Source: Candidatus Eiseniibacteriota bacterium
GTDB lineage: Bacteria > Eisenbacteria > RBG-16-71-46
Direction: 5' to 3'
Assembly (NCBI GenBank): GCA_963717505.1
Contig: OY970342.1
Span: 3,648,001 to 3,712,000 of the forward strand
Length of the DNA stretch: 64,000 bases
Of this stretch, positions 1-64,000 are shown piece after piece; positions within the stretch are counted from its first letter, which is position 1; every line of letters starts with the position of its first letter. The notes below the pieces were generated by a model, which saw only the letters and a list, made by a program, of their open reading frames with translations, was not told the DNA's origin and did no database searches. A program made the position numbers and the translations under genes.

Positions 1-346
1 ACGGGCTCGACTCGCGGGCCGACTGCGACACGAAGGGCGCGACGAAATCCGGCACCGAGCGGTCGAGCACATCACGCGCACTTCCCCACTCGAGCCCGGG
101 GGCCTTCTCCGGATCCAGATCCAGCTCGATCGGCGGGCGCTCGAACTCGATGCGGATGCGGTCCTCCCCCTCGATGGTCAGGGATTTGAACACCGTGCCT
201 TCCCGGTCGGCCTTGAGCGTCATGCCGGTATCGGGGGCCGCGGCGCGGACCGACTTCGGACTCGGCGCGGGACGCGGCGGCGTGGCCGTCGCCGGCGGAA
301 GCGCTCCGGCGGCGACGGCGAGCAGGATCAGGTAGTGAGGGGCCAT
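1..346 (-). CDS. Secreted hypothetical protein (runs off window edge), last visible gene of the PorV-TPR-ExbBD-TonB operon
   Basis: AGGAGG RBS at about 355-360, ATG at 346; translation MAPHYLILLAVAAGALPPATA...FKSLTIEGEDRIRIEFERP stays open to position 1. Not in the ORF track because no stop lies in the window. Confidence 0.75.
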   Translation of the reverse strand, partial: MAPHYLILLAVAAGALPPATATPPRPAPSPKSVRAAAPDTGMTLKADREGTVFKSLTIEGEDRIRIEFERPPIELDLDPEKAPGLEWGSARDVLDRSVPDFVAPFVSQSARESSP

Positions 347-358
347 GGTGTGATCCTC

Positions 359-1324
359 CTAGTCGGTGCCCTGGAGCCGGAATCGGAACGTGATCGTGCC
401 CCACTGTTCGCCGATGCGGCCGCCGCGCAGGGGCTCGAAGCGCCAGTTCCGCAGTGCGGCGCGCGCGTTCTCGTCGAAGTCCTCGAAGCCCGCGGTCTTC
501 TGCACCAGGACGTTTTCCTTCACCATCCCGTCGGGGCGAACCACGAAGTACAAGGTGACGGAGCCTTCGACCGCCTCGCGTTTGGCCCAATCGGGATAGA
601 CGGGCCGTGTGTGCGAGATCACGGCGCGATCGGTGATGGGCCCGGCCATCGAGGCGCCCGCCAGCGTCCGCTGCGTCGCGACCTCGCCGGGCGGAGCCGG
701 CGCCGGCGCCATCGTGCGCTCCCCGCGCACCTGCGCGGGCGCCATCGTGGCCCCCGAGGCCAGGCTCGCTCCATTCGCGGGACTGAGCGCGGGCTGGTCG
801 GGGCCCTCACGGGTCAAGGCCATCGGGGATCCGCCTCGCCCGGCACTACTCGAGGCAACGACCGCGGGCGCGGTCAGGAGGGCGGACGGCACGGGAGCGA
901 CGGAGGTGCCGGCGACCGTCGTCGACTTCCGGTTGCGCATCTCGCTCAGTCGCGCGTTCAGTTGGTCCGCGAACGCCAGATCGGTCTGAGGCTGAGGGGC
1001 GATGTCTCCACGCGACTGAGTGCGGCGGAACGCGGCGTCCTGTTCGACGGCCCGTGTCACGCCCTTCACCGAGACCGCCCCCGCGGCCGCGGGCGTCGAG
1101 GCTGCAGCCGCCGCCGGTTCCAGATCGCTCGGATCGATCAGAACGATCTGGGTGAGCACCGGAGCCTTCGACTCCACGACGCGATAGGACACCACCGACA
1201 TCAGGAGCAGCAAATGGAAGAGCACGCTGATGCCCATGGTGTACCGGATGCGCTTCCGGCTCTGCTCGACGTCGCGCTCGAGCGCGCCCCAGGTGGCGAC
1301 AGTCGTGCTCATGGATGTGCTCAT
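359..1324 (-). CDS. tonB: TonB family energy transducer
   Basis: N-terminal TM with S-x3-H (ISVLFH), Pro/Ala-rich linker, TonB_C motifs PVYPDWAKREAVEGSVTLYFVV and FDENARAALRNWRFEP. Confidence 0.9.
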   Translation of the reverse strand: MSTSMSTTVATWGALERDVEQSRKRIRYTMGISVLFHLLLLMSVVSYRVVESKAPVLTQIVLIDPSDLEPAAAAASTPAAAGAVSVKGVTRAVEQDAAFRRTQSRGDIAPQPQTDLAFADQLNARLSEMRNRKSTTVAGTSVAPVPSALLTAPAVVASSSAGRGGSPMALTREGPDQPALSPANGASLASGATMAPAQVRGERTMAPAPAPPGEVATQRTLAGASMAGPITDRAVISHTRPVYPDWAKREAVEGSVTLYFVVRPDGMVKENVLVQKTAGFEDFDENARAALRNWRFEPLRGGRIGEQWGTITFRFRLQGTD

Positions 1325-1746
1325 GGCTGGCCCTCGGGCTTTTGGCGGGTCGCGATCGCCATGCGCCTGGCACCGGCGGCGCGCGCCTCGCTCATCAACC
1401 GCTCGACGTCGGCATAGGGCGTGCTCGAGTCCGCGCGCAGCACGACCAGAACGTTCTGGTTGCGCGGCTCGGCCAGCCGCCGGGCCAGCGCCTCCTGGAA
1501 CTGCGTCGCCGCCACCCGTTCATCGTCCACCGCCAGCACGCCGTTCGCGCCCAAGGTGATGCTCAAGTTGCTCTCGTCCTCGGCCTCGCGGGTCGTGGCC
1601 TTCGGCAGATCCACCGGCAGATCCGAGATCGGCAGCAGGGGTGCGGTCACCAGGAGGATGATCACCAGCACCAGGGCCACGTCGATGATCGGCGTGACGT
1701 TCACCTTGGTGATGAGTTCACTCTGGTTTACGGGGGACTTGCGCAC
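1321..1746 (-). CDS. exbD: ExbD/TolR family protein
   Basis: VNVTPIIDVALVLVII TM motif with conserved Asp; VVLRAD motif. Confidence 0.92.
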   Translation of the reverse strand: MRKSPVNQSELITKVNVTPIIDVALVLVIILLVTAPLLPISDLPVDLPKATTREAEDESNLSITLGANGVLAVDDERVAATQFQEALARRLAEPRNQNVLVVLRADSSTPYADVERLMSEARAAGARRMAIATRQKPEGQP

Positions 1747-1748
1747 GC

Positions 1749-2162
1749 CTACCTCCCGACCACGCCGATGTGGCCGGCGCCGGCGCTGCGCACTTCGTCG
1801 AGCACGGATACGAAGTCACCATGCGCAACCGCCGGATCGCAGCGCACGATCACCAGTCGGGTCGCGCTCTTTGCGATGAGCGGGCGCACCGCCGCCGCCA
1901 GCGACGCGCGCGGCACGCGCTCGCGGTTCACGTCGATCATGCCATCGGCGCGGATGTCGAGCTCGATGCGTTCGCTGGGACCGCGCTCCAGCGCCTTCCG
2001 GGCGCTGCCCGCGGCATTATGGACCGCGATGCTCGATTGGAACGCCATCGGCGTGGCGACCATCAGGATGACGACCAGCACCAACGAGACGTCGATCAGC
2101 GGCGTCATGTTGACGTCGTGGATGCCTTCCGTCTTGCGGTTCGTGTCGCTCCGATTCTGCAC
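1749..2162 (-). CDS. exbD: ExbD/TolR family protein (second copy)
   Basis: VNMTPLIDVSLVLVVI motif; GTG at 2162 preceded by AAGGAG. Confidence 0.9.
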   Translation of the reverse strand: MQNRSDTNRKTEGIHDVNMTPLIDVSLVLVVILMVATPMAFQSSIAVHNAAGSARKALERGPSERIELDIRADGMIDVNRERVPRASLAAAVRPLIAKSATRLVIVRCDPAVAHGDFVSVLDEVRSAGAGHIGVVGR

Positions 2163-2172
2163 GCCGGACTCC

Positions 2173-2895
2173 TTAGGCCACGCGGGCCAGGGCCCGCTCC
2201 TCGGACTCGCGCGGACGCGACTTGTGCGGACGCTCGTCACGGCTCGCGTGAGCAGGCTCGTCCTCGATCGCGTTCGCCGGCGCTTCCTCCAGAGTCAGAC
2301 GTAGGTTGCGCGCCTGATTCTCGGCCACCGTCAACATGACCGAGATGCGGCGCATGAAGTGGTTGAACAGCATGACCGCGGGCACCGTGATCAGGAGTCC
2401 GGCCGCCGTGGTGAACAGCGCCTCGGCGACGCCCGCCGCCACCACCGACGGCCCGGCCGAGCCGGTCCGCGCCATGTCGTGGAAGGCGCGCATGATGCCC
2501 CACACCGTGCCGAGCAGGCCGATGAGCGGCGCCGTATTGCCCATGGTTCCGATCAGGCCCAGGTTGCGTTCGAGCAACAGTCGCTGCTCGCTGAGCGCGA
2601 TCATCATCTTTTCTTCCCGGGCGGCCGGCGACAGGTGTGCGTTCAGCAGCAGGGCGGCCGCCACCGGTCCCGCCGGGTGTGGTGAGCTCTGGCACAACCA
2701 GGCCGCTTCCCGCACGCGCCCGGCCCGCACGTGCTCGGCCGCCTGCGCGATCAGCGCGGCCGGGTTCGCGCGACGCTTCCAGTAGTACATGCCACGCTCG
2801 ATGGCGAACCCGAGCGTGAGGACGCTACAGGCGAGAATCACGAGCATCACCGGGCTCGTGCGCATCGCCGTGATCCAATCGAAGTTCTCGAACAT
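2173..2895 (-). CDS. exbB: MotA/TolQ/ExbB proton channel protein
   Basis: APLIGLLGTVWGIMRAF and GVAEALFTTAAGL motifs. Confidence 0.93.
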   Translation of the reverse strand: MFENFDWITAMRTSPVMLVILACSVLTLGFAIERGMYYWKRRANPAALIAQAAEHVRAGRVREAAWLCQSSPHPAGPVAAALLLNAHLSPAAREEKMMIALSEQRLLLERNLGLIGTMGNTAPLIGLLGTVWGIMRAFHDMARTGSAGPSVVAAGVAEALFTTAAGLLITVPAVMLFNHFMRRISVMLTVAENQARNLRLTLEEAPANAIEDEPAHASRDERPHKSRPRESEERALARVA

Positions 2896-2925
2896 CGAGG
2901 GCCTCCTTGAGTGGCGAGCGGCCGG

Positions 2926-5900
2926 CTAGCGCCGGGCCGTGTGAGCCTCGAGCTGAGAGGCCCGTCCCGACGCCGCCGCCACCAGTTCCTGATCCTTCGA
3001 ATGGCGCGCGATGTCGCGATACGCAGTCACGGCACGCGGGTAGTCGCGATTGGCTTCGTACAGCGCGGCGCACCGTGCAACGGCGGAAAGGCGATAAGGG
3101 TTTGCTTTCTCGGGGTAGGTCGAAGCTTGCTGGTAGGCGCGCAGGGCCGCGGCCGCCTCCCCCGATTGTTCGCGGCACCGGCCGAGTCGGAACTGGAGCT
3201 CCACCGCCAGGGCCGCCTTGGGTGACGCGGCGAGCGCCGACTGGTAGTGCTCGACCGCTTCGGGGAACTTGCCCGCGACCTCGTCCAGATCACCCAGTTG
3301 GTATTCCACGTCCGCCGAACGCGCGTCGCCCCGGAATTCCCCCAGGTAGCGTTCGAGCTCGGCCCGCGCGGCCTCGGTGTCACCCAGCAGCCGGTTGCAC
3401 AGGGCCAGGTTGTAGCGCGAGGCCGAGCGCACCTCGGTGGTCGTGCTCTCTTCGAGCACGCGGGTGAATGCGACCGCGGCTTGCATCGGATTCTCGCCTT
3501 CGAAGTGCAGCAGTCCGAGGCGGAAGCTGACCATGGCGCTCAGCTCGCTCGACGGGAAGAAGCCGACGAACTGCTCGTAGGCGCGGAGCGCCTCGTCGCG
3601 CTGGCCCGCCTGCGCATAGGCGTCGGCGAGCAGGAACTGCGCCTGGTCGGCGCCCGAGTATCCGGGGAACTGGCTGACCACGCGGCGGAAGCCCTCCGCG
3701 GCTTCGGTGTAGCGCTGCTCCTGATAGGCGCGGCGGGCGATCTGGAACAAGGCGTCGGCCGCGAACGCGCTGCCCGGGTACTGCTCGACCAATTGCGCGA
3801 GCAGCTGCGAGCCCTTGGCGCTCTGGCTCAGGCGGTAGAGGGCGCGCTCGGTGCCGCGCGCCGCTTCGCGCGCCGCCGGCGTTTCCGGATACTGCTGGGC
3901 GGTGTGCGCAAAACCCTGGATCGCATCGGCGTCACGGCCGGCGTTGTAGTCGCACTGGGCGAGCCGCAGGCTGGCGAGCGAGGCCGCCGAGCTGCCGGCG
4001 AAGTGCTCGAGCAGTCCGCGGTAGCAGCGCTTGGCTTCGTCGTAGCGCTCGGCCTGGAAATAGACGTCGCCGGTGCGGGCCCAGGCGCGCTCGGCGAGCG
4101 GCGCCGTCGCGCTGTCCCTCAGCATCGCCTCCCAGCGATCCACGGCATCGCCCGCGCGGTCCAGCCGCAGGTAGCAGAGGCCGGACTGGTAGAGCGCCAC
4201 GAAGCGCCGCGGATGTTTGGGGTAGCGCCGCAGGAAGTCCTCGTAGGCGCCGGCGGCTTCTTTGTAGCGCCGCTGGTTGAAGCGGTCATGGGCGATGTCG
4301 AGCAGGGCGCCGCTGACCACCTCGGGGCTGCCGTGGACACCGCGTGCGAGCAGACGTTCCTCGGTCGCGATCGCCAGACTGTCGCGTCCCTGACGGGCGT
4401 AGGTCCACGCCAACAGACGCGAGGCCGACGTGCTGACGGCGTCGTCGGGATGGTCGCGCATGAGCTGCTCCAGCGACGCCTGCGCTTCGGGGTAGCGGGC
4501 TTGTGCCGCCATGGCGTCGGCGTCGATCAGCAGCGCGTACGCGCGCCACGGCGAACGGCTCGGCGGCATGCGGCTCAACAGCAGATGCGGGGCACCCGAG
4601 AGCTGGCCCAGGTCCCCCGAGCGGTGATAGGCGTACTCGAGCAGGCAGAGCGCCGATTCGACCAGCTCGCGATGCTCGGACGAAGCGAACACGACCAGGC
4701 CCGAGCTGTCGCGACGCGAGGCGTAGCGGTCGAGCACCAGCTGGAAGTACGGTGCGGCGGCCATCGGCTTGCTTAGGGCGATCAATCCGACGCCGGCCAG
4801 ATACGCGGCCGCCGGCGCTTCCGGCTCGAGGGGGTAGCCCCGGACCACCGCCTGGTAGGTTCCAGTCGCGTCGGCGCGCCGTCCGAGCGCATCGAGACAC
4901 CGGCCGACGCGGTACTGCGCGCTGGCTGCCACCGAGTGCTGGAAGTACGAGGTCAGAACCCGGTTGTATTCGACGATCGCCTCGGCGTACTGCCCGCGGG
5001 CAAGCAGCGCTTCGCCGAGCAGGAACTGGGCGCGCGCACCGATGTCGTTGCCGGCGTTGCGTGCGACCACGCCCTGGAGAATCGTGAACGCGGAATCCTT
5101 GGCCCCGGTCAGGAACAGAGCACCCGCACCGCGCAGTTCGGCCTCGGCTTTGATCCCGGGGTCGCGAACGCGCCGAACCACACGATCGAACTCTTCGGCG
5201 GCGCTGCGGAAGTCGCCGGTCGACAGGAAGGTGTTGGCCTTGGCCAGCAACGCCGCGTCGCGCAGCGGGGAATCCGGATGGCGCTCGGCCACGTCCTGGA
5301 GCAGGGCGGCCGACTTCAGCCGATCCCCACGGCGGGCGAGGCACAGCGCGCGCAAGTAGGTCGCGGGCGCACCCGGGGGGCGAGGCCCCAGGATCGCCAG
5401 TGCCGCGGCCGCATCGCCCTGCAAATAGGCGACTGTGGCGCGCGCCAGCGAAACGCGGGCGTCGGAAGCCGTCCATGGGAACGCGGCCGACAGCGCCTTC
5501 ATCCGCTTGGCGGCCTCGTCCACGTCGCCGCGCCGTACGGCATTCCACACGGCGCGCAGCCGCGCCTCGGAGCGCAGCGGACTGTGCGGGAAGCGCTTCT
5601 CCCAGCGCAGCCATTCGCGGTCGGCCTCGTCATCACTTCCCGATGCTTCGAGCGCTTCGATCCTGGCGAAAGCGGCGTCGGCGGCGAAATCCTTCGCGCC
5701 GAACTCGTCCGCCGCCCGCTGGTACGACTCGGCCGCGCCGCGGTAGTCCCCGCGTTCGAAGCGGATCTCTCCCGCTAGGAACCTTGCAGCCGCGCGTTCG
5801 TCGGCTGCACCCTGCTTGAGCACCGATTCCACCGATGGCTCGAGCCGTTCCAGGGCTTCGAGTCGCTGGGCCCGTGGCAGCCAACGATCGATCTCGAACT

Positions 5901-6072
5901 CGCGGCCGACGTCCTTGATTCGGAGGGGCGCGGTCTCCTGCGATGGCTTCCCGGCCGAAGTCGGCGTCGCCGCGACCACGGCGATCAGGGTCGCGCAGGC
6001 GAACGAAGTTGCGATCGCGGCGCGACGCATGGCCGACCTCGAAGGGCGAAGGTTCCGAAGCGCGCGATTCAT
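2926..6072 (-). CDS. Large periplasmic tetratricopeptide-repeat protein (BamD/YbgF-like repeats)
   Basis: Signal peptide followed by many TPRs ending in YP/FP..S; ATG at 6072 overlaps the upstream stop (ATGA). Confidence 0.88.
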   Translation of the reverse strand: MNRALRNLRPSRSAMRRAAIATSFACATLIAVVAATPTSAGKPSQETAPLRIKDVGREFEIDRWLPRAQRLEALERLEPSVESVLKQGAADERAAARFLAGEIRFERGDYRGAAESYQRAADEFGAKDFAADAAFARIEALEASGSDDEADREWLRWEKRFPHSPLRSEARLRAVWNAVRRGDVDEAAKRMKALSAAFPWTASDARVSLARATVAYLQGDAAAALAILGPRPPGAPATYLRALCLARRGDRLKSAALLQDVAERHPDSPLRDAALLAKANTFLSTGDFRSAAEEFDRVVRRVRDPGIKAEAELRGAGALFLTGAKDSAFTILQGVVARNAGNDIGARAQFLLGEALLARGQYAEAIVEYNRVLTSYFQHSVAASAQYRVGRCLDALGRRADATGTYQAVVRGYPLEPEAPAAAYLAGVGLIALSKPMAAAPYFQLVLDRYASRRDSSGLVVFASSEHRELVESALCLLEYAYHRSGDLGQLSGAPHLLLSRMPPSRSPWRAYALLIDADAMAAQARYPEAQASLEQLMRDHPDDAVSTSASRLLAWTYARQGRDSLAIATEERLLARGVHGSPEVVSGALLDIAHDRFNQRRYKEAAGAYEDFLRRYPKHPRRFVALYQSGLCYLRLDRAGDAVDRWEAMLRDSATAPLAERAWARTGDVYFQAERYDEAKRCYRGLLEHFAGSSAASLASLRLAQCDYNAGRDADAIQGFAHTAQQYPETPAAREAARGTERALYRLSQSAKGSQLLAQLVEQYPGSAFAADALFQIARRAYQEQRYTEAAEGFRRVVSQFPGYSGADQAQFLLADAYAQAGQRDEALRAYEQFVGFFPSSELSAMVSFRLGLLHFEGENPMQAAVAFTRVLEESTTTEVRSASRYNLALCNRLLGDTEAARAELERYLGEFRGDARSADVEYQLGDLDEVAGKFPEAVEHYQSALAASPKAALAVELQFRLGRCREQSGEAAAALRAYQQASTYPEKANPYRLSAVARCAALYEANRDYPRAVTAYRDIARHSKDQELVAAASGRASQLEAHTARR

Positions 6073-7328
6073 GGCGCCGGGACCAGAGGGACCGAACCCT
6101 GCGGTCCACCCGTCGAGATCTCGACCGTGTGGGTCGAACCGGCAATCGTCCGTCCGTGCTGATCGTGCACTTCGAGCGTGTAGCGGTACGTGCCGTCGGG
6201 TAGCGGCATCCCGGCCTCGTCCTTGCCGTCCCACAGGATGTGCGCGGGCGGCTGGCCGGCACCGCCGAAGCGGCGCACGACCTGGTCCGACTTGTTGAGG
6301 ATGGCGAGCGTCCAGTCGCGCGGCTGCGCCTTGGTGCGGGAGTTGAGGGCGATCTTGGTCACCGCGTGCTCACCGGTCGGCGAGAACACCGGAGGATCGG
6401 CCTGCGAGCTGGCGAAGAAGCCGCCGAACCGATAGGACAAACCGACGCGATGCGTGAGTCCGAGCGGGTGGTCGGCGACGCCGTAGTCGAGCTGGTAGGT
6501 CGAGGCGAGGCGGCAGGTGAACCCGCCAGCGGCACGATCCTGGTCGAAGCCGAGCCGCAGCGCGATCGTCGGCTGGATCCAGTACTCGGTACCGGCGCGC
6601 AGCTGCGTCCCCGGACCCGAGGCTTGATCGACCTCGGCGGTGATCAGCGCGCGGCCACCCAGCATCTGGTACGCGATGCCGCCGCGGAAGCCGGTCGGAT
6701 AGGTCTCTTCCTCGGTGCGTAGCGTGAGACTCGGGCCGCCCAGGTTCATCACCGCGCCACCCACGCGCAGTTCGGGCGTGAGCATCCACTGCCCGCCCAG
6801 GTCGAAGCCCACACCCTGAGCGCTGAAGTCCTCGATCTGCTGCTGGATGAGCTTGACGGTGCCGCCGACCGCGATCCGTTTCGACACGGCCTTCGAGGCG
6901 GAGAACAGGTACGCGGTCTCCCCCTGACTGAACGTGCCGAGCGGATCGTTCAGGTCGTTGGTCCGCTCGAACTCTCCCGAGCGCAACGCGAGGATGTTGA
7001 GCGCGAACGACGGCAACCGGTTTCCGGGAACCGCGAAGCCGAAGCTGTGGATCGCGGTGCCCTCGTAGAGCTGAGCGGTTTCGAACGCAAGGACGTTGCG
7101 GTCCATGCTCGACAGGCCCGCTGGATTCCACAGCACGCCCAGCGGCTCGTCCGCGGTGGCCACGAAGGCGCCACCCAATCCGAGCGCGCGTGCATTCGTG
7201 TAGCTGGTCAGCCACTCCCCGGGCGAACCGCCGGTGGCTTCCTGGGAACGCGCCGGGCCGGCCACCACCGTGGCGAAGATCAAGGCGAAACCCGCCAGGC
7301 GGCGCGAATGGTCAAGCGTTCGGTTCAT
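6069..7328 (-). CDS. PorV/PorQ-like outer membrane barrel with C-terminal FlgD Ig-like domain
   Basis: ARALGLGGAFVATADEPLGVLWNPAGL and THRVGLSYRF (PorV/FadL-like), followed by ILWDGKDEAGMPLPDGTYRYTL (FlgD-Ig). Confidence 0.82.
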   Translation of the reverse strand: MNRTLDHSRRLAGFALIFATVVAGPARSQEATGGSPGEWLTSYTNARALGLGGAFVATADEPLGVLWNPAGLSSMDRNVLAFETAQLYEGTAIHSFGFAVPGNRLPSFALNILALRSGEFERTNDLNDPLGTFSQGETAYLFSASKAVSKRIAVGGTVKLIQQQIEDFSAQGVGFDLGGQWMLTPELRVGGAVMNLGGPSLTLRTEEETYPTGFRGGIAYQMLGGRALITAEVDQASGPGTQLRAGTEYWIQPTIALRLGFDQDRAAGGFTCRLASTYQLDYGVADHPLGLTHRVGLSYRFGGFFASSQADPPVFSPTGEHAVTKIALNSRTKAQPRDWTLAILNKSDQVVRRFGGAGQPPAHILWDGKDEAGMPLPDGTYRYTLEVHDQHGRTIAGSTHTVEISTGGPQGSVPLVPAP

Positions 7329-7513
7329 GGGGATCCTCCTCAGCGAACGACCGCGATTCAGCGACGCATCACGCGCAACGTGGCTCCGTGTTGAAATCGT
7401 TCCATGGGCGCACGGAGGCCCAGCCCGGTTCCATCGATCCGGCCTGGTGCACAGTTCTCAGCGCGACCCGCCAAGGCAGCTTGTGTGCCGAGCAGGATTG
7501 CGCGGTGCATCGC

Positions 7514-7572
7514 GCAGAGTGCGAACGCCGGAGAACATTGGAGCTTCAGAGGGCTACGCCTTCGCACTCTGC
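7514..7572. repeat. 12-bp perfect inverted repeat in divergent promoter region
   Basis: GCAGAGTGCGAA (7514-7525) and TTCGCACTCTGC (7561-7572) with a 35-nt spacer. Confidence 0.7.
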
Positions 7573-7821
7573 AATCGAACTGGAATTTGGTTTTTTCCCC
7601 AACTCGAACCCGGCTTGCGAGCGCTGCCGGAGCGCGATCGTGCGTGCAATTGGAATTGCGCGACGACGCAAAACGCGCGTTCATGTGTGTTCGGAATCGG
7701 GATCTTTCAGTAGAAGGTCCAGCGATCGTTCACACCAAGTTCACGACACCGTCGCCCTTCGCCCGGCGGCGCGATCTCCGCTAGAGTGCCGCCCCATGTC
7801 CAGCGCTTGGAATCCAGTCTG

Positions 7822-10488
7822 ATGAGCGGATCGACGCCGCTGCCCACCCGCATCGGGCCTTATCCCATCGAGCGCGAAGTCGGGCGCGGCGGCATGGGCA
7901 TCGTCTACCTGGGGCGCGACACGCGGCTCGACCGCCCGGTGGCGATCAAGGTGCTGCCCGCGGCGTTCGCCAGCGACCCCGAGCGTCTGGCGCGATTCGA
8001 GCGCGAAGCCCGGCTCCTGGCCTCGCTCCACCATCCCAACGTCGCCGGGATCTTCGGGCTCGAGGAGTCGGGCGGACACCGCTTCCTGGTGCTCGAATAC
8101 GTCGAGGGCGAAACCCTGGCGCAGCGCATCTCCCGGGGCCCGCTGCCGGTGGACGAGGCCGTGGACGTCTGCCGGCAGATCGCGGCGGCACTCGAGGCAG
8201 CCCACGAAGGCGGAGTCATCCACCGCGACCTGAAACCCGGCAACGTCAAGCTGACGCCGAGCGGAGAGGTCAAGGTTCTCGACTTCGGCCTCGCCAAGGG
8301 CGGAGCGGGATCGGGCGCGAGTTCGGATCCCTCGCTCAGCGGCTCGCCGACCATCGCCCTGTCGCAAGCGACGGGCGTCGGAGTGATCCTCGGCACCGCC
8401 GCGTACATGAGCCCGGAACAGGCGCGCGGGCGTTCCGTGGATCGCCGCACCGACATCTGGTCGTTCGGCTGCGTGCTCTACGAATGCCTGACCGGGCGCC
8501 AGGCGTTCGCGGGCGAGACGATTTCGGATGTCATCGCCCTCATCCTACAGGGCACGCCTGATTGGAAGGCCCTGCCCGCGAATCTGCCGCAACGGCTGCG
8601 CGACCTGATGACACGCTGCCTGACCAAGGACGCGAAGCAACGCCTGCGTGACATCGGTGAAGCGCGCCTGATCCTCGAGGGCGGCGACGTGTCCTCGATG
8701 TCGGGCGTCGCCGCATCAGCCGCCGGTACCGCCCAAGCGCGACCGGCGCCGCGTCTCGCATACGCGCTGGCAGCGGCGTTCGCGCTCAGCACCCTCGGGC
8801 TCGCGGCGCTGTTGTTCCTGCGCCCCCCGAAGTCCGAGCCGGTTCTCAGGCTGACCCTGTCCGCGCCAACCACGACCTATTCCAGTCGCGACCCGTCCCT
8901 TGCCGCGATTTCCCCTGACGGCAGGATGGTCGTGATCGCCGCGGCCGATTCCGCGGGCAGCTCCGCCTTGTGGCTGAGGGCACTCGACGGCACCGACGGG
9001 CGCACTCTCCCGGGCACCGAGGATGGCGCGCTCCCGTTCTGGTCCCCGGACGGCCGACACGTGGTATTCGCCACTCAGGACAAGCTCAAGAAGCTCGACA
9101 TCCGGGGCGGAACTCCGGAGGTGCTGTGCTCGGTCGCGAGCTACGGGCGCGGGGGAAGCTGGGGATCGCAGGACGTCATCGTGTTCGCCGCCGGATCGGA
9201 AGGGTCACTGTTCAGCGTGTCGAAAGACGGTGGCACGCCGAAACCGGTCACCGTTCTCGACTCCACCGAAACCGGACATCGCTTCCCCCGCTTCCTCCCC
9301 GATGGCCGGCACTTCCTATTCGCGTCGATGCCAGCGCGCGGACTCCAGTTCGACATCTTCGTGGGTTCGATCGATTCGCCGCTGCGCGAGAAGCTCATGA
9401 TCGCCGACGGCACGCCGGTGTACGTGGAGCCGGGCTACCTGCTCTATGTGCGGAATGGACGGGTCGTCGCCCATCGCTTCGACCCCCGCTCCCGCAAACT
9501 GATCGGAGAGCCCGTGGCGCTGGTGGATGAGCCCCATCGGACCGAGTTCCTCGGATCGCCTGTGGTGATCGCGGCGCCGCACGGCCCGCTCCTTTACTAC
9601 AGGCACGTACCAGTTCAGACCAAGATCGTCTGGCTTGACCGATCGGGGCGCGAATCAGAACGACTGCCGCTGCCCCCCGGGCCCTACCAGAGCGTCTACC
9701 TGTCGCCCGATGGCGAACGGGCGGTTGTCGTACGGAGATCCTCGCCCAGTGAATCCGACCTTTGGCTGGTGGACCTCGAGGGCATGGCCATGACCCGGCT
9801 CACCCATGGCTCCGGTCTCGTGGACCGTCCAACTTGGTCTCCGGACGGGTCACGCATCGCGTTCGCGACCGATCGCGATGGACACTGGGACATCTACGAG
9901 AAGGCCGTGGATGGATCGGGTGCCGAGCAGCCGATTCTCCAGGGAGGGTCGCTCCTCAAATACCCGGGCGGCTGGTCTCCCGACGGCCACACGCTCGTGT
10001 TCGAGCAAATCAGCGAGAAGAATGGATGGGATATCTGGATGATGTCCACCCAGGGCGACCGTACTCCCCGCCCACTGCTCGCGACCTCGTTCGACGAGCA
10101 ATGGGCGGAGGTCTCGCCAGACGGTCGTTGGCTCGCCTATTCCTCGAACGAATCCGGCCGCCCCGAGGTCTACCTCCAGGCCTTTCCTGGTATGGGCCAC
10201 AAACACCAGATCTCCACGTCCGGCGGGTTTGCACCCAAATGGCGTTCGGACGGTCGCGAAATTGTCTTCGCCAGCAGTGCGGGTGCGGCGTTCCTCGAGA
10301 TCAGCCCCGACCGAGGACAGGGAATCGGAAATTCTCGCACGTTGGAGTTCGCTGACGAGATCGTCTGGGCGGATCTGACGCCAGACTTCAGCCGCCTGAT
10401 CGGCCTCGCGGGAGTGGCGTCGTCTCGCCCGACCGACGACCTCACGGTCGTGCTCAACTGGAGATCCGAGCTGGGCCGTCGCGAGTGA
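7822..10488 (+). CDS. Ser/Thr protein kinase with TM and C-terminal TolB/PD40 beta-propeller repeats
   Basis: GRGGMG, VAIK, HRDLKPGN, DFGLAK, YMSPEQ; repeated WSPDG/SPDG. Confidence 0.93.
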   Translation: MSGSTPLPTRIGPYPIEREVGRGGMGIVYLGRDTRLDRPVAIKVLPAAFASDPERLARFEREARLLASLHHPNVAGIFGLEESGGHRFLVLEYVEGETLAQRISRGPLPVDEAVDVCRQIAAALEAAHEGGVIHRDLKPGNVKLTPSGEVKVLDFGLAKGGAGSGASSDPSLSGSPTIALSQATGVGVILGTAAYMSPEQARGRSVDRRTDIWSFGCVLYECLTGRQAFAGETISDVIALILQGTPDWKALPANLPQRLRDLMTRCLTKDAKQRLRDIGEARLILEGGDVSSMSGVAASAAGTAQARPAPRLAYALAAAFALSTLGLAALLFLRPPKSEPVLRLTLSAPTTTYSSRDPSLAAISPDGRMVVIAAADSAGSSALWLRALDGTDGRTLPGTEDGALPFWSPDGRHVVFATQDKLKKLDIRGGTPEVLCSVASYGRGGSWGSQDVIVFAAGSEGSLFSVSKDGGTPKPVTVLDSTETGHRFPRFLPDGRHFLFASMPARGLQFDIFVGSIDSPLREKLMIADGTPVYVEPGYLLYVRNGRVVAHRFDPRSRKLIGEPVALVDEPHRTEFLGSPVVIAAPHGPLLYYRHVPVQTKIVWLDRSGRESERLPLPPGPYQSVYLSPDGERAVVVRRSSPSESDLWLVDLEGMAMTRLTHGSGLVDRPTWSPDGSRIAFATDRDGHWDIYEKAVDGSGAEQPILQGGSLLKYPGGWSPDGHTLVFEQISEKNGWDIWMMSTQGDRTPRPLLATSFDEQWAEVSPDGRWLAYSSNESGRPEVYLQAFPGMGHKHQISTSGGFAPKWRSDGREIVFASSAGAAFLEISPDRGQGIGNSRTLEFADEIVWADLTPDFSRLIGLAGVASSRPTDDLTVVLNWRSELGRRE

Positions 10489-11018
10489 GCGCCGCCAAGG
10501 AAACCCACGACCCGGGATCGATCGCTTTTCTCGAGCACGAGGGATTCGAGGGTTTTCGCACCGTGGCGCAATTGCACGCCGGCGGCTGCATGGAGATCCC
10601 GAACCTCCGGGGCATCTACGCGATGGTGCGTGAGTCGCTCGAACCGCCGGTGTTCCTGCCGAAAAGCCCGGCGGCGCGGTTTCGCGACACCGATCCGACC
10701 GTTCCGGTCGACGAGCTGAAGAAGCTCTGGGTGCCAGGCGCCCAGGTTCTCTACTTCGGTCGCGCCCGCGGACCCGGCGTGCGCACGCTGCTCAGGCAGC
10801 GCGTGAAGCGTTACCTGCGCTTCGGCTACGGGCGGCACGTCGCCCACTGGGATGGCAGGGCGATCTGGCAGCTGAGCGACCGCTCAGCCCTGCGGGTCGC
10901 GTGGATGCCGACGCCGGACGACGACCCGGCCCGCGCCGAGGAGGAGTACGAGGCCGGCTTCGAACGGCACTATGGCGCGTTGCCCTTCGCCAACCTGAAG
11001 CACGGGCGCGAGGACTGA
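10485..11018 (+). CDS. GIY-YIG-like protein (putative nuclease)
   Basis: GIY..., VLYFGRA, LRQRV, a late Glu and PFAN follow the GIY-YIG motif order; GTGA overlap with the kinase stop. Confidence 0.6.
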   Translation: MSAAKETHDPGSIAFLEHEGFEGFRTVAQLHAGGCMEIPNLRGIYAMVRESLEPPVFLPKSPAARFRDTDPTVPVDELKKLWVPGAQVLYFGRARGPGVRTLLRQRVKRYLRFGYGRHVAHWDGRAIWQLSDRSALRVAWMPTPDDDPARAEEEYEAGFERHYGALPFANLKHGRED

Positions 11019-11223
11019 GTGCGCGACGCGGTGCGCGCTGCCGCCGCGGCTGGGGATCGACGATCGGCGATGACGATCCTGCAGGTGCGATGTGCCAGCC
11101 CGTCAGATGCATGACCGAATGGCAGAGTGGCAGGCTCAGGTTTCGTTCCTCGGGGCGCCATCAGCCACTCTTCATGCGCCACATTGCGGGTACCCGGACT
11201 TGGTCATATGGTCGTCGGGACTC

Positions 11224-11238
11224 TGGCTCGCAAGTTGC
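11224..11238 (+). promoter_or_regulatory. Sigma54 -24/-12 promoter
   Basis: TGGCTCGCAAGTTGC (GG-N10-GC with TTGC) about 55 bp before the cytochrome c start. Confidence 0.65.
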
Positions 11239-11291
11239 CTGAGTTTGGCAAGCGCTGGTGACGGTGTCGGCCCTAGATGAAAGGGAGCGTC

Positions 11292-12074
11292 ATGAACATC
11301 GTGAGGCTGACCAGCTTTGCGTTGTTGCTTTGGGGACTCGCCGGAGTCGTGGTCGCGTGCCAGACCCGGCAATCAAAGACTGAGAGCCAGGTCGCTTCGA
11401 GTTCGGCGCAGCCCGTGTACACCGAGGCCGGACAGCAGGCGTACCTCGCGAATTGCGCCGTGTGCCACGGGGAGTGGGGCGAAGGAGATGGGCCCCTCGC
11501 CCCGGATCTCGTGAAGTTCTCGGCCGTGGCGCCCGCGCAGCTCAACAACGTGGCACGACTCCAGGAGTTGGGCCGTGACCAGTTGGTGAGCATCATCACG
11601 CTGGGCGGAGGCGGCACCCATCGCTCCAACCTGATGCCGCCGTGGGGCAACCGCCTCAAGTCCGAGGTCATCGGCGAGATCGCCGACTATGTCATGGCAC
11701 TTCCCAGCCTCAAGCCCGGGATCCCGAGAGCCACGATAGAAAAGTATCTCCAGGCCGAGCCCGGCACGCCTGCCGAGGGCCGCAAGCTCTTCGTGTTCTA
11801 CTGCACGATGTGTCACGGCCCATACGGTGAAGGGAACGGGTTCCTGGCCGACAGCCTGTGGGCGCGCTACAACGTCCGGCCCAGGGACCTGACCGACAGT
11901 CTCTACTTCGCCAACAAGTCGGATCAGGAGATGTACGTGACGATCGCGCACGGCGGAGGATACACGCGCCATTCTTTCGTCATGCCCGCGTGGTCCGTGA
12001 CGCTCGCGCCGGACAAGATCAAGGACCTGGTGAGCTACGTCCGTTCGATCTCGAGGACGAAGTCACGTCCTTAG
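11292..12074 (+). CDS. Di-heme c-type cytochrome, probable lipoprotein
   Basis: CAVCH and CTMCH, each followed later by MPxW; lipobox-like VVAC; AAGGGAG RBS. Confidence 0.88.
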   Translation: MNIVRLTSFALLLWGLAGVVVACQTRQSKTESQVASSSAQPVYTEAGQQAYLANCAVCHGEWGEGDGPLAPDLVKFSAVAPAQLNNVARLQELGRDQLVSIITLGGGGTHRSNLMPPWGNRLKSEVIGEIADYVMALPSLKPGIPRATIEKYLQAEPGTPAEGRKLFVFYCTMCHGPYGEGNGFLADSLWARYNVRPRDLTDSLYFANKSDQEMYVTIAHGGGYTRHSFVMPAWSVTLAPDKIKDLVSYVRSISRTKSRP

Positions 12075-12082
12075 TGCCGCTC

Positions 12083-12967
12083 TCAGTGTGGCGGGATTGC
12101 ATGACTGAGCACCATCCCGGTCACGCGAATCGGGATGACTTCGGCCTTCGCCTCGCCTCGGCAGCGGATTGTGGCGAGCCAGAGGTTCGCGTCACGACGA
12201 CCGACGATGAGCCCGCTCAGGACCTCCCAACGTCCTGTCCCCGACGCACCGGGCGGCAGCACGAACAGGGTCGGGCGGTCGGAGTCGCCTATCGAACAGT
12301 CCTCGTGCTTCCAGTCCAGGACCAGCGTCGAATCCCACTCCTCGGCCTCTTCCCGCAGGGCGTCCAGCCACGCGAACCGCGCGGACGATCGAGCGGCCGA
12401 GACCGAGTCGGCAAACGAGCCTAGGCGTATCGAGTAGAGCAACGCGGTCGAATCGTGTTCGAGGCCCGTGAAAAGAGTGATAACAGACTCAGGAGGCGCG
12501 GGCCGGCTGCGGTCGAATACCGGTCCCGGCCGAAGCGGCCCGCGCGGTGTCATTGCCAGATGAATTGGCGACTTCGTCAGAAGCTCCGCCAGCCCCGTGT
12601 CCGCGTCGATTCGCTTCTGGCATGCCACCGCCATCGCCAGGCCATGGGCCATCGCGTCCCACATTGCTCGGAGATCGGCCGCGTAGAGGGAGTCGACGGC
12701 CGGCGTCCGCGGGAACGATCCTGGGACCGGATACACATCGTTGTAGATGAACCACAGTTCACTCGACTTGGCCTCGAATAGGTTCTCGCAAGACGCGGAG
12801 GTTGGCTGAGGAAGGGCCATCGTCATGGCCATGGCGAGGATCACGAGAACCGGCTTCGCTAGCGTGCTGGGCTCGGGATTCCTGTCGCGCAACCCGGATC
12901 GACGTCCAGGACGCGCGATGGGCCGGACGTCGTTCGAGCCTCGACACGGCAGTAATCGACTGCGCAT
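12083..12967 (-). CDS. Hypothetical protein, probably secreted (true start uncertain, possibly near 12832)
   Basis: Only long ORF filling the gap; hydrophobic segment then ASC. Confidence 0.5.
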   Translation of the reverse strand: MRSRLLPCRGSNDVRPIARPGRRSGLRDRNPEPSTLAKPVLVILAMAMTMALPQPTSASCENLFEAKSSELWFIYNDVYPVPGSFPRTPAVDSLYAADLRAMWDAMAHGLAMAVACQKRIDADTGLAELLTKSPIHLAMTPRGPLRPGPVFDRSRPAPPESVITLFTGLEHDSTALLYSIRLGSFADSVSAARSSARFAWLDALREEAEEWDSTLVLDWKHEDCSIGDSDRPTLFVLPPGASGTGRWEVLSGLIVGRRDANLWLATIRCRGEAKAEVIPIRVTGMVLSHAIPPH

Positions 12968-13179
12968 TGAGCCAAGCCCTTCTGCTTCGTGGGGGTTTGC
13001 TTCGACCGGCGCACGAGCCTGTTGCTCCGCCGCTGCGCAGGAGTATAGTTCCGAATCTCAACGGATTCCGATCGCAGCTGAGCTGCGCGGACCCGGATCG
13101 CGCCGGAGTTGCGGGCGCACGGCCGACCTCCCGACATCCGCCCGTGGCGTGCACGCCACGCCCACCTCCGGAGGGTCGC

Positions 13180-14904
13180 ATGGCCGCCCCTGTACGTCGC
13201 CTGCTGTTTGCCGTCGCTTGCATCACCGCCGCGCTTTGCCTCGGATGCAGCAGTGACGAGAGCAACCCCATGGCCCCGGGCTCGTACGACGATTCGTCGC
13301 TGCGGGCCGCGGACAGCCTGCTCGCACTTGCCATCGCCGCCGAGATGGACTCCGATCCGCAACGACCCTCCGACATCGATCTGAACGTGCCCTACGCGGC
13401 GTACAGCACGGCACTCGCCTCCCCCAACCTCTCCCCTTCGAATCGCCTGCGCGCCCGCTTTGGGGTCGCGGTGTTGTCGATGATGATCCTCGCCACTGAC
13501 ACCGAGGTGAACGCCGCCTTCGACGAATGGTCCGCTTACCTGGAAAACCGGATCCCATTCGAAGCGCCTGGGTCCATCAGCTCCTTCGGCATTCCCTCGG
13601 GTCTCGCGGGCGGGCGGCGCGCGCTCGGCCTGCCGTTCGATGTCGTGCCGCGGTCGATCGTCGCGCAGGTCCATTTGACGCTGGGAGCGCCCGATCCGCA
13701 GATCAGCCGGATTCAGGCGATCCTGCGCGACCGCGTGCTGCCGCGACTCACGGAAGTGGTGAACCACCTGAATATCGTCACGGCCGATCCGGCCTTCCAA
13801 TTCATCGTCACCCCCGAGATGCAGGGGGATCCTCTGGCCTCTCCGATCGAGATCGACCGCACCGATGCACTCGCGCTGCGTGCTGCGAGCCGGCTGCTCG
13901 CGGCCATGTGCCACGTGGCGGTTGCCTATGAACTCAACTTCCCGGCCTACGACCAGGCCAGCCTGCTCGAGGCGATCGAGCCCGGAAGCGACTGGCTGGC
14001 CCTGCTCGGGAACGGCGCGTCACACATGCAGGGGGCGCACGGCGACCTGGTCGGATCGGTCGACGACGTGGGGCTGGCGATCCAGTCGCTTCTGGCCGAG
14101 TCCGACGATCAGGACGACGACGTGATCCGCGTCGGCCCCAGCGACCTCTCCCAGGCCTCGCTCGACTCGATCCAGACCCGGCTCGCACAGGTGCGGCAGG
14201 GGCTCACCAGCGGCTTCACGCTCACCGACGACTGGGACGGCAACGCGGGGACGCCCGATGTTCCGCTGACGATCAACGTGCGCGGGCTGTTCGACACACC
14301 CGTCCAGGACTGGAAGGCACTGCTCCCGCCGTACACGGGATCGGTAGTCGAGCGTCCGTTCGACCACAGTACGGTCTTCACCTACGAGCCGCAGCAGGTG
14401 CAGTTCACGGTCCCGTCGACCGCGTCCTACAACGGCTACTACACCCTCAACGTCTCGGGAGGAAACGTTCAGGAGTACTCCGGGGGCAGCGCCGAGATCG
14501 TGGATCCACTCAGGGCCATGATCCAGGCCCGCTACGCGAACGTCGTGGCACAACCCGAATGGGCGGGCGACTACGCCGGCTCGTCGTCGTTCTTCGGCAA
14601 CCTGACCGCAGGGAGCCAGCAGGCTTCGGTCGACGTCTCAGAGTACTACTCGATCGCGACCCACTTCGTATACGTCCCCGTGATCACGTGGGATGCGACC
14701 CAGTACTCGGAGTGGCAGTTCCCCGACCCGACCTTCAGCGGGCTGCTGCCGGGATTCACGAGCACGGACGATCTGCTCTCGACGTTCGGCTACGACCCCG
14801 CGACCTGGGAGCAAGTCGTGGTGCTCGATTGGACCGGCGGCGGTTCACCGGCCGCTCACGCCGCCCTTCGGCCGGCACGCCGGCTCGCGGTCCGCGCGCG
14901 GTGA
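13180..14904 (+). CDS. Uncharacterised acidic lipoprotein
   Basis: GGAGG RBS, ATG 13180, lipobox-like LCLGC-SSD; Asp-rich body. Confidence 0.8.
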   Translation: MAAPVRRLLFAVACITAALCLGCSSDESNPMAPGSYDDSSLRAADSLLALAIAAEMDSDPQRPSDIDLNVPYAAYSTALASPNLSPSNRLRARFGVAVLSMMILATDTEVNAAFDEWSAYLENRIPFEAPGSISSFGIPSGLAGGRRALGLPFDVVPRSIVAQVHLTLGAPDPQISRIQAILRDRVLPRLTEVVNHLNIVTADPAFQFIVTPEMQGDPLASPIEIDRTDALALRAASRLLAAMCHVAVAYELNFPAYDQASLLEAIEPGSDWLALLGNGASHMQGAHGDLVGSVDDVGLAIQSLLAESDDQDDDVIRVGPSDLSQASLDSIQTRLAQVRQGLTSGFTLTDDWDGNAGTPDVPLTINVRGLFDTPVQDWKALLPPYTGSVVERPFDHSTVFTYEPQQVQFTVPSTASYNGYYTLNVSGGNVQEYSGGSAEIVDPLRAMIQARYANVVAQPEWAGDYAGSSSFFGNLTAGSQQASVDVSEYYSIATHFVYVPVITWDATQYSEWQFPDPTFSGLLPGFTSTDDLLSTFGYDPATWEQVVVLDWTGGGSPAAHAALRPARRLAVRAR

Positions 14905-16415
14905 GATTCGCGGCGCTGTTCGGGGCGGTACTCGCCCTCGCGATCACGCCGAGCCTGGCCCGGGCGAACCCCGGTGCGGCGGGCGAGTTCAGCGGTCTGC
15001 TGCGCCCCGGGAGTCGTCTGGACCTGGGCCTGGGTGGGGACCCGTTCCGTTCACCGCTCGACGACCAGTGCGGATGGTGGGGGAACCCGGGCTTCACCGC
15101 GGTGTCCGGCGTCCGAACCTGGTCGCGCGCGAGCGAGCCGGTCTCGCCGAACGCGGGAGGCGGCAGCCGGCTGAGCACGGGCGAAGTCTCGTGGCGCATC
15201 GACGGGGTCCGGCGCTTCGCCGACAGGACGATCTGGTTCTCGGGCGGGATGTCGCAGCCTCGCTGGAACGGGGCGCTCGATCTCCCGGACGGCGGCGTTC
15301 AACTCGTCGGCGATCGAACGAGGACAGTGGCGGCGCTCCGGATCGGCGACCTCCTGCCGGGACTCGACGCTCAAGCAACCACGCCGCTCTGGAACGAGTC
15401 CGGCATGCCGGGATCTGCGGACGCGGGCGCGGGACTCCGCTATCGGCCCATGCGCGGACTCCGGGCGCAGGCATCGTGGTCGCTGGCCCGATTGCCAGAG
15501 ATTCTAGAGTCCGATATCTACGAACAGGCCCTATCCGCCCCGATCAACCTGCGCTCCCATCGCATGAACGCGGACGTGAGAATCGGCCCGGTGCGGCGTC
15601 TGGACCTCGAAGCCTCGATCGGCCGCTCGCGCTTCAACCCCGACACGCCGAGGAGCGATGCGTTCCAGTATCAGATCGAGCCCGCAGGGCGGACGGAGGT
15701 GGACCAGGTCTCCCTCGAATGGGCCGCCCGCCGCGGGCTGCGTCTGCTGGCGCGCGGAACGCGCGACGCGCTGGACATCGAGAGCGATGTGTCGTGGGGC
15801 GGCGAGCGTTTCGGTCGCCTCGACTACGCAAAGGCCGAGCTGCGCTCGATGCTGATCGCGATGGACGCCCGACTCCCCTCGGGCGGCCGGATCGTGCTCG
15901 ACGTCGAGCGCGTGAGCGCCAAAGCCCGCGCGCGGGGAACGCTCGAAACCTGGCCGTTCACCTCGACGGAATTGGATCTGCTGGGCCTGCGGTTCCTGGG
16001 CCGGGCCGAGGGACGCGCGCGCTGGGATCGTGTCCATACCGGAATCGAGAGGCCGCTCGGTGGCGCGGGCCGATTCGCGCTCGGCGTCAACGGGTACGAC
16101 ATGCACATCGACGGCTTCATCGAGACCTGGCGGCCGCTGTTCCTGGTGTTCGGCCGCACGGATGTCCAAACCGTACGCCCCGGGTTCGACCGGGCGCAGC
16201 TCGCCGCACTGTCACTCGGGTGGTCTCGGCCGATCGCGGGGCTCGAACTCGGTGTCGCGCTCGAGCAGTTCGTGTTCGCGAAGACGTACGGCTCACCCGC
16301 GGGCGATGACGCGCCGGAAATCGAGTCGGCCCCTCCTGCTCCCGGGCGACCTGAAGCCAAACGCGGCTGGCCTGGAGGCACGAGCCTCGAGATCCACATC
16401 GGCCATCGGTTCTGA
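14901..16415 (+). CDS. Uncharacterised outer membrane beta-barrel protein
   Basis: GTGA coupling to the lipoprotein; signal peptide ending ARA; alternating beta strands; C-terminal IHIGHRF. Confidence 0.7.
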   Translation: MRFAALFGAVLALAITPSLARANPGAAGEFSGLLRPGSRLDLGLGGDPFRSPLDDQCGWWGNPGFTAVSGVRTWSRASEPVSPNAGGGSRLSTGEVSWRIDGVRRFADRTIWFSGGMSQPRWNGALDLPDGGVQLVGDRTRTVAALRIGDLLPGLDAQATTPLWNESGMPGSADAGAGLRYRPMRGLRAQASWSLARLPEILESDIYEQALSAPINLRSHRMNADVRIGPVRRLDLEASIGRSRFNPDTPRSDAFQYQIEPAGRTEVDQVSLEWAARRGLRLLARGTRDALDIESDVSWGGERFGRLDYAKAELRSMLIAMDARLPSGGRIVLDVERVSAKARARGTLETWPFTSTELDLLGLRFLGRAEGRARWDRVHTGIERPLGGAGRFALGVNGYDMHIDGFIETWRPLFLVFGRTDVQTVRPGFDRAQLAALSLGWSRPIAGLELGVALEQFVFAKTYGSPAGDDAPEIESAPPAPGRPEAKRGWPGGTSLEIHIGHRF

Positions 16416-16440
16416 AACCGTGCTGGCGTGACTGCGCGCC

Positions 16441-18675
16441 TCAGGAGGGGTCCGGCACCGCCGGATAGAGGCGCTCGAATTCCGGCTCGCCGTGCAACGA
16501 CTGAAGGTCGGGATCACGTCGCGCCCAGATGGGATCACGATATCCAGCCTTCCAGGCCTTGCTCATCGCGTCCAGGGCCTCGGCCTTCCGGTTGAGCAGG
16601 CAGAACGTGCACGCGGCGTTGTAGTGCACCATCGCCTCGTCGGGTCTCAGCACCATGGCCAGCCTCGCCTCGCGCAGGGCATCGTCGGCGCGGTCCATCA
16701 TCGCGTAGTAGGCGGCCAGCAGGGTACGGGCGCGCGCATCCTCGGGCATCTCCTTCAAATGGCTCTCGAGCGCGAGCATGGCCCTTTGCCTCACGTTCCG
16801 GAGCGCTTCCTCTTTGCCCAGCGTGTTGAGGGCGTTCATGATCGGCACGTAGACGTTGTAGTCCGTGCCACTCGCTTCCAACGCGGCATCCGCCATCGCC
16901 ACGACCTCGTGATGACGGCCCGCCGAGAACAGGGCGCGCAAGATGAGATAGTAGGCACCCTCGCAATCGCTCTTTCGCTCGATGGCGAGGCGGGCGCAGC
17001 GAATCGATTCCTCGACCCTGGCGCTCGCATAGTGGATCCAGCCCTGGGCGACCTGCACCTCCGGCAGCTCCGGCTGCAGCGTCACAGCCCGTTCGCACGC
17101 CGCCTGCGCCCGATCGATCCACGCGAGTTCGCGATCGTATAGGTAGTAGTAGCTCGCGCAGACGTTGGCGATTGCCGCAAAGGCGAGCGCGAACAGCGGA
17201 TCCTGAGCGACGGCGCTCTCGAACATTTGCAGCGCGAAGTCGGCGTCGTGCCGGGTCAGGCGGCGGGCGTAGCTCTTGCCGCGCAAATAGAGATCGTACG
17301 CCTGCAGATTCTCCGTGGGTTTGGCGGCCAGCGCCTCCTGCTCCTGAGGCGAGAGCGTGATCCGCAGGGCCTCGGCGATCTTGCGCGCGATCTCGTCCTG
17401 GACCTCGAAAACGTCCTTCATCTCGCGATCGTAACGCTCCGACCAGAGCGGGAAGTCGGTCTGCGTGTCGACCAGCTGGGCATTGATCCGCAGACGCGCG
17501 CCGGCACGGCGCAGGCTGCCTGCGAGCACGTAAGCCGCCTTGAGCTGCTGGCCGATCTGCGCCGGGGTCACCTGCTTGTCCCGATAGGCAAGCACGGTGG
17601 GACGCGAAAAGATGTTGAGCCCACGGATCTTGGAAAGCTCGGTGATGATGTCCTCCGTGATTCCGTCGCGGAAATACTCGTCCTCTTTGACCCCGCTCAA
17701 GTTCTCGAAGTAGAGGACGGCGATCGACTTCTCAGCCTGCTTGCGCGCCCCGCCGCGTGACTCACCCGCGTCCGCTGCTCGGCGTCCACCCGACTCCAGG
17801 TCGCGCTTGAGGCGGATCAGATCGGTCTTGAGCTCGGTGGCGGTCTGATACCGCATGTTGCGATCCTTCTCCAGTGCCTTCTCCAGGATCCTGCCCAGGG
17901 CCGGCGGCAGTGCGGGATTGATCGCATCGAGGGCAGGCGGGTCGCGGTTGAGGATCGCCTCGTAGATGACCGCAGAGGTCTCGCCCTCGAACGGCAGGAC
18001 GCCGGTGGCCATCTGGTAGAGCACAGTGCCGAAGGAAAACAGGTCGGTGCGCGCGTCGGTGAGTTGCCCGCGCGCCTGCTCCGGCGACATATAGGAGACG
18101 GTTCCCAGCGTAGTGCCGGGCATCGTGAGTTCGTCCCGCGGACCGACGGTTTCGAGCTGCGAGGCCACGGCGGCACTCGGCACCGCGCGCCGCTCGCCGC
18201 CGACTTTGGCCAGGCCAAAGTCCAGGATCTTTGCTTGAGCGCGGCCGGTCACGAAGATGTTGGCGGGCTTGATGTCCCGATGCACGATCCCCTTGGCATG
18301 CGCGGATTCGAGCGCATCGGCAATCTGAATCCCCAGGGCCACCGTCTCGTCCAGCGGAATCGGCCGGCCGGCCATCTTCTGGGCCAGGGTCTGGCCGTCG
18401 AGCAACTCCATCACGATGAAGTGCTGTTGCTCGTGCTGCTCGATCGCGAAGATCGTGCAGATTCCCGGGTGATTGAGCGCTGAGGACGCACGAGCCTCAC
18501 GTTGAAAACGCTCGAGTGATGCGGCGTCCTGCTTCATTTCGGGGCTCAGGAACTTGAGCGCCACCCGTCGGCCGAGCTTGGCGTCCTCGGCCTCGTAAAC
18601 CACACCCATTCCCCCGCTGCCCAACTGACGGACGATGGTGTAGTGACGAACGGTGTTGCCGATCAGGGGCTCCAT
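16441..18675 (-). CDS. Cytoplasmic Ser/Thr kinase with TolB_N-like and TPR domains
   Basis: [26 protein letters not shown]; [11 protein letters not shown]; TPRs ending RRDPDL. Confidence 0.93.
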
Positions 18676-18763
18676 GAGAGACGCGATGCTAGGGGTCGGA
18701 GTTCCTGCGGTCAAGACATCGCCCCGCTCGGTCGCGCAACGCCAGGGTGGCTCTCTCCAAGGC

Positions 18764-21001
18764 CTAGCCGGGCAAACCCATCGAGAGGACGAGACGGATG
18801 CTTCGTGGCGCCTGAGGATGGGTGTGCACGTCGGCAATCCCTTGCACCGGTTCACGGGGAAGCCGCGACGTGTAGTAGTAGTCCACGTCGCTCACCGCGC
18901 GATCGAGCAGATTGAACACCTGAAGTCCGACCGCCCAGCGGCTGTGTGCGCGATAGCCGAGTTGCATGTTCAGAACCGTCGATGGACGGGAACGTATCGA
19001 GTTGTCCTCGACCAGGGGCCGTGGCCCGAAGTACCGCACGCGCAATCCTGCGAACCCGCCCGCGGGATTCTCGTACTCGACGCCGGCCGAGGCCACGCCT
19101 TCCACCGCCCCGGGGATGCGATCGCCAGCCGGATCGGGGTCGCGGAATCGCGCCCGTGAATACGCAAGATCGGCGTCCATGTGCACATAGCCAACCGGAC
19201 GACATTCGCCCGACAGCTCGATGCCGGTCCGGCGGCTCGGACGACTCTGCGCAGTCAGCCCGGCGTCACCGACGAAGACGGTCTCCGAGGTGATATCGAG
19301 ACCCCAAATCGAAGTGGTGGCCGACCACCCGGGACCGCCAGCGAGCCGCGCACCGACCTCGGCGCCCTGGGTCCGAACGAGCATAGAACTGTTCTCGACG
19401 GGCGGCCCGCCCGGTACCGGAAAGTGTGTTGGCGCCGCTTGAATGCCCTGGGAGGCGCCACTCGAGCTGAAGCGCGCCCCGCGCGCGTCGGTCGAATGGA
19501 AGCCGTAACCCCAGTTCGCATAGAGATCGAGCGGCCCCCAGGGTCCTAGAATGAGGGAGGCTTTGGGAGACACGAGCCCAGTGATGTCATCACCTGAGAA
19601 GGGGGCGTAACTCGACGCCACACTGAATCGATATCCCTCGGCCCGAACCCCGAGCACCGTCCGCAGGCGCGACCTCCATCGTATGTCGGCCTGCACGAAC
19701 GGCGACACGCTCGACTCGAGGACATGGTCTTCCCGAGTCAGGGCGAGCCGACGCCGTGCCTCGGTATGATAGAGGCCAACGTGCGCAATGTTGTCATGAC
19801 GGATGTCGACGCCGATCGTCTGCTGCATTCCGGGATCGCCCGAAACGTGGGAGAGGCGGAGCCCGGTTACGACCCGTTCGTCCGCCTGCTCGATCTGGTC
19901 GCCGTGCAGCGTGTCGTCGAGGAAGTAGGTGAAGTTCGAGAACAAGTTCATTCGATACGCGATGATGTAGGCGCTCGCCTTGGTAGACGACTGAGCCCCG
20001 ATTCGCTGAAGTTGCGCCGAGAGACTGTATCGATACGTCGTCCCTCCGTCCGTCGGATCGATGGCGTCGAATCGGGAGATCACGCCAGAGGCTACCGCCC
20101 GTTCAGGGATCTGGTCGGTCGCGTTCCATCGACCGTCGTAGCCGATCGCGGTGACGCTCAGGCCACGCTCCGGCGTGCCGAGGCTGTAGCGAACCAGCCC
20201 ATTGATCTTCCGGTATTCGTCCGGATGAACCCACGGGCCATCGTTCCGGACCAGCTCGATGGCCCCGAGCACAGTGCCGGATGCCAGGCGTGGCGAAGCG
20301 CCCACCAGCAGCCGAAGATAGCCATCATCTCCCGGTGTGAGTGAAACGATCGGGCCCGGGAGCGCGTTCCGATAGGAGATGTTGGCCGAGCCGGCGCTCG
20401 AGAAGTCTCCGTCCTCCACCGAATAGGTGCCCTTCCGGTATTGAACTCCGCTCACCAATTCGGGGATGGCGAAGCCGAGATCGGTGTAGCCCTGCCCGTG
20501 AGCGTGGGTCGGCATGTTCATCGGCACACCCGCGATCGTCGTCGCGAAGTCGGTGCCGTGGTCGAGGTTGAAGCCGCGCAGATAGTACTGGTTCGCCTTG
20601 CCCTCGCCGCTGTGCTGGCTGATCAGCACGCCGGGAATGCTCTCCAGGACATCCCCGGCGCGGAGCGACGGCCGGAGCGCGAGTTGTTTCGCCGTCACCA
20701 GACCTTGGGATGCGGCCGACCGCGGTGCGAGCGAACCCTCGTATGAACCAACCACTTCGACCGTCGGGAGGACGTATTTCACCTTGATGCTATCAGCCTC
20801 GGTCACCCTCGCGGTCGAATCGGACGCCGCACCGGGCGGCTCATTGGCACGGACCGCCGGCGATCGGGTCAGGAGAGCGCCGGTCAAGCTCACCAGGAAG
20901 ACGGCAACGGTCCGGACCCTACCCACACGCACCCGACGCCCAGGTTCAGCGATCACGTGATGAGTCCTTCCACTGCCAGGGCGACCGCAAACGCTATCCA
21001 T
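18764..21001 (-). CDS. TonB-dependent receptor, His-motif type, possibly metal uptake (start uncertain)
   Basis: TonB-box-like TVEVVG, plug [39 protein letters not shown]. Confidence 0.88.
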
Positions 21002-21012
21002 CGTCGCGTGCC

Positions 21013-21042
21013 GGCGGCGATCCGGGCTCCCGGACCGCCGCC
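21013..21042 (-). terminator. GC-rich hairpin after the upstream receptor gene (terminator-like or mRNA stabiliser; no U-tract)
   Basis: GGCGGCG-A-TCCGGG-CT-CCCGGA-C-CGCCGCC. Confidence 0.4.
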
Positions 21043-21050
21043 TGCCTGCC

Positions 21051-23273
21051 TCAGAACTTCGCGGTGACCCGCACGGTCACGTTACGGCCGGGGGCTTCCG
21101 CGTACGTCTTGTAGCGGCTCATGAAATCCCGATAGGACTCGTCGAACAGATTGCGCACGGTCAGGTCGACGTCCACATTGCGATCCCCGGCCGGGATTTG
21201 CACTCCGGCCTCGAGGTGCGCCAAAGCGTATCCGTCGGTCGCGGTGTCGAACGGGTCGAGCCGTGTCTGCTCGGCCACGAACTCGCCGCGCATCCCCACG
21301 TGGCTCTCGATCCGACCGAACGCCTCCGGCTCCCAGCGCACGCCGAGTTGCCCGCGAAACGGCGGAATCCATGGCAGCGGCACGTCCGACGTGGTGTTGT
21401 CGCCGACCACGTGCTCGGCGGTCGCCATCAGATGGACCTGTGCGATCGGGTGCAGCTCGCCCGAAAACTCGAAGCCGGAGAGCAGGGCGTCGCCCTGGAC
21501 GACCTGGAAGATCTCGAAGCCGGAGCCGGGATCGATGTTGCCCGTCGGCTGCGAATAAATGAAGTCCTGGATCGAGTTCACGAAGCCGCTGATCTCGGCT
21601 CGCGCCCGAGACCCCTGGAATCGAATCGCGAGGTCGCCGTTGAGCGACTGCTCGACGTCGAGACCCGGATCGCCGACCTCGAACGCCACGGTGCCCTCGT
21701 GCACGCCGTTCGCGAACAGGTCGAAGCTCGAAGGCGCGCGGAAACCGCGGCCCAGGTTGGCGACCACCGCCGTATTCTCCCCGATCCGGTAGAGCGCGCC
21801 CAGGTTGCCGGTGACCGCGTCCCAGGTTCGCGTCTGTGCGGTCACGCCGAGATCGACGTCGTCCTCGGCTTCGAGCTCACGATGGTCGTAGCGCACACCG
21901 AACGACCAATGCCAGGCGTCGCGATCGATCTGCTCGAACGCAAACAGGGCGGCGTCCCACGCCGAAGAATTAGGGATCAGCGACTCCTCTCCCGACTTCT
22001 CGAAGTCCTGGTTGAAGAACGACGCGCCGACGATGCCTTCGAGCGGGCCCAGGGCTCGATGCGTGTATTGGGCGTCGGCGGTGGCAGTGGTCGCCTCGAG
22101 TCCGAGCGCGACGTTGGGGTCGTCCGCGGCCTCGAACTCGCGCCGGAAGTTGCGCTCGTATGCGCCGCGAACCTGGATGCGCTGGCCGCTTCCAATCGGC
22201 AGGAGCAGCCGCGCATTGCCGGCGTCGTCGATGATCTTCTGGTAGGGCGTTGCGGTCGGATCCTCGGCCGGATCCTCGTGGATCTGGATCTCTTCGTTGC
22301 GATGGGTGTAGCCGCCGTCCACCGAGCCCCAGCCACCGCGCCAGCCGACTGCGCCACTGCCGGTCAAGGCTTCGTTTCCGCTGTTGAACAGGTCCTCCGA
22401 GGGGGTGCTGATGTCGTCGCTCTCCCGCGTGACGAAGCCGCCCCGCCAGCCGAAACCCTGGACCCCGCCCTCGAGCATCGCACCGCCCTCGAGGTTGTCG
22501 TCGACCGAGCCAGCCGCGCCGAATACCGATCCACGCACGATCGGCCCGCGGTCGAACGCGGTCGGCAGCTCGCGATGGATGACGTTGACCACCCCACCCA
22601 GCGCGTCCGAACCGTAGAGCACGCTCGCCGGTCCGCGGATCACCTCGATGCGTTCGATGCTCGCGGTCTCGACTTGAGGACCGTGCTCGTCGCCCCATTG
22701 CTGGTTCTCGATCCGCTGCCCTTCGTTGACCATCACCACCCGGTCGGAGCGGAGCCCGCGGATGCTGGGCTTGCCGACGCCGCTGCCGGTGCTCCAGTTG
22801 CGGACCCCGGGCAAGAGCTCGAGTGTCGCCCCGAGCGAGGGCTGGAGCGCCGAGTGCAGCTGCTCCCCGCTGAGCACGCTGGTCGGCTGCGGGGAGGTCA
22901 GGGCTTCGGTCGGACTGGGGCTGGCCGTGACCTGGGCGCCGGGGACCTCGATCATGGACTCGCGCAGCGTCACGTCGAGCGGCGCCTGACTGGTGAACAC
23001 GAAATGGCGAACCTCGGTCGCGTAGCCGATGCGCTGGAACGACACGTGGTAGGTACCGAACGGAACCGCGGGGATCGTGTAGCGGCCGTCGGCGCCGCTG
23101 GCGGTGCCGCGGCGCAGCTCGACAACGCTGACCTGGACCTCGGGGACGCCATTCCCCGCCGCGTCGAGAACGTGGCCGGAGAGCGCTGCCGACCGGGCTT
23201 CCGCAGCAACCTGTGCGCTGGCCGGCCTCGGCGCCGAGAGCAGCAGCAAGACAAGAACTCCAAGGATCCGCAT
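21051..23273 (-). CDS. TonB-dependent receptor with N-terminal carboxypeptidase-regulatory-like domain (ZnuD-like)
   Basis: KPSIRGL, QQWGDEHG, IEVIRGPASVLYGSDALGGVVN, NGVHEGT, C-terminal Phe. Confidence 0.92.
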   Translation of the reverse strand: MRILGVLVLLLLSAPRPASAQVAAEARSAALSGHVLDAAGNGVPEVQVSVVELRRGTASGADGRYTIPAVPFGTYHVSFQRIGYATEVRHFVFTSQAPLDVTLRESMIEVPGAQVTASPSPTEALTSPQPTSVLSGEQLHSALQPSLGATLELLPGVRNWSTGSGVGKPSIRGLRSDRVVMVNEGQRIENQQWGDEHGPQVETASIERIEVIRGPASVLYGSDALGGVVNVIHRELPTAFDRGPIVRGSVFGAAGSVDDNLEGGAMLEGGVQGFGWRGGFVTRESDDISTPSEDLFNSGNEALTGSGAVGWRGGWGSVDGGYTHRNEEIQIHEDPAEDPTATPYQKIIDDAGNARLLLPIGSGQRIQVRGAYERNFRREFEAADDPNVALGLEATTATADAQYTHRALGPLEGIVGASFFNQDFEKSGEESLIPNSSAWDAALFAFEQIDRDAWHWSFGVRYDHRELEAEDDVDLGVTAQTRTWDAVTGNLGALYRIGENTAVVANLGRGFRAPSSFDLFANGVHEGTVAFEVGDPGLDVEQSLNGDLAIRFQGSRARAEISGFVNSIQDFIYSQPTGNIDPGSGFEIFQVVQGDALLSGFEFSGELHPIAQVHLMATAEHVVGDNTTSDVPLPWIPPFRGQLGVRWEPEAFGRIESHVGMRGEFVAEQTRLDPFDTATDGYALAHLEAGVQIPAGDRNVDVDLTVRNLFDESYRDFMSRYKTYAEAPGRNVTVRVTAKF

Positions 23274-23384
23274 GGTCACCTCGAAATGGCGGCGTCCTCC
23301 GCGCGCGTGGGCGGGCGGAAACTGCCGCGACTTGATGGACTGCAGGAGGTGCGCGGGCCGGAGGGCCCGCGAGGTCACCGCGAA

Positions 23385-23699
23385 TCAGGAAATCGGCGGA
23401 GCGCGCGGGAAGCCGGCGGGAGCGTGAACCTGCGGCTTCGCGATTGCGGGACAACCGGGGCGGGGGTCTTCGGCGGCAGGCAGCGGCGGTGGGCCGACGT
23501 CGCCATCCTCGACCACTGCGGCGGCATGAAGCGACGAGCACGCGGTGCACGGATGCAGTCCGCCGCGCTCGTTCTCGCACGCCGGGTCACTCAGGTGGTG
23601 CCAGACGTGTGCGGCCGATCCGAGCACCAACACGGCGAGCGCGACGTAGGACAGCGGGCGCAGCCACGCCAGTGTTCGAAGTCGATCGGATCGGGACAT
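23385..23699 (-). CDS. DUF2946-like leader protein with CxxC and C-terminal RAPP motif
   Basis: TM segment, HVWHH, HPCTACSSLH, Pro-rich linker, PRAPPIS-stop directly upstream of a TonB-dependent receptor. Confidence 0.8.
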   Translation of the reverse strand: MSRSDRLRTLAWLRPLSYVALAVLVLGSAAHVWHHLSDPACENERGGLHPCTACSSLHAAAVVEDGDVGPPPLPAAEDPRPGCPAIAKPQVHAPAGFPRAPPIS

Positions 23700-23757
23700 C
23701 GCGCCGGGATTCAACCACGCAAGACCCGGAGCCCGCAATGCGCCTTGATCGCCACGT

Positions 23758-23806
23758 AAGATGGTGGAGCTGAACGGGATCGAACCGTCGACCTCTTGAC
23801 TGCCAG
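23758..23806 (-). repeat. att-like duplicate of the tRNA-Ala 3' half
   Basis: 49 bp identical to 25993-26041; identity begins at the 7-nt anticodon loop. Confidence 0.92.
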
Positions 23807-24179
23807 ACCTTCACCGCCGCCAGCACGAAGCGACAGTCGCGCAATGTATTGCCAAGATCCACAAGGGATTCCGTGCGCCCCACAGCTGGGCCTCGCGGGC
23901 ATCCAAAGGCAGCGAAAGCCCCCCGGAGGAACAGCGAACGGGACGGATTGTCCCGTTTATCCTCTTGGCCTCCGGCTAGCAAGGCGAATAGGCTGGGCCG
24001 GACTGCTGGGCCGGCGACCCGCGGATGCTGTCTGGAGGGCAAGGATGCCGCAAGAATGCAAGACTTGCTCGACCCCAATCGGTTTGAGATCGACCGCCTG
24101 GTCGCCGAGGGTGCGGCAATGTGACGCGCCGGCGCCGAAGCGGTAAGTATCCCCGCATGCACCGCCGGGGATTCAGCCC

Positions 24180-25904
24180 ATGAATGATTGGGTCGGCCGC
24201 ACCGTTTCCCACTTCAAGATTCTCGAGCGACTGGGAGGCGGGGGAATGGGCGAGGTCTATCTCGCTCAGGACACGACGCTCGGGCGGCTCGTGGCGCTCA
24301 AGTTCATCTCGGAATCCATCCAGGACAACCCGGTCGCAGCCGATCGGTTCATGCGAGAGGCGCGCGCCGTCGCGGCGCTCAACCATCCTCACATCTGCGC
24401 GATCTACGAGACGGGGGAATTCGAGCGACAGCCGTTTCTGGCTATGGAGTACCTGAAAGGAAAGACCCTCCGCGACGAGATCACAGCGCAACCCCTGGCT
24501 CCGGCTGACGTGACGAACATCGCCCTCCAGCTCGCCGATGCGCTGTCCGAGGCCCATACGAAGGGAATCCTGCATCGAGATCTCAAGCCTGAGAACGTCT
24601 TCCTCGTGAAGAAGCGGACGGTGAAACTCCTGGACTTCGGGCTGGCCAAGTCGTTTGGCGCTTCCGCCAATGCCACGGACGCCACGACGATCACCGAAGA
24701 TCGGACCCTGGAGATGCCGGCGCCGGCCCGCCCCGATCTGCCGACGATCACGCAGGTCGGCGCCCTGGTCGGAACCCTGAGGTACATGTCACCCGAGCAG
24801 CTCCGCGGAGAGCGGCTGGATGCGCGCTCCGACCTATTCTCATTGGGAATTGTCCTCTACGAGGCAATCATCGGGAAAGCGCCGTTCGCTGGCACCATGG
24901 CTCACGAAGTGTGCCTGTCCATCCTGAACGAGACGCCGCCGCCCCCGCGATCGCTCCGCGGCGATGTCCCGGAGCCGTTGTCCAAGCTGATCGATCAACT
25001 ACTCGAGAAAGATCCGGACCGTCGCTTCGAGTCGGCCGCCAAGCTGAGCGATGCGCTGATGGGCGCGACGCCGAGCGCACCCTCGAACGTCGTCGCGGAG
25101 GGACCCGCGGTTGCTCTGCCCTCGCTCGGCGTCAAGCGATCCAGCCTGCACGTCTGGGTTTTCACGGTGGGCTTCATTGCGATCCTGGAATGGTTGCTCC
25201 TGACCATGGTCTTCAAGCGATCGCCGAGCGGCGTGGTCGGCTGGATGGGTCTCGGGGGAGCAATCTGCATCGCGATCAGTCCCGTCGTCTGGGGGCTCTC
25301 GCTCATGAGGAGGCAACGCGAAGGCGCGGCGCGTGTGGTTCGCCTCCAGGCACCGCCCGATTCACGCGGGAGGATCCGGCTGACGTGGTGGGCCGTGGTC
25401 TCTTTCACCGTGCTGTCCAGCCTGGGTCTTGTTTTTCTCGTCATCGTCTGGCTGCTGCCGACTTCGGGACCCGCGAAGACCGCTCCCCCCACGGCGCCAT
25501 CCCTGATCCCCTTGGTAATCGCATACGTGCCCGTGACCGTGCTGTTTTGGACCATCCTCTTGCGATCGCGTGGCTGGCGCCATGGAACGCGAACGCGCTG
25601 GCATCGAACGATGGACCTCGAGGTGAACGGGACGTATCCGCAGGTCCTGGCGTGTTGCTCGCACGCCATGTCGGCCGTGGGAGCGCGGGTGACGGGGCTC
25701 GACTTGGATCGCGGACTGATCGACGCAAGGACGCCGGTGAGCCTTCTGAACTGGGGTGAAAGGCTCACGTTCCGGGTTCAGCGCAGTGGTGCTGAACGAT
25801 GTTCGATCGCGCTCGAAAGCGATTGCTTGAATCCCGTCATTCTCTCGGACTTCGGGAAGAATGCCGCCAACCTGAGAAAGATCGCCGAGACGATGGTGGT
25901 CTAG
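24180..25904 (+). CDS. Ser/Thr kinase with four TM helices and an unknown C-terminal domain
   Basis: GGGGMG, VALK, HRDLKPEN, DFGLAK, YMSPEQ; four hydrophobic segments. Confidence 0.9.
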   Translation: MNDWVGRTVSHFKILERLGGGGMGEVYLAQDTTLGRLVALKFISESIQDNPVAADRFMREARAVAALNHPHICAIYETGEFERQPFLAMEYLKGKTLRDEITAQPLAPADVTNIALQLADALSEAHTKGILHRDLKPENVFLVKKRTVKLLDFGLAKSFGASANATDATTITEDRTLEMPAPARPDLPTITQVGALVGTLRYMSPEQLRGERLDARSDLFSLGIVLYEAIIGKAPFAGTMAHEVCLSILNETPPPPRSLRGDVPEPLSKLIDQLLEKDPDRRFESAAKLSDALMGATPSAPSNVVAEGPAVALPSLGVKRSSLHVWVFTVGFIAILEWLLLTMVFKRSPSGVVGWMGLGGAICIAISPVVWGLSLMRRQREGAARVVRLQAPPDSRGRIRLTWWAVVSFTVLSSLGLVFLVIVWLLPTSGPAKTAPPTAPSLIPLVIAYVPVTVLFWTILLRSRGWRHGTRTRWHRTMDLEVNGTYPQVLACCSHAMSAVGARVTGLDLDRGLIDARTPVSLLNWGERLTFRVQRSGAERCSIALESDCLNPVILSDFGKNAANLRKIAETMVV

Positions 25905-25996
25905 CGGCTCTCTGACGATCGATCCACCTCGACGTCGGTCTCTGTCGAGCCCCGGAGCGCGCGTCGGACTCCCCTCTCACATCTGCGAAGCCAAGA

Positions 25997-26072
25997 TGGT
26001 GGAGCTGAACGGGATCGAACCGTCGACCTCTTGACTGCCAGTCAAGCGCTCTCCCAACTGAGCTACAGCCCC
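25997..26072 (-). tRNA. tRNA-Ala(GGC)
   Basis: GGGGCTGTAGCTCAGTTGGGAGAGCGCTTGACTGGCAGTCAAGAGGTCGACGGTTCGATCCCGTTCAGCTCCACCA, 76 nt, G3-U70, encoded CCA. Confidence 0.97.
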
Positions 26073-26280
26073 ACCTCGCGGACCCCCGTGTGTACACTAC
26101 CGCGGAAGCCGCGGTCAACGACGCGCCGCGAGAAGTCCGGCCGATGCACCCATCCCGACTACGGCGTGCAAGACGCACGATGAGCGGCTGGCCAAGCCCG
26201 TTCCGATCCACCATTTAGACCGGGCCCAACCCGTTTCCCTCCAACGTATTGGCCCATGACTCTCACATTCTGCATCACCA

Positions 26281-26300
26281 CGGTATGGCCCATGCGATGC
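26281..26300 (+). promoter_or_regulatory. Possible sigma54 promoter
   Basis: Two overlapping GG-N10-GC registers (CGGTATGGCCCATGC and TGGCCCATGCGATGC) about 80 bp before 26378. Confidence 0.4.
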
Positions 26301-26377
26301 CTTGGAGTGGGAGGTCCCCGCCTAGGGCGTGGACTACCTGATCACGCCGCTCGAAGCGGCACGCAAACGAGGAAGCC

Positions 26378-27118
26378 ATGTCGGACATCCGGAACCAGCC
26401 GAACGCTCGACCGCCCCTGGCGGTGATCGTCGGCGTGCCCGCCGCACTCGCGGTGGCGGCGATCGCTGCGTCGTGGCGCGGCGCTCCGGGGACCGACTTC
26501 TGGATCTGGTTCGCGGCCTGCCTCGCGGGCGAGTTGCTGTGGGTGCGACTGGCGCTCGGCGGCATCACCATGAACATGGCGCTCGCCTGCAACTTCGGCG
26601 CGCTGCTGCTGCTCTCCCGCGGCGAGGCCATGGTCGCGGCGGCGGCCTCGACGCTGATCGCCGAGATGGTGTTCCTGAGAAAGCCGCTGGTCCGTTGCGT
26701 CTTCAATAGCGCACAGAGCGCCCTCGCGGTCGGCGCCGCCTCACTCGCCATGGGGCTGATCTCGAGCGGCGCACGCCTGAGCGCCGAGGCCAACCCGGTG
26801 GTGCTGCTCGGCGCGGTCGGCGCCGCGGTCACCTACTTCGTGGTCAACAACGTCTCGGTCGCGCTCGCGGTCAGCGCCGCCGACGGAGTTCCGTTCGTCA
26901 AGGTGTGGGACACCAACTTCGGCTCGAAGTTCAACATGATGTCGAGCGGCGCCCTGTTCTCGCTGGGCGCCATGATGGCCGTCGCCTACGCTCTCGCCGG
27001 ACCGCTTTACTCGCTGCTCGGCGTCCTGCCGATCCTGATCACGTACGCGGCCTACCGCATGACGTACATGTCCGCGTCCAAGGACGCGCGACCCACCGAG
27101 TCGCGCTGGGCCGCGTAG
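26378..27118 (+). CDS. Polytopic membrane protein resembling the N-terminal sensor region of HD-GYP/GGDEF proteins, without an output domain
   Basis: About seven TMs, RCVFNSAQ and YFVVN motifs; GAGGA RBS. Confidence 0.7.
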   Translation: MSDIRNQPNARPPLAVIVGVPAALAVAAIAASWRGAPGTDFWIWFAACLAGELLWVRLALGGITMNMALACNFGALLLLSRGEAMVAAAASTLIAEMVFLRKPLVRCVFNSAQSALAVGAASLAMGLISSGARLSAEANPVVLLGAVGAAVTYFVVNNVSVALAVSAADGVPFVKVWDTNFGSKFNMMSSGALFSLGAMMAVAYALAGPLYSLLGVLPILITYAAYRMTYMSASKDARPTESRWAA

Positions 27119-27156
27119 GCCCGGCGCCGCGACCCCGCGGCGCACGTCGACCCCTC

Positions 27157-29251
27157 CTACTGCCGTAGCCCCTCGGGCGCGAGATCGCCGCCGGGCAACG
27201 CCGCCCGAATCCGCGCCACCCATTGCTCGGCCTCGGGATCGCCGCGCGTTGCCCGCGAGCTTGAAGTAACGCTCGAATGACGCCAGTGCTTCCAGGTAGC
27301 GCTGGCGCTGGGTCTGCACCATCGCCCAGCGGCGCCAGGCCACCGGGTCCTCCGGTGCCAGCAATCGCGCGGCGAGTGCCTCGATCGCACCGGCGGGATC
27401 GTCAGGATCGCGCACCAGGTAGAGGTCGGCGAGCAGGCCGTGGGCGGCCGGATCGAGCGCGTGCCGAAATACCGCATGGGTCATCACGGTCAGCGCGCCG
27501 CTCAAGTCACCGGCCGTGGACAGCTCGAGCGCGTGCGCACGTTCGGGCGCGGGGCCGACGTCGGCGACATAGCCGGCCCGTCCCAGTGCCGCGATCGCCG
27601 AGTCCCGATCGCCGGCCGCCAGGTGGCACCAGGCGATCCAGTAATTGGCGCGAATATCGCTCGGGTTCCGTTCCAGGTCGAGGCGCAGCGCGTCGCGCGC
27701 CCCGGGCGGCCACTCGCTCACCAGCATGCCGTACGCGATCTGTGCGTAGAGGTCGGGACCACCTTCTAATTCCACCAGGGAGTCGCCAGCCCCGATGAAG
27801 AAGAACAGCGGTCCACGTCGCGCCTTGTCGAGCGAGAAGTTGTTCAGGTAGTACGAGCGCAGGCTGGTGTCGCGGTAGGCCCAGCGCACGAACGGGCCGT
27901 CGGCGACCTGGAACGCGATGTTGCCGCGCAGCCCGGCGTAGAACAGGGTGCTGCGCGGGGGCAGCTCGGGCTTGAGCGCGCGCAGGTCCTCGAGGTAGAG
28001 CCCGCAGTAGCGGGTCGCGCGCTCGATGTAGAACTTGTTGATGTGCGAGGCCTCGGTCCACGGACTGCGCGGGGTCGCGAATTCGTCGACATGGCGTGCG
28101 CTGTTCGAGCCCCACGCCAAAAGCGCGAACGCCGCCATCGCCCACCCGCGCGGCAGTGCCGAGAGCGCAGCACCCAGCGCGATCGCCACGCCGCACATGG
28201 CGTACAAGTAGTAGTAGGCACTCCAGAGAATCGCGACCGCGATCACCGGCACCACCGCGAGCAGGGCCCAGGCGACGCCGGTAACCATGGCGTGGCGCCT
28301 CGCGGAAGCCTGGACGCGCACACCGCCCGCTTCGGGCTTCGCTGAAACGCCCGCCGGCTTTCTGCGCGACACGAGCCCTGCGTACCGCGCAGCGGCGCCC
28401 GCGCCGAACAGAGCGAGGAGCCCGAGCGCCAGCGACACCAGCGGTGGTCCCACCGTGGGCAGCCGGAACATTTCGCCCTTGCGAGCTTCGGCCCCGAGCA
28501 TCACCTGGATCAGGTGAACGTAGGTCGCGACCGGCCCCCAGGGATGCAGTTCGGCTTCGGTGCCCGCCGCCTGTCGCGTGTGCGGCGCGAACAGCCAGAC
28601 CGCCCCGTAGATCCCGACGCCGATCATCAGCGGCCACGCTCGCTTCGCCGCGGTGATGAGCGACTCCCCCGGCCGGCGGTCGGCGATCGCCGCGATCGCC
28701 GGGGTCAGCAGCACGACCTCTTTGGAAAGCGCCGCCAGCGCCATGGTCACGGTCGCCAATCCGCGACGCCCCGACAGGTGAAGCAGGATGGTGGCGAGCG
28801 CACCGCTCACCGACAGCAGTTCCTGACTGCCGCACGCCCAGCGGATCGGTACGTCGGCGGTGTAGTGCACGGCCATCAGCGCGGTCGCGAACGTTGCGGC
28901 GTAGTTCCCGGCTAGCCGACGCGCGACCAGGAACAGCAGCGACAGGAGTCCGACGTAGGCGATGAGCCCGGTGACGTGGAACGCCAGCTCGGATTCGTTG
29001 CTCACCCCGGCGACGCACCAGAAGTAGAGCTGCCGCGAGATCGGGCGGTAGAAGTTGCTCAGCGGATCGGGCGTGGCCAGCGCCTGGCCGAGGGTCTTGT
29101 CGCGGACCTGGTCGAGGAACAGGAAGTCGTCGGCGAAGAACGCGGTGTGGATCGCCGGCAAGTAGAGGGCAACGCACGCCGCCGCGACCAGAACGAACAG
29201 GAGCCAGGGGGACTGCAGCCACCCGGGCTCGCGTGGCGTCGCGCGACTCAG
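27157..29251 (-). CDS. GT-C-like (PMT/TMTC-type) membrane protein with C-terminal TPRs; apparent frameshift near 27250
   Basis: FFADDFLFL, NFYRPIS, ALSKE motifs; TPR tail continues in another frame to the stop at 27157; start probably overlaps the upstream stop. Confidence 0.7.
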
Positions 29252-30792
29252 AACAGGCCCCGCCGCCGTGTGCGGCGGCGCGCCGCCGTTCCCAGCAGAG
29301 CGCCCATGACTCCGCGGAGGATCTGGGTGGTCGCGCGGCCCGCGATGGTCTTGGCCATCGGCGAGTTCAGCACGTCGCCGATCGACGGACCGTCGTCGAC
29401 ATCGGCGCTGCGCCCACGTCGCGCCGGCGCGTCGGGCGTCGACGGCGCCGTGGCGCCCGCGCGCTCGGCGAGCAGCTCGCGCGCGCTCTCGCGATCGACC
29501 GGCGTGGCGTAGTCGCGCACCTGTTCCGAAGCCGCGAGTCGGGCCGCCAACTCCCCCGGCGTGAGCGGCGACATGCGCGCCGCGGGCGGCACCAGCCGGG
29601 TGGCGAACGGCGGGGTCGGCACGCCTCGCGGCGACAACACCGTGATCAACGCCTCGCCGGTCCCGAGCGAGGTCAGGGTTTGCTGCACGTCGTAGAACTC
29701 GGTCTTCGGGTAGGTGCGCGCCGCCGAGCGCAGGGCCTTCTCGTCGTCGGGCGTGAAGGCGCGCAGCGCGTGCTGCACGCGGTGGCCGAGCTGACCCAGA
29801 ATATCGGCGGGAATGTCGCGCGGATTCTGGGTCACGAAAAAGATCCCGACGCCCTTCGAGCGCACCAGGCGCACGACCTTCTCGACCTCGGCCAGGAACG
29901 CCGGGCTCGCGCCGTCGAACAACAAATGCGCCTCGTCGAAGAAGAACACCAGCTTCGGGCGCTCGAGGTCGCCGACCTCGGGCAGCTCGGCGTAGAGCCG
30001 CGCCAGCATCCACATCATGAAGGTCGAGAACAGCGCCGGCTTGTCCTGGACGTCCTGCAGCTCGAGCACGCTGACCTGTCCGCGGCCGCCGTCGGTCTGC
30101 ATCAGGTCGTCGAGGTCGAACTCGGGCTCGCCGAAGAACCCTTCCGCTCCCTGGTGTTCCAGCTCGATCATCTCGCGCAGCAACACACCCACCGTGGCCT
30201 TCGACATGCCACCGTAGGCGGCGAGATCGCCGGCCCCGGGACCGGTGAGGTGCTGGAGCACCGCGCGTAGGTCGGCGAAATCGAGCAGCAGTAGCTTCCG
30301 ATCGTCGCAGTACTTGAAGACCATGGTCAGAACGCTGGTTTGGGTCTCGTTGAGTCCGAGAACCTTGGCGAGCAGCAGCGGCCCGAACGATGACACGGTC
30401 GCGCGCAACTGGGCGCCGAGTTTGCCCGACAGGCTGAGCAGCTCCATCGGGAACCCGGAAGCGTTCCACGCATAGCCGGTCTCTCGCGCCCGGGCGGCAA
30501 TGCGGTCGTTCGTTTCGCCCGGCTCGCTGATCCCCGAGACGTCGCCCTTGATGTCGGACAGGAACACGGGGACACCGGCGGCCGAGAGCTGCTCGGCCAC
30601 GAGCTGCAGCGTGCGCGTCTTGCCGGTGCCGGTGGCGCCGGCAATCAAACCGTGCCGGTTCATCATCGCGAGCGGGATCGACACCCGCGGTTCGGGATGG
30701 ACCTCGCCCCCGTGCATCGCGGCGCCGAGGGTGATCGCCGGGGGCCCGTCGGGATAGGTTGCCCGCAGCGATTCGACGAATTTGGGGTCCAT
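29248..30792 (-). CDS. DUF853/YjgR-like HerA-family ATPase
   Basis: NRHGLIAGATGTGKT, FFFDEAH, RSKGVG, VTQNP, RVQHALRAFTP. Confidence 0.93.
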   Translation of the reverse strand: MDPKFVESLRATYPDGPPAITLGAAMHGGEVHPEPRVSIPLAMMNRHGLIAGATGTGKTRTLQLVAEQLSAAGVPVFLSDIKGDVSGISEPGETNDRIAARARETGYAWNASGFPMELLSLSGKLGAQLRATVSSFGPLLLAKVLGLNETQTSVLTMVFKYCDDRKLLLLDFADLRAVLQHLTGPGAGDLAAYGGMSKATVGVLLREMIELEHQGAEGFFGEPEFDLDDLMQTDGGRGQVSVLELQDVQDKPALFSTFMMWMLARLYAELPEVGDLERPKLVFFFDEAHLLFDGASPAFLAEVEKVVRLVRSKGVGIFFVTQNPRDIPADILGQLGHRVQHALRAFTPDDEKALRSAARTYPKTEFYDVQQTLTSLGTGEALITVLSPRGVPTPPFATRLVPPAARMSPLTPGELAARLAASEQVRDYATPVDRESARELLAERAGATAPSTPDAPARRGRSADVDDGPSIGDVLNSPMAKTIAGRATTQILRGVMGALLGTAARRRTRRRGLF

Positions 30793-30911
30793 GGACACTC
30801 CCGGGGTGGCGCTGCTCGCGGCGGAACTCGGAAACACTACTGGGCGTGCCGGCGTTGCGCCAGCCTCGCCCGCCTTTGCCCCGGCCCCGCCGGTGCCCCT
30901 AGAGTCGTGGA

Positions 30912-31313
30912 ATGGTGGTTCGCGCGTTCGCCCGCGGCATCCGCTCGCTCGCCGACCTGCATGCGTTCGTGCACGCGTTCTGCGACGAGCGGGGCATCGA
31001 CCGGGAGCGTGCGTTCGACCTGGACCTGGTGCTCGAGGAGCTGTTCACGAATCAGGTGAAGTACCATCCCGGGGGCCGCGAGATCGAGGTGGCGCTCGAG
31101 GGCGATGTTCGCGAGGTCACGATGACGGTGACCGACCGGGACGTCGAGCGCTTCGACCCGACCGCGGTGCCGGACCCCGCGCCGTTACACGATCAGGACC
31201 TGCTCGAAGGCGGTCGCGGACTGAGGCTGGTGCGCGCCCTGACCGACGAGCTGCGCTACGACTATCGGGAGCGGACCAGTCGGATCACGGCGGTCAAACG
31301 ATGGAGCCATTGA
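30912..31313 (+). CDS. RsbW-like anti-sigma factor / serine kinase
   Basis: LEELFTN (N box), FDPT, GGRGLRLV (G box). Confidence 0.88.
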   Translation: MVVRAFARGIRSLADLHAFVHAFCDERGIDRERAFDLDLVLEELFTNQVKYHPGGREIEVALEGDVREVTMTVTDRDVERFDPTAVPDPAPLHDQDLLEGGRGLRLVRALTDELRYDYRERTSRITAVKRWSH

Positions 31314-31597
31314 TGTTCGAGATCGAACTGGGAGCCGACGGCACCGTGCGCCTGGCCGGGCGGCTCGACGCCGCCGAAGCCGACGGTGCGCGCAACGTGT
31401 TTCGCACGCTGTCGGGCCCGGTGACCGTGGATTGCGAACGGCTCGAGTACATTTCGAGCGCCGGCCTGTCCGTGCTGGTCGAAGCCTTCAAGCGCTTGTC
31501 GGCGTCGGGCCACGGGCTGCGCCTGACCCGCCTGCAACCCCGGGTGCGCAACGTGTTCGCCTATTCGGGGCTCGACCGGATCCTCCGGATCGAGTAA
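31301..31597 (+). CDS. STAS anti-sigma factor antagonist
   Basis: LAGRLD, DCERLEYISSAGL, VFAYSGLD. Confidence 0.9.
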   Translation: MEPLMFEIELGADGTVRLAGRLDAAEADGARNVFRTLSGPVTVDCERLEYISSAGLSVLVEAFKRLSASGHGLRLTRLQPRVRNVFAYSGLDRILRIE

Positions 31598-31684
31598 CCG
31601 CTTGCCCAGAGCCCCCATGGCCCGCCTGCCCGCCACCCGGTCCCAGCGCCCGACCCCCAACCTTTCGGGATCCCTCCTGTAGTT

Positions 31685-32230
31685 ATGGATGTTGGCGACG
31701 ACAACGGTCGGGTGCGGCGGTGCCTGGACGGCGATCCGGGAGCATTCGAGGAACTCGTGGTCGCCTACCAGGGCGTGCTATTCCATCTGGCACTGCGCAT
31801 GACCGGGAATCAGGAGGATGCGCGCGACCTGACGCAGAACGTGTTCCTCAAGGCGTACCGTGCCTTGTCGTCCTTCGACTACCAGCATCGGTTCTACAGC
31901 TGGATCTACAGGATCATGATGAATGAAGCCCTCAACTTTCTGGACCGGCGCAAGCCGCAGAGCGAGCTGGACGAGCAACTGCCGGATCGCAGCATGGGAC
32001 CCGAGGACCGGGCGCACCGGGGCGCGATCGAAGACGTCGTGCAGGACGCGATCATGACCCTGCCCCCCGGCGACCGTCAGGTGCTCGCGCTGCGCCACTT
32101 CCAGGACCTGTCGTACCTCGAGATGGCCGACGTGTTGGGCGTTCCCGAGAAGACCGTGAAGTCGAGGCTCTATTCGGCGCGGCAGCGCCTGGGCGATGAG
32201 CTGCGCCGCCGGGGGATCACCGAGGCATGA
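31685..32230 (+). CDS. ECF sigma-70 factor
   Basis: AFEELV, DARDLTQNVFLKAY, FYSWIYRI, LSYLEMADVLGVPEKTVKSRL. Confidence 0.94.
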   Translation: MDVGDDNGRVRRCLDGDPGAFEELVVAYQGVLFHLALRMTGNQEDARDLTQNVFLKAYRALSSFDYQHRFYSWIYRIMMNEALNFLDRRKPQSELDEQLPDRSMGPEDRAHRGAIEDVVQDAIMTLPPGDRQVLALRHFQDLSYLEMADVLGVPEKTVKSRLYSARQRLGDELRRRGITEA

Positions 32231-32985
32231 AGACTTTCGAGGAATTGGCGAACGCGACGCTGGATGGTACGGCGACGCCGGCGGAGCAAGCGGCGTTGAC
32301 CGCAATGCTGGAGCGCGACACCGGCGCCCGCGAGCGCTTTCGCACCCTGGAACTCGCGGTGCGCGCCATGAGTCGGGTGCGCGACGTCGAAGTGCCGATC
32401 GACCTCAAGGATCAGATCCTCGACGCGGTTCGGGCCGAGTCGCCGCCGTGGTCCCGTCCGCGGCCGGTGCAAAGCCCTCGCCGCCCGCTGGGCGAAATCA
32501 TCACGCGCGCTTTGGGACTTCGGTTGGCGGCGGCGTTCGCGGCCGGGATCGCGGCCGGCGTCATTGCCTTCACGCTCGCGACCGGCGGGCGGCCTCTGGT
32601 GCAGGGTCCAGCCACCGGAACCATGGCGCCGCAGGCCACGCCCACCGGGATCGCGCTGGTGGCCGGCGAGGCGCAGGCCACGGTCGAGATGTCGACCCGC
32701 GACGACCTCGTGACGATCCGCGTCGCCGCGCGTTCGGCCGGGCCGGCGATCGTCGAGGTCTCGTGGCCGAGCCACGTCGGCTTCGTTGGATTCGAGAGCG
32801 ACGTCGCGGACTCGGATCGATTCCGCGCGCGCGCCGGGCTGGCGGTGGTCGAGATCGCCGGGCCGACGTTCGACGGTGTCCTTCGCCTGCGGGGTGGCGC
32901 CCAGGCTTCCGAGATCGGGATCCGCCTGCGCGCGAATCGCGATGTCGATGAGGCCACGATGACCGCTCCGCCGGCGTCTCGCTGA
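32227..32985 (+). CDS. Transmembrane anti-sigma factor
   Basis: ATGA coupling to the ECF gene; helical N-terminal ASD-like region without HxxxCxxC, one TM, beta-rich periplasmic domain. Confidence 0.78.
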   Translation: MKTFEELANATLDGTATPAEQAALTAMLERDTGARERFRTLELAVRAMSRVRDVEVPIDLKDQILDAVRAESPPWSRPRPVQSPRRPLGEIITRALGLRLAAAFAAGIAAGVIAFTLATGGRPLVQGPATGTMAPQATPTGIALVAGEAQATVEMSTRDDLVTIRVAARSAGPAIVEVSWPSHVGFVGFESDVADSDRFRARAGLAVVEIAGPTFDGVLRLRGGAQASEIGIRLRANRDVDEATMTAPPASR

Positions 32986-33014
32986 GAGCAATCGACCCGC
33001 GAACATCGTAGGGT

Positions 33015-34031
33015 GTGGCGGTGACACTCCTCGTTCCCTTGATCGCCGGTATCGTCCCGGTCGTCGCGTTCCTGGTCGGGCTCGTGCTGCTCGACAGCTA
33101 CCGGCTGGTCGCCACCCGTCACGTCCTGCGCGCCCTGCTCGCCGGCGTGATCGCGGCCTTGGCGGCATTCGCCGTGAACCTGTTCGTCCTGCGCTCGACC
33201 GCGATCGACCCCGAGCTGCTGCGCCGCTACGTCGCGCCGGTGATCGAGGAAACCTGCAAAGCCCTTTACGTCGTGTGGCTGATCCGCCGGCATCGAGTCG
33301 GGTTCATCATGGACGCCGCGATCCTGGGCTTCGCGGTCGGCGCGGGCTTCGCGTTGACCGAGAATCTCTACTACGCATGGACGATCGACGACCGCGGAGT
33401 GCTGCTCTGGTTGGTGCGCGGCCTCGGCACCGCAGTGATGCACGGCGGAACCACCGCGATCGTCGCGATCCTGGCCAAGGACCTCTCGGATCGCCGGCGC
33501 ACGAGTGCGTGGGGGGTGTTCGTCCCCGGGCTCGCTCTGGCCACGATCGTCCACTCCGCGTTCAACCATCTGGCGTCCCACTCGCTCGTGACCTCGTCGA
33601 TCCTGCTGGTCGCGATGCCGCTACTCGTGGTCTCGGTGTTCGAACGAAGTGAGGCCGCGACCCGCGCATGGCTGGGCGCGGGACTGGACACCGACGTCGA
33701 AGCGCTCGAGCTGATCGCCGGCGGATCGATCTCGAACTCGCCGGTCGGCTACTACCTGACCGAGCTGCGGGAACACTTCCCGGGACCGGTGGTCGCCGAC
33801 ATGTTGTGCATGCTGCAGATCCACCTGGAGCTGGCGGTGCGCGCCAAGGGGCTGCTGATCGCCCGCGGGGCGGGAATCGACCTGGCGCCCGACGAGGGCG
33901 TGCGTCGCCGGCTGGAGGAACTCCGTTTCCTCGAGCGCTCGATTGGGCCCACCGGCCGTCTCGCCCTGATGCCCCTGCTCCGGACCCACAGTCGCGACCT
34001 GTGGCAGATCCACCTGATGCGCGGAGCCTGA
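33015..34031 (+). CDS. PrsW family intramembrane protease with C-terminal cytoplasmic extension
   Basis: EETCK, GAGFALTEN, VMHG, IVHSAFN motifs. Confidence 0.88.
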   Translation: MAVTLLVPLIAGIVPVVAFLVGLVLLDSYRLVATRHVLRALLAGVIAALAAFAVNLFVLRSTAIDPELLRRYVAPVIEETCKALYVVWLIRRHRVGFIMDAAILGFAVGAGFALTENLYYAWTIDDRGVLLWLVRGLGTAVMHGGTTAIVAILAKDLSDRRRTSAWGVFVPGLALATIVHSAFNHLASHSLVTSSILLVAMPLLVVSVFERSEAATRAWLGAGLDTDVEALELIAGGSISNSPVGYYLTELREHFPGPVVADMLCMLQIHLELAVRAKGLLIARGAGIDLAPDEGVRRRLEELRFLERSIGPTGRLALMPLLRTHSRDLWQIHLMRGA

Positions 34032-34146
34032 CTTTCGGTCAAGCCGCTCCAGCTCCCTGCCGAAAACAATCGCGAATCCCGTACCCCGTCCGCGACCCCG
34101 CGGCCGGGTGAAAACTCCGCACGGGACCCCAGGGAAGGAACGCATC

Positions 34147-35328
34147 ATGAGGATCCGCGGGGCAGTTTCAGCGCTGGCGTGCGCGGCCTTGATGGTCCCG
34201 GCCGTTCTCGCGCCCTCGGCAGGCGCGGCCGATCTCAGGTTCCGTGGTTTGATCGACGTCGTGGCCGCTGAGCGAGGCGATGCTTTCGATCACAACCTGC
34301 TCACCCGCCTCGACTCGAATTTCGACGCCTACAGTGTGCGCGCCTTCGCCGAGGCCAAGGCGAACGACCAGATCGGCATCTTCACGCAGTTCATCCTGCG
34401 CGACGCGACCACGCCGTACGTGAATGGCGCCTACGTCATGTTCACGCCCAGCCAGTTCCACGACTTCCACGTCCTGGCCGGCAAGATTCCCTGGCTGATC
34501 GGAACCTACGCACCGCGCACCTACTCGATCGAGAATCCGGTGATCGGCACACCCCTCATGTACCAGTATCACTCGACGCTTCTCTTCTACGAGGTCATCC
34601 CGAGCGCCGATGCGCTGCTGTCGACCAAGGGCCAGGGCCAGTACGGGGTCAACTACTACGGATACCCCGAAGGCGTGGGCATGCCGCTGGTGGACGACTG
34701 CTACTGGGACGTTGGCGTCACCGCCACCGGCAGCCTGAACTCGGTCGAGCTGGCGCTCGGCGTCACGGCCGGCACTCCCGGTTGGGGCAGCACGTCGCAG
34801 GACGAGAACACCGGCAAGTCGCTGCTCGGGCGGGTGGGCTTCCTCCCACTACCCGGCCTTCGCCTCGGCGTTTCAGGAGCTTACGGGCCCTACCTCGTCG
34901 AAGAGTTGAACCCGCTCATGCCCCCCGGATCGAACGTCAACGACTACAACCAGAAGATCGCCATGGCGGACCTCGAGTTCCTGGCCGGCCACTTTGAAAT
35001 GCGCGCCGAGGGAGCGTTCAACGTTTGGGAGACCCCCACGGTCGGCGATCTCGAGGTGACCAGCGCCTACGCCGAGGCCAAATACTCGTTCCCGATCGGC
35101 GCCTACGTTGCGGGCCGCTACGATGCCCTGCGCTTCGGCGAGATCGCGGATTCGGGCGGCGTCAAGCAGACGTGGGATGCCGACGTCACCCGGATCGAGG
35201 GCGGCGTGGGCTATCGCTTCGACCGCAACGTCGTGGTCAAGCTCATTCACCAGCACACGACGGTGGAACTCCCCGGCGGCGACAAGAAGATGCCGATGAC
35301 CGCCGCTCAGCTCTCGGTCGGGTTCTAG
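34147..35328 (+). CDS. Porin-like outer membrane beta-barrel
   Basis: Signal peptide, beta-strand pattern, C-terminal AQLSVGF; GAAGGA RBS. Confidence 0.78.
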   Translation: MRIRGAVSALACAALMVPAVLAPSAGAADLRFRGLIDVVAAERGDAFDHNLLTRLDSNFDAYSVRAFAEAKANDQIGIFTQFILRDATTPYVNGAYVMFTPSQFHDFHVLAGKIPWLIGTYAPRTYSIENPVIGTPLMYQYHSTLLFYEVIPSADALLSTKGQGQYGVNYYGYPEGVGMPLVDDCYWDVGVTATGSLNSVELALGVTAGTPGWGSTSQDENTGKSLLGRVGFLPLPGLRLGVSGAYGPYLVEELNPLMPPGSNVNDYNQKIAMADLEFLAGHFEMRAEGAFNVWETPTVGDLEVTSAYAEAKYSFPIGAYVAGRYDALRFGEIADSGGVKQTWDADVTRIEGGVGYRFDRNVVVKLIHQHTTVELPGGDKKMPMTAAQLSVGF

Positions 35329-35499
35329 CCGCCGCTTCGCGCAACGCCTCTGCGCGCAGCGCTGACCCACTGAGCCGCAGTCTCGCGTCTACGTACAAAT
35401 CGGTAGCCGGCCGAGAGCGAATTCCTCTTGTCCTGCTCGACGCTTCGGGTCGACAATCCTGGCACCGGGAATCTTCGTTGCGCCGGTCGCGGAGGAATC

Positions 35500-36219
35500 A
35501 TGACCCGCCGCCATCCGTTGTCCCGGTTCATGCCGTACGGCGCCCCCGACTTGCTGGCCTCGGCCGAACCTCGCCTCACGCGCGCCGTGCTCGCCGGCAG
35601 CTCCACCATGATCGCAGCCTTTGCGTTGGCCTTGGTGCTGATTCCGCGCGCAGTCGAACGAACGATCAAGATCGTCGACGCCACGATCTTCGACGTGGAC
35701 ACCGAACCGACGATCCAGGCCTACGATCTGCCGAAGGAGAAGGCGCCGGAGTCCGTGCAGCCCAAGGCGGACGATCTCGGAAAGATCGAGCCGGTGGTCG
35801 AGGAGCAACCGGTCGAGGTGGAACCGACCGTCGGAACCGGGCCAGATATCTTGGGCACGGGTACGGGCGAAGGAACTGACGCCCCCCCACCACCGGCGGG
35901 CGGCGGGGGCGAAGAAGTCTTTCCCGACCGTCGCGACTACGTCTACGTCGACCAGTTGCCGGTCGCCTTGTTCGAGTTCAAACCGGAGTATCCGCCGTTT
36001 GCCCGCGACGCCGGCGTCGAAGGCCTGGTCGTGGTCCACGCACTGGTCGGCAAGGACGGGCGCGTGATCCGGGTCGAGGTGGAAGAATCGCGATCGATTC
36101 TGCTGCTCAATGAGACCGCACTCGAAGCCGCCCGGCGTTGCACCTTTCAGCCGGCAATGACCAACGGGAATCCCGTCCCCGCCTGGGTCGCGATCACGTA
36201 CAACTTCACGCTGCACTAG
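35500..36219 (+). CDS. TonB C-terminal domain protein
   Basis: GGAGGA RBS; TM; PEYPPFARDAGVEGLVVVHALVGKDGRV and FQPA motifs. Confidence 0.88.
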   Translation: MTRRHPLSRFMPYGAPDLLASAEPRLTRAVLAGSSTMIAAFALALVLIPRAVERTIKIVDATIFDVDTEPTIQAYDLPKEKAPESVQPKADDLGKIEPVVEEQPVEVEPTVGTGPDILGTGTGEGTDAPPPPAGGGGEEVFPDRRDYVYVDQLPVALFEFKPEYPPFARDAGVEGLVVVHALVGKDGRVIRVEVEESRSILLLNETALEAARRCTFQPAMTNGNPVPAWVAITYNFTLH

Positions 36220-36457
36220 CAGACCCCCGTAGACGATCCCTTCCCTCCCCGGCGCCCCCCTGCGGCCTCGGCCTGCTTCGTTCGTCGCCCGCGAAGCAGC
36301 GCTGGTCGGCGCGCGGGCGCGTTCGTCCTTCGGCTCCCAACCACCCGGGGAGCTTCGTTGTCCAATCCGGTCGTCGCAGGCGGAAAGGAACCAGGAACAC
36401 GCACGCGGGCGTCCTCACCGCCAGGGTTGCTCCGCGCCGCCCTAGAGGCCGAGCTTC

Positions 36458-38419
36458 ATGGAACAGCGCGATGGCCGAGCTGGCGATCCTTTCGCGCTCC
36501 GTCTCATCCTGGTCTTCGCCACGCTGACCGCATGCGCGCAGACCCTCGGGTACTTCGTTCGCGACGGCACCCTTTGGGGCGCCGATGCCTACGGGTTCTT
36601 CGAGCCGATCGTCATCCTCGTGGCCGGACTCGGCCTGGCGGGCGTCGCGCTGATCGGGTTTCGGAGGCATGGAGCGTCCGCCGCCCCGATCGAGAACAGG
36701 CGCGGGGCTCCTGAAGCAGTCCGGGCGAACTGGATCCATGCGGCTCTCGCCCTGGTCGGTGCCGCGCTGTTCGGCCTGTTCCACGCCGCGCACGTCTTTC
36801 TGGGCGACGGCGTGGTCCTGGTCAGCACCCTGCCGCTCGAGAAGAGATTCCATCCCCTCGAGCCACTGTCGCTGTTCCTGGAACAAACGGCCTACCAGGC
36901 CTTGGCTCCGTTCCTCACGCGCCCTGGCCGGGAGCTCCACGAGGTGGCGTGGATCGGCGCGGGGGCCCTGAGCATCGTCGCCGGGGCCATCTTCCTGCCC
37001 GTGATGTGGGCGGTGGCACGACGTCTGGCGCGCCGCGTTGCCGGGGCATCCATCGCAAGCGCACCACAGGGCAGCGAGCCTGCGGTGTTGGCGGCACTGG
37101 TGTTCCTGGCCCTGGTCAGCCAGGGATATGTCCAGATCTTCTTTGGCTACGTCGAGGTCTACTCGATGGTCGCGGCCTCGCTCGCGATCTACGTGCTGGC
37201 CGCACTGCGCTTCCTGGACGATCGACGCCCGCTGTGGCCGGTCGCGTGCGGGCTGGCGCTGGCGATCGCGCTCCATCTTTCCGCCATCGCACTCCTGCCC
37301 TCGTTCATTCTGCTCGCCGCGCTGTCCGTGACCGATCGCGGGCGCCGGGCGTTCCGCGCGGCCGACCTCCTGTGCACTTGCGCGGTGCTCGCGGCGCTGC
37401 CCCTGGGGCTCGCGCTTCTCAAGCCCGGATACAACCTGGCCGAGACCGCGATGTCCATGGTCGCGGACCTGCTGGTCCGCCAGCCGGAACCGATTCCCGA
37501 TTACTTCTGGTCGTGGCGGCATCTCCGGGACATCGTGAACGAACAGCTTCTGATTGGACCGCTCGCGATGATTCTCTTCGTGCCGGTAGCCGTCTCGGCC
37601 CTGCGCCGTCGCTCGGCGCGCACCTTCGAGTCGTGGTTCTTCGTCCTGTTCGGCGCCGGTTTCGCGGCGGCGAGCCTGCTCGCCGGAGACTCGAACCTCG
37701 GCTACGCGCGCAATTGGGATCTCCTGGCGCCCGCGGGCTTTGCGCTGGCGGTGGCCGGTATGGCGCTGTTGCTGCCGCGATTCCCCCACGTGCAGGCCGC
37801 ACGCGCCAGCCTGACGCTGGTGGTCGCGGCATCGTTGTTCCACACGCTCCCCTGGATCGCAGTCAACGCTTCGCCTGCGCGAGCATTGAAGCGGTTCATC
37901 ACGCTGCCACTGGAACTGGGACGCGTGGAATCCACCATCGGCTACTGGTTCAGCCTCAATGGAGACACCGGCCGCGCGGAACTATGGCTGGTTCGCGCGC
38001 TTGAGAAGTACCCCGGCAACGTCCGGGCGCACATGCAGCTCGGCGAGCTGTACAGCCAGCGCGGGGAGTATCTCCGTGCGTGCCGCGCCTATCAGGCCGC
38101 GGCCGATCTGAGACCCGAGTCGGACGAGTACCGGCTCCAGCTCATTGGCGCACTGTTGCGCGCCGGAAGGGCGGGAGCTGCGCTCCCCGAAGCGGACCGC
38201 CTGGTGCGCCGACAACCGGCCAATCCTCGATTCCTGACGGTCTACGGGATCGTGCTGCTCGGCACCGCTCGCATCCAGGCCGCGCGCGACGCATTCCAGG
38301 TCGCGCGCCGCAGCGCCCCCTACAGCCTGCTCTACCGGATGATGGGGAACTATGCCGACCTGCCACACGGCTTCGAGCGCGCCGTGAACGAGGTGCTCGG
38401 CGTGCTGTTGACGGGGTGA
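36458..38419 (+). CDS. Polytopic membrane protein with C-terminal TPRs (GT-C-like)
   Basis: More than ten TMs, FLGDG, FFGYVEVY, TPR tail. Confidence 0.72.
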   Translation: MEQRDGRAGDPFALRLILVFATLTACAQTLGYFVRDGTLWGADAYGFFEPIVILVAGLGLAGVALIGFRRHGASAAPIENRRGAPEAVRANWIHAALALVGAALFGLFHAAHVFLGDGVVLVSTLPLEKRFHPLEPLSLFLEQTAYQALAPFLTRPGRELHEVAWIGAGALSIVAGAIFLPVMWAVARRLARRVAGASIASAPQGSEPAVLAALVFLALVSQGYVQIFFGYVEVYSMVAASLAIYVLAALRFLDDRRPLWPVACGLALAIALHLSAIALLPSFILLAALSVTDRGRRAFRAADLLCTCAVLAALPLGLALLKPGYNLAETAMSMVADLLVRQPEPIPDYFWSWRHLRDIVNEQLLIGPLAMILFVPVAVSALRRRSARTFESWFFVLFGAGFAAASLLAGDSNLGYARNWDLLAPAGFALAVAGMALLLPRFPHVQAARASLTLVVAASLFHTLPWIAVNASPARALKRFITLPLELGRVESTIGYWFSLNGDTGRAELWLVRALEKYPGNVRAHMQLGELYSQRGEYLRACRAYQAAADLRPESDEYRLQLIGALLRAGRAGAALPEADRLVRRQPANPRFLTVYGIVLLGTARIQAARDAFQVARRSAPYSLLYRMMGNYADLPHGFERAVNEVLGVLLTG

Positions 38420-38514
38420 CGCCACTGCCCGAATGGCCAGCGCACGGTTCGCCACGATCCTCGGGGCGAGATATCATGCTCGGCCTCGTAAACGTCGCCC
38501 TTGTGGCGACGCGT

Positions 38515-38603
38515 GCCGGAGTGGCGAAACTGGCAGACGCGCGGGACTCAAAATCCCGTTGGGTTCACCCCCAGTGTGGGTTCGACCCCCACCTCCGGCA
38601 CCA
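38515..38603 (+). tRNA. tRNA-Leu(CAA)
   Basis: GCCGGAG acceptor stem, anticodon arm CGGGA-CTCAAAA-TCCCG, long variable arm, GGTTCGA, CCA end. Confidence 0.96.
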
Positions 38604-38688
38604 CCTGCCAACGACTTGCGCTTTGTGGGATGTCGGGATGCTCTGCGTGCGTTAGGATTCGCGCTTCCCTCGAACCGGGAGGCCGCCC

Positions 38689-39558
38689 ATGAAGCTGTTG
38701 CGCCGGATCGGAGTCGGGCTCGTCGCACTCGTCGTGTTGATCAGTGGCGCTGCGATCGCCCTGTACATGGTCGGCGGGAGCACGCTCCACCAGACTCACA
38801 CCCAGGACGTGGCGTCGTTCGACATTCCAGGCGACTCGCTGTCGATCGGAGAGGGCAGACGCTACGCGGAGATGTTTGCTTGCACGGTGTGCCACGATGC
38901 GCAACTGCAAGGCAGCGTCATGGTTGACGATCCGGTGTTCGGCCGGATGGTCGCACCGCACATCGGTCCCGGCGCGGGTAGCGTGACGGCGTCGTATGAA
39001 CCCGAAGACTGGGTGCGGGCCATTCGCCACGGGATCGGCGGCGACGGACGCCCACTGGTCATCATGCCATCCAGCTACTTCACGCGACTGATCGCGCTGG
39101 AAGACCTTCGGAACATTGTCGCGGCGATCCGCAACGGAGAGGCGGTGGACCACGACCCCGGGAAGAGTTCGCTGAGGCTGGCTCAGGTATTGATCGGCGT
39201 TGGCGCGTTCAAGACGGAATACGCCTCGATCGACCACGCTGCGGGCCCGCCGACCAAACCCGATCCGTTGGATACTCTCGGCACAGGTCGTTACCTGGGC
39301 GGCATCTGCTCCGTGTGCCACGGCAAGACGCTGATGGGCAGCGAGGAGTTCGGTGGCCCGCCGCTCGTCCAGGGCAGCGCCATGGACACCTACGACGAAG
39401 AAGCCTTTCGCACCCTGTTCCGTACCGGCAAGGCGAAGAACGGACGCATGGTCGACGAAGAAGCCATGCCGTGGAAGGAACTGGGCCAGTTGACGGACGG
39501 AGAACTGCACGCCGTCTGGACCTGGCTTCGCACCGTCGCGCCGACGATGCCCCAGTGA
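38689..39558 (+). CDS. Membrane-anchored di-heme c-type cytochrome
   Basis: N-terminal TM, CTVCH with MPS, CSVCH with MPW. Confidence 0.9.
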   Translation: MKLLRRIGVGLVALVVLISGAAIALYMVGGSTLHQTHTQDVASFDIPGDSLSIGEGRRYAEMFACTVCHDAQLQGSVMVDDPVFGRMVAPHIGPGAGSVTASYEPEDWVRAIRHGIGGDGRPLVIMPSSYFTRLIALEDLRNIVAAIRNGEAVDHDPGKSSLRLAQVLIGVGAFKTEYASIDHAAGPPTKPDPLDTLGTGRYLGGICSVCHGKTLMGSEEFGGPPLVQGSAMDTYDEEAFRTLFRTGKAKNGRMVDEEAMPWKELGQLTDGELHAVWTWLRTVAPTMPQ

Positions 39559-39574
39559 GATCCTGGAGAACACC

Positions 39575-40080
39575 GCCACCGCGACCCTGCCGACCGCGCT
39601 GGCGACATCATCAGCCGCCATCGGCTGGATGAGCACGGGTGCGAGGCGAACCTCGATTGCCGTCGGTCGCGGCGGCGGCGATGCTCTTGACGAACTCGAA
39701 GAACTGCGTCGCGTGGACGATCGAGTAAGGGATTGATGAGCCCTTGATCAACTTCTCTTGAGCGATCTTTGCGCGGAAGTAGCCGCTTTCGGACAAGCGC
39801 TCGGTTCCAACGACCGACAAGGCAACGTGATGTCGCACGCCTGCTTCGGCTTCTGCGGCCAGCAGATTACGGGTCGACGTCTCGAAGAACGTCAGAACCG
39901 CCGCGTCTTCGAACGAGGGAGAGTTCGACACGTCGACGACCACCGAGGCGCCTTTCAGCGCGTCGGCCAAGCCCTCTCCCGTGATCGTGTTGACGCCCGA
40001 GTCGGGTGACGCCGCCACCGCGTCGTGGGCCTGCTCACGAAGCTTCGTGACAAGCTTCGATCCGATGAGTCCGGTGCCGT
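39575..40080 (-). pseudogene. NmrA/SDR-like NAD(P)-binding protein fragment
   Basis: Starts within the Gly motif (GTGLIGSKLV), has YFRAK and ATQFFEF, frameshift near 39655, truncated after DDVASAVGRVAV. Confidence 0.8.
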
Positions 40081-40358
40081 TCGATCTCGAAGCGCCTGGT
40101 ACCCGTGAAACCGCTGGTGAGCCCCAGGTCGTGAAGCAGCGTGCCGACGGCCACGACTTCCGGGTCGTGCGATATCCCCTGCAACTGTCCGAGCCTGACC
40201 GCGAAGAGCCAGGATCGGACGGCATGGTTGAAGAGAAACGGCTCGGAGTGGGTCCGGGCAAGGTCCAACGCCCGGCCGATCAGCGGCGTCTCGACCACCG
40301 TGATGCCACCCATGACTCGGGTAGTTCCGCCTGTGACGGTCTCGGCCGCTCGCGACAT
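40081..40358 (-). pseudogene. HD-domain protein N-terminal fragment
   Basis: FNHAVRSWLF, LLHDLGL, RFEIE, then runs into SDR sequence. Confidence 0.78.
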
Positions 40359-40360
40359 GG

Positions 40361-41209
40361 TCAGTTCCCCTTGATGAAGGCGAGTAGCTCAGCGTTGACC
40401 TGATCCTGATGGGTGGCCGTGAGGCCATGTGGCGCATTCGGATAGATCTTGACCCTCGCGTTCTTGATGAGTTTGGCGGACCTCTCCGCATGACCGACGG
40501 GAACGATCTGATCGTCGCCCGCGTGCATGATGAGGGTCGGGACATCGAACTTCTTGAGGTCCTCGGTGAAGTCGGTCTCCGAAAACGCCTTGATGCACTC
40601 GTAGGCGTTCTTCAGACCGGCCTGCATGCTCAAGGACCAGAAGTCATCGAGGATTCCCTGGGAGACCTTGGCGCCCTTGCGGTTGGTGCCGAAAAACGGC
40701 ACGGAAAAATCCCGCCAGAACTGCGAACGGTCACTCATGAGTCCGGCCCGCAGGTTGTCGAACAGGTCGATCGGAAGGCCTTCCGGATTGCCGAGAGTCT
40801 TGAGCATGAGCGGTGGTACAGCGGAGATGAGCACGGCCTTGGCGACTCGGTCCGTCCCGTGTCGGCCGATGTAGCGCGCGACCTCGCCGCCTCCGGTGGA
40901 GTGTCCCACCATCGTGATCTCTTTGAGATCGAGGGCTTCGATCACTGCCGCCAGATCGTCGGCGTAGGTATTCATCTCGTTGCCGGATGAGGCCTGCGTG
41001 GACCGGCCATGGCCCCGTCGGTCGTGCGCGACTGATCGGAAGCCGTTCTGCGCGAGGAAGAACATTTGGCCTTCCCACGCGTCGGCATTCAATGGCCAGC
41101 CGTGCGAGAACGTCACGGTCGGACCCTTGCCCCAGTCCTTGTAGTAGATCTGCGTGCCGTCCTTGGTCGTGACCGTGGCGCTGGTGTGTTCGGCTGCGAG
41201 CGTGCTCAT
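40361..41209 (-). CDS. cpo: Non-heme chloroperoxidase-like alpha/beta hydrolase
   Basis: [38 protein letters not shown]. Confidence 0.93.
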
Positions 41210-41281
41210 GGCGCGTCCCTCCATAGAGTAGGTTGCACGAGCAAGAGGCACCTGCCTGCTCGGGTGTTGGGTCCGGCACAC

Positions 41282-41296
41282 GCACACGGCATGCCA
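41282..41296 (-). promoter_or_regulatory. Sigma54 -24/-12 promoter of the hydrolase operon
   Basis: Minus strand TGGCATGCCGTGTGC (GG-N10-GC), next to a sigma54 activator gene. Confidence 0.72.
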
Positions 41297-41372
41297 GCGA
41301 CGCTGGCCGCGAGTGCCACGTACCTGCGATCGGGTTTTCAGTGAATTGACGGGCCTGGCCGGGCGCACGCGG

Positions 41373-41429
41373 TCACGACGCGTCGTGAGGTCACGAACGG
41401 TCGTGAGCATGGCCAACGACCGTTCGTAG
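41373..41429. promoter_or_regulatory. Three tandem palindromic enhancer-like sites, core ACGA-N4-TCGT
   Basis: TCACGACGCGTCGTGA (41373-41388), TCACGAACGGTCGTGA (41391-41406), CAACGACCGTTCGTAG (41414-41429). Confidence 0.72.
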
Positions 41430-41445
41430 GCGACGAGAAGGAAAC

Positions 41446-43146
41446 CTAGCTGCGTCGCTCGATGCCGAAGCGCTTGAGCCGCGAGGCGAGGGTCGTCGGC
41501 TTGATACCAAGGATCTCGGCAGCTCCCCCCGAGCCTGAGACCTTCCAATGGGCTTTCTCCAGCGCGGCGATGATGTTGTCGCGTTCGTGACGAGCCAGAT
41601 CGGCTTGCGACAACACGTTGCTTCCAGCGGACTGCGCCTGAGCCCTCACGACGTCACCCGCAAGGTGCGGCTGCTTGCTGCGAGCCACCGGACCGCCGGT
41701 CCCGAGTACCAGGTCGACTCGTAGAGGGCCGCGCTGGGACAGTATGACGGCGCGCTCGATCACGTTGCGCAGCTCGCGAATGTTTCCCGGCCAGTCGTAG
41801 GCGGTGAGCTGTTGCAGGGCCTCATCCGTCAGCAGGACCTCGGGGCAGTTGAGGCGGCGTACCGCGAGGTCCAAGAAGTGCACCGCCAGCAGCCCGATGT
41901 CCTCCAAGCGGTTGCGCAGCGGCGGCAGCTCGATCGGAAACACCGACAGACGGTAGTACAGGTCGCGGCGGAACCGACCGGCTTCGCACTCTTCCTTGAG
42001 ATTGTGATTCGTGGCAGCGATCACGCGCACGTCGAGCTGTCGCACCTCGTCTTCTCCGACGCGCTCGACTTGCTGGTCCTGCAGCACGCGCAGCAACTTG
42101 CTCTGAAGCGCGAGGGGGATCTCGCCAACCTCGTCGAGGAAGATCGTCCCCCTGTCGGCCAGCTGGAACCGTCCGATCCGGTCGCGCACCGCCCCCGTGA
42201 AGGCTCCTCTCACATGTCCAAAGAACTCGCTCTCGAACAGCTCGCTGGGCACGGAGGCGCAGTTGACCGTGACCAGCGGCCGTCCCCGCCGCGCGCTGCG
42301 TTCATGGATCGCCCGGGCAGCCAGCTCCTTGCCGGTCCCCGATTCCCCGGTGATCAAGACCGCGGCGTCGGTTCGTGCCACCATGTCGACTTGCTGGAGC
42401 ACCTCGAGGAGCGCCGGACTCGTTCCGACGATTTCCCCGAACGCCAACCTTTCCTTCACTTGCTCGTTGAGGTACGCGTTCTCCAGTTCAAGCTGCCTTC
42501 GAAGCCGGGCCACTTCCTCTTCCGCGCGCTTTCGCTCCGTGATGTCCCGGATGAACCCGGTGAAGATCGGCGGTCCGGCGAGCGCAACGCGGCTAATCGC
42601 CAGCTCGATCGGGAACTCGCTGCCGTCTGCACGCCGCGCGATCATCTCCGTGCGGCGGCCGAGAAGCTGGGATTCTCCCGCCTCAACAATTCGCGTCAGC
42701 CCGTGGCTGCGACTATCGCGCATCGATTCGGGGACAATCGTCTCAGCGAGCAGCTTGCCGATCACCTCGGCACGCCGATATCCGAATGTCTTCTCGGCGG
42801 CCTGATTGAACTCGAGGATCCGCCCCTCATGGTCGGCGGTGACGATGCCGTCGAGCGAGGTCTCCAGGATGGCGCTGCTGCGAGCTCCGCTTTCGCGAAG
42901 CGCCTCATGCGCTCGCTCGAGCTCCTCGAATGCGCGCGCGTTCGAGATCGCGACCGCCGCCTGGTTGGCGAACGTCCCGAGCCAGGAGAAGGCTCGCTCA
43001 TCCAGGGGTTCGCGGGTAAGCGTCGCCAACACACCCAGCACCCGGTCGCGAGAGATGAAGGGATGCGCGGCGATACTGCGGATGCCCTCGCGATGGACCG
43101 GACGAGCGTCCAGCGCGTGGTTCGCATGTGGTTCAACGGCGCGCCG
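41446..43146 (-). CDS. Sigma54-dependent activator (partial GAF, PAS, AAA+, HTH); N-terminus apparently truncated
   Basis: [32 protein letters not shown]; frame open up to the kinase TAG, with only GTG/TTG starts inside the GAF remnant. Confidence 0.85.
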
Positions 43147-44742
43147 CTATTCTCCGGCCTGCGCGGGGCCGTGCAATGACCACCAGCTCCTGGCGCGCTC
43201 CTGGGTCCACGAGTTGGGGTCCACGACCGCAGCCAGACGGCTGGACAGCTCGCGCGCGGATTGGGGACGGAGGCCTGGGTCCTTCTCGAGGCACGAGAGC
43301 ACGAGGCGGTCGAGCCCCTCAGGAATCGGCATCTCGGTTCGCGACGAGGGCGGGCTCGGCGGCGTATTCGCGTGGTGGACCAGAAGCGCCGTCGGACTCG
43401 GGGTGTCGAACACCAGGTGCCCGGTGAGCAACCAGTAGGCAACGCACCCGGTCGCGTAGATGTCCACGCGGCCGTCGAGATCGACCCGGCCCAGCGCCTG
43501 TTCCGGCGCGATGAATGCCGGCGTGCCCTGAATGACGTTCTGCCCCGTCAGCCCGGTGTGGCCGTCCGAGGCCTCGGACAGCGCCTTGACCAGCCCGAAG
43601 TCGAGGACTTTCACGAAGTCGTAGTCTTCGCCGTAGCGGCAGATGAAGATGTTCGCGGGCTTGATGTCCCGATGGACGAGACGGCGCGACTCCGCCTCGG
43701 AGAGCGAATGGCACACCTGGCGGAGCAGGTAGACGACTCGCTCGGCGGGCATCGGTCCGAACCGAGTCACCATCGTGGAGGCGTCCAGGCCGTCGAGCAG
43801 CTCCATGACGTAGTAGAACGCACCATCCTCCGCGACGCCGAAATCGAACAGATTCACAGTATGGGGTGAGCGCAGGCTGGCGGTGGCCTGGGCCTCACGC
43901 TTGAACCGACGGACCCTCTCCTCCGACACCCCGACCCGCACGTCGACATCGACCGGGCTGCGGATCAGCTTGATCGCTGCGGGGCGGGCGAGCATGCGGT
44001 GCCTGGCCCGCCACACTTCGCCCATGCCTCCCTGACCCAGCTTCTCCTCGAGCCGGTAGCTTCCCAGTTCGCGGGCGGCGGCCAGCTGGCGTCGCAGGCC
44101 GTAGATGACCCGGGCGCCAAAGTAGGCGCACGCGACAGCGATGGCGGGACTGACCGTCGCCTGCAGGTAGTTGTTCGGCTGCGTCTCCACCTTGCCGAGG
44201 AGGTCGAGCAACAGGAGGGCGAACGGAGACATGGCCGCCGCGGCGACCGCGCCCGCCGCCATCCGACGAGGCGCGCCCGGGAGAATCAGCGGGAACAGAA
44301 TGACGACCCCAGGGACCCAGGTCAGGTTCGGGAGGTCCCCCGTCGTCGCGTATTCCTCCCAGTACGAGGTCAGCGCGATCGTGAAGCAGATGACGATCTC
44401 GTAGGCCAGGCCCAGAGACACGAGGCGATCGGTCGAGACCCGGGGACTCCGCGCGGCCCACCGCAGGGCCGCCGAGACCGCGATCGTGCCAAGGGAGACC
44501 CATTGAAAACCGAGTCGTTGGGTGAACTCCGGCGGCGGCTGCGTGCCGGAGAAGACGGCCCCTGCCCAGCTGACGAAGTAGAAGATCGGATCGATCACCG
44601 TCCCGATCATGATGAACATGGCGAGGAGGCGCAGACGGCCGCGGACCTGCTCGAGGAGATCCGGTGGCAACGATGAATTCGACCCCTGCTGAGCCTCGGG
44701 AGAACTTGGGTCGGGTACCAGCAGCGTCGTGTGCTCGGTCAC
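43147..44742 (-). CDS. Membrane-bound Ser/Thr kinase with N-terminal TM bundle
   Basis: [30 protein letters not shown]. Confidence 0.92.
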   Translation of the reverse strand: MTEHTTLLVPDPSSPEAQQGSNSSLPPDLLEQVRGRLRLLAMFIMIGTVIDPIFYFVSWAGAVFSGTQPPPEFTQRLGFQWVSLGTIAVSAALRWAARSPRVSTDRLVSLGLAYEIVICFTIALTSYWEEYATTGDLPNLTWVPGVVILFPLILPGAPRRMAAGAVAAAAMSPFALLLLDLLGKVETQPNNYLQATVSPAIAVACAYFGARVIYGLRRQLAAARELGSYRLEEKLGQGGMGEVWRARHRMLARPAAIKLIRSPVDVDVRVGVSEERVRRFKREAQATASLRSPHTVNLFDFGVAEDGAFYYVMELLDGLDASTMVTRFGPMPAERVVYLLRQVCHSLSEAESRRLVHRDIKPANIFICRYGEDYDFVKVLDFGLVKALSEASDGHTGLTGQNVIQGTPAFIAPEQALGRVDLDGRVDIYATGCVAYWLLTGHLVFDTPSPTALLVHHANTPPSPPSSRTEMPIPEGLDRLVLSCLEKDPGLRPQSARELSSRLAAVVDPNSWTQERARSWWSLHGPAQAGE

Positions 44743-44841
44743 GCGGTCACTGTACTGCAGGGAGCATCCCTCAGCCCCGCGGCAATCTGGCTCCCGAGGA
44801 CCTCTACGGTGCGCGGGCCTTTCTGTGTTCGGGGTGTCGGA

Positions 44842-45249
44842 CTACCGGGGCCGGCGCCAGGACAGGCTCCACAGTCCTTGCACCGCGAGGATGACGGAGA
44901 AGAGCGCGGTCACGCCGAGCGCGATGATCGTCCAGATGAAGAAGAAACCTCCATCGGACTTGGCGATTTCGCCGCCGAGACCCGTTCCCCGCATGTGGAG
45001 GATGGGGACGGCCAACGAAAGTAGCGACCCGAGCAGGGTGATGACGTACCCCGATCGCCGTCCGGCGAGCACCAGCGCTCCGTACATCCAGACGGCAAAG
45101 ATGGGCACGGCCGGGAGGTTCGAGATGTTTCCCTTTTCGATCCCGCGGACGATGTCGCCCGCCACGTGCAGCGTGAAGAACAGGATCGAGAGCAGAGATG
45201 TGGTGGTCAGCATCACATTGTGTTTCATCTGACGTTCTTCGTGGCTCAT
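44842..45249 (-). CDS. Small four-TM membrane protein
   Basis: Hydrophobic ORF coupled (ATGA) to the upstream gene; alternative start at 45228. Confidence 0.72.
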   Translation of the reverse strand: MSHEERQMKHNVMLTTTSLLSILFFTLHVAGDIVRGIEKGNISNLPAVPIFAVWMYGALVLAGRRSGYVITLLGSLLSLAVPILHMRGTGLGGEIAKSDGGFFFIWTIIALGVTALFSVILAVQGLWSLSWRRPR

Positions 45250-46139
45250 GACCGGGCCTCCGCCGTTGCGATCACCGGCGCTCCCGACGACCGCTCTTCG
45301 TGACGCCAGCGCAGCACGAGTCCGATGACGACGACCAAGCCCGCCAGCTTGAGGATGGCGTACTGGACCGCGTCGATTCGGTTGCCAAACAGCAACACGA
45401 GACCCGCGACTCCCATTGCGAACAACGCCAGGACCAGCAGTGCGGAGATTCGGTCCACGGCGTATCCGCGGATGCCCCAGATCAGCAGGTAGAAGGTGAA
45501 GAACGGCACCTCGCCCACTCCCAGGACCTGTCCGTTCTGCGTGATCCATCGCAGCGTCGGCGGCAGGAGAAGCGTGCCGAGCGAATGGACCACGTAACCG
45601 GAGCCGGCAGCGAACAGCGGCCATGCCAGCCAGCGTGGGAAGAATCCCGACCGCATGATGAGGATGCCGATCGGAAACAGCCACAGGCCCCAGAAGATCT
45701 GGTTCACGATGAGGCTGTAGTTGTGGAGCTGCAGGAACAACGTCACCAGGGCCGCCACTTGTCCGGAATCGAGGACCGCCGCGACCGCGGTGTTCTTGAC
45801 CAGAAAGAGGGGCGCGATGTGGTTCAGCGTGTTGACGTACGAGATCGGCACCGACACCAGCATCATCGCGGCCATGAGTGTCGCCATTTTCTGATCGACA
45901 CGCTTGAACAATTCGTACAGCGCCAGGGCCGCGAACAGGAGAATGGTCACCCCCTGCAGTTCGGCGCCGATGGCCGCGCGCAGCAGGCCCTCCGAGGCGC
46001 GCACGCGATCCGCGGTCGCCAGGGCATCTCCCGGGACGATGAGGCGGTCGGGCACATAGAGGTAGGCGAAGGGTGCAGTCGAGCTGGCGAGCACATACAG
46101 CAGCCCCGCCCATCGGGCCTGGCTCCTGGTCGAATTCAT
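45246..46139 (-). CDS. DUF4386-like membrane protein
   Basis: ARWAGLLY, IFWGLWLFPIGILIMRSGFFPRWL. Confidence 0.82.
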   Translation of the reverse strand: MNSTRSQARWAGLLYVLASSTAPFAYLYVPDRLIVPGDALATADRVRASEGLLRAAIGAELQGVTILLFAALALYELFKRVDQKMATLMAAMMLVSVPISYVNTLNHIAPLFLVKNTAVAAVLDSGQVAALVTLFLQLHNYSLIVNQIFWGLWLFPIGILIMRSGFFPRWLAWPLFAAGSGYVVHSLGTLLLPPTLRWITQNGQVLGVGEVPFFTFYLLIWGIRGYAVDRISALLVLALFAMGVAGLVLLFGNRIDAVQYAILKLAGLVVVIGLVLRWRHEERSSGAPVIATAEARS

Positions 46140-46182
46140 GGACGAACCTCCGGCAGAGATGGGGTCGTGAGACGTCATTGAA

Positions 46183-47049
46183 TCAGGTCAGTTCGCGATC
46201 GCGTCGCAATCGGATCGCGATGAGCAGGAATGCTGCGGTCAGGCCAAGTCCAATCCAGACGCCGGGCTGTCCCCAGACCGCGGCCGGGTCGAGCAGGGCA
46301 ATGCGATCGATGACGGGAACGTCACGCGTGGGGTGCACTGCGAAGGCTCGCGCGAACGGACCCGTGAACAGATACTCGATCACGTCACGGGTCAGCGGGT
46401 GGCGGCCGAACACCATCTGCTCCGCCGCTCCGAGCCCGATCAACGGCAGGAAGGCCCAGAGCGCCCCACGCCGCCGCGCCCAGGCCGAAACCATGAGCAG
46501 CCACGCGTAGAACGGCGCCTGTACGGCCGTCATCATGGCGACGCCGTAGAAGAGCACGATGGGCATCTCGAGCAGCGGCAACTCACGCCACAACACCGCC
46601 GGGTCTCTTCCAGTCGCGATCAGGGAGAGCGTGCTTCCCACCAGCATGATCCCCTGCACTGCGAGGCTGACGGTGAAGACGAGGAGCGGGAGGACCACGA
46701 GAGGGATGCACGCCTTGGCCAGGACGGTCGTGGCGTCCGAGACGGGAAGTGACTTCCAGAACAGGATGCTGCGATCGCTACGCTCGCCCTGGAGCGCGTC
46801 GAGGCAGTAGAAGACGCCCGCCAGCAAAGCCCCCAGCGCGACCATGGCCGCGGCGAAACCGTACGGACGGGCGATGGCGTCGTGCCGGGCTTCCGCGGCC
46901 AGCGCCAGCAGGCCCGCAACCCGTTCCGGCGCGGCGATCGTGCCGACCACGAAGCTCGCAACCAGCACGAACCCCGCCGCGAGGGGACCGATCCAGATCG
47001 AGTGGTTCTGCCACAACTCGCGTCGCACCGACCATTGCAGCGGCTTCAT
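46183..47049 (-). CDS. ABC-2 type transporter permease
   Basis: RRELW, ERSDRSILFWKSLPVSDATTVLAK. Confidence 0.88.
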   Translation of the reverse strand: MKPLQWSVRRELWQNHSIWIGPLAAGFVLVASFVVGTIAAPERVAGLLALAAEARHDAIARPYGFAAAMVALGALLAGVFYCLDALQGERSDRSILFWKSLPVSDATTVLAKACIPLVVLPLLVFTVSLAVQGIMLVGSTLSLIATGRDPAVLWRELPLLEMPIVLFYGVAMMTAVQAPFYAWLLMVSAWARRRGALWAFLPLIGLGAAEQMVFGRHPLTRDVIEYLFTGPFARAFAVHPTRDVPVIDRIALLDPAAVWGQPGVWIGLGLTAAFLLIAIRLRRDRELT

Positions 47050-47921
47050 GCGCGGGATCCTCTTTCCATCACCGCGATGAACAGGTCGCCCAGGGTGGGC
47101 CTGCGCACGTCGCCGAGCATTTCGAGTCGCTCGCGGTCGGCGCCGTCGAACAGCAGAATGCTTCCGCCGAGAACTTCGCGCTCGTGCATTGGCCGCAGCG
47201 CGCGGGCCTCGTCGAGCCGTCCCGGATGGACTCTGAGCTGTGCATAGCGGGACTCGAACGCCTCCATGGTGCCCGCGAGCACGATCCGTCCGGCGTTCAG
47301 GAACGCGAAATCGGTGAGGACATCCTGGATCTCGTCGATCTGATGCGTGGTCACCACAATGGTTCGGGTGCGATCGAAGTAGTCGTGGAGCAGGGCATCG
47401 TAGAACTGCTTGCGGGCCAGCGGATCGAGGCCGAGCGTCGGCTCGTCGAGCACCAACAGCCGCGCGTCGATGGCCATGACGACCGCGAGATGGAGCTGCG
47501 TCACGGTGCCCTTGGAGAGCTTCCGGACCTGATCGGAGTTCCGGATCCCGCCCCTCGCCAGGAACCCCTCGGCCTTGGCGCGGTCGAAGCGCGGATGCAC
47601 GCCGGCGACGTAGTCGAGCAGCTGGCCCACGCGGATCCAGCGCGGGAGCACGGCGACGTCGGCGATGAACGAGACGTCGCGCATGAGCCGGTGTCGTTCG
47701 CTACGCGGATCCTTGCCGAGGACCCGAACCGAGCCCTGGTACGCGACCAGGCCGAGCAGGGCATGGAGTGCGGTGCTCTTGCCCGCGCCATTGGGACCCA
47801 CCAGCCCCAGGATGTGTCCTTCTTCGACGACGAGATCGATACCGTCCAGAGCGACGACGGAGCCATAGGTCTTGCGAAGTCCCTTCACCTCGACGCACGG
47901 CATGGAATTGGCGCTCCTCAT
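47046..47921 (-). CDS. ABC transporter ATP-binding protein
   Basis: GPNGAGKS, LSKG, LVLDEPTLGLD, TTH. Confidence 0.93.
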   Translation of the reverse strand: MRSANSMPCVEVKGLRKTYGSVVALDGIDLVVEEGHILGLVGPNGAGKSTALHALLGLVAYQGSVRVLGKDPRSERHRLMRDVSFIADVAVLPRWIRVGQLLDYVAGVHPRFDRAKAEGFLARGGIRNSDQVRKLSKGTVTQLHLAVVMAIDARLLVLDEPTLGLDPLARKQFYDALLHDYFDRTRTIVVTTHQIDEIQDVLTDFAFLNAGRIVLAGTMEAFESRYAQLRVHPGRLDEARALRPMHEREVLGGSILLFDGADRERLEMLGDVRRPTLGDLFIAVMERGSRA

Positions 47922-48298
47922 GGGGTCTCTTTCGAGCGGCGCACCGGACGAGGCGGGTGGAGCAGATCTTCCGGGCTCAGGCCGAGGCGCTGAATCGTGG
48001 CACGCACCTTGGGCCACTCTTCCTTCATGAACTTCTCGCGCTCGGCCCGAAGCAGCCGTTCGCGCGCGCCAACATGGATGAACATCCCCCGCCCGCGCTT
48101 GACCTCCACTAGCTCCTCGTCGACGAGCTGCTGATACCCCTTGAGGACGGTGATCGGGTTGATCCGCAATTCGGCAGCGATCGAGCGCACCGACGGCAGC
48201 GGGGCGCCCTCTTTGAGGACGCCTTCGATAATCATCACGACGATCCGGGCGTGGAGCTGCCGGTAGATGGGTTGACTGTCGTTCCAATCACGATCCAT
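47918..48298 (-). CDS. GntR family regulator, YtrA subfamily
   Basis: PIYRQL, LPSVRSIA, INPITVLKGYQQL, RGRGMF; heads an ABC-2 operon. Confidence 0.92.
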   Translation of the reverse strand: MDRDWNDSQPIYRQLHARIVVMIIEGVLKEGAPLPSVRSIAAELRINPITVLKGYQQLVDEELVEVKRGRGMFIHVGARERLLRAEREKFMKEEWPKVRATIQRLGLSPEDLLHPPRPVRRSKETP

Positions 48299-48350
48299 GC
48301 GGTCAGCCGCGGTCTCCGGGGGTCTATGGTCGCGGGCGTGCTGCGATCTA

Positions 48351-48380
48351 GTGTTGTAGCTAACCATAACGCCAGCACAC
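48351..48380. promoter_or_regulatory. Probable YtrA-type operator
   Basis: AT-rich imperfect palindrome GTGTTGTAGCTAACCATAACGC plus CAGCACAC about 55 bp upstream of the GntR start. Confidence 0.6.
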
Positions 48381-48411
48381 TTGCAAAGGGACGCGTATGC
48401 CGCGCACTTTC

Positions 48412-48451
48412 GGTTCACCCCGAGTGTGGGTCCGACTCCCACCTCCGGCAC
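48412..48451 (+). repeat. Degenerate att-like duplicate of the tRNA-Leu 3' part
   Basis: 37 of 40 identical to 38562-38601. Confidence 0.88.
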
Positions 48452-48469
48452 TGAAAAGGAGACAACGCG

Positions 48470-49120
48470 ATGAAGGTCGGAATCTTGGGAACGGGTGAAG
48501 TGGGTCAGGCTCTCGGCAGGGCGTTCGTCACCCACGGCGATGAGGTGAAGTTGGGGGCTCGTGATGCCGGGAACGAGAAGGCACTCGCCTGGGCGAAACA
48601 GACTGGATCCAAGGCCTCGACCGGCACATTTGCCGAGGCGACCGCGTTCGGCGACATCGTGGTGCTCGCGACACTCGGCGTGGCCAACGACAGCGCGATC
48701 ACTCGGGCCGGCCGCGACCGGTTCCGCGGCAAGGTCGTGATCGACACCACCAACCCTCTCGATTTCTCGAAGGGCGTTCCGCCGACCCTCGCCGTCTCGG
48801 GCAACGACTCCGCCGGCGAGCAGGTGCAGAGGCTGCTGCCCGATGCTCGGGTGGTGAAAGCGTTCAACACGGTCGGCAACGCGCACATGTTCCGTCCCGC
48901 GTTTCCGGGCGGGCCGCCCGACATGTTCATTTGCGGCAATGACGCCGGCGCGAAACAACAGGTCACCGGAATCCTGAAGGACTTCGGTTGGGGCGTCATC
49001 GACGTGGGTGGAATCGAAAGCTCTCGCTACCTCGAAGCCATGTGCCTGGTCTGGGTCCTTGCCGCGTTCTCCACGACCCCGCCTTCCTGGAACCACGCCT
49101 TCAAGATGCTCAGGAAGTGA
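48470..49120 (+). CDS. NADPH-dependent F420 reductase-like dinucleotide-binding oxidoreductase
   Basis: GILGTGEVG, IDTTNP, VVKAFNTVG. Confidence 0.88.
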   Translation: MKVGILGTGEVGQALGRAFVTHGDEVKLGARDAGNEKALAWAKQTGSKASTGTFAEATAFGDIVVLATLGVANDSAITRAGRDRFRGKVVIDTTNPLDFSKGVPPTLAVSGNDSAGEQVQRLLPDARVVKAFNTVGNAHMFRPAFPGGPPDMFICGNDAGAKQQVTGILKDFGWGVIDVGGIESSRYLEAMCLVWVLAAFSTTPPSWNHAFKMLRK

Positions 49121-49134
49121 GCGGGCCCGCCGCG

Positions 49135-50610
49135 ATGAGTTCGAACCAGCGACAACTACCTGACGGGCGCGTGGAGCTCGTCGACACCGCGCCGATCGAG
49201 CAGAGCCCGCTCTACAATCACGACCTCGCACCCGTCCCCGTGGCGCGGCGCAACTGGACCACCTACAACTACGCCGCGCTCTGGATCTCGATGGCGCACT
49301 GCATCCCGACCTACATGCTGGCGTCGGGGTTGATGGCGCAGGGGATGAACTGGCAGCAGGCGCTGTTCACCATCCTGCTCGGCAACATGATCGTCCTCAT
49401 CCCGATTCTGCTCAACTCGCATCCCGGCACCAAGTACGGCATCCCCTTTCCGGTGTTCGCGCGCGCGGCCTACGGTACGGCGGGATCCAACCTGCCGGCG
49501 CTGATGCGCGCACTGGTGGCGTGCGGGTGGTTCGGCATCCAGGCCTGGATCGGCGGTGAGGCGCTGAATACGTTCTTCGCCGCTCTGATCCCGAACTGGA
49601 ACACGCTGCTCGGCCCCGGATTCGGCGGGCACACGACCAGCGAGTGGCTGTCGTTCATGCTCTTCTGGGGGCTGAACATCTGGATCATCTACCGTGGCAT
49701 GAACCTGCTCCGGCAGGTGGAGAACTGGGCCGCGCCCTACGTTCTGGTGGTCACGCTCGGGCTCCTGATATGGGCGGTGAATGCCGCGCACGGCTTTGGC
49801 CCTCTGTTGTCGCAGCCCGGAAAGTTCCAGACGATGGGCGAGTTCCTGCCGGTGTTCTGGCCGTCGCTCACCGCGATGATCGGCTTCTGGGCGACGCTGT
49901 CGCTCAACATGCCGGATTTCACCCGCTTCGGACGCAGCCAGCGCGAGCAGGTCCTCGGCCAGACCGTGGCGCTCCCCACCACCATGTTCGCCTTCGCGGC
50001 GATGGGCGTGATGATCACCAGCGCCACCGCCATCATCTACGGCGAGGCGATCTGGGATCCGGTGAAGCTGGTCGGGAAGTTCGGGAATCCGTTCGTGGTC
50101 GGGTTCGCGATGTTCTCGGTGGTGGTCGCCACGCTGGCAGTGAACATCGCCGCCAATGTGGTCTCCCCCGCCAATGATTTCGCCAATGCGCTGCCGCGAT
50201 GGATCAGCTTCAGGACCGGCGGGCTCATCACGGGGTTGATCGGCATCGCGATGCAGCCGTGGCGGCTGCTCGCCGATCCCAAGGGCTACATCTTCGCCTG
50301 GCTGGTCGGCTACTCGGGCGGGCTCGGATCGATCGCCGGCGTGCTGATCGCCGACTACTGGATCCTGCGGCGACGCTCGCTCGATCTCGCCGACCTCTAC
50401 CTGCCCAAGGGCCGCTACGGCGGCTGGAACCCCGCGGCCGTGGCCGCCACCCTCGCCGGCTGCGCGCTGGCGTGGGGAGGGCTCGTGTTCCCACCACTCC
50501 GTCCGCTCTACGACTACGCCTGGTTCGTCGGCTTCCTCTCCGCCGGCGCGATCTACCTGCTCTTCGCGCGCCGGCGAGGCGTTGTGCAAGCCCCAGTGCC
50601 GGCAGCCTAG
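49135..50610 (+). CDS. NCS1 nucleobase:cation symporter
   Basis: YNHDLAP, WISMAH, GTKYGIPFPV, CGWFGIQ, NMPDFTRF, NIAANVVSP. Confidence 0.94.
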   Translation: MSSNQRQLPDGRVELVDTAPIEQSPLYNHDLAPVPVARRNWTTYNYAALWISMAHCIPTYMLASGLMAQGMNWQQALFTILLGNMIVLIPILLNSHPGTKYGIPFPVFARAAYGTAGSNLPALMRALVACGWFGIQAWIGGEALNTFFAALIPNWNTLLGPGFGGHTTSEWLSFMLFWGLNIWIIYRGMNLLRQVENWAAPYVLVVTLGLLIWAVNAAHGFGPLLSQPGKFQTMGEFLPVFWPSLTAMIGFWATLSLNMPDFTRFGRSQREQVLGQTVALPTTMFAFAAMGVMITSATAIIYGEAIWDPVKLVGKFGNPFVVGFAMFSVVVATLAVNIAANVVSPANDFANALPRWISFRTGGLITGLIGIAMQPWRLLADPKGYIFAWLVGYSGGLGSIAGVLIADYWILRRRSLDLADLYLPKGRYGGWNPAAVAATLAGCALAWGGLVFPPLRPLYDYAWFVGFLSAGAIYLLFARRRGVVQAPVPAA

Positions 50611-50632
50611 GCGACGGCTCCGATCTCGAGCG

Positions 50633-52924
50633 TCACCGCGCGACCACCATGGCGCGGGCGAGGGTCTGCTGATCCACCCTGAGGAGCGCGAAGTAAACGC
50701 CCGGCCTTAGCCCACGAGTGCTCCACTCGAGCCGATGCGCCCCGGCCTCCTGCCGCTCCCGAAGCAGCGTCACCACCCGCCTCCCCACCACGTCGTACAC
50801 CCCCAGGTCCACCCACCCGTCCGCCGGGAGTTGGTACTCGAGCTCCATATCACCGGGCCCGCGCTGAAACGCTCGCACATACGCTGGGGCCGCGCTCTTC
50901 GACAGGGCCGGCTCCGTGCCCGCGCACACCGTCATCGACTCGTAACGTTGACCTCCGTCCACGCAGCCGTCTCGGCCATGCCCTTGATCGTGCGGCACAC
51001 ACAACTGGACCGTTCCCTGGCACTCCCCGCCACGATTGTCGCGCGCCGTGAACGACACTAGATAGACTCGCCCGTCGCCATTCCCAGCCCTCTCGCGCCG
51101 CACCTGAGCAACGCCGTCAACGATCTCCGCGTCCGGGCAGGTGTGCCCGTCGCCGGTCCCGTCCACGGGCTCGTCCTGCGCGATCGCCGTCGCGAAGACG
51201 GTGACCGGATCCCCGTCGGGATCGCTCACCCCCTCGATCACGACCGTCACGAACTCGTGATTGGGGGGCCACGCGTCGATCGTGGCGTGGGCGACGTCGC
51301 ATACCGGAGCCTGGTTGTTGATCCAGCCGATCGCGGCTTCGGCCACGGTATCGATGCCGCGCGCGACGTCGTCGGGTTCGAGCCATACCGGCTCGTCCAC
51401 ATGCAGCTCGTCGTGGGTCAGGTAGTCTCCGGGCGCGCTCACACGGTACGCGTCGGCCCAAGCAAACCTCGCGAACCATCCGGACCCGATGCCCAGCGAC
51501 GTCGCCGTCGGCGCGTTGAACGCGGTCGCCGTCGACTTGCCGAAGAATCGGGACCGCGGGTGAAAGCGGAACAGGTGGGCGACCTGGTCCCCCGAGCTCA
51601 AGGCGCCGGGACCCACCAGGACCGCGATCGGGCGATCGTAGTCGCCGCTCGCGGCGCCGTGGATGACATAGGAACTCGGGGGTCCGTTCGGAGAGGGACA
51701 CAACGCGAGGTGATCCGGGCCGCAGCGCTCGACGAATCCGATGGTGGATACATCCCCGCCGAATAAGAGCGACAAGGCGGGGTAGGCCAGGAACATGTTC
51801 CCGCCGTAGTTGGTGCGGAAGTCGAAGATCAGCCCGGTCGTCTCGAACGAGTTCAACAGGGTTTGGACGGCGGTGTGGAACTGCGTTCCTGCGGTCCCTT
51901 CCCATGCGCGCACGTAGACGTAGCCGATTCGGGTGCCGTCGACGATGCCCCAGCTCACCGGATCGCGGCCCTGCAGGTAGTTGGGCATCTGCACTCCAGG
52001 GATCGGCAGCTGTTCCGTGCAATCCAAAGCACCTCCGGGCGGCGCTTCCAGCGCGGAGACGGGCAGGTGCACGGTTTCCCCGGTGTCGTGCTTCACGACG
52101 TCGATGGTGTTGAACAGATGCCAATTGAGTCCGGCGCTCATCAACATCGAATGGGTCCAGGACGAGCTGCTCGATCCCCACCACCAGCCGGTGAGCGGAA
52201 GCTGAGCCGCCAGCAGCTCCCGGTAGAGGCGCTTCCACGGGACTCCGTCGTAGCCCAGAACGATGTCACCGGGCACGAGCCCCAGGGGATGAGATGGCGC
52301 GGCCTTGTACACCAGCAGGCTGCTGTCGGGCAGAGGCGTGAGCCCGGCGCGGAAGTGCCGGCTGTCGCCCCAGCCACCGACGACGAACAGCGGAACTCCC
52401 GGCCGCAGAGCCGAACCATTCACGCCCGAGTAGTTGACGGCGGTGTGCGACTCGCGCAGTGCGAGCGCCAGGTGGTTCATGATCGCGGCGAAGCGCCCCC
52501 GGCTGACCCCGGCCTGGATCTCGGCGCGCCCCGACTCGCGCAGCGACGTCCAGTCCACGTCGATCCCCTGGAAGCACGCGAAGCCGACATCGATCCGGGT
52601 CCAAAACGCGTCGAAGGCGGCGAGCATCTGCGCGGTCGACCACGGACTCGGCCCCCAGGTTTGATCGATGAGCGCCGCCCAGTCGGTCGAAGCGACGCCA
52701 TACCGAGCGGAGGGAACCCCGGGCGGTGGGACGCGTGGTCCGCCCCCCGGCCCCGCGGTCGAAAGCGGATCGGGATCGAAGGGCCTGGTGTCGTATGGGA
52801 GGTGCTGAGGCTCGGGATTCGCGGGCAGCTCTTCGCGCGGTGAGGCCGCGAGTAACGCAGGCGCGAAAAGCAGGAAGGAGAGCACTCCGGCGACGCGGAA
52901 CTTGGAGACGGTCGGGACGGCCAT
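50633..52924 (-). CDS. Secreted S41 family peptidase with PDZ, WPPNH-type Ig-like domain and T9SS/FlgD-like CTD
   Basis: GYVYV, IFDFRTNYGGN, PIAVLVGPGALSSGD; CTD VYDVVGRRVVTL...PGVYFALL. Confidence 0.82.
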   Translation of the reverse strand: MAVPTVSKFRVAGVLSFLLFAPALLAASPREELPANPEPQHLPYDTRPFDPDPLSTAGPGGGPRVPPPGVPSARYGVASTDWAALIDQTWGPSPWSTAQMLAAFDAFWTRIDVGFACFQGIDVDWTSLRESGRAEIQAGVSRGRFAAIMNHLALALRESHTAVNYSGVNGSALRPGVPLFVVGGWGDSRHFRAGLTPLPDSSLLVYKAAPSHPLGLVPGDIVLGYDGVPWKRLYRELLAAQLPLTGWWWGSSSSSWTHSMLMSAGLNWHLFNTIDVVKHDTGETVHLPVSALEAPPGGALDCTEQLPIPGVQMPNYLQGRDPVSWGIVDGTRIGYVYVRAWEGTAGTQFHTAVQTLLNSFETTGLIFDFRTNYGGNMFLAYPALSLLFGGDVSTIGFVERCGPDHLALCPSPNGPPSSYVIHGAASGDYDRPIAVLVGPGALSSGDQVAHLFRFHPRSRFFGKSTATAFNAPTATSLGIGSGWFARFAWADAYRVSAPGDYLTHDELHVDEPVWLEPDDVARGIDTVAEAAIGWINNQAPVCDVAHATIDAWPPNHEFVTVVIEGVSDPDGDPVTVFATAIAQDEPVDGTGDGHTCPDAEIVDGVAQVRRERAGNGDGRVYLVSFTARDNRGGECQGTVQLCVPHDQGHGRDGCVDGGQRYESMTVCAGTEPALSKSAAPAYVRAFQRGPGDMELEYQLPADGWVDLGVYDVVGRRVVTLLRERQEAGAHRLEWSTRGLRPGVYFALLRVDQQTLARAMVVAR

Positions 52925-53032
52925 GACACCCTCCTCGGTTGCTCCCGGTCGCAGAAAAGCTAGCACAATCGCGCAGCAGTGGATCATCGCCACGGTTCGC
53001 GACCGCTGGCCGGGCCCGGGGGCGCGGGCCGG

Positions 53033-53370
53033 CTACTCGGAGCGCAGCGCCATGAGGGGGTCGACGCGCGCGGCGCGCAGCGCCGGGCGCAGGCACCCCA
53101 GGGTTGCGGTGACCAGGCACAACGTTGCGGCAATGCCCATGGTCAGCAGGTCGTCGGGACGCACCCCGACCAATAGGGCGCTCATGCCCCGCGCCGCGGC
53201 ATAGGCGACGGCAACGCCGATCGCCATGCCGATCAGCGCGAGTGCCAGACCCTCGCGCAACACCAGACCGACGATGCCGGAGACCTGGGCGCCGAGCGCC
53301 ATCCGCACACCCAGCTCCTGCGAGCGCTTGGACACGGTGAAGCTCAGGAGTCCGTGAATGCCGAGTCCCC
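53033..53370 (-). pseudogene. C-terminal fragment of a MacB/FtsX (ADOP-type) permease
   Basis: GIHGLLSFTVSKRSQELGVRMALGA and PALRAARVDPLMALRSE; remainder absent. Confidence 0.8.
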
Positions 53371-53492
53371 GGTTCGGGAGTCCGACTTTCTCGTGGGCCG
53401 CGCCACGTGTTCTCATAGAGCTGTTCAGTTCCCCGGGCGAGTGTCTTCCTGGATTCCGGGGGACTACGATTCTGCATCCTCAGGAGGCCGAG

Positions 53493-53909
53493 GTGTCGCG
53501 CGCGCATTGCCGGAGTCGGCTGATGATCTCGCTGCTCGCCCTGCTCGCCGCCGGGCTGGCGTCATGCGGCGGAGGCGGCTCCTCGTCGCCGCCGACCGGG
53601 GGGACCCCGGGCGGGGGCAATCCCACCGCCCCCGCTCCGTTCCGACTGACGTTTCCAACCGCCGGGCGGTCGGTGACGATCGTCTTCCCCAACCCCGGAA
53701 CGTTCCCCTACCACTGCGAGGCCCATCAGGGCGACGGCATGGCGGGGGTGGTGATCGTTCACTCGAGTGGCGTCGATTCGATGGTGGTCAGCGTCGGCCC
53801 GGGCAGCAACCGAATTTTCAATCCGACATCGGTGACCATCAAACCGGGAGGATCCGTGCGCTGGGTGAACGCAGGAACCCGGAACGATCACACGGTCACG
53901 AGCGACTGA
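53493..53909 (+). CDS. Cupredoxin (plastocyanin-like) lipoprotein with permuted domain halves
   Basis: AGGAGG RBS, lipobox LASC; YHCEAHQGDGM comes before FNPTSVTIKPGGSVRWVN...HTVT. Confidence 0.85.
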   Translation: MSRAHCRSRLMISLLALLAAGLASCGGGGSSSPPTGGTPGGGNPTAPAPFRLTFPTAGRSVTIVFPNPGTFPYHCEAHQGDGMAGVVIVHSSGVDSMVVSVGPGSNRIFNPTSVTIKPGGSVRWVNAGTRNDHTVTSD

Positions 53910-53927
53910 CGAGTCCTCGACGCCGGG

Positions 53928-54371
53928 CTACTGGCCCAGCACGAAGCGAATTCCCGCCGCCCCGGCAATGTAGAAGTCGACATCGTCGAGCACCTGGATC
54001 CCGGGAGCGGCCTCGGCGAAGAGCTCGATCTTGGGCGACGGCATGAGCTGAAGGCCGATCGGAGCACGAATGGCGAGGAAGAATTCCTCACTGTCTTCGA
54101 GCGGGAGACCAAGGTCGACGCCGGGTCCGAAGTACCAGTCCAGGTTGTCATTGGTGGTCCCCAGCATCTTCTTGACCGTCCACATGTCGATCGTGCCGTG
54201 GATGAAGTCCTCGCTCCACGCCACGCCGATCGGCATCCGGTCGAAGCGCAGCGACAGTCCGACGTTCCCCGGGTATCCGAACACTGCACCAATCGCGGTT
54301 TCTGCGCGCACGGTTCCTACCGTAGCCAGCGTCAGCAGTGCCGCGGCCGAAACGATGACTGCACCTCTCAC
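53928..54371 (-). CDS. Small outer membrane beta-barrel protein
   Basis: Signal peptide VRA; RAPIGL, ELFAEAAPG, GIRFV strands. Confidence 0.75.
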   Translation of the reverse strand: MRGAVIVSAAALLTLATVGTVRAETAIGAVFGYPGNVGLSLRFDRMPIGVAWSEDFIHGTIDMWTVKKMLGTTNDNLDWYFGPGVDLGLPLEDSEEFFLAIRAPIGLQLMPSPKIELFAEAAPGIQVLDDVDFYIAGAAGIRFVLGQ

Positions 54372-54490
54372 TTGAACCTCCCGCGTGTGGGGACGAATTC
54401 CGGATGCCCTCCGGAAGAGGGAGTACGCTAGCCCCCTGGGGTGGCCAGAGCAAAAACTGGTTCCCGGGCCAGCTGGAACGGCGTCCGGCC

Positions 54491-55357
54491 CTACGCCCAG
54501 CGGTGGGGTCGGTCCTTCCTCTGTTCGAACCCCTGCTCGTCGCAGAACGCGAGCCAGCGATCCCGAGGCACGCCCCGCCAACGCAGGTCTTCGAGCGTTT
54601 CGCCCAACGGCACGTCACGCCGAAGCGTGGCGAGCCGGCGAAACAGCAACGCGTCGTCCATGCGCTCCCGAAGCGTGGTGGCCAAGCGGTCGGCGCCGCG
54701 CACCTTCACCTGCCAATGCGCCGGATCGTCAGGGATCGCTTCCAGGTGCTGCCAGCGGGCGAGCACCGTGGTCGCGGACTTCTCCCCCCACCCCGGGAGC
54801 CCCGGGTAGCCGTCGGAGCTGTCGCCGACCAGGGCCAGCCAGTCCGGGATCGAAGCCGGCGACACGCCGAACTTGGCTCGCACTCCGTCTTCGTCGTAGG
54901 TGATCTCGCGTCGGCGATCCCGTTGCACGATGGTGGTTCCGATCACGCACTGGGCGAGGTCCTTGTCGGGCGTGCAGATCACCACCTGTTCGACCGACTC
55001 GCCGAACCGAGAGGCCGCGGTCGCCAGCGCATCGTCGGCCTCGAACTCCACCATCGGCCAGACCACGACTCCCATGGCTTCGAACGCGCGTTCGGCCAGC
55101 GGGAATTGCGTGAGCAGATCCTCCGGAACGCCTTCCTCGGTTTTGTAGCCGGGCCACAGGTCGTTTCGGAAGCTGCGGATCACGTGATCGGTCGCGGCCG
55201 CCAGGTGCGTCACGCCCGGCTCGCGCAGGAGCAAGAGCGTCGTCCCGATCAGGCCACCGACCGCGCCCACCTCACGCCCGTCGGGCGCGCGCGCCGGGTC
55301 CACGCCGAAGTAGGCGCGAAACAACTCGTAGGTGGCATCCAAGAGATGGAGCTTCAT
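54491..55357 (-). CDS. 5'-3' exonuclease / flap endonuclease
   Basis: LLDATY, FRNDLWPGYK, EADDA, DKDL, LVGDSSDGYPGLPGWGEKSA. Confidence 0.93.
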   Translation of the reverse strand: MKLHLLDATYELFRAYFGVDPARAPDGREVGAVGGLIGTTLLLLREPGVTHLAAATDHVIRSFRNDLWPGYKTEEGVPEDLLTQFPLAERAFEAMGVVVWPMVEFEADDALATAASRFGESVEQVVICTPDKDLAQCVIGTTIVQRDRRREITYDEDGVRAKFGVSPASIPDWLALVGDSSDGYPGLPGWGEKSATTVLARWQHLEAIPDDPAHWQVKVRGADRLATTLRERMDDALLFRRLATLRRDVPLGETLEDLRWRGVPRDRWLAFCDEQGFEQRKDRPHRWA

Positions 55358-55484
55358 GCGCGGTCCTCGGAGGCTCGTGGTACTCGCCGTTTCCTCTCGC
55401 GCCGCAAGAGTCGCCTGGACCGAGGATCAGATCAAGCGCCTGAGCGTCAGCGTCTTCTCGATCGACGGGTCGCCCGCGCGGAGA

Positions 55485-55841
55485 TCACTGCGGGATCGTC
55501 GTGAGGGCTCCGGCTTCGGTCGCGTGGATCGCCAAATGCTTGTCGAGGCCGAGCAACTCGACCACTGCGCGAGTCTGCTCCGATGGCTCGGCGAGGAACA
55601 GTGCACCCGCCTGCTCCCGGAACTGCTCGGTCAGCGAGAACAGAGCGCCGATTCCGGTCGAGCCGAGGAACGAAACACCGGCCAAGTTGAGGACGAGGTT
55701 CTGGCCCTGGGCCTGAACCGCTGCGCACCGGCGGATCAACGACGGCGCGGTGAAGCCGTCGAGCCGCCCGCGCAGCCTCAAGACCACGGCCCGTCCCTGG
55801 ACGGGACCGTCCTCGATCTGCAACTCCTCGGAGTTCATCAC
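55485..55841 (-). CDS. STAS anti-sigma factor antagonist
   Basis: LRGRLD, LVLNLAGVSFLGSTGIGAL, ELLGLD. Confidence 0.9.
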   Translation of the reverse strand: MMNSEELQIEDGPVQGRAVVLRLRGRLDGFTAPSLIRRCAAVQAQGQNLVLNLAGVSFLGSTGIGALFSLTEQFREQAGALFLAEPSEQTRAVVELLGLDKHLAIHATEAGALTTIPQ

Positions 55842-57910
55842 GCGGCGACCTCCTTGCCGAGCCTCTCGGGGTCGAACGCCATGGACACCAGATTCCCTTC
55901 GGGAGTCCCAGGGTAGTACGTCACGGTGCTCGCCGTCCGGTGCAGGATCTCCATCCCCAGTCCGCGACCCCGGCGTCTCACCTCAGAGTTCGTCAGGTCC
56001 GGGCGTTTCCACTCCTGCGAGTTGAAGGTGTTGCCCCAATCCCGGAGCAGGAAGTAGCCGGCCCCCATCGACGCGGGCTCGACGTCCTGATCCTGTTCGG
56101 CGACCCACCACAGCTCGAGGCGTAGGGCGTCGTTGCACCCATAGGCATGCTCCACGACGTTGGCCGCAGCCTCGTGGAGCGCCAGTTCGAGCGCTCCGAG
56201 CGCGGCCGCGCTCAGGTGTCGCGCCGGTGTCGAACGGACCAGCCAGTCGTCGATCCGACGCAGCGCCGCCAGGCTCGCGGGCAATACCAGCCTCGCCCCG
56301 CGGGCTTCCGCTTCGGCGAGCCGGGCGAGCCCCTCGCTCCACGACAGGCGGCCGGAGTCGGTCACGATGCCTTCGCGATCCCGCGCGATTACGAGGACCG
56401 TTTCGTCATCGCTCCGCGGGGCATTTCCACGCCACGACGCCACCGACTGCGAGAGTGCCGTCACCACCGCCCGGCTGCCGCCGCGTGCAGCGGGCGCGAC
56501 GGCCCGAGCCATGCGCTCGGCGCCATACTCGCCGGCGTTCTCGCCGACGGTTTCCGTCACGCCGTCCGTGTACTGGATCGCGACGTCCCCGGGTCCGAGC
56601 TGAAGGCGCACTTCTTCGAACGCGGTGCGGGACCTGGCCGTACGCACGATCCCGAGCGGCACGCCCTCGCCCCGATGCCATTCGGGTTCGGTGACTCCGT
56701 CGCGCAGCACCAGCAGCGGATGATGTCCGGCCGAAGCGAACACCAGTTCTCCGGTGCTCGGATCGAGGATTCCATAGAACATGGTGACGAAGCTTCCGCG
56801 TTCGATCATGGTGCCCATCTGGCGATCGAGTGCCACGAGCAACTCGGCCGGCGAGCGATGCACCGGCGCCAAAGCCCGCAGCAGAGCATGCAGCATCGCG
56901 GTGACCAGACTCCCGCCCAATCCCTTGCCGGCGACATCGGCGACCACCAATCCCATGCGACCGTCGGGCAGGTCCAGTGTCTGGTAGTAGTCGCCGCCGA
57001 CTTCGCTCGCCGGTTCCTGGCGGCCCTCGATGTGAAACGGACCCACCATGCGCTCGCGCGGGGGCAACAGGGACTTCTGGATCCGCTGCGCCAAGTCCAT
57101 CTCGTGAGCCAGCCGTTCCCGTTGGACCAGGTCCTGCTGCGCCAGCTCGAGTTGCCCGGCCATTCGATTCACCGTGTCGGCCAGAGCGCCGATCTCGCTC
57201 CGATCGCGCACTTCGAGGCGCGCCTTCAGGTCTCCGCCGCCGATGCGCTCGAGTCCGGCGCGCAGCGCGGCCACCGGGCGCAACACCAGGGACGACACGA
57301 CCAGCGCGGCGGCGATACCCAGCAGCACGAAGACCAGCAGGACCAGCGCCTGCTCCTGTCGCGCCTGCTCGATTCGATCGGCGATCGCCGACTGACGCAG
57401 GGCAATCCAGACGGTGCCCACCGAGCGGCCGTCGCCGTCGGCGACCGGCGTCGAGACCACGACCAGCTCACGATTTCCGGCAATCGTCTCGCCGGGGAGC
57501 GGCTCCGGCGCCTCGGACAACGCGGTGAGCCCCGAAGGCGGGACGAATGTGGTTCCCAAACGGCGCACGTCGCTGTCTCCCTGAATCACTCCGTCGCGGT
57601 CGGTGACCACGACGAACGCGATCTGCGACTGGCGTTCGAGGATCTGCTTGGCGAGCGGCAGGAGCGCCCACTCCGGGGTTTCGGTGAGCAGGGCGTCGGC
57701 GCCGACCAGCGCCACCTGGCGCGCCTGGAGCTGGAGCCCGGCCTCCATCTCGGCCGACAGCGCCCGGCGCGCATTGCGTTCGGTCACCGCGCCCACCGCG
57801 GCCACGACGGCCGCAACCAGCACCATCATGGCGAAGGCCACGAGCCAGCGGATGCTGTGCGTGATGCGCATCGGTCGCCCGGGACCGCGCATTCGGGTCG
57901 CCACGGTCAT
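55838..57910 (-). CDS. Membrane sensor: periplasmic domain, HAMP, SpoIIE/PP2C phosphatase and RsbW-like kinase
   Basis: Two TMs, HAMP EIGALA, VGGDYY, ADVAGKG, YTDGVTE, DDET; LHEAAANVVEHAY and GRGLG. Confidence 0.9.
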   Translation of the reverse strand: MTVATRMRGPGRPMRITHSIRWLVAFAMMVLVAAVVAAVGAVTERNARRALSAEMEAGLQLQARQVALVGADALLTETPEWALLPLAKQILERQSQIAFVVVTDRDGVIQGDSDVRRLGTTFVPPSGLTALSEAPEPLPGETIAGNRELVVVSTPVADGDGRSVGTVWIALRQSAIADRIEQARQEQALVLLVFVLLGIAAALVVSSLVLRPVAALRAGLERIGGGDLKARLEVRDRSEIGALADTVNRMAGQLELAQQDLVQRERLAHEMDLAQRIQKSLLPPRERMVGPFHIEGRQEPASEVGGDYYQTLDLPDGRMGLVVADVAGKGLGGSLVTAMLHALLRALAPVHRSPAELLVALDRQMGTMIERGSFVTMFYGILDPSTGELVFASAGHHPLLVLRDGVTEPEWHRGEGVPLGIVRTARSRTAFEEVRLQLGPGDVAIQYTDGVTETVGENAGEYGAERMARAVAPAARGGSRAVVTALSQSVASWRGNAPRSDDETVLVIARDREGIVTDSGRLSWSEGLARLAEAEARGARLVLPASLAALRRIDDWLVRSTPARHLSAAALGALELALHEAAANVVEHAYGCNDALRLELWWVAEQDQDVEPASMGAGYFLLRDWGNTFNSQEWKRPDLTNSEVRRRGRGLGMEILHRTASTVTYYPGTPEGNLVSMAFDPERLGKEVAA

Positions 57911-59785
57911 CGCTGGGTTCCAAACAGCTCGCGCGTGCGTTCTTTCCGCTCGCGGGCCCGCGCCAGGAAGCGTGCAGCGCGCGAATCCGTCGGATCCGCG
58001 CGTTGGGCTTTCTCCCAGTAGCTAACGGCAGTATCCAGCCGGCCGGCCGCGTAGGCGTCCATTCCGCGAGCCAGGTACTCGCGGTTGAGGTAGCGACCCG
58101 CGGCGGCATCGCCCGGATCCAGCGACAGCGCCAGCTCCCAGTAGCGAACCGCGTCGTCGGCTCGGCCCGCGCTCATCGCGGCGACCCCGCGCTTCACCAG
58201 CTGCTCGGCCTCGCGGCGATTGGCGGCGGAAGCGCTCGGTTGCGTCGGCGGAGACGGCGGGGCACCCGTCGCTTCGCGGTCGATCGCGGCCTGCCGTTCC
58301 TGCTCCTCGGTGCGCCGGGCGATCAGGACCTCGGTCCGCTCGAGCATGGCCGCGGCTTCGGCATCACTGGGGTTGGCCCGCACCAGAGCCGCAAAGCCGG
58401 CCCGAGCCCGCGCCAGATCTCCGGCGATCAGCGCATCGACCGAGGATCGGAATCGCGCGCCGCGATCCGCGTCACGCATTGCCTGGCGTTCCCCGGCCGC
58501 GCGCACGCGCTTCGCTCCCGCGACCGCAGCGGTGTCCTGGGGCGCGATCGCCAGCGCCCGGGTGTATGCGTCGGCGGCCGACACCAGGTCGGCTTCAGCC
58601 TCCCGCTCCCTGCCGAGCGCAACGTTGCCGCGCACGCCGAGCATGCGCACCCGCTGGTCGGCCGAGTCGAGGATGGCCGCGGTCGCCAAGAGGTCGAGCG
58701 CTTCCTCGTACGAGCGCTGGCCGATCGCCGTCTCGGCCCGCGCCACCAGATCGTCGAGACGCTCGGCGCCGCGCCGATCGAACTCGGATTCGAGCCGATT
58801 CTGGAATTCGCGCTCCGCTGCGTCTCGAGCCGCGGCCCGGCTCGCAGTCACGGTCGGTCCGAACGATTGCGTGAGCCCGACTCGGTGCACCGGCCCGAGC
58901 GCCACGTTCTCGAACGCATATCCGAACTCGAGGTTGCGCCAGGTCACGCCCGCGCCGGCCGTCAGCCGATCTTCGTGGAGGCCGACGCGCATCGCGAGCA
59001 GCCGGCGGACCAGGAGCTCGGCCCCCGCGTGCAATTTCGGCGACACTGTTTGCGAAGCGTCGCCATCCACGGCCACGGTCAGCTCCTGGCTGCCGACCCA
59101 GCCCCGCCACGCGAGTCCACCTCGCCAGGTGCGTGGATCGCGAACACTTTCGCGGTCGAGTCGCAGCGCGGGTTCCAGCGCATTGCGAATGCCGAGACCC
59201 GCGGTCAAACCCTCGAGCCATGACGCGCGGAAGCCGAGCGCCGGTCCGATCGCCACCAACACACCGAGGTCTCCCGCCAAGGCACTCGCTCCATATCCGC
59301 CCACGTCCTGACTCTGCAGCTTGAGCGAAGCACCGAGACTCCATGCGTCGTTGATCGGACGCGCATAGCCGACGGTGATTTCGGTTTCGGAGCTCGAGAA
59401 CTCGTCGCCCGAGACGTTGTTGCGCTCGTCCCGCGGCTCGACCCCGCCGACACCCACGCTGCGCACGCCGAGACCGAGCGAGCCCCAGCGCCAGCTGGGC
59501 GCCACCAGGGCGGCGTAGCTGTCGTGAGAATCGACTTCGACTCCCGCCGAGTGCGCGACTTCGTAGCCGAAACGCGACGCGAGCGCGAGCCCTGCCGGAT
59601 TCCAGGTCAGGGCGGCAGGATCGGTGGCGATCGCGCAGAACGCTCCACCCAGCGCCAGCGCCCGAGCGCCGGTGCCATTCGCGAACGGCGAACGCGTGCC
59701 GGCATCCTCGGCGGCGCGCGCCGACCCGGCCGTTCCGAGCTGCACGATCGCGAAGAGCGAGAGCGATCCCCGATACGATCTTCAT
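57907..59785 (-). CDS. PorV/PorQ-like barrel with C-terminal TPRs; apparent frameshift in the signal peptide near 59760
   Basis: GARALALGGAF, WNPAGL, VHRVGLTQSFG then TPRs; ATG 59785 overlaps the upstream stop but is out of frame with the body. Confidence 0.8.
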
Positions 59786-62700
59786 CGGCGCACCGCCACC
59801 TTGCGCAGGGCACGCGCGCTGGCGCCCGCGTCGTACTGCACCCGCAGCTCGGCGATGTAGACGCCGTTCCTCACGGTGTGACCGGCCCCGTTCAGACCGT
59901 CCCAGCGGTCGAGCTGTTGCATGCCGGCAGCGCGCGGCTCGCCGTCGGCCAGGGTCCGAACCGGCTCGCCCGCGAGCGTGAACAGGCGCAGCCAGACCCG
60001 GCCGTCGCCGTTCAAGTAGTACGCGAAGGACGTCGCTTCCCGGCCAGCGGCAAATGGATTTGGGAAGTTGGAGTAGCTTGCGGACAGTTCCAGCGGCCCG
60101 AACCCGCCGGCCTCGGTCCAGAGCGGGAAGGTCAGCCCAGCCGCGGGCAGCACCTGAATCTGGAGAACGCCGCCGCTCGGTTGCACGACGCCGACTCCGG
60201 AGGCGTCGAGGCCCACGCGAACCGTGCCGGACTCGAGTCCCGCCCGAGGGATGACGCTCACCTCGACTGTCCGTGAGCTGTCGGCATCGACCTCGAGTTC
60301 TGTGGCTCCGACCAGCGTCGCGGTCACCGAATCCGGCGTGAGCGCTCCTTGCGCCCACACCGCGCCGTCCACGCGCAGCAGGATTTCCGAGATCGTGGCG
60401 CCGAGAGCCTGATCGGTGAACGTGTGATCGGCGCCGCGCAGCGCGAGGTGGCGGACGCGAATCGATCCGGCTCCCGGCGCTGCCGGGTTCTCGAATCGAA
60501 GCGTGGCGATCGGGACTTCGCGCCCGTCTCCCGCCAACACGGCCGGCATCTCGGTCGCGAGCGAGGCCACCAGCGTCCGCGCCGGCGCCTGGACGTGCGT
60601 CAGGCCGGACGTGAACGGCAGCGGGCCCCCCTCCGGCACCACCACCGCGCGCGTCCCGAGATTGGCGTCATAGACGGAAATTCCCTCGCCGAACACCGAG
60701 AGCTCGAGGAAACCTTCGGGCGCGGCCGCCGAGATGTCCGCGCTCAGGTCGATCGTGGCGCTGTCGCCGGCAGCCAGTGTGCGACCGCCCACGTCGATGC
60801 CGGTGGCTTCGCCGCTGGTCGGCGGATCGCCGTTGCCCCCAGCGTCGACGCCATTCCAGCGCAGGCGCAGCGCGTCGAGGAACAAGGCGGGCGCAAGTGG
60901 TCGGCGCGCGTGATCGCGGCTGAGCACGATCAGGCTGTCGACTCGCAGCGGAGCGTCGCCGGGTCCGCCCGGATGGCGGAGCACCAGGGTCATGGCGCCG
61001 ATGCCCGCGTCCCCCGCGCGCACGCCCACCGGAAAGCGCGGCGTGCCGCGCACGACCACCTGATCGGCCGGCATCTCGACGATCACCGTCCCGCCGGGCA
61101 GCGGGTCGGTCGCGAACATCACGATCACCGGGTCGCGGGTAATGGCATCGCGCGCATCGAACAGCGTCGAGTCGGTGAGCCGCAGCCGGAACGCTCCGGC
61201 CGCCGCCAGGCTCGCGACGTCGGCGCTCACCAGCACGTCGACCGCCGTGTTGACCGGGACGCTGATCGCCGGGCTCAACAGCAGCGTGAGCTTGGGTCCG
61301 TCGACTGCGAGCACGGCGCGCGAGGCCATCGTCTGGAACCCGCTGCGCACCACGACGTGGCTGACGACGTCCGCCAGCAGCGCGAGGCGCGTGCCCAGCG
61401 TGTCGCTGGCGTCGAGCGCGAGTCCGCCGACGCGCACGTCCGAGGTGATGCCGCCGGCGCCGGGACTCAGCAGCCGGAAGGCCAGCATGGGAACGTCGAG
61501 CTGGCCGGGACCAACGTGAAGGTCGGCCGCCGGCAGCGCACTGACCTCGATGCGTGACGGACGCTCGAACACGCGAGCCAGTCCGGTTTGCACGGGGAAG
61601 CCGCCGGTCAGTCTCACCGCGACTTGAGCGCCGCTGGTCGCATCCTCCGCCACCAGCCACACGCTGTCCTCGATCGCGACCCGGAACGAAGGCGCGGTCG
61701 TGCTCGACTCGAGGTCGAGGCCGACCGTGAGCGTCACCGTCTCGCCCGCGTCGATCGGCACCGGAGTCGCGAGGGTCAGGTCGACCTGGGAGCCGCTGGT
61801 TTCGAGCGAGGTGCGCGACAGGCGTGTGATGGTCCCCTCGTTCACCACCACTCGCGCCAACAGAGAATCGGGAACGATCCCGGCGGCGAACTCGTCCGCG
61901 AGCCCGATGCGCAGCCCGAGGAAGCGGACCGGGGAACCCATCGCATTGGAGTTCGCCAGCTCCAGGTTGAACGCCACGATTCCGGTCTGGCCGCGGTTGA
62001 CCATCGGCGGCAGCGTGGACTCGAAGCTCCCGTCCAAATGGGTGACCTGATCGAAGATATGGTGTGGATCAGTCGCGGCATCCAGGCTGCGCCGCGGGAG
62101 GCCGCTCGGTCGCTCGGTGCCCTGCGCCCAGCCGGTGAGCACGACGTCGCCCGGCGTCGCCGCGCGATAGGTCCACACCAGCGTGTCGCGTTCGCCGGGC
62201 CCCAGGTCGACGCTCGCCGGCGACGGTCCGCTCTCGAAGTTCAGCGATCCGGTCCCGCTCTGTGCCAAACCCGAAGGCGTGACCGCCACCAGCGAATCGA
62301 CGCCGGCGTTGCGCACGACCATCGACACCGTGACCTGCTGGCCAGGGACGCTGGCGGAAGGCTGGATCTCGAGCGAGGCGAGCAGCGGCGAAGCGCTGAT
62401 GGTCAGCGTGGTCGGACCCGCCACGTCGGCGTCCAGTGGGCCGTCGTTTCCCGAGACCACCGTGATGCCCATCGTCGGGATGGCGAAGCGGACGGTCGCG
62501 GAGTCCGTCGGGCTGGCCGCGACTCGCACCGCGGCGAACACGCGTGCGCCGGTCGCGCCCAGAGGCACGGCCAGGGCCGTGATCCGCCAGCCCGCACCTG
62601 TCCAGCTGGCGGGCCCGAGGTCGACGTCGTCGCCGCTGCCCGGGGTGAACGCGCCGTCGCCGCCGTCCCGCCACCAGCGCACTTCGGCGAGGTCGTCGTT

Positions 62701-64000
62701 GTCGGCGGTGCCGAGGTTCGTGATTTCGATCCCCTGGAGCAGGTCGTCGGCCCATCCGTTGCGCGGGACGATCACGTCCATGGCGAGCACGGCCGAGTCG
62801 CCTGGAGCCAGGGACACCGGGGGTACGGCCAACGCGGCCAGCTGCGCCGCCACCATGCCGTCGACCGCGGCGCGGGCCCGTGAGTCGAGCGGCCAGCTCG
62901 CGACCACGCGCGTGGTGTCGCCCAGTCCGACATCGAGCGGGCCAGCGACCCGAGTCGACAAGGTGTCGCCGTCGGCGGCGGTGGTCAGCGCCACGTGCGC
63001 GGTGACGAAGAAGTGACGCGTCCCACTCGCGATCAGGGGAGCGCTGAACCCGGTGAACGAGGCGCGGCCACCGCTGAAGAAGCTGCTCGCGAGCGGCGGG
63101 TCGATGAGCGAGTCGCCGAGCACCCCATCGCCGTTGCCGTCCAGGCGCAGAACCAGTGCCTGAACGGCGGCGTCACGCTGCGCCGGCGTCCCGCCGATCC
63201 CGGCGTTTTCGACCGAGAGGCGATCCATGGCTTGATTGCTTCCGTAGCTGTTGGTCACCGAAAAGTGCAGCAGCGTCACGTCCCGGGCGCCCGGTCGCGT
63301 GACCACCGGTGGCAGCGGAGTCGCCGACAACGTCAGACGATTGGCGGTGCTCACCGTGCGCTCCGGCGCTTCGACCGCCAGGTCGAGCGGGCCGTCGTTG
63401 TTGCTCGACATGCCGACGCCGGCGTCGGGGAGCGCCGGCAACGCCAATCGAATGCTGCGTCCTTCGATCGCGAGGTCGCCGACGTCGACCGTCACCCAAA
63501 TGCGCAGGCCCTCGACCGGCACCGGCTCGCCGATCCCGGATCGAACCCAGCGCGAACCGCCGACGTAACTGAGCGCGCCGATCCTGCGGTCGCGATCAGG
63601 ATCGAACTCGCCACTCTTGTCGTCGTCGATCCAGGCGGTCATCCCCGTCAGGTCGGATCCGGCGAGCGCCGTACCACTGTTGACCACCTCGATGGTCTCG
63701 AGTTTGTCCTCTTCGTACCCATTGGCCGGCAGCACGACCCCGAGGGCCAGGTTGTCGTCGGTCCCCGCCAGGACGCTTCCCCACGACTTCTTGCTGATGT
63801 CGATCTGCGCGGCGACCAGGCCGTTGATCGGAAACGCGCCGGGAGGCGCCAGCGGAAACGTCGTGCCCTGGAACTGCTCGGAGGTCGAGAATTCGAGATC
63901 GCCTCCCGATTGAATCGCGAGGTCGAGCAGATCGCCGTCTCGAGCCCGGAGCGGAAGGTCGGTGACCACCAGGAATCGGGCGGAGTTCCCGGGTTGGATT
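59782..64000 (-). CDS. Giant repetitive secreted protein with FlgD/T9SS-like CTD (5' end outside window)
   Basis: Frame open to the window edge; internal repeats; CTD SNFPNPF...WDGLNGAGHTVRNGVY...RKVAVRR. Confidence 0.85.
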   Translation of the reverse strand, partial: IQPGNSARFLVVTDLPLRARDGDLLDLAIQSGGDLEFSTSEQFQGTTFPLAPPGAFPINGLVAAQIDISKKSWGSVLAGTDDNLALGVVLPANGYEEDKLETIEVVNSGTALAGSDLTGMTAWIDDDKSGEFDPDRDRRIGALSYVGGSRWVRSGIGEPVPVEGLRIWVTVDVGDLAIEGRSIRLALPALPDAGVGMSSNNDGPLDLAVEAPERTVSTANRLTLSATPLPPVVTRPGARDVTLLHFSVTNSYGSNQAMDRLSVENAGIGGTPAQRDAAVQALVLRLDGNGDGVLGDSLIDPPLASSFFSGGRASFTGFSAPLIASGTRHFFVTAHVALTTAADGDTLSTRVAGPLDVGLGDTTRVVASWPLDSRARAAVDGMVAAQLAALAVPPVSLAPGDSAVLAMDVIVPRNGWADDLLQGIEITNLGTADNDDLAEVRWWRDGGDGAFTPGSGDDVDLGPASWTGAGWRITALAVPLGATGARVFAAVRVAASPTDSATVRFAIPTMGITVVSGNDGPLDADVAGPTTLTISASPLLASLEIQPSASVPGQQVTVSMVVRNAGVDSLVAVTPSGLAQSGTGSLNFESGPSPASVDLGPGERDTLVWTYRAATPGDVVLTGWAQGTERPSGLPRRSLDAATDPHHIFDQVTHLDGSFESTLPPMVNRGQTGIVAFNLELANSNAMGSPVRFLGLRIGLADEFAAGIVPDSLLARVVVNEGTITRLSRTSLETSGSQVDLTLATPVPIDAGETVTLTVGLDLESSTTAPSFRVAIEDSVWLVAEDATSGAQVAVRLTGGFPVQTGLARVFERPSRIEVSALPAADLHVGPGQLDVPMLAFRLLSPGAGGITSDVRVGGLALDASDTLGTRLALLADVVSHVVVRSGFQTMASRAVLAVDGPKLTLLLSPAISVPVNTAVDVLVSADVASLAAAGAFRLRLTDSTLFDARDAITRDPVIVMFATDPLPGGTVIVEMPADQVVVRGTPRFPVGVRAGDAGIGAMTLVLRHPGGPGDAPLRVDSLIVLSRDHARRPLAPALFLDALRLRWNGVDAGGNGDPPTSGEATGIDVGGRTLAAGDSATIDLSADISAAAPEGFLELSVFGEGISVYDANLGTRAVVVPEGGPLPFTSGLTHVQAPARTLVASLATEMPAVLAGDGREVPIATLRFENPAAPGAGSIRVRHLALRGADHTFTDQALGATISEILLRVDGAVWAQGALTPDSVTATLVGATELEVDADSSRTVEVSVIPRAGLESGTVRVGLDASGVGVVQPSGGVLQIQVLPAAGLTFPLWTEAGGFGPLELSASYSNFPNPFAAGREATSFAYYLNGDGRVWLRLFTLAGEPVRTLADGEPRAAGMQQLDRWDGLNGAGHTVRNGVYIAELRVQYDAGASARALRKVAVRR

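Follow-up and report, generated by a model that had tools for sequence, protein, structure and literature searches.

In the T9SS attachment complexes PorU-PorV and PorZ-PorQ, a barrel of the PorV/PorQ family holds a CTD protein permanently at the cell surface. Partner switches, in which a STAS protein is the substrate of both a PP2C and an RsbW-type kinase, are known with fused or membrane-bound parts from Rv1364c of M. tuberculosis, SiaABCD of P. aeruginosa, SypE-SypA of Vibrio and RsbU of Chlamydia, and their targets extend beyond sigma factors. In FecA-FecR-FecI a barrel of the outer membrane, extended into the periplasm, communicates with a protein of the inner membrane, and in LapA-LapE-LapD-LapG an outer-membrane pore retains a large adhesin that is linked to a HAMP protein and to c-di-GMP. 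The closest precedent for the locus described here is PorA-PorV-PorY of Porphyromonas. PorA, a CTD cargo, is reported to bind PorV and to activate the sensor PorY (PMC7712824, PMC12152298); according to the second report, the PorA CTD of P. gingivalis also binds PorY in the periplasm and activates PorXY-SigP.

We compared these systems with a locus of Candidatus Eisenbacteria, an uncultured soil bacterium with a high-GC genome, lying in a window of 64,000 nucleotides, by which we mean the whole stretch of DNA analysed. Four genes follow each other on the minus strand. The first, for a large secreted protein, occupies 59782..64398 (59782..64000 within the window, whose edge it overruns by 398 bases) and encodes 1538 aa when the frame is extended into the genome. 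It is followed by a barrel with a TPR tail (stop-to-stop frame 57907..59781, 624 aa), an inner-membrane sensor (55838..57910, 690 aa) composed of TM, sCache_3_2, TM, HAMP, SpoIIE and HATPase_c_2, and a single-domain STAS protein of the anti-sigma-factor-antagonist type (55485..55841, PF01740 with E 3.1e-20; TIGR00377). The frames of 1538 aa and 690 aa are unbroken with a coding-type third-position GC of 0.84–0.86. An initial reading made from the sequence only had assigned one product to each compartment, with which the domain calls and the model of the barrel agree. The operon looks like an undescribed route by which the cytoplasm would be informed of the state of the cell surface. We read the locus as a copy of a conserved signalling operon that spans the envelope and would take its input from the surface protein and the barrel, and put the probability of this reading at roughly 40%. 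A scan of the operon and the upstream gap for promoters and terminators yielded nothing useful. A suspected broken permease gene at 53565-54618 was rejected, Pfam searches on four frames there giving no matches.

The large protein carries a signal peptide followed by an all-beta string of sandwich domains. An AlphaFold model of its last 1200 aa consists entirely of strands at a mean pLDDT of 88.1, for which Foldseek returned only generic Ig/MG-domain and beta-sandwich arrays with TM of about 0.1. No Pfam family matched the body of the protein. Self-BLAST at E 1e-3 revealed no internal repeats; the orthologue consensus shows one module used twice. The protein had been called a giant CTD surface protein: a signal peptide and a CTD-like end were found, the size is large rather than giant. 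The CTD (59785..60114, minus strand) resembles FlgD_ig and T9SS-sorting domains through weak NCBIfam and FlgD_ig matches. It is the best conserved part of the protein, with a mean column identity of 71% vs 53% over the whole alignment, and at a mean distance of 0.62 no other part of the system is conserved as strongly. Of 17 orthologous CTDs, 16 match FlgD_ig at E <= 0.01; for the window CTD the score is 17 bits, under the cut-off of 27. Among NCBIfam models the CTD weakly matches the C-terminal ends of PorU and of a T9SS-dependent protein, whole-domain matches to the PorU C-terminus being weak as well (E 7.4e-4 and E 0.027). Neither the window copy nor the orthologous CTDs matched Por_Secre_tail or TIGR04183 at E <= 0.01, and the CTD reached no curated T9SS-CTD threshold.

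We also searched the genome for further T9SS components. SprA scores 226 bits vs a cut-off of 200 and is split in the assembly over at least five frame segments. A PorU-like gene (356 bits, under the cut-off of 420) adjoins a PorV-like gene, each of them split over two frames. Elsewhere the genome contains over 50 matches to the C-terminal domain of PorU. With the models for GldM and GldN, both this genome and the control genomes were silent, and the GldK model reached only 25.6 bits here. The idea that every PorV-like barrel in this genome adjoins a CTD protein was dropped: among the places compared, such neighbours are limited to the PorU/PorV-like pair and both copies of the system.

The second gene had been interpreted as a PorV-like barrel with a TPR tail, which is borne out by profile matches to both parts and by a model showing a barrel with a helical tail. 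The barrel (58852..59700, minus strand, residues ~28–310 of the 624-aa frame) belongs to the PorV/PorQ family, matching PorV_fam NF033709 over residues 36–306 with 97.7 bits vs a cut-off of 90. The model, with a mean pLDDT of 87.6, is FadL-like, its 14 long strands falling within residues 71–307. Its best Foldseek matches are 8gl6_F and 6h3i_F, both PorV, with TM of 0.62–0.66 on the target, and PorV is the top PDB match by structure and by sequence. The barrel fails the models for PorV proper (NF033710, 21.1 bits vs a cut-off of 250) and PorQ proper (NF033711, 56.8 bits vs 220). It is a separate PorV/PorQ subfamily with a TPR tail. The predicted periplasmic tail of about 310 residues (57910..58851, minus strand) starts with a helix of 44 residues, after which come TPR-like pairs of helices; helices between residues 311 and 620 are modelled at a pLDDT mostly >90, and Pfam places TPR_2, TPR_1 and TPR_14 at residues 525–617. 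The final TPR repeats are the best conserved portion of the tail, with the second-lowest mean distance among the seven stretches compared. The tail is similar to the TPR domain of the periplasmic assembly factor BepA (E 3.8e-05) and weakly matches LcrH/SycD secretion chaperones (E 0.0012).

The sensor shows two hydrophobic segments in its translation, and Pfam identifies a periplasmic sCache_3_2 domain at residues 56–184 (57359..57745, minus strand). Its cytoplasmic output consists of SpoIIE (PP2C, E 6.1e-42) and an RsbW-type HATPase_c_2 (E 6.6e-15), with the SiaA PP2C 6k4e and Rv1364c 3ke6 as PDB relatives. The metal-binding Asp motifs of the PP2C (GGD, ADVxGKG, TDG, DD) and the N, G1 and G2 boxes of the kinase (E..N..EH, D.G, GRGLG) are both kept in 17/17 aligned sensors of the partner-switch type. 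Ser61 of the STAS protein (codon 55659..55661, minus strand), the predicted phospho-acceptor, is invariant in 17/17 orthologues. Its aligned counterpart in SpoIIAA (1th8_B) is the first Ser of the DSSG motif, a residue that is Ala in 1tid_B and that we take to be the phospho-acceptor there. The operon contains no sigma factor gene, and no sigma or anti-sigma target is evident.

The four parts of the system as originally proposed are conserved; most relatives add a fifth gene and some carry a different output. Of the 18 partner-switch loci whose downstream sequence is available, 15 have a GAF-HisKA-HATPase kinase gene 3’ of STAS; the closest orthologue (G093) and the second copy in the same genome both possess one. 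The window copy is without this gene, as are the loci L049 and L065. We know of no description of a GAF histidine kinase as the target of a STAS protein or partner switch. In five loci HD_5 with a GYP motif replaces PP2C, kinase and STAS, while the large protein, the barrel-TPR protein and sCache-HAMP are kept. The sCache domain, including a motif around P79-E80-L83-P85, is conserved across both output types. A tree of the sensing module is poorly resolved, a single origin of the HD-GYP output exchange being compatible with it (p-AU 0.47).

The sequence-only reading had joined the four genes by 4-nt stop/start overlaps, which holds for two of the three junctions, one of them depending on the start codon. 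The barrel and sensor genes share an ATGA overlap at 57907-57910 that is kept in 7/7 complete loci. The sensor/STAS junction at 55838-55841 reads GTGATG, so that a GTG start would give an overlap of 4 nt and the following ATG, favoured by the relatives, an overlap of 1 nt. At the third junction (59782..59785, minus strand), the ATGA that combines the stop of the large gene with the conserved barrel start, the ATG lies in a different frame from the PorV-homologous one. The latter sits after the stop of the large gene, in the same frame as that gene, with GTG at 59745 as its first start. In 8/8 homologous loci inspected, the CGATGA junction opens in frame into a signal peptide, and the two closest database relatives (82% and 78% identity) begin with Met and a signal peptide. 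Since the junction is in frame in the relatives, the window copy contains one extra base. A three-frame reading, together with the N-termini of the relatives P0002 and P0003, places it at 59751..59771 (minus strand), within the region coding for the signal peptide of the barrel, and it is absent from every relative examined. Small shares of the window stretch are present in seven public runs; contigs from four public read runs cover 59300-59653 only, short of the frameshift site. The completeness of the single-contig genome, 86.68%, is consistent with assembly indels, and we consider such an indel more likely than a real lesion.

We determined how the neighbourhood is conserved across genomes, a check proposed along with the initial reading, and found that the homologues co-occur and adjoin, so the proposal is not refuted on this count. 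A second copy about 30 kb away in the genome has the same order of large protein, barrel-TPR protein, sensor and STAS. The order recurs in 8 loci of relatives, and 23 loci across public genomes show it wherever the contig permits a view. This conservation of gene arrangement goes far beyond chance. The distribution is patchy: the barrel was found in 36 of 151 sampled genomes of the phylum and in 25 of 72 genera. The sensor module (E <= 1e-27) is present in 35 of the 36 barrel-bearing genomes. At 31 of 37 barrel places the sensor comes immediately downstream, sharing contig and strand with the barrel, the remaining 6 being at contig breaks. Among 115 barrel-less genomes a strong sensor match appeared only in G045, which has the sensor, STAS and kinase fragments with neither barrel nor large protein nearby, showing that the sensor can exist alone. 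In a distance-correlation analysis over 15 loci, sCache gave modest partial correlations of 0.28 with the barrel and 0.23 to 0.28 with the TPR parts; with the CTD the value was about zero (-0.06). This weak analysis yielded no clear specific signal for sCache with the TPR parts or the CTD, and we do not lean on it in either direction. Gene linkage by itself does not distinguish a signalling complex from an operon that simply encodes a regulator of its own.

It had also been stated that no described system has this layout. Our literature searches indeed did not find the layout, and the combination of a dedicated PorV-like barrel with TPR arm, a large CTD cargo and a sensor with exchangeable output was found in no paper searched for, all parts coming from known families. 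The idea behind it does have a precedent in PorA-PorV-PorXY/SigP of P. gingivalis, where a CTD-bearing T9SS cargo is reported to sit on the surface bound to PorV and to relay a signal to a sensor of the inner membrane, part of which lies in the periplasm. PorA, however, is small and PorV is a general shuttle without a TPR tail, whereas the window barrel is dedicated and carries about 310 additional TPR residues. PorY is a histidine kinase acting on a response regulator and an ECF sigma factor, in contrast to the partner-switch or HD-GYP output here, and the Por genes do not form one cargo/barrel/sensor operon. The PorU-PorV and PorZ-PorQ barrels are not known to have a periplasmic TPR domain or a linked sensor. 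Among partner switches, Rv1364c and SypE likewise combine PP2C and kinase in one polypeptide, and in SiaA and chlamydial RsbU a periplasmic sensing domain and HAMP also precede the PP2C. None of Rv1364c, SiaABCD, SypE-SypA and chlamydial RsbU is known to share a locus with genes for a barrel of the outer membrane and a secreted surface protein. FecA and LapE are TonB-dependent and TolC-like barrels, respectively, unlike the FadL/PorV-like barrel of the window, and the system contains neither the anti-sigma factor of Fec nor the periplasmic protease of Lap. Pfam and NCBIfam found no TonB-dependent transducer, anti-sigma factor or ECF sigma factor among the four products; the system may act like TonB-dependent cell-surface signalling but is not a member of that group. 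Since its enzymatic domains are cytoplasmic, signalling would run from the outside in, unlike in Lap.

Under the signalling reading, the beta-sandwich protein of about 1500 aa would be exported through its C-terminal domain by a T9SS-like pathway and held on the surface by its dedicated PorV/PorQ-like barrel, by analogy with PorU and PorZ held by PorV and PorQ. From the usual topology of such barrels, the modelled helical/TPR arm of about 310 residues should extend into the periplasm. The conserved linkage suggests that sCache receives its input from the pair of surface protein and barrel, most likely by contact with the TPR arm or the cargo CTD. The sensor would then, via HAMP, set the balance between its PP2C and RsbW-like kinase acting on Ser61 of STAS, as the intact sequence motifs suggest. 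In the full system STAS would control the soluble GAF histidine kinase whose gene comes next, and in the sister variant the sensing module would drive an HD-GYP c-di-GMP phosphodiesterase instead. This reading draws on the conserved linkage and translational coupling, the exchange of outputs, the intact catalytic features, the T9SS background of the genome and the PorA precedent; against it count the solitary sensor in G045, the modest distance correlations, the sub-threshold CTD score, the low GldK score, the split SprA, PorU-like and PorV-like frames, the patchy distribution, and the missing kinase, long sensor branch and frameshift of the window copy, which may be decaying. A more specific version, which we regard as possible but rather doubtful, makes the PorV-like barrel itself the transducer: the TPR arm would touch sCache, and load, ligand or loss of the surface protein would be converted into STAS phosphorylation and on to the histidine kinase or c-di-GMP hydrolysis.

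An alternative of about the same standing, possible though somewhat unlikely, is that the genes are co-transcribed and mechanistically separate. The sCache domain would bind an ordinary small molecule, the partner switch or HD-GYP output would tune surface behaviour, for instance how the large protein is expressed or used, and the role of the barrel-TPR protein would be confined to envelope attachment, anchoring or secretion. Many sensors use sCache_3_2 domains to bind ligands, and the part of the window sensor containing sCache matches DcuS/MalK-type kinases (E 3.8e-10). The retention of sensor and STAS in G045 without barrel and large protein, as well as the BepA-like tail, point in the same direction. 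The near-perfect co-occurrence of sensing module and barrel, a linkage that survives exchange of the output domain and the conserved translational coupling argue against such independence.

Less probable again is a secretion feedback of the PorA type, with the periplasmic CTD as the ligand of sCache, so that the sensor would gauge cargo awaiting export or anchoring and the TPR tail would act as a chaperone or usher. It is modelled on the reported binding of the PorA CTD to PorV and, in the periplasm, to PorY (PMC12152298), and is consistent with the strong conservation of the CTD and the weak LcrH/SycD match of the tail. The near-zero correlation between sCache and CTD, from a weak analysis, speaks against it, as does the fact that PorY and the window sensor come from different families.

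Quite improbable, finally, is that the window copy is a decaying, non-functional duplicate whose real frameshift removes the signal peptide and whose kinase was lost, leaving only the second copy active: the frameshift, the missing kinase gene that G093 and the second copy possess, a long terminal branch in the sensor tree (1.12 vs a median of 0.46) and the intact rpoB and rpoC, by which indels are not everywhere in the assembly, speak for decay, but the uninterrupted long frames with all catalytic motifs kept, the splitting of the SprA, PorU-like and PorV-like genes over frames in the same assembly, the genome completeness and the equal lack of a kinase gene in L049 and L065 speak against it.

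Returning to the proposed envelope-spanning signalling operon, its five-gene form suggests the histidine kinase as a possible direct target of STAS. If the barrel is indeed the transducer, it would be the first T9SS anchoring barrel to form the outer-membrane half of a cell-surface signalling pathway. If the parts talk to each other, T9SS biology would widen from secretion to surface sensing, and partner switches and HD-GYP enzymes would gain a novel type of input. It would also provide a first mechanistic handle on how an uncultured soil phylum senses its own surface.

The four genes proposed in the sequence-only reading were borne out: all lie on the minus strand, show a coding-type third-position GC of 0.80-0.86 in a region of 67-72% GC, and give domain matches. 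The large protein (59782 to an ATG at 64398, past the window's end; 1538 aa) starts with a signal peptide. It is followed by a barrel-TPR frame (57907-59781), which matches the PorV/PorQ family with 97.7 bits against a curated cut-off of 90 and ends in TPR repeats, by a sensor (55838-57910) with the order TM, sCache_3_2, TM, HAMP, SpoIIE-type PP2C and HATPase_c_2, and by a STAS protein of the anti-sigma-antagonist type (55485-55841). Upstream of the operon a 770-base gap precedes divergent genes; downstream, a 5'-3' exonuclease gene lies 127 bases beyond it.

The same gene order was found in genomes G030, G022, G011, G007, G024 and G001, and partially at contig ends in G005 and G029; it was also present, as far as their contigs extend, in the 23 loci that a screen of 185,579 species genomes yielded. 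Related contigs are labelled Candidatus Eisenbacteria/Eiseniibacteriota and Krumholzibacteriota, with a few bins labelled otherwise. In an even sample of the phylum the barrel (E <= 1e-50) occurs in 36 of 151 genomes, corresponding to 27/118 high-quality genomes and 25/72 genera. The sequence-only reading had named neighbourhood conservation as a check, and the linkage indeed proved conserved: 35 of the 36 barrel-positive genomes also carry the sensor (first 260 residues, E <= 1e-27), the remaining one being G029, whose contig ends inside the barrel, and at 31 of 37 barrel places the sensor lies directly downstream on the same contig and strand, the others being at contig breaks. The sampled genomes are related and not independent, so counts are given without statistics; they include the unpublished genome G026 as one positive, and no claim depends on it alone. 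Only one barrel-negative genome of the sample, G045, gave a strong sensor match. Its locus (L074, G045:C35:40001-58000; 56% GC) holds sensor, STAS and GAF-kinase fragments with barrel and large protein absent nearby, and is the sole exception to the linkage. The source genome itself harbours a second, complete copy about 30 kb from the window system (L034, G000:C1:3731137-3741528) with 40-49% identity per protein, an in-frame barrel start and a GAF histidine kinase as fifth gene. In the sensor tree the two copies fall into different clades.

In 15 of the 18 partner-switch loci whose downstream sequence is available, STAS is followed by the gene for a soluble GAF-HisKA-HATPase_c kinase, in many cases overlapping by 4 nt. 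This kinase is present in the closest orthologue (genome G093) and in the second copy, which holds the only orthologue of this kinase in the source genome, and is absent from the window and from loci L049 and L065. At locus L057 the kinase gene converges with a second large-protein gene (6415-10929, minus strand), a layout suggestive of two systems placed back to back. Five loci (L048, L055, L059, L060, L064) have, next to the barrel gene on its downstream side, a gene for sCache_3_2-HAMP-HD_5 that shows a GYP motif and is not followed by STAS. The sensing module thus keeps company with barrel and large protein while the output differs; the poorly resolved sensor tree did not reject a single origin of this exchange.

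The barrel-TPR model (alignment of 20 sequences, mean pLDDT 87.6) shows 14 long strands within residues 71-307, then a 44-residue helix and helix pairs as far as residue 620. Its best PDB fold matches, 8gl6 chain F and 6h3i chain F, are both PorV, with FadL-family channels ranking next; PorV chains were also found from sequence by a family profile (E 7.4e-7). Given the usual barrel topology the TPR tail would lie in the periplasm. For the large protein, a model of the final 1200 residues shows a string of beta-sandwich domains with a small sandwich at the end (mean pLDDT 88.1). Foldseek retrieved only generic Ig/MG-domain arrays for this model, and a language-model atlas groups the protein with hypothetical proteins of FlgD_ig/CARDB/Por_Secre_tail type from related candidate phyla. 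Conservation within the protein is highest in the C-terminal 110 residues (71% column identity). This CTD has a FlgD_ig match in 16 of 17 orthologues and weakly resembles the PorU C-terminus, and none of the curated T9SS-CTD models matched it at E <= 0.01.

A T9SS-like export route in the source genome is plausible from its gene content. SprA matches above cut-off, a PorU-like gene adjoins a PorV-like gene, and the C-terminal domain of PorU has over 50 additional matches. The GldK model reached only 25.6 bits; GldM and GldN models gave no match in the source genome, and none in the control genomes either. The divergent upstream neighbour of the operon (L002:13748-15427, equivalent to window 65748-67430, plus strand) encodes 560 aa with a PA domain and a C-terminal FlgD_ig domain, and is therefore a likely further cargo of the same route. 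Elsewhere in the window a second PorV/PorQ-family barrel (6069-7328, minus strand; 109 bits, cut-off 90) has a FlgD_ig domain of its own at the C-terminus. Next on the same strand come a 1102-aa TPR protein (2926-6234) with weak PorW/SprE and YbgF/BamD-like matches and a MotA/ExbB/TolQ gene (2173-2895), while a Ser/Thr kinase gene (7786-10488, plus strand), whose product bears TolB-like propeller repeats, diverges from the cluster. Barrel and TPR partner occur again at 2173-7328, as separate genes beside a proton-channel gene.

The four genes had been described as joined by three 4-nt overlaps. The barrel/sensor junction (57907-57910) is ATGA as described, and the sensor/STAS junction (55838-55841) reads GTGATG, so that the STAS start overlaps the sensor stop by either 4 nt or 1 nt; alignment with relatives favours ATG over GTG. 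At 59782-59785 ATGA is present, but its ATG is out of the barrel-coding frame, which has the same phase as the preceding stop of the large gene. The first start codon of that frame is a GTG at 59745, from which the signal peptide is missing. In 8/8 homologous loci the same CGATGA lies in the barrel frame and starts a signal peptide whose end directly precedes a conserved A-[DE]-D-[AG]-G-T, and the two closest database relatives of the barrel (82% and 78% identity) likewise have an in-frame start and signal peptide. The comparison therefore indicates that the window barrel gene carries one extra base within about 59751-59771. Contigs from public sequencing runs span 59300-59653 and do not reach this stretch. 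We give an assembly indel about a two-in-three chance: completeness is only 86.68% for a one-contig genome, and other genes of the source genome are likewise split over frames, SprA into five collinear pieces in alternating frames and the PorU-like and adjacent PorV-like genes with one frame change each (G000:C1:2397432-2401563; 2957688-2962381), whereas intact rpoB and rpoC point the other way. The splits mean either that assembly indels cluster in certain genes or that secretion genes are truly decaying. At 53033-54600 (minus strand) only the C-terminal domain of an FtsX permease was detected, in a 127-aa frame, with neither a clean frame nor a Pfam match in the ~1.1 kb upstream; indels may have disrupted a gene here as well.

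The operon components are well supported; their coupling is a proposal. PP2C and kinase motifs are intact in 17/17 sensors, and STAS Ser61 is invariant and sits at the SpoIIAA serine position that is Ala in 1tid_B. We propose that the CTD would serve the large protein both for export and for anchoring on the dedicated barrel, that sCache would receive input from this pair, that the balance of the sensor's two fused enzymes would set STAS phosphorylation, and that STAS would act on the GAF kinase. The sCache ligand might be the CTD of the large protein rather than the TPR tail: two published reports describe PorA, a CTD cargo bound by PorV, as activating an inner-membrane sensor by periplasmic binding (PMC7712824, PMC12152298), which is a precedent for CTD-cargo signalling as well as for this rival route. 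In a third reading the sensor's ligand may be independent of the neighbouring gene products. The linkage kept across the output exchange is, in our view, the strongest comparative argument that the input is tied to large protein and barrel.

Full-text searches combining Eisenbacteria with type IX secretion, or PorV with partner-switching, found no paper, and those combining partner switches with HAMP or outer-membrane terms gave classical systems only. Searches on PorV/PorQ/tetratricopeptide returned P. gingivalis T9SS papers, including the PorA work, and the names given to the barrel in public annotation are 'PorV/PorQ family protein' and 'TPR repeat protein'. We rate the system as a variation on T9SS cargo-barrel pairs, partner switches and cell-surface signalling, all of known kinds.
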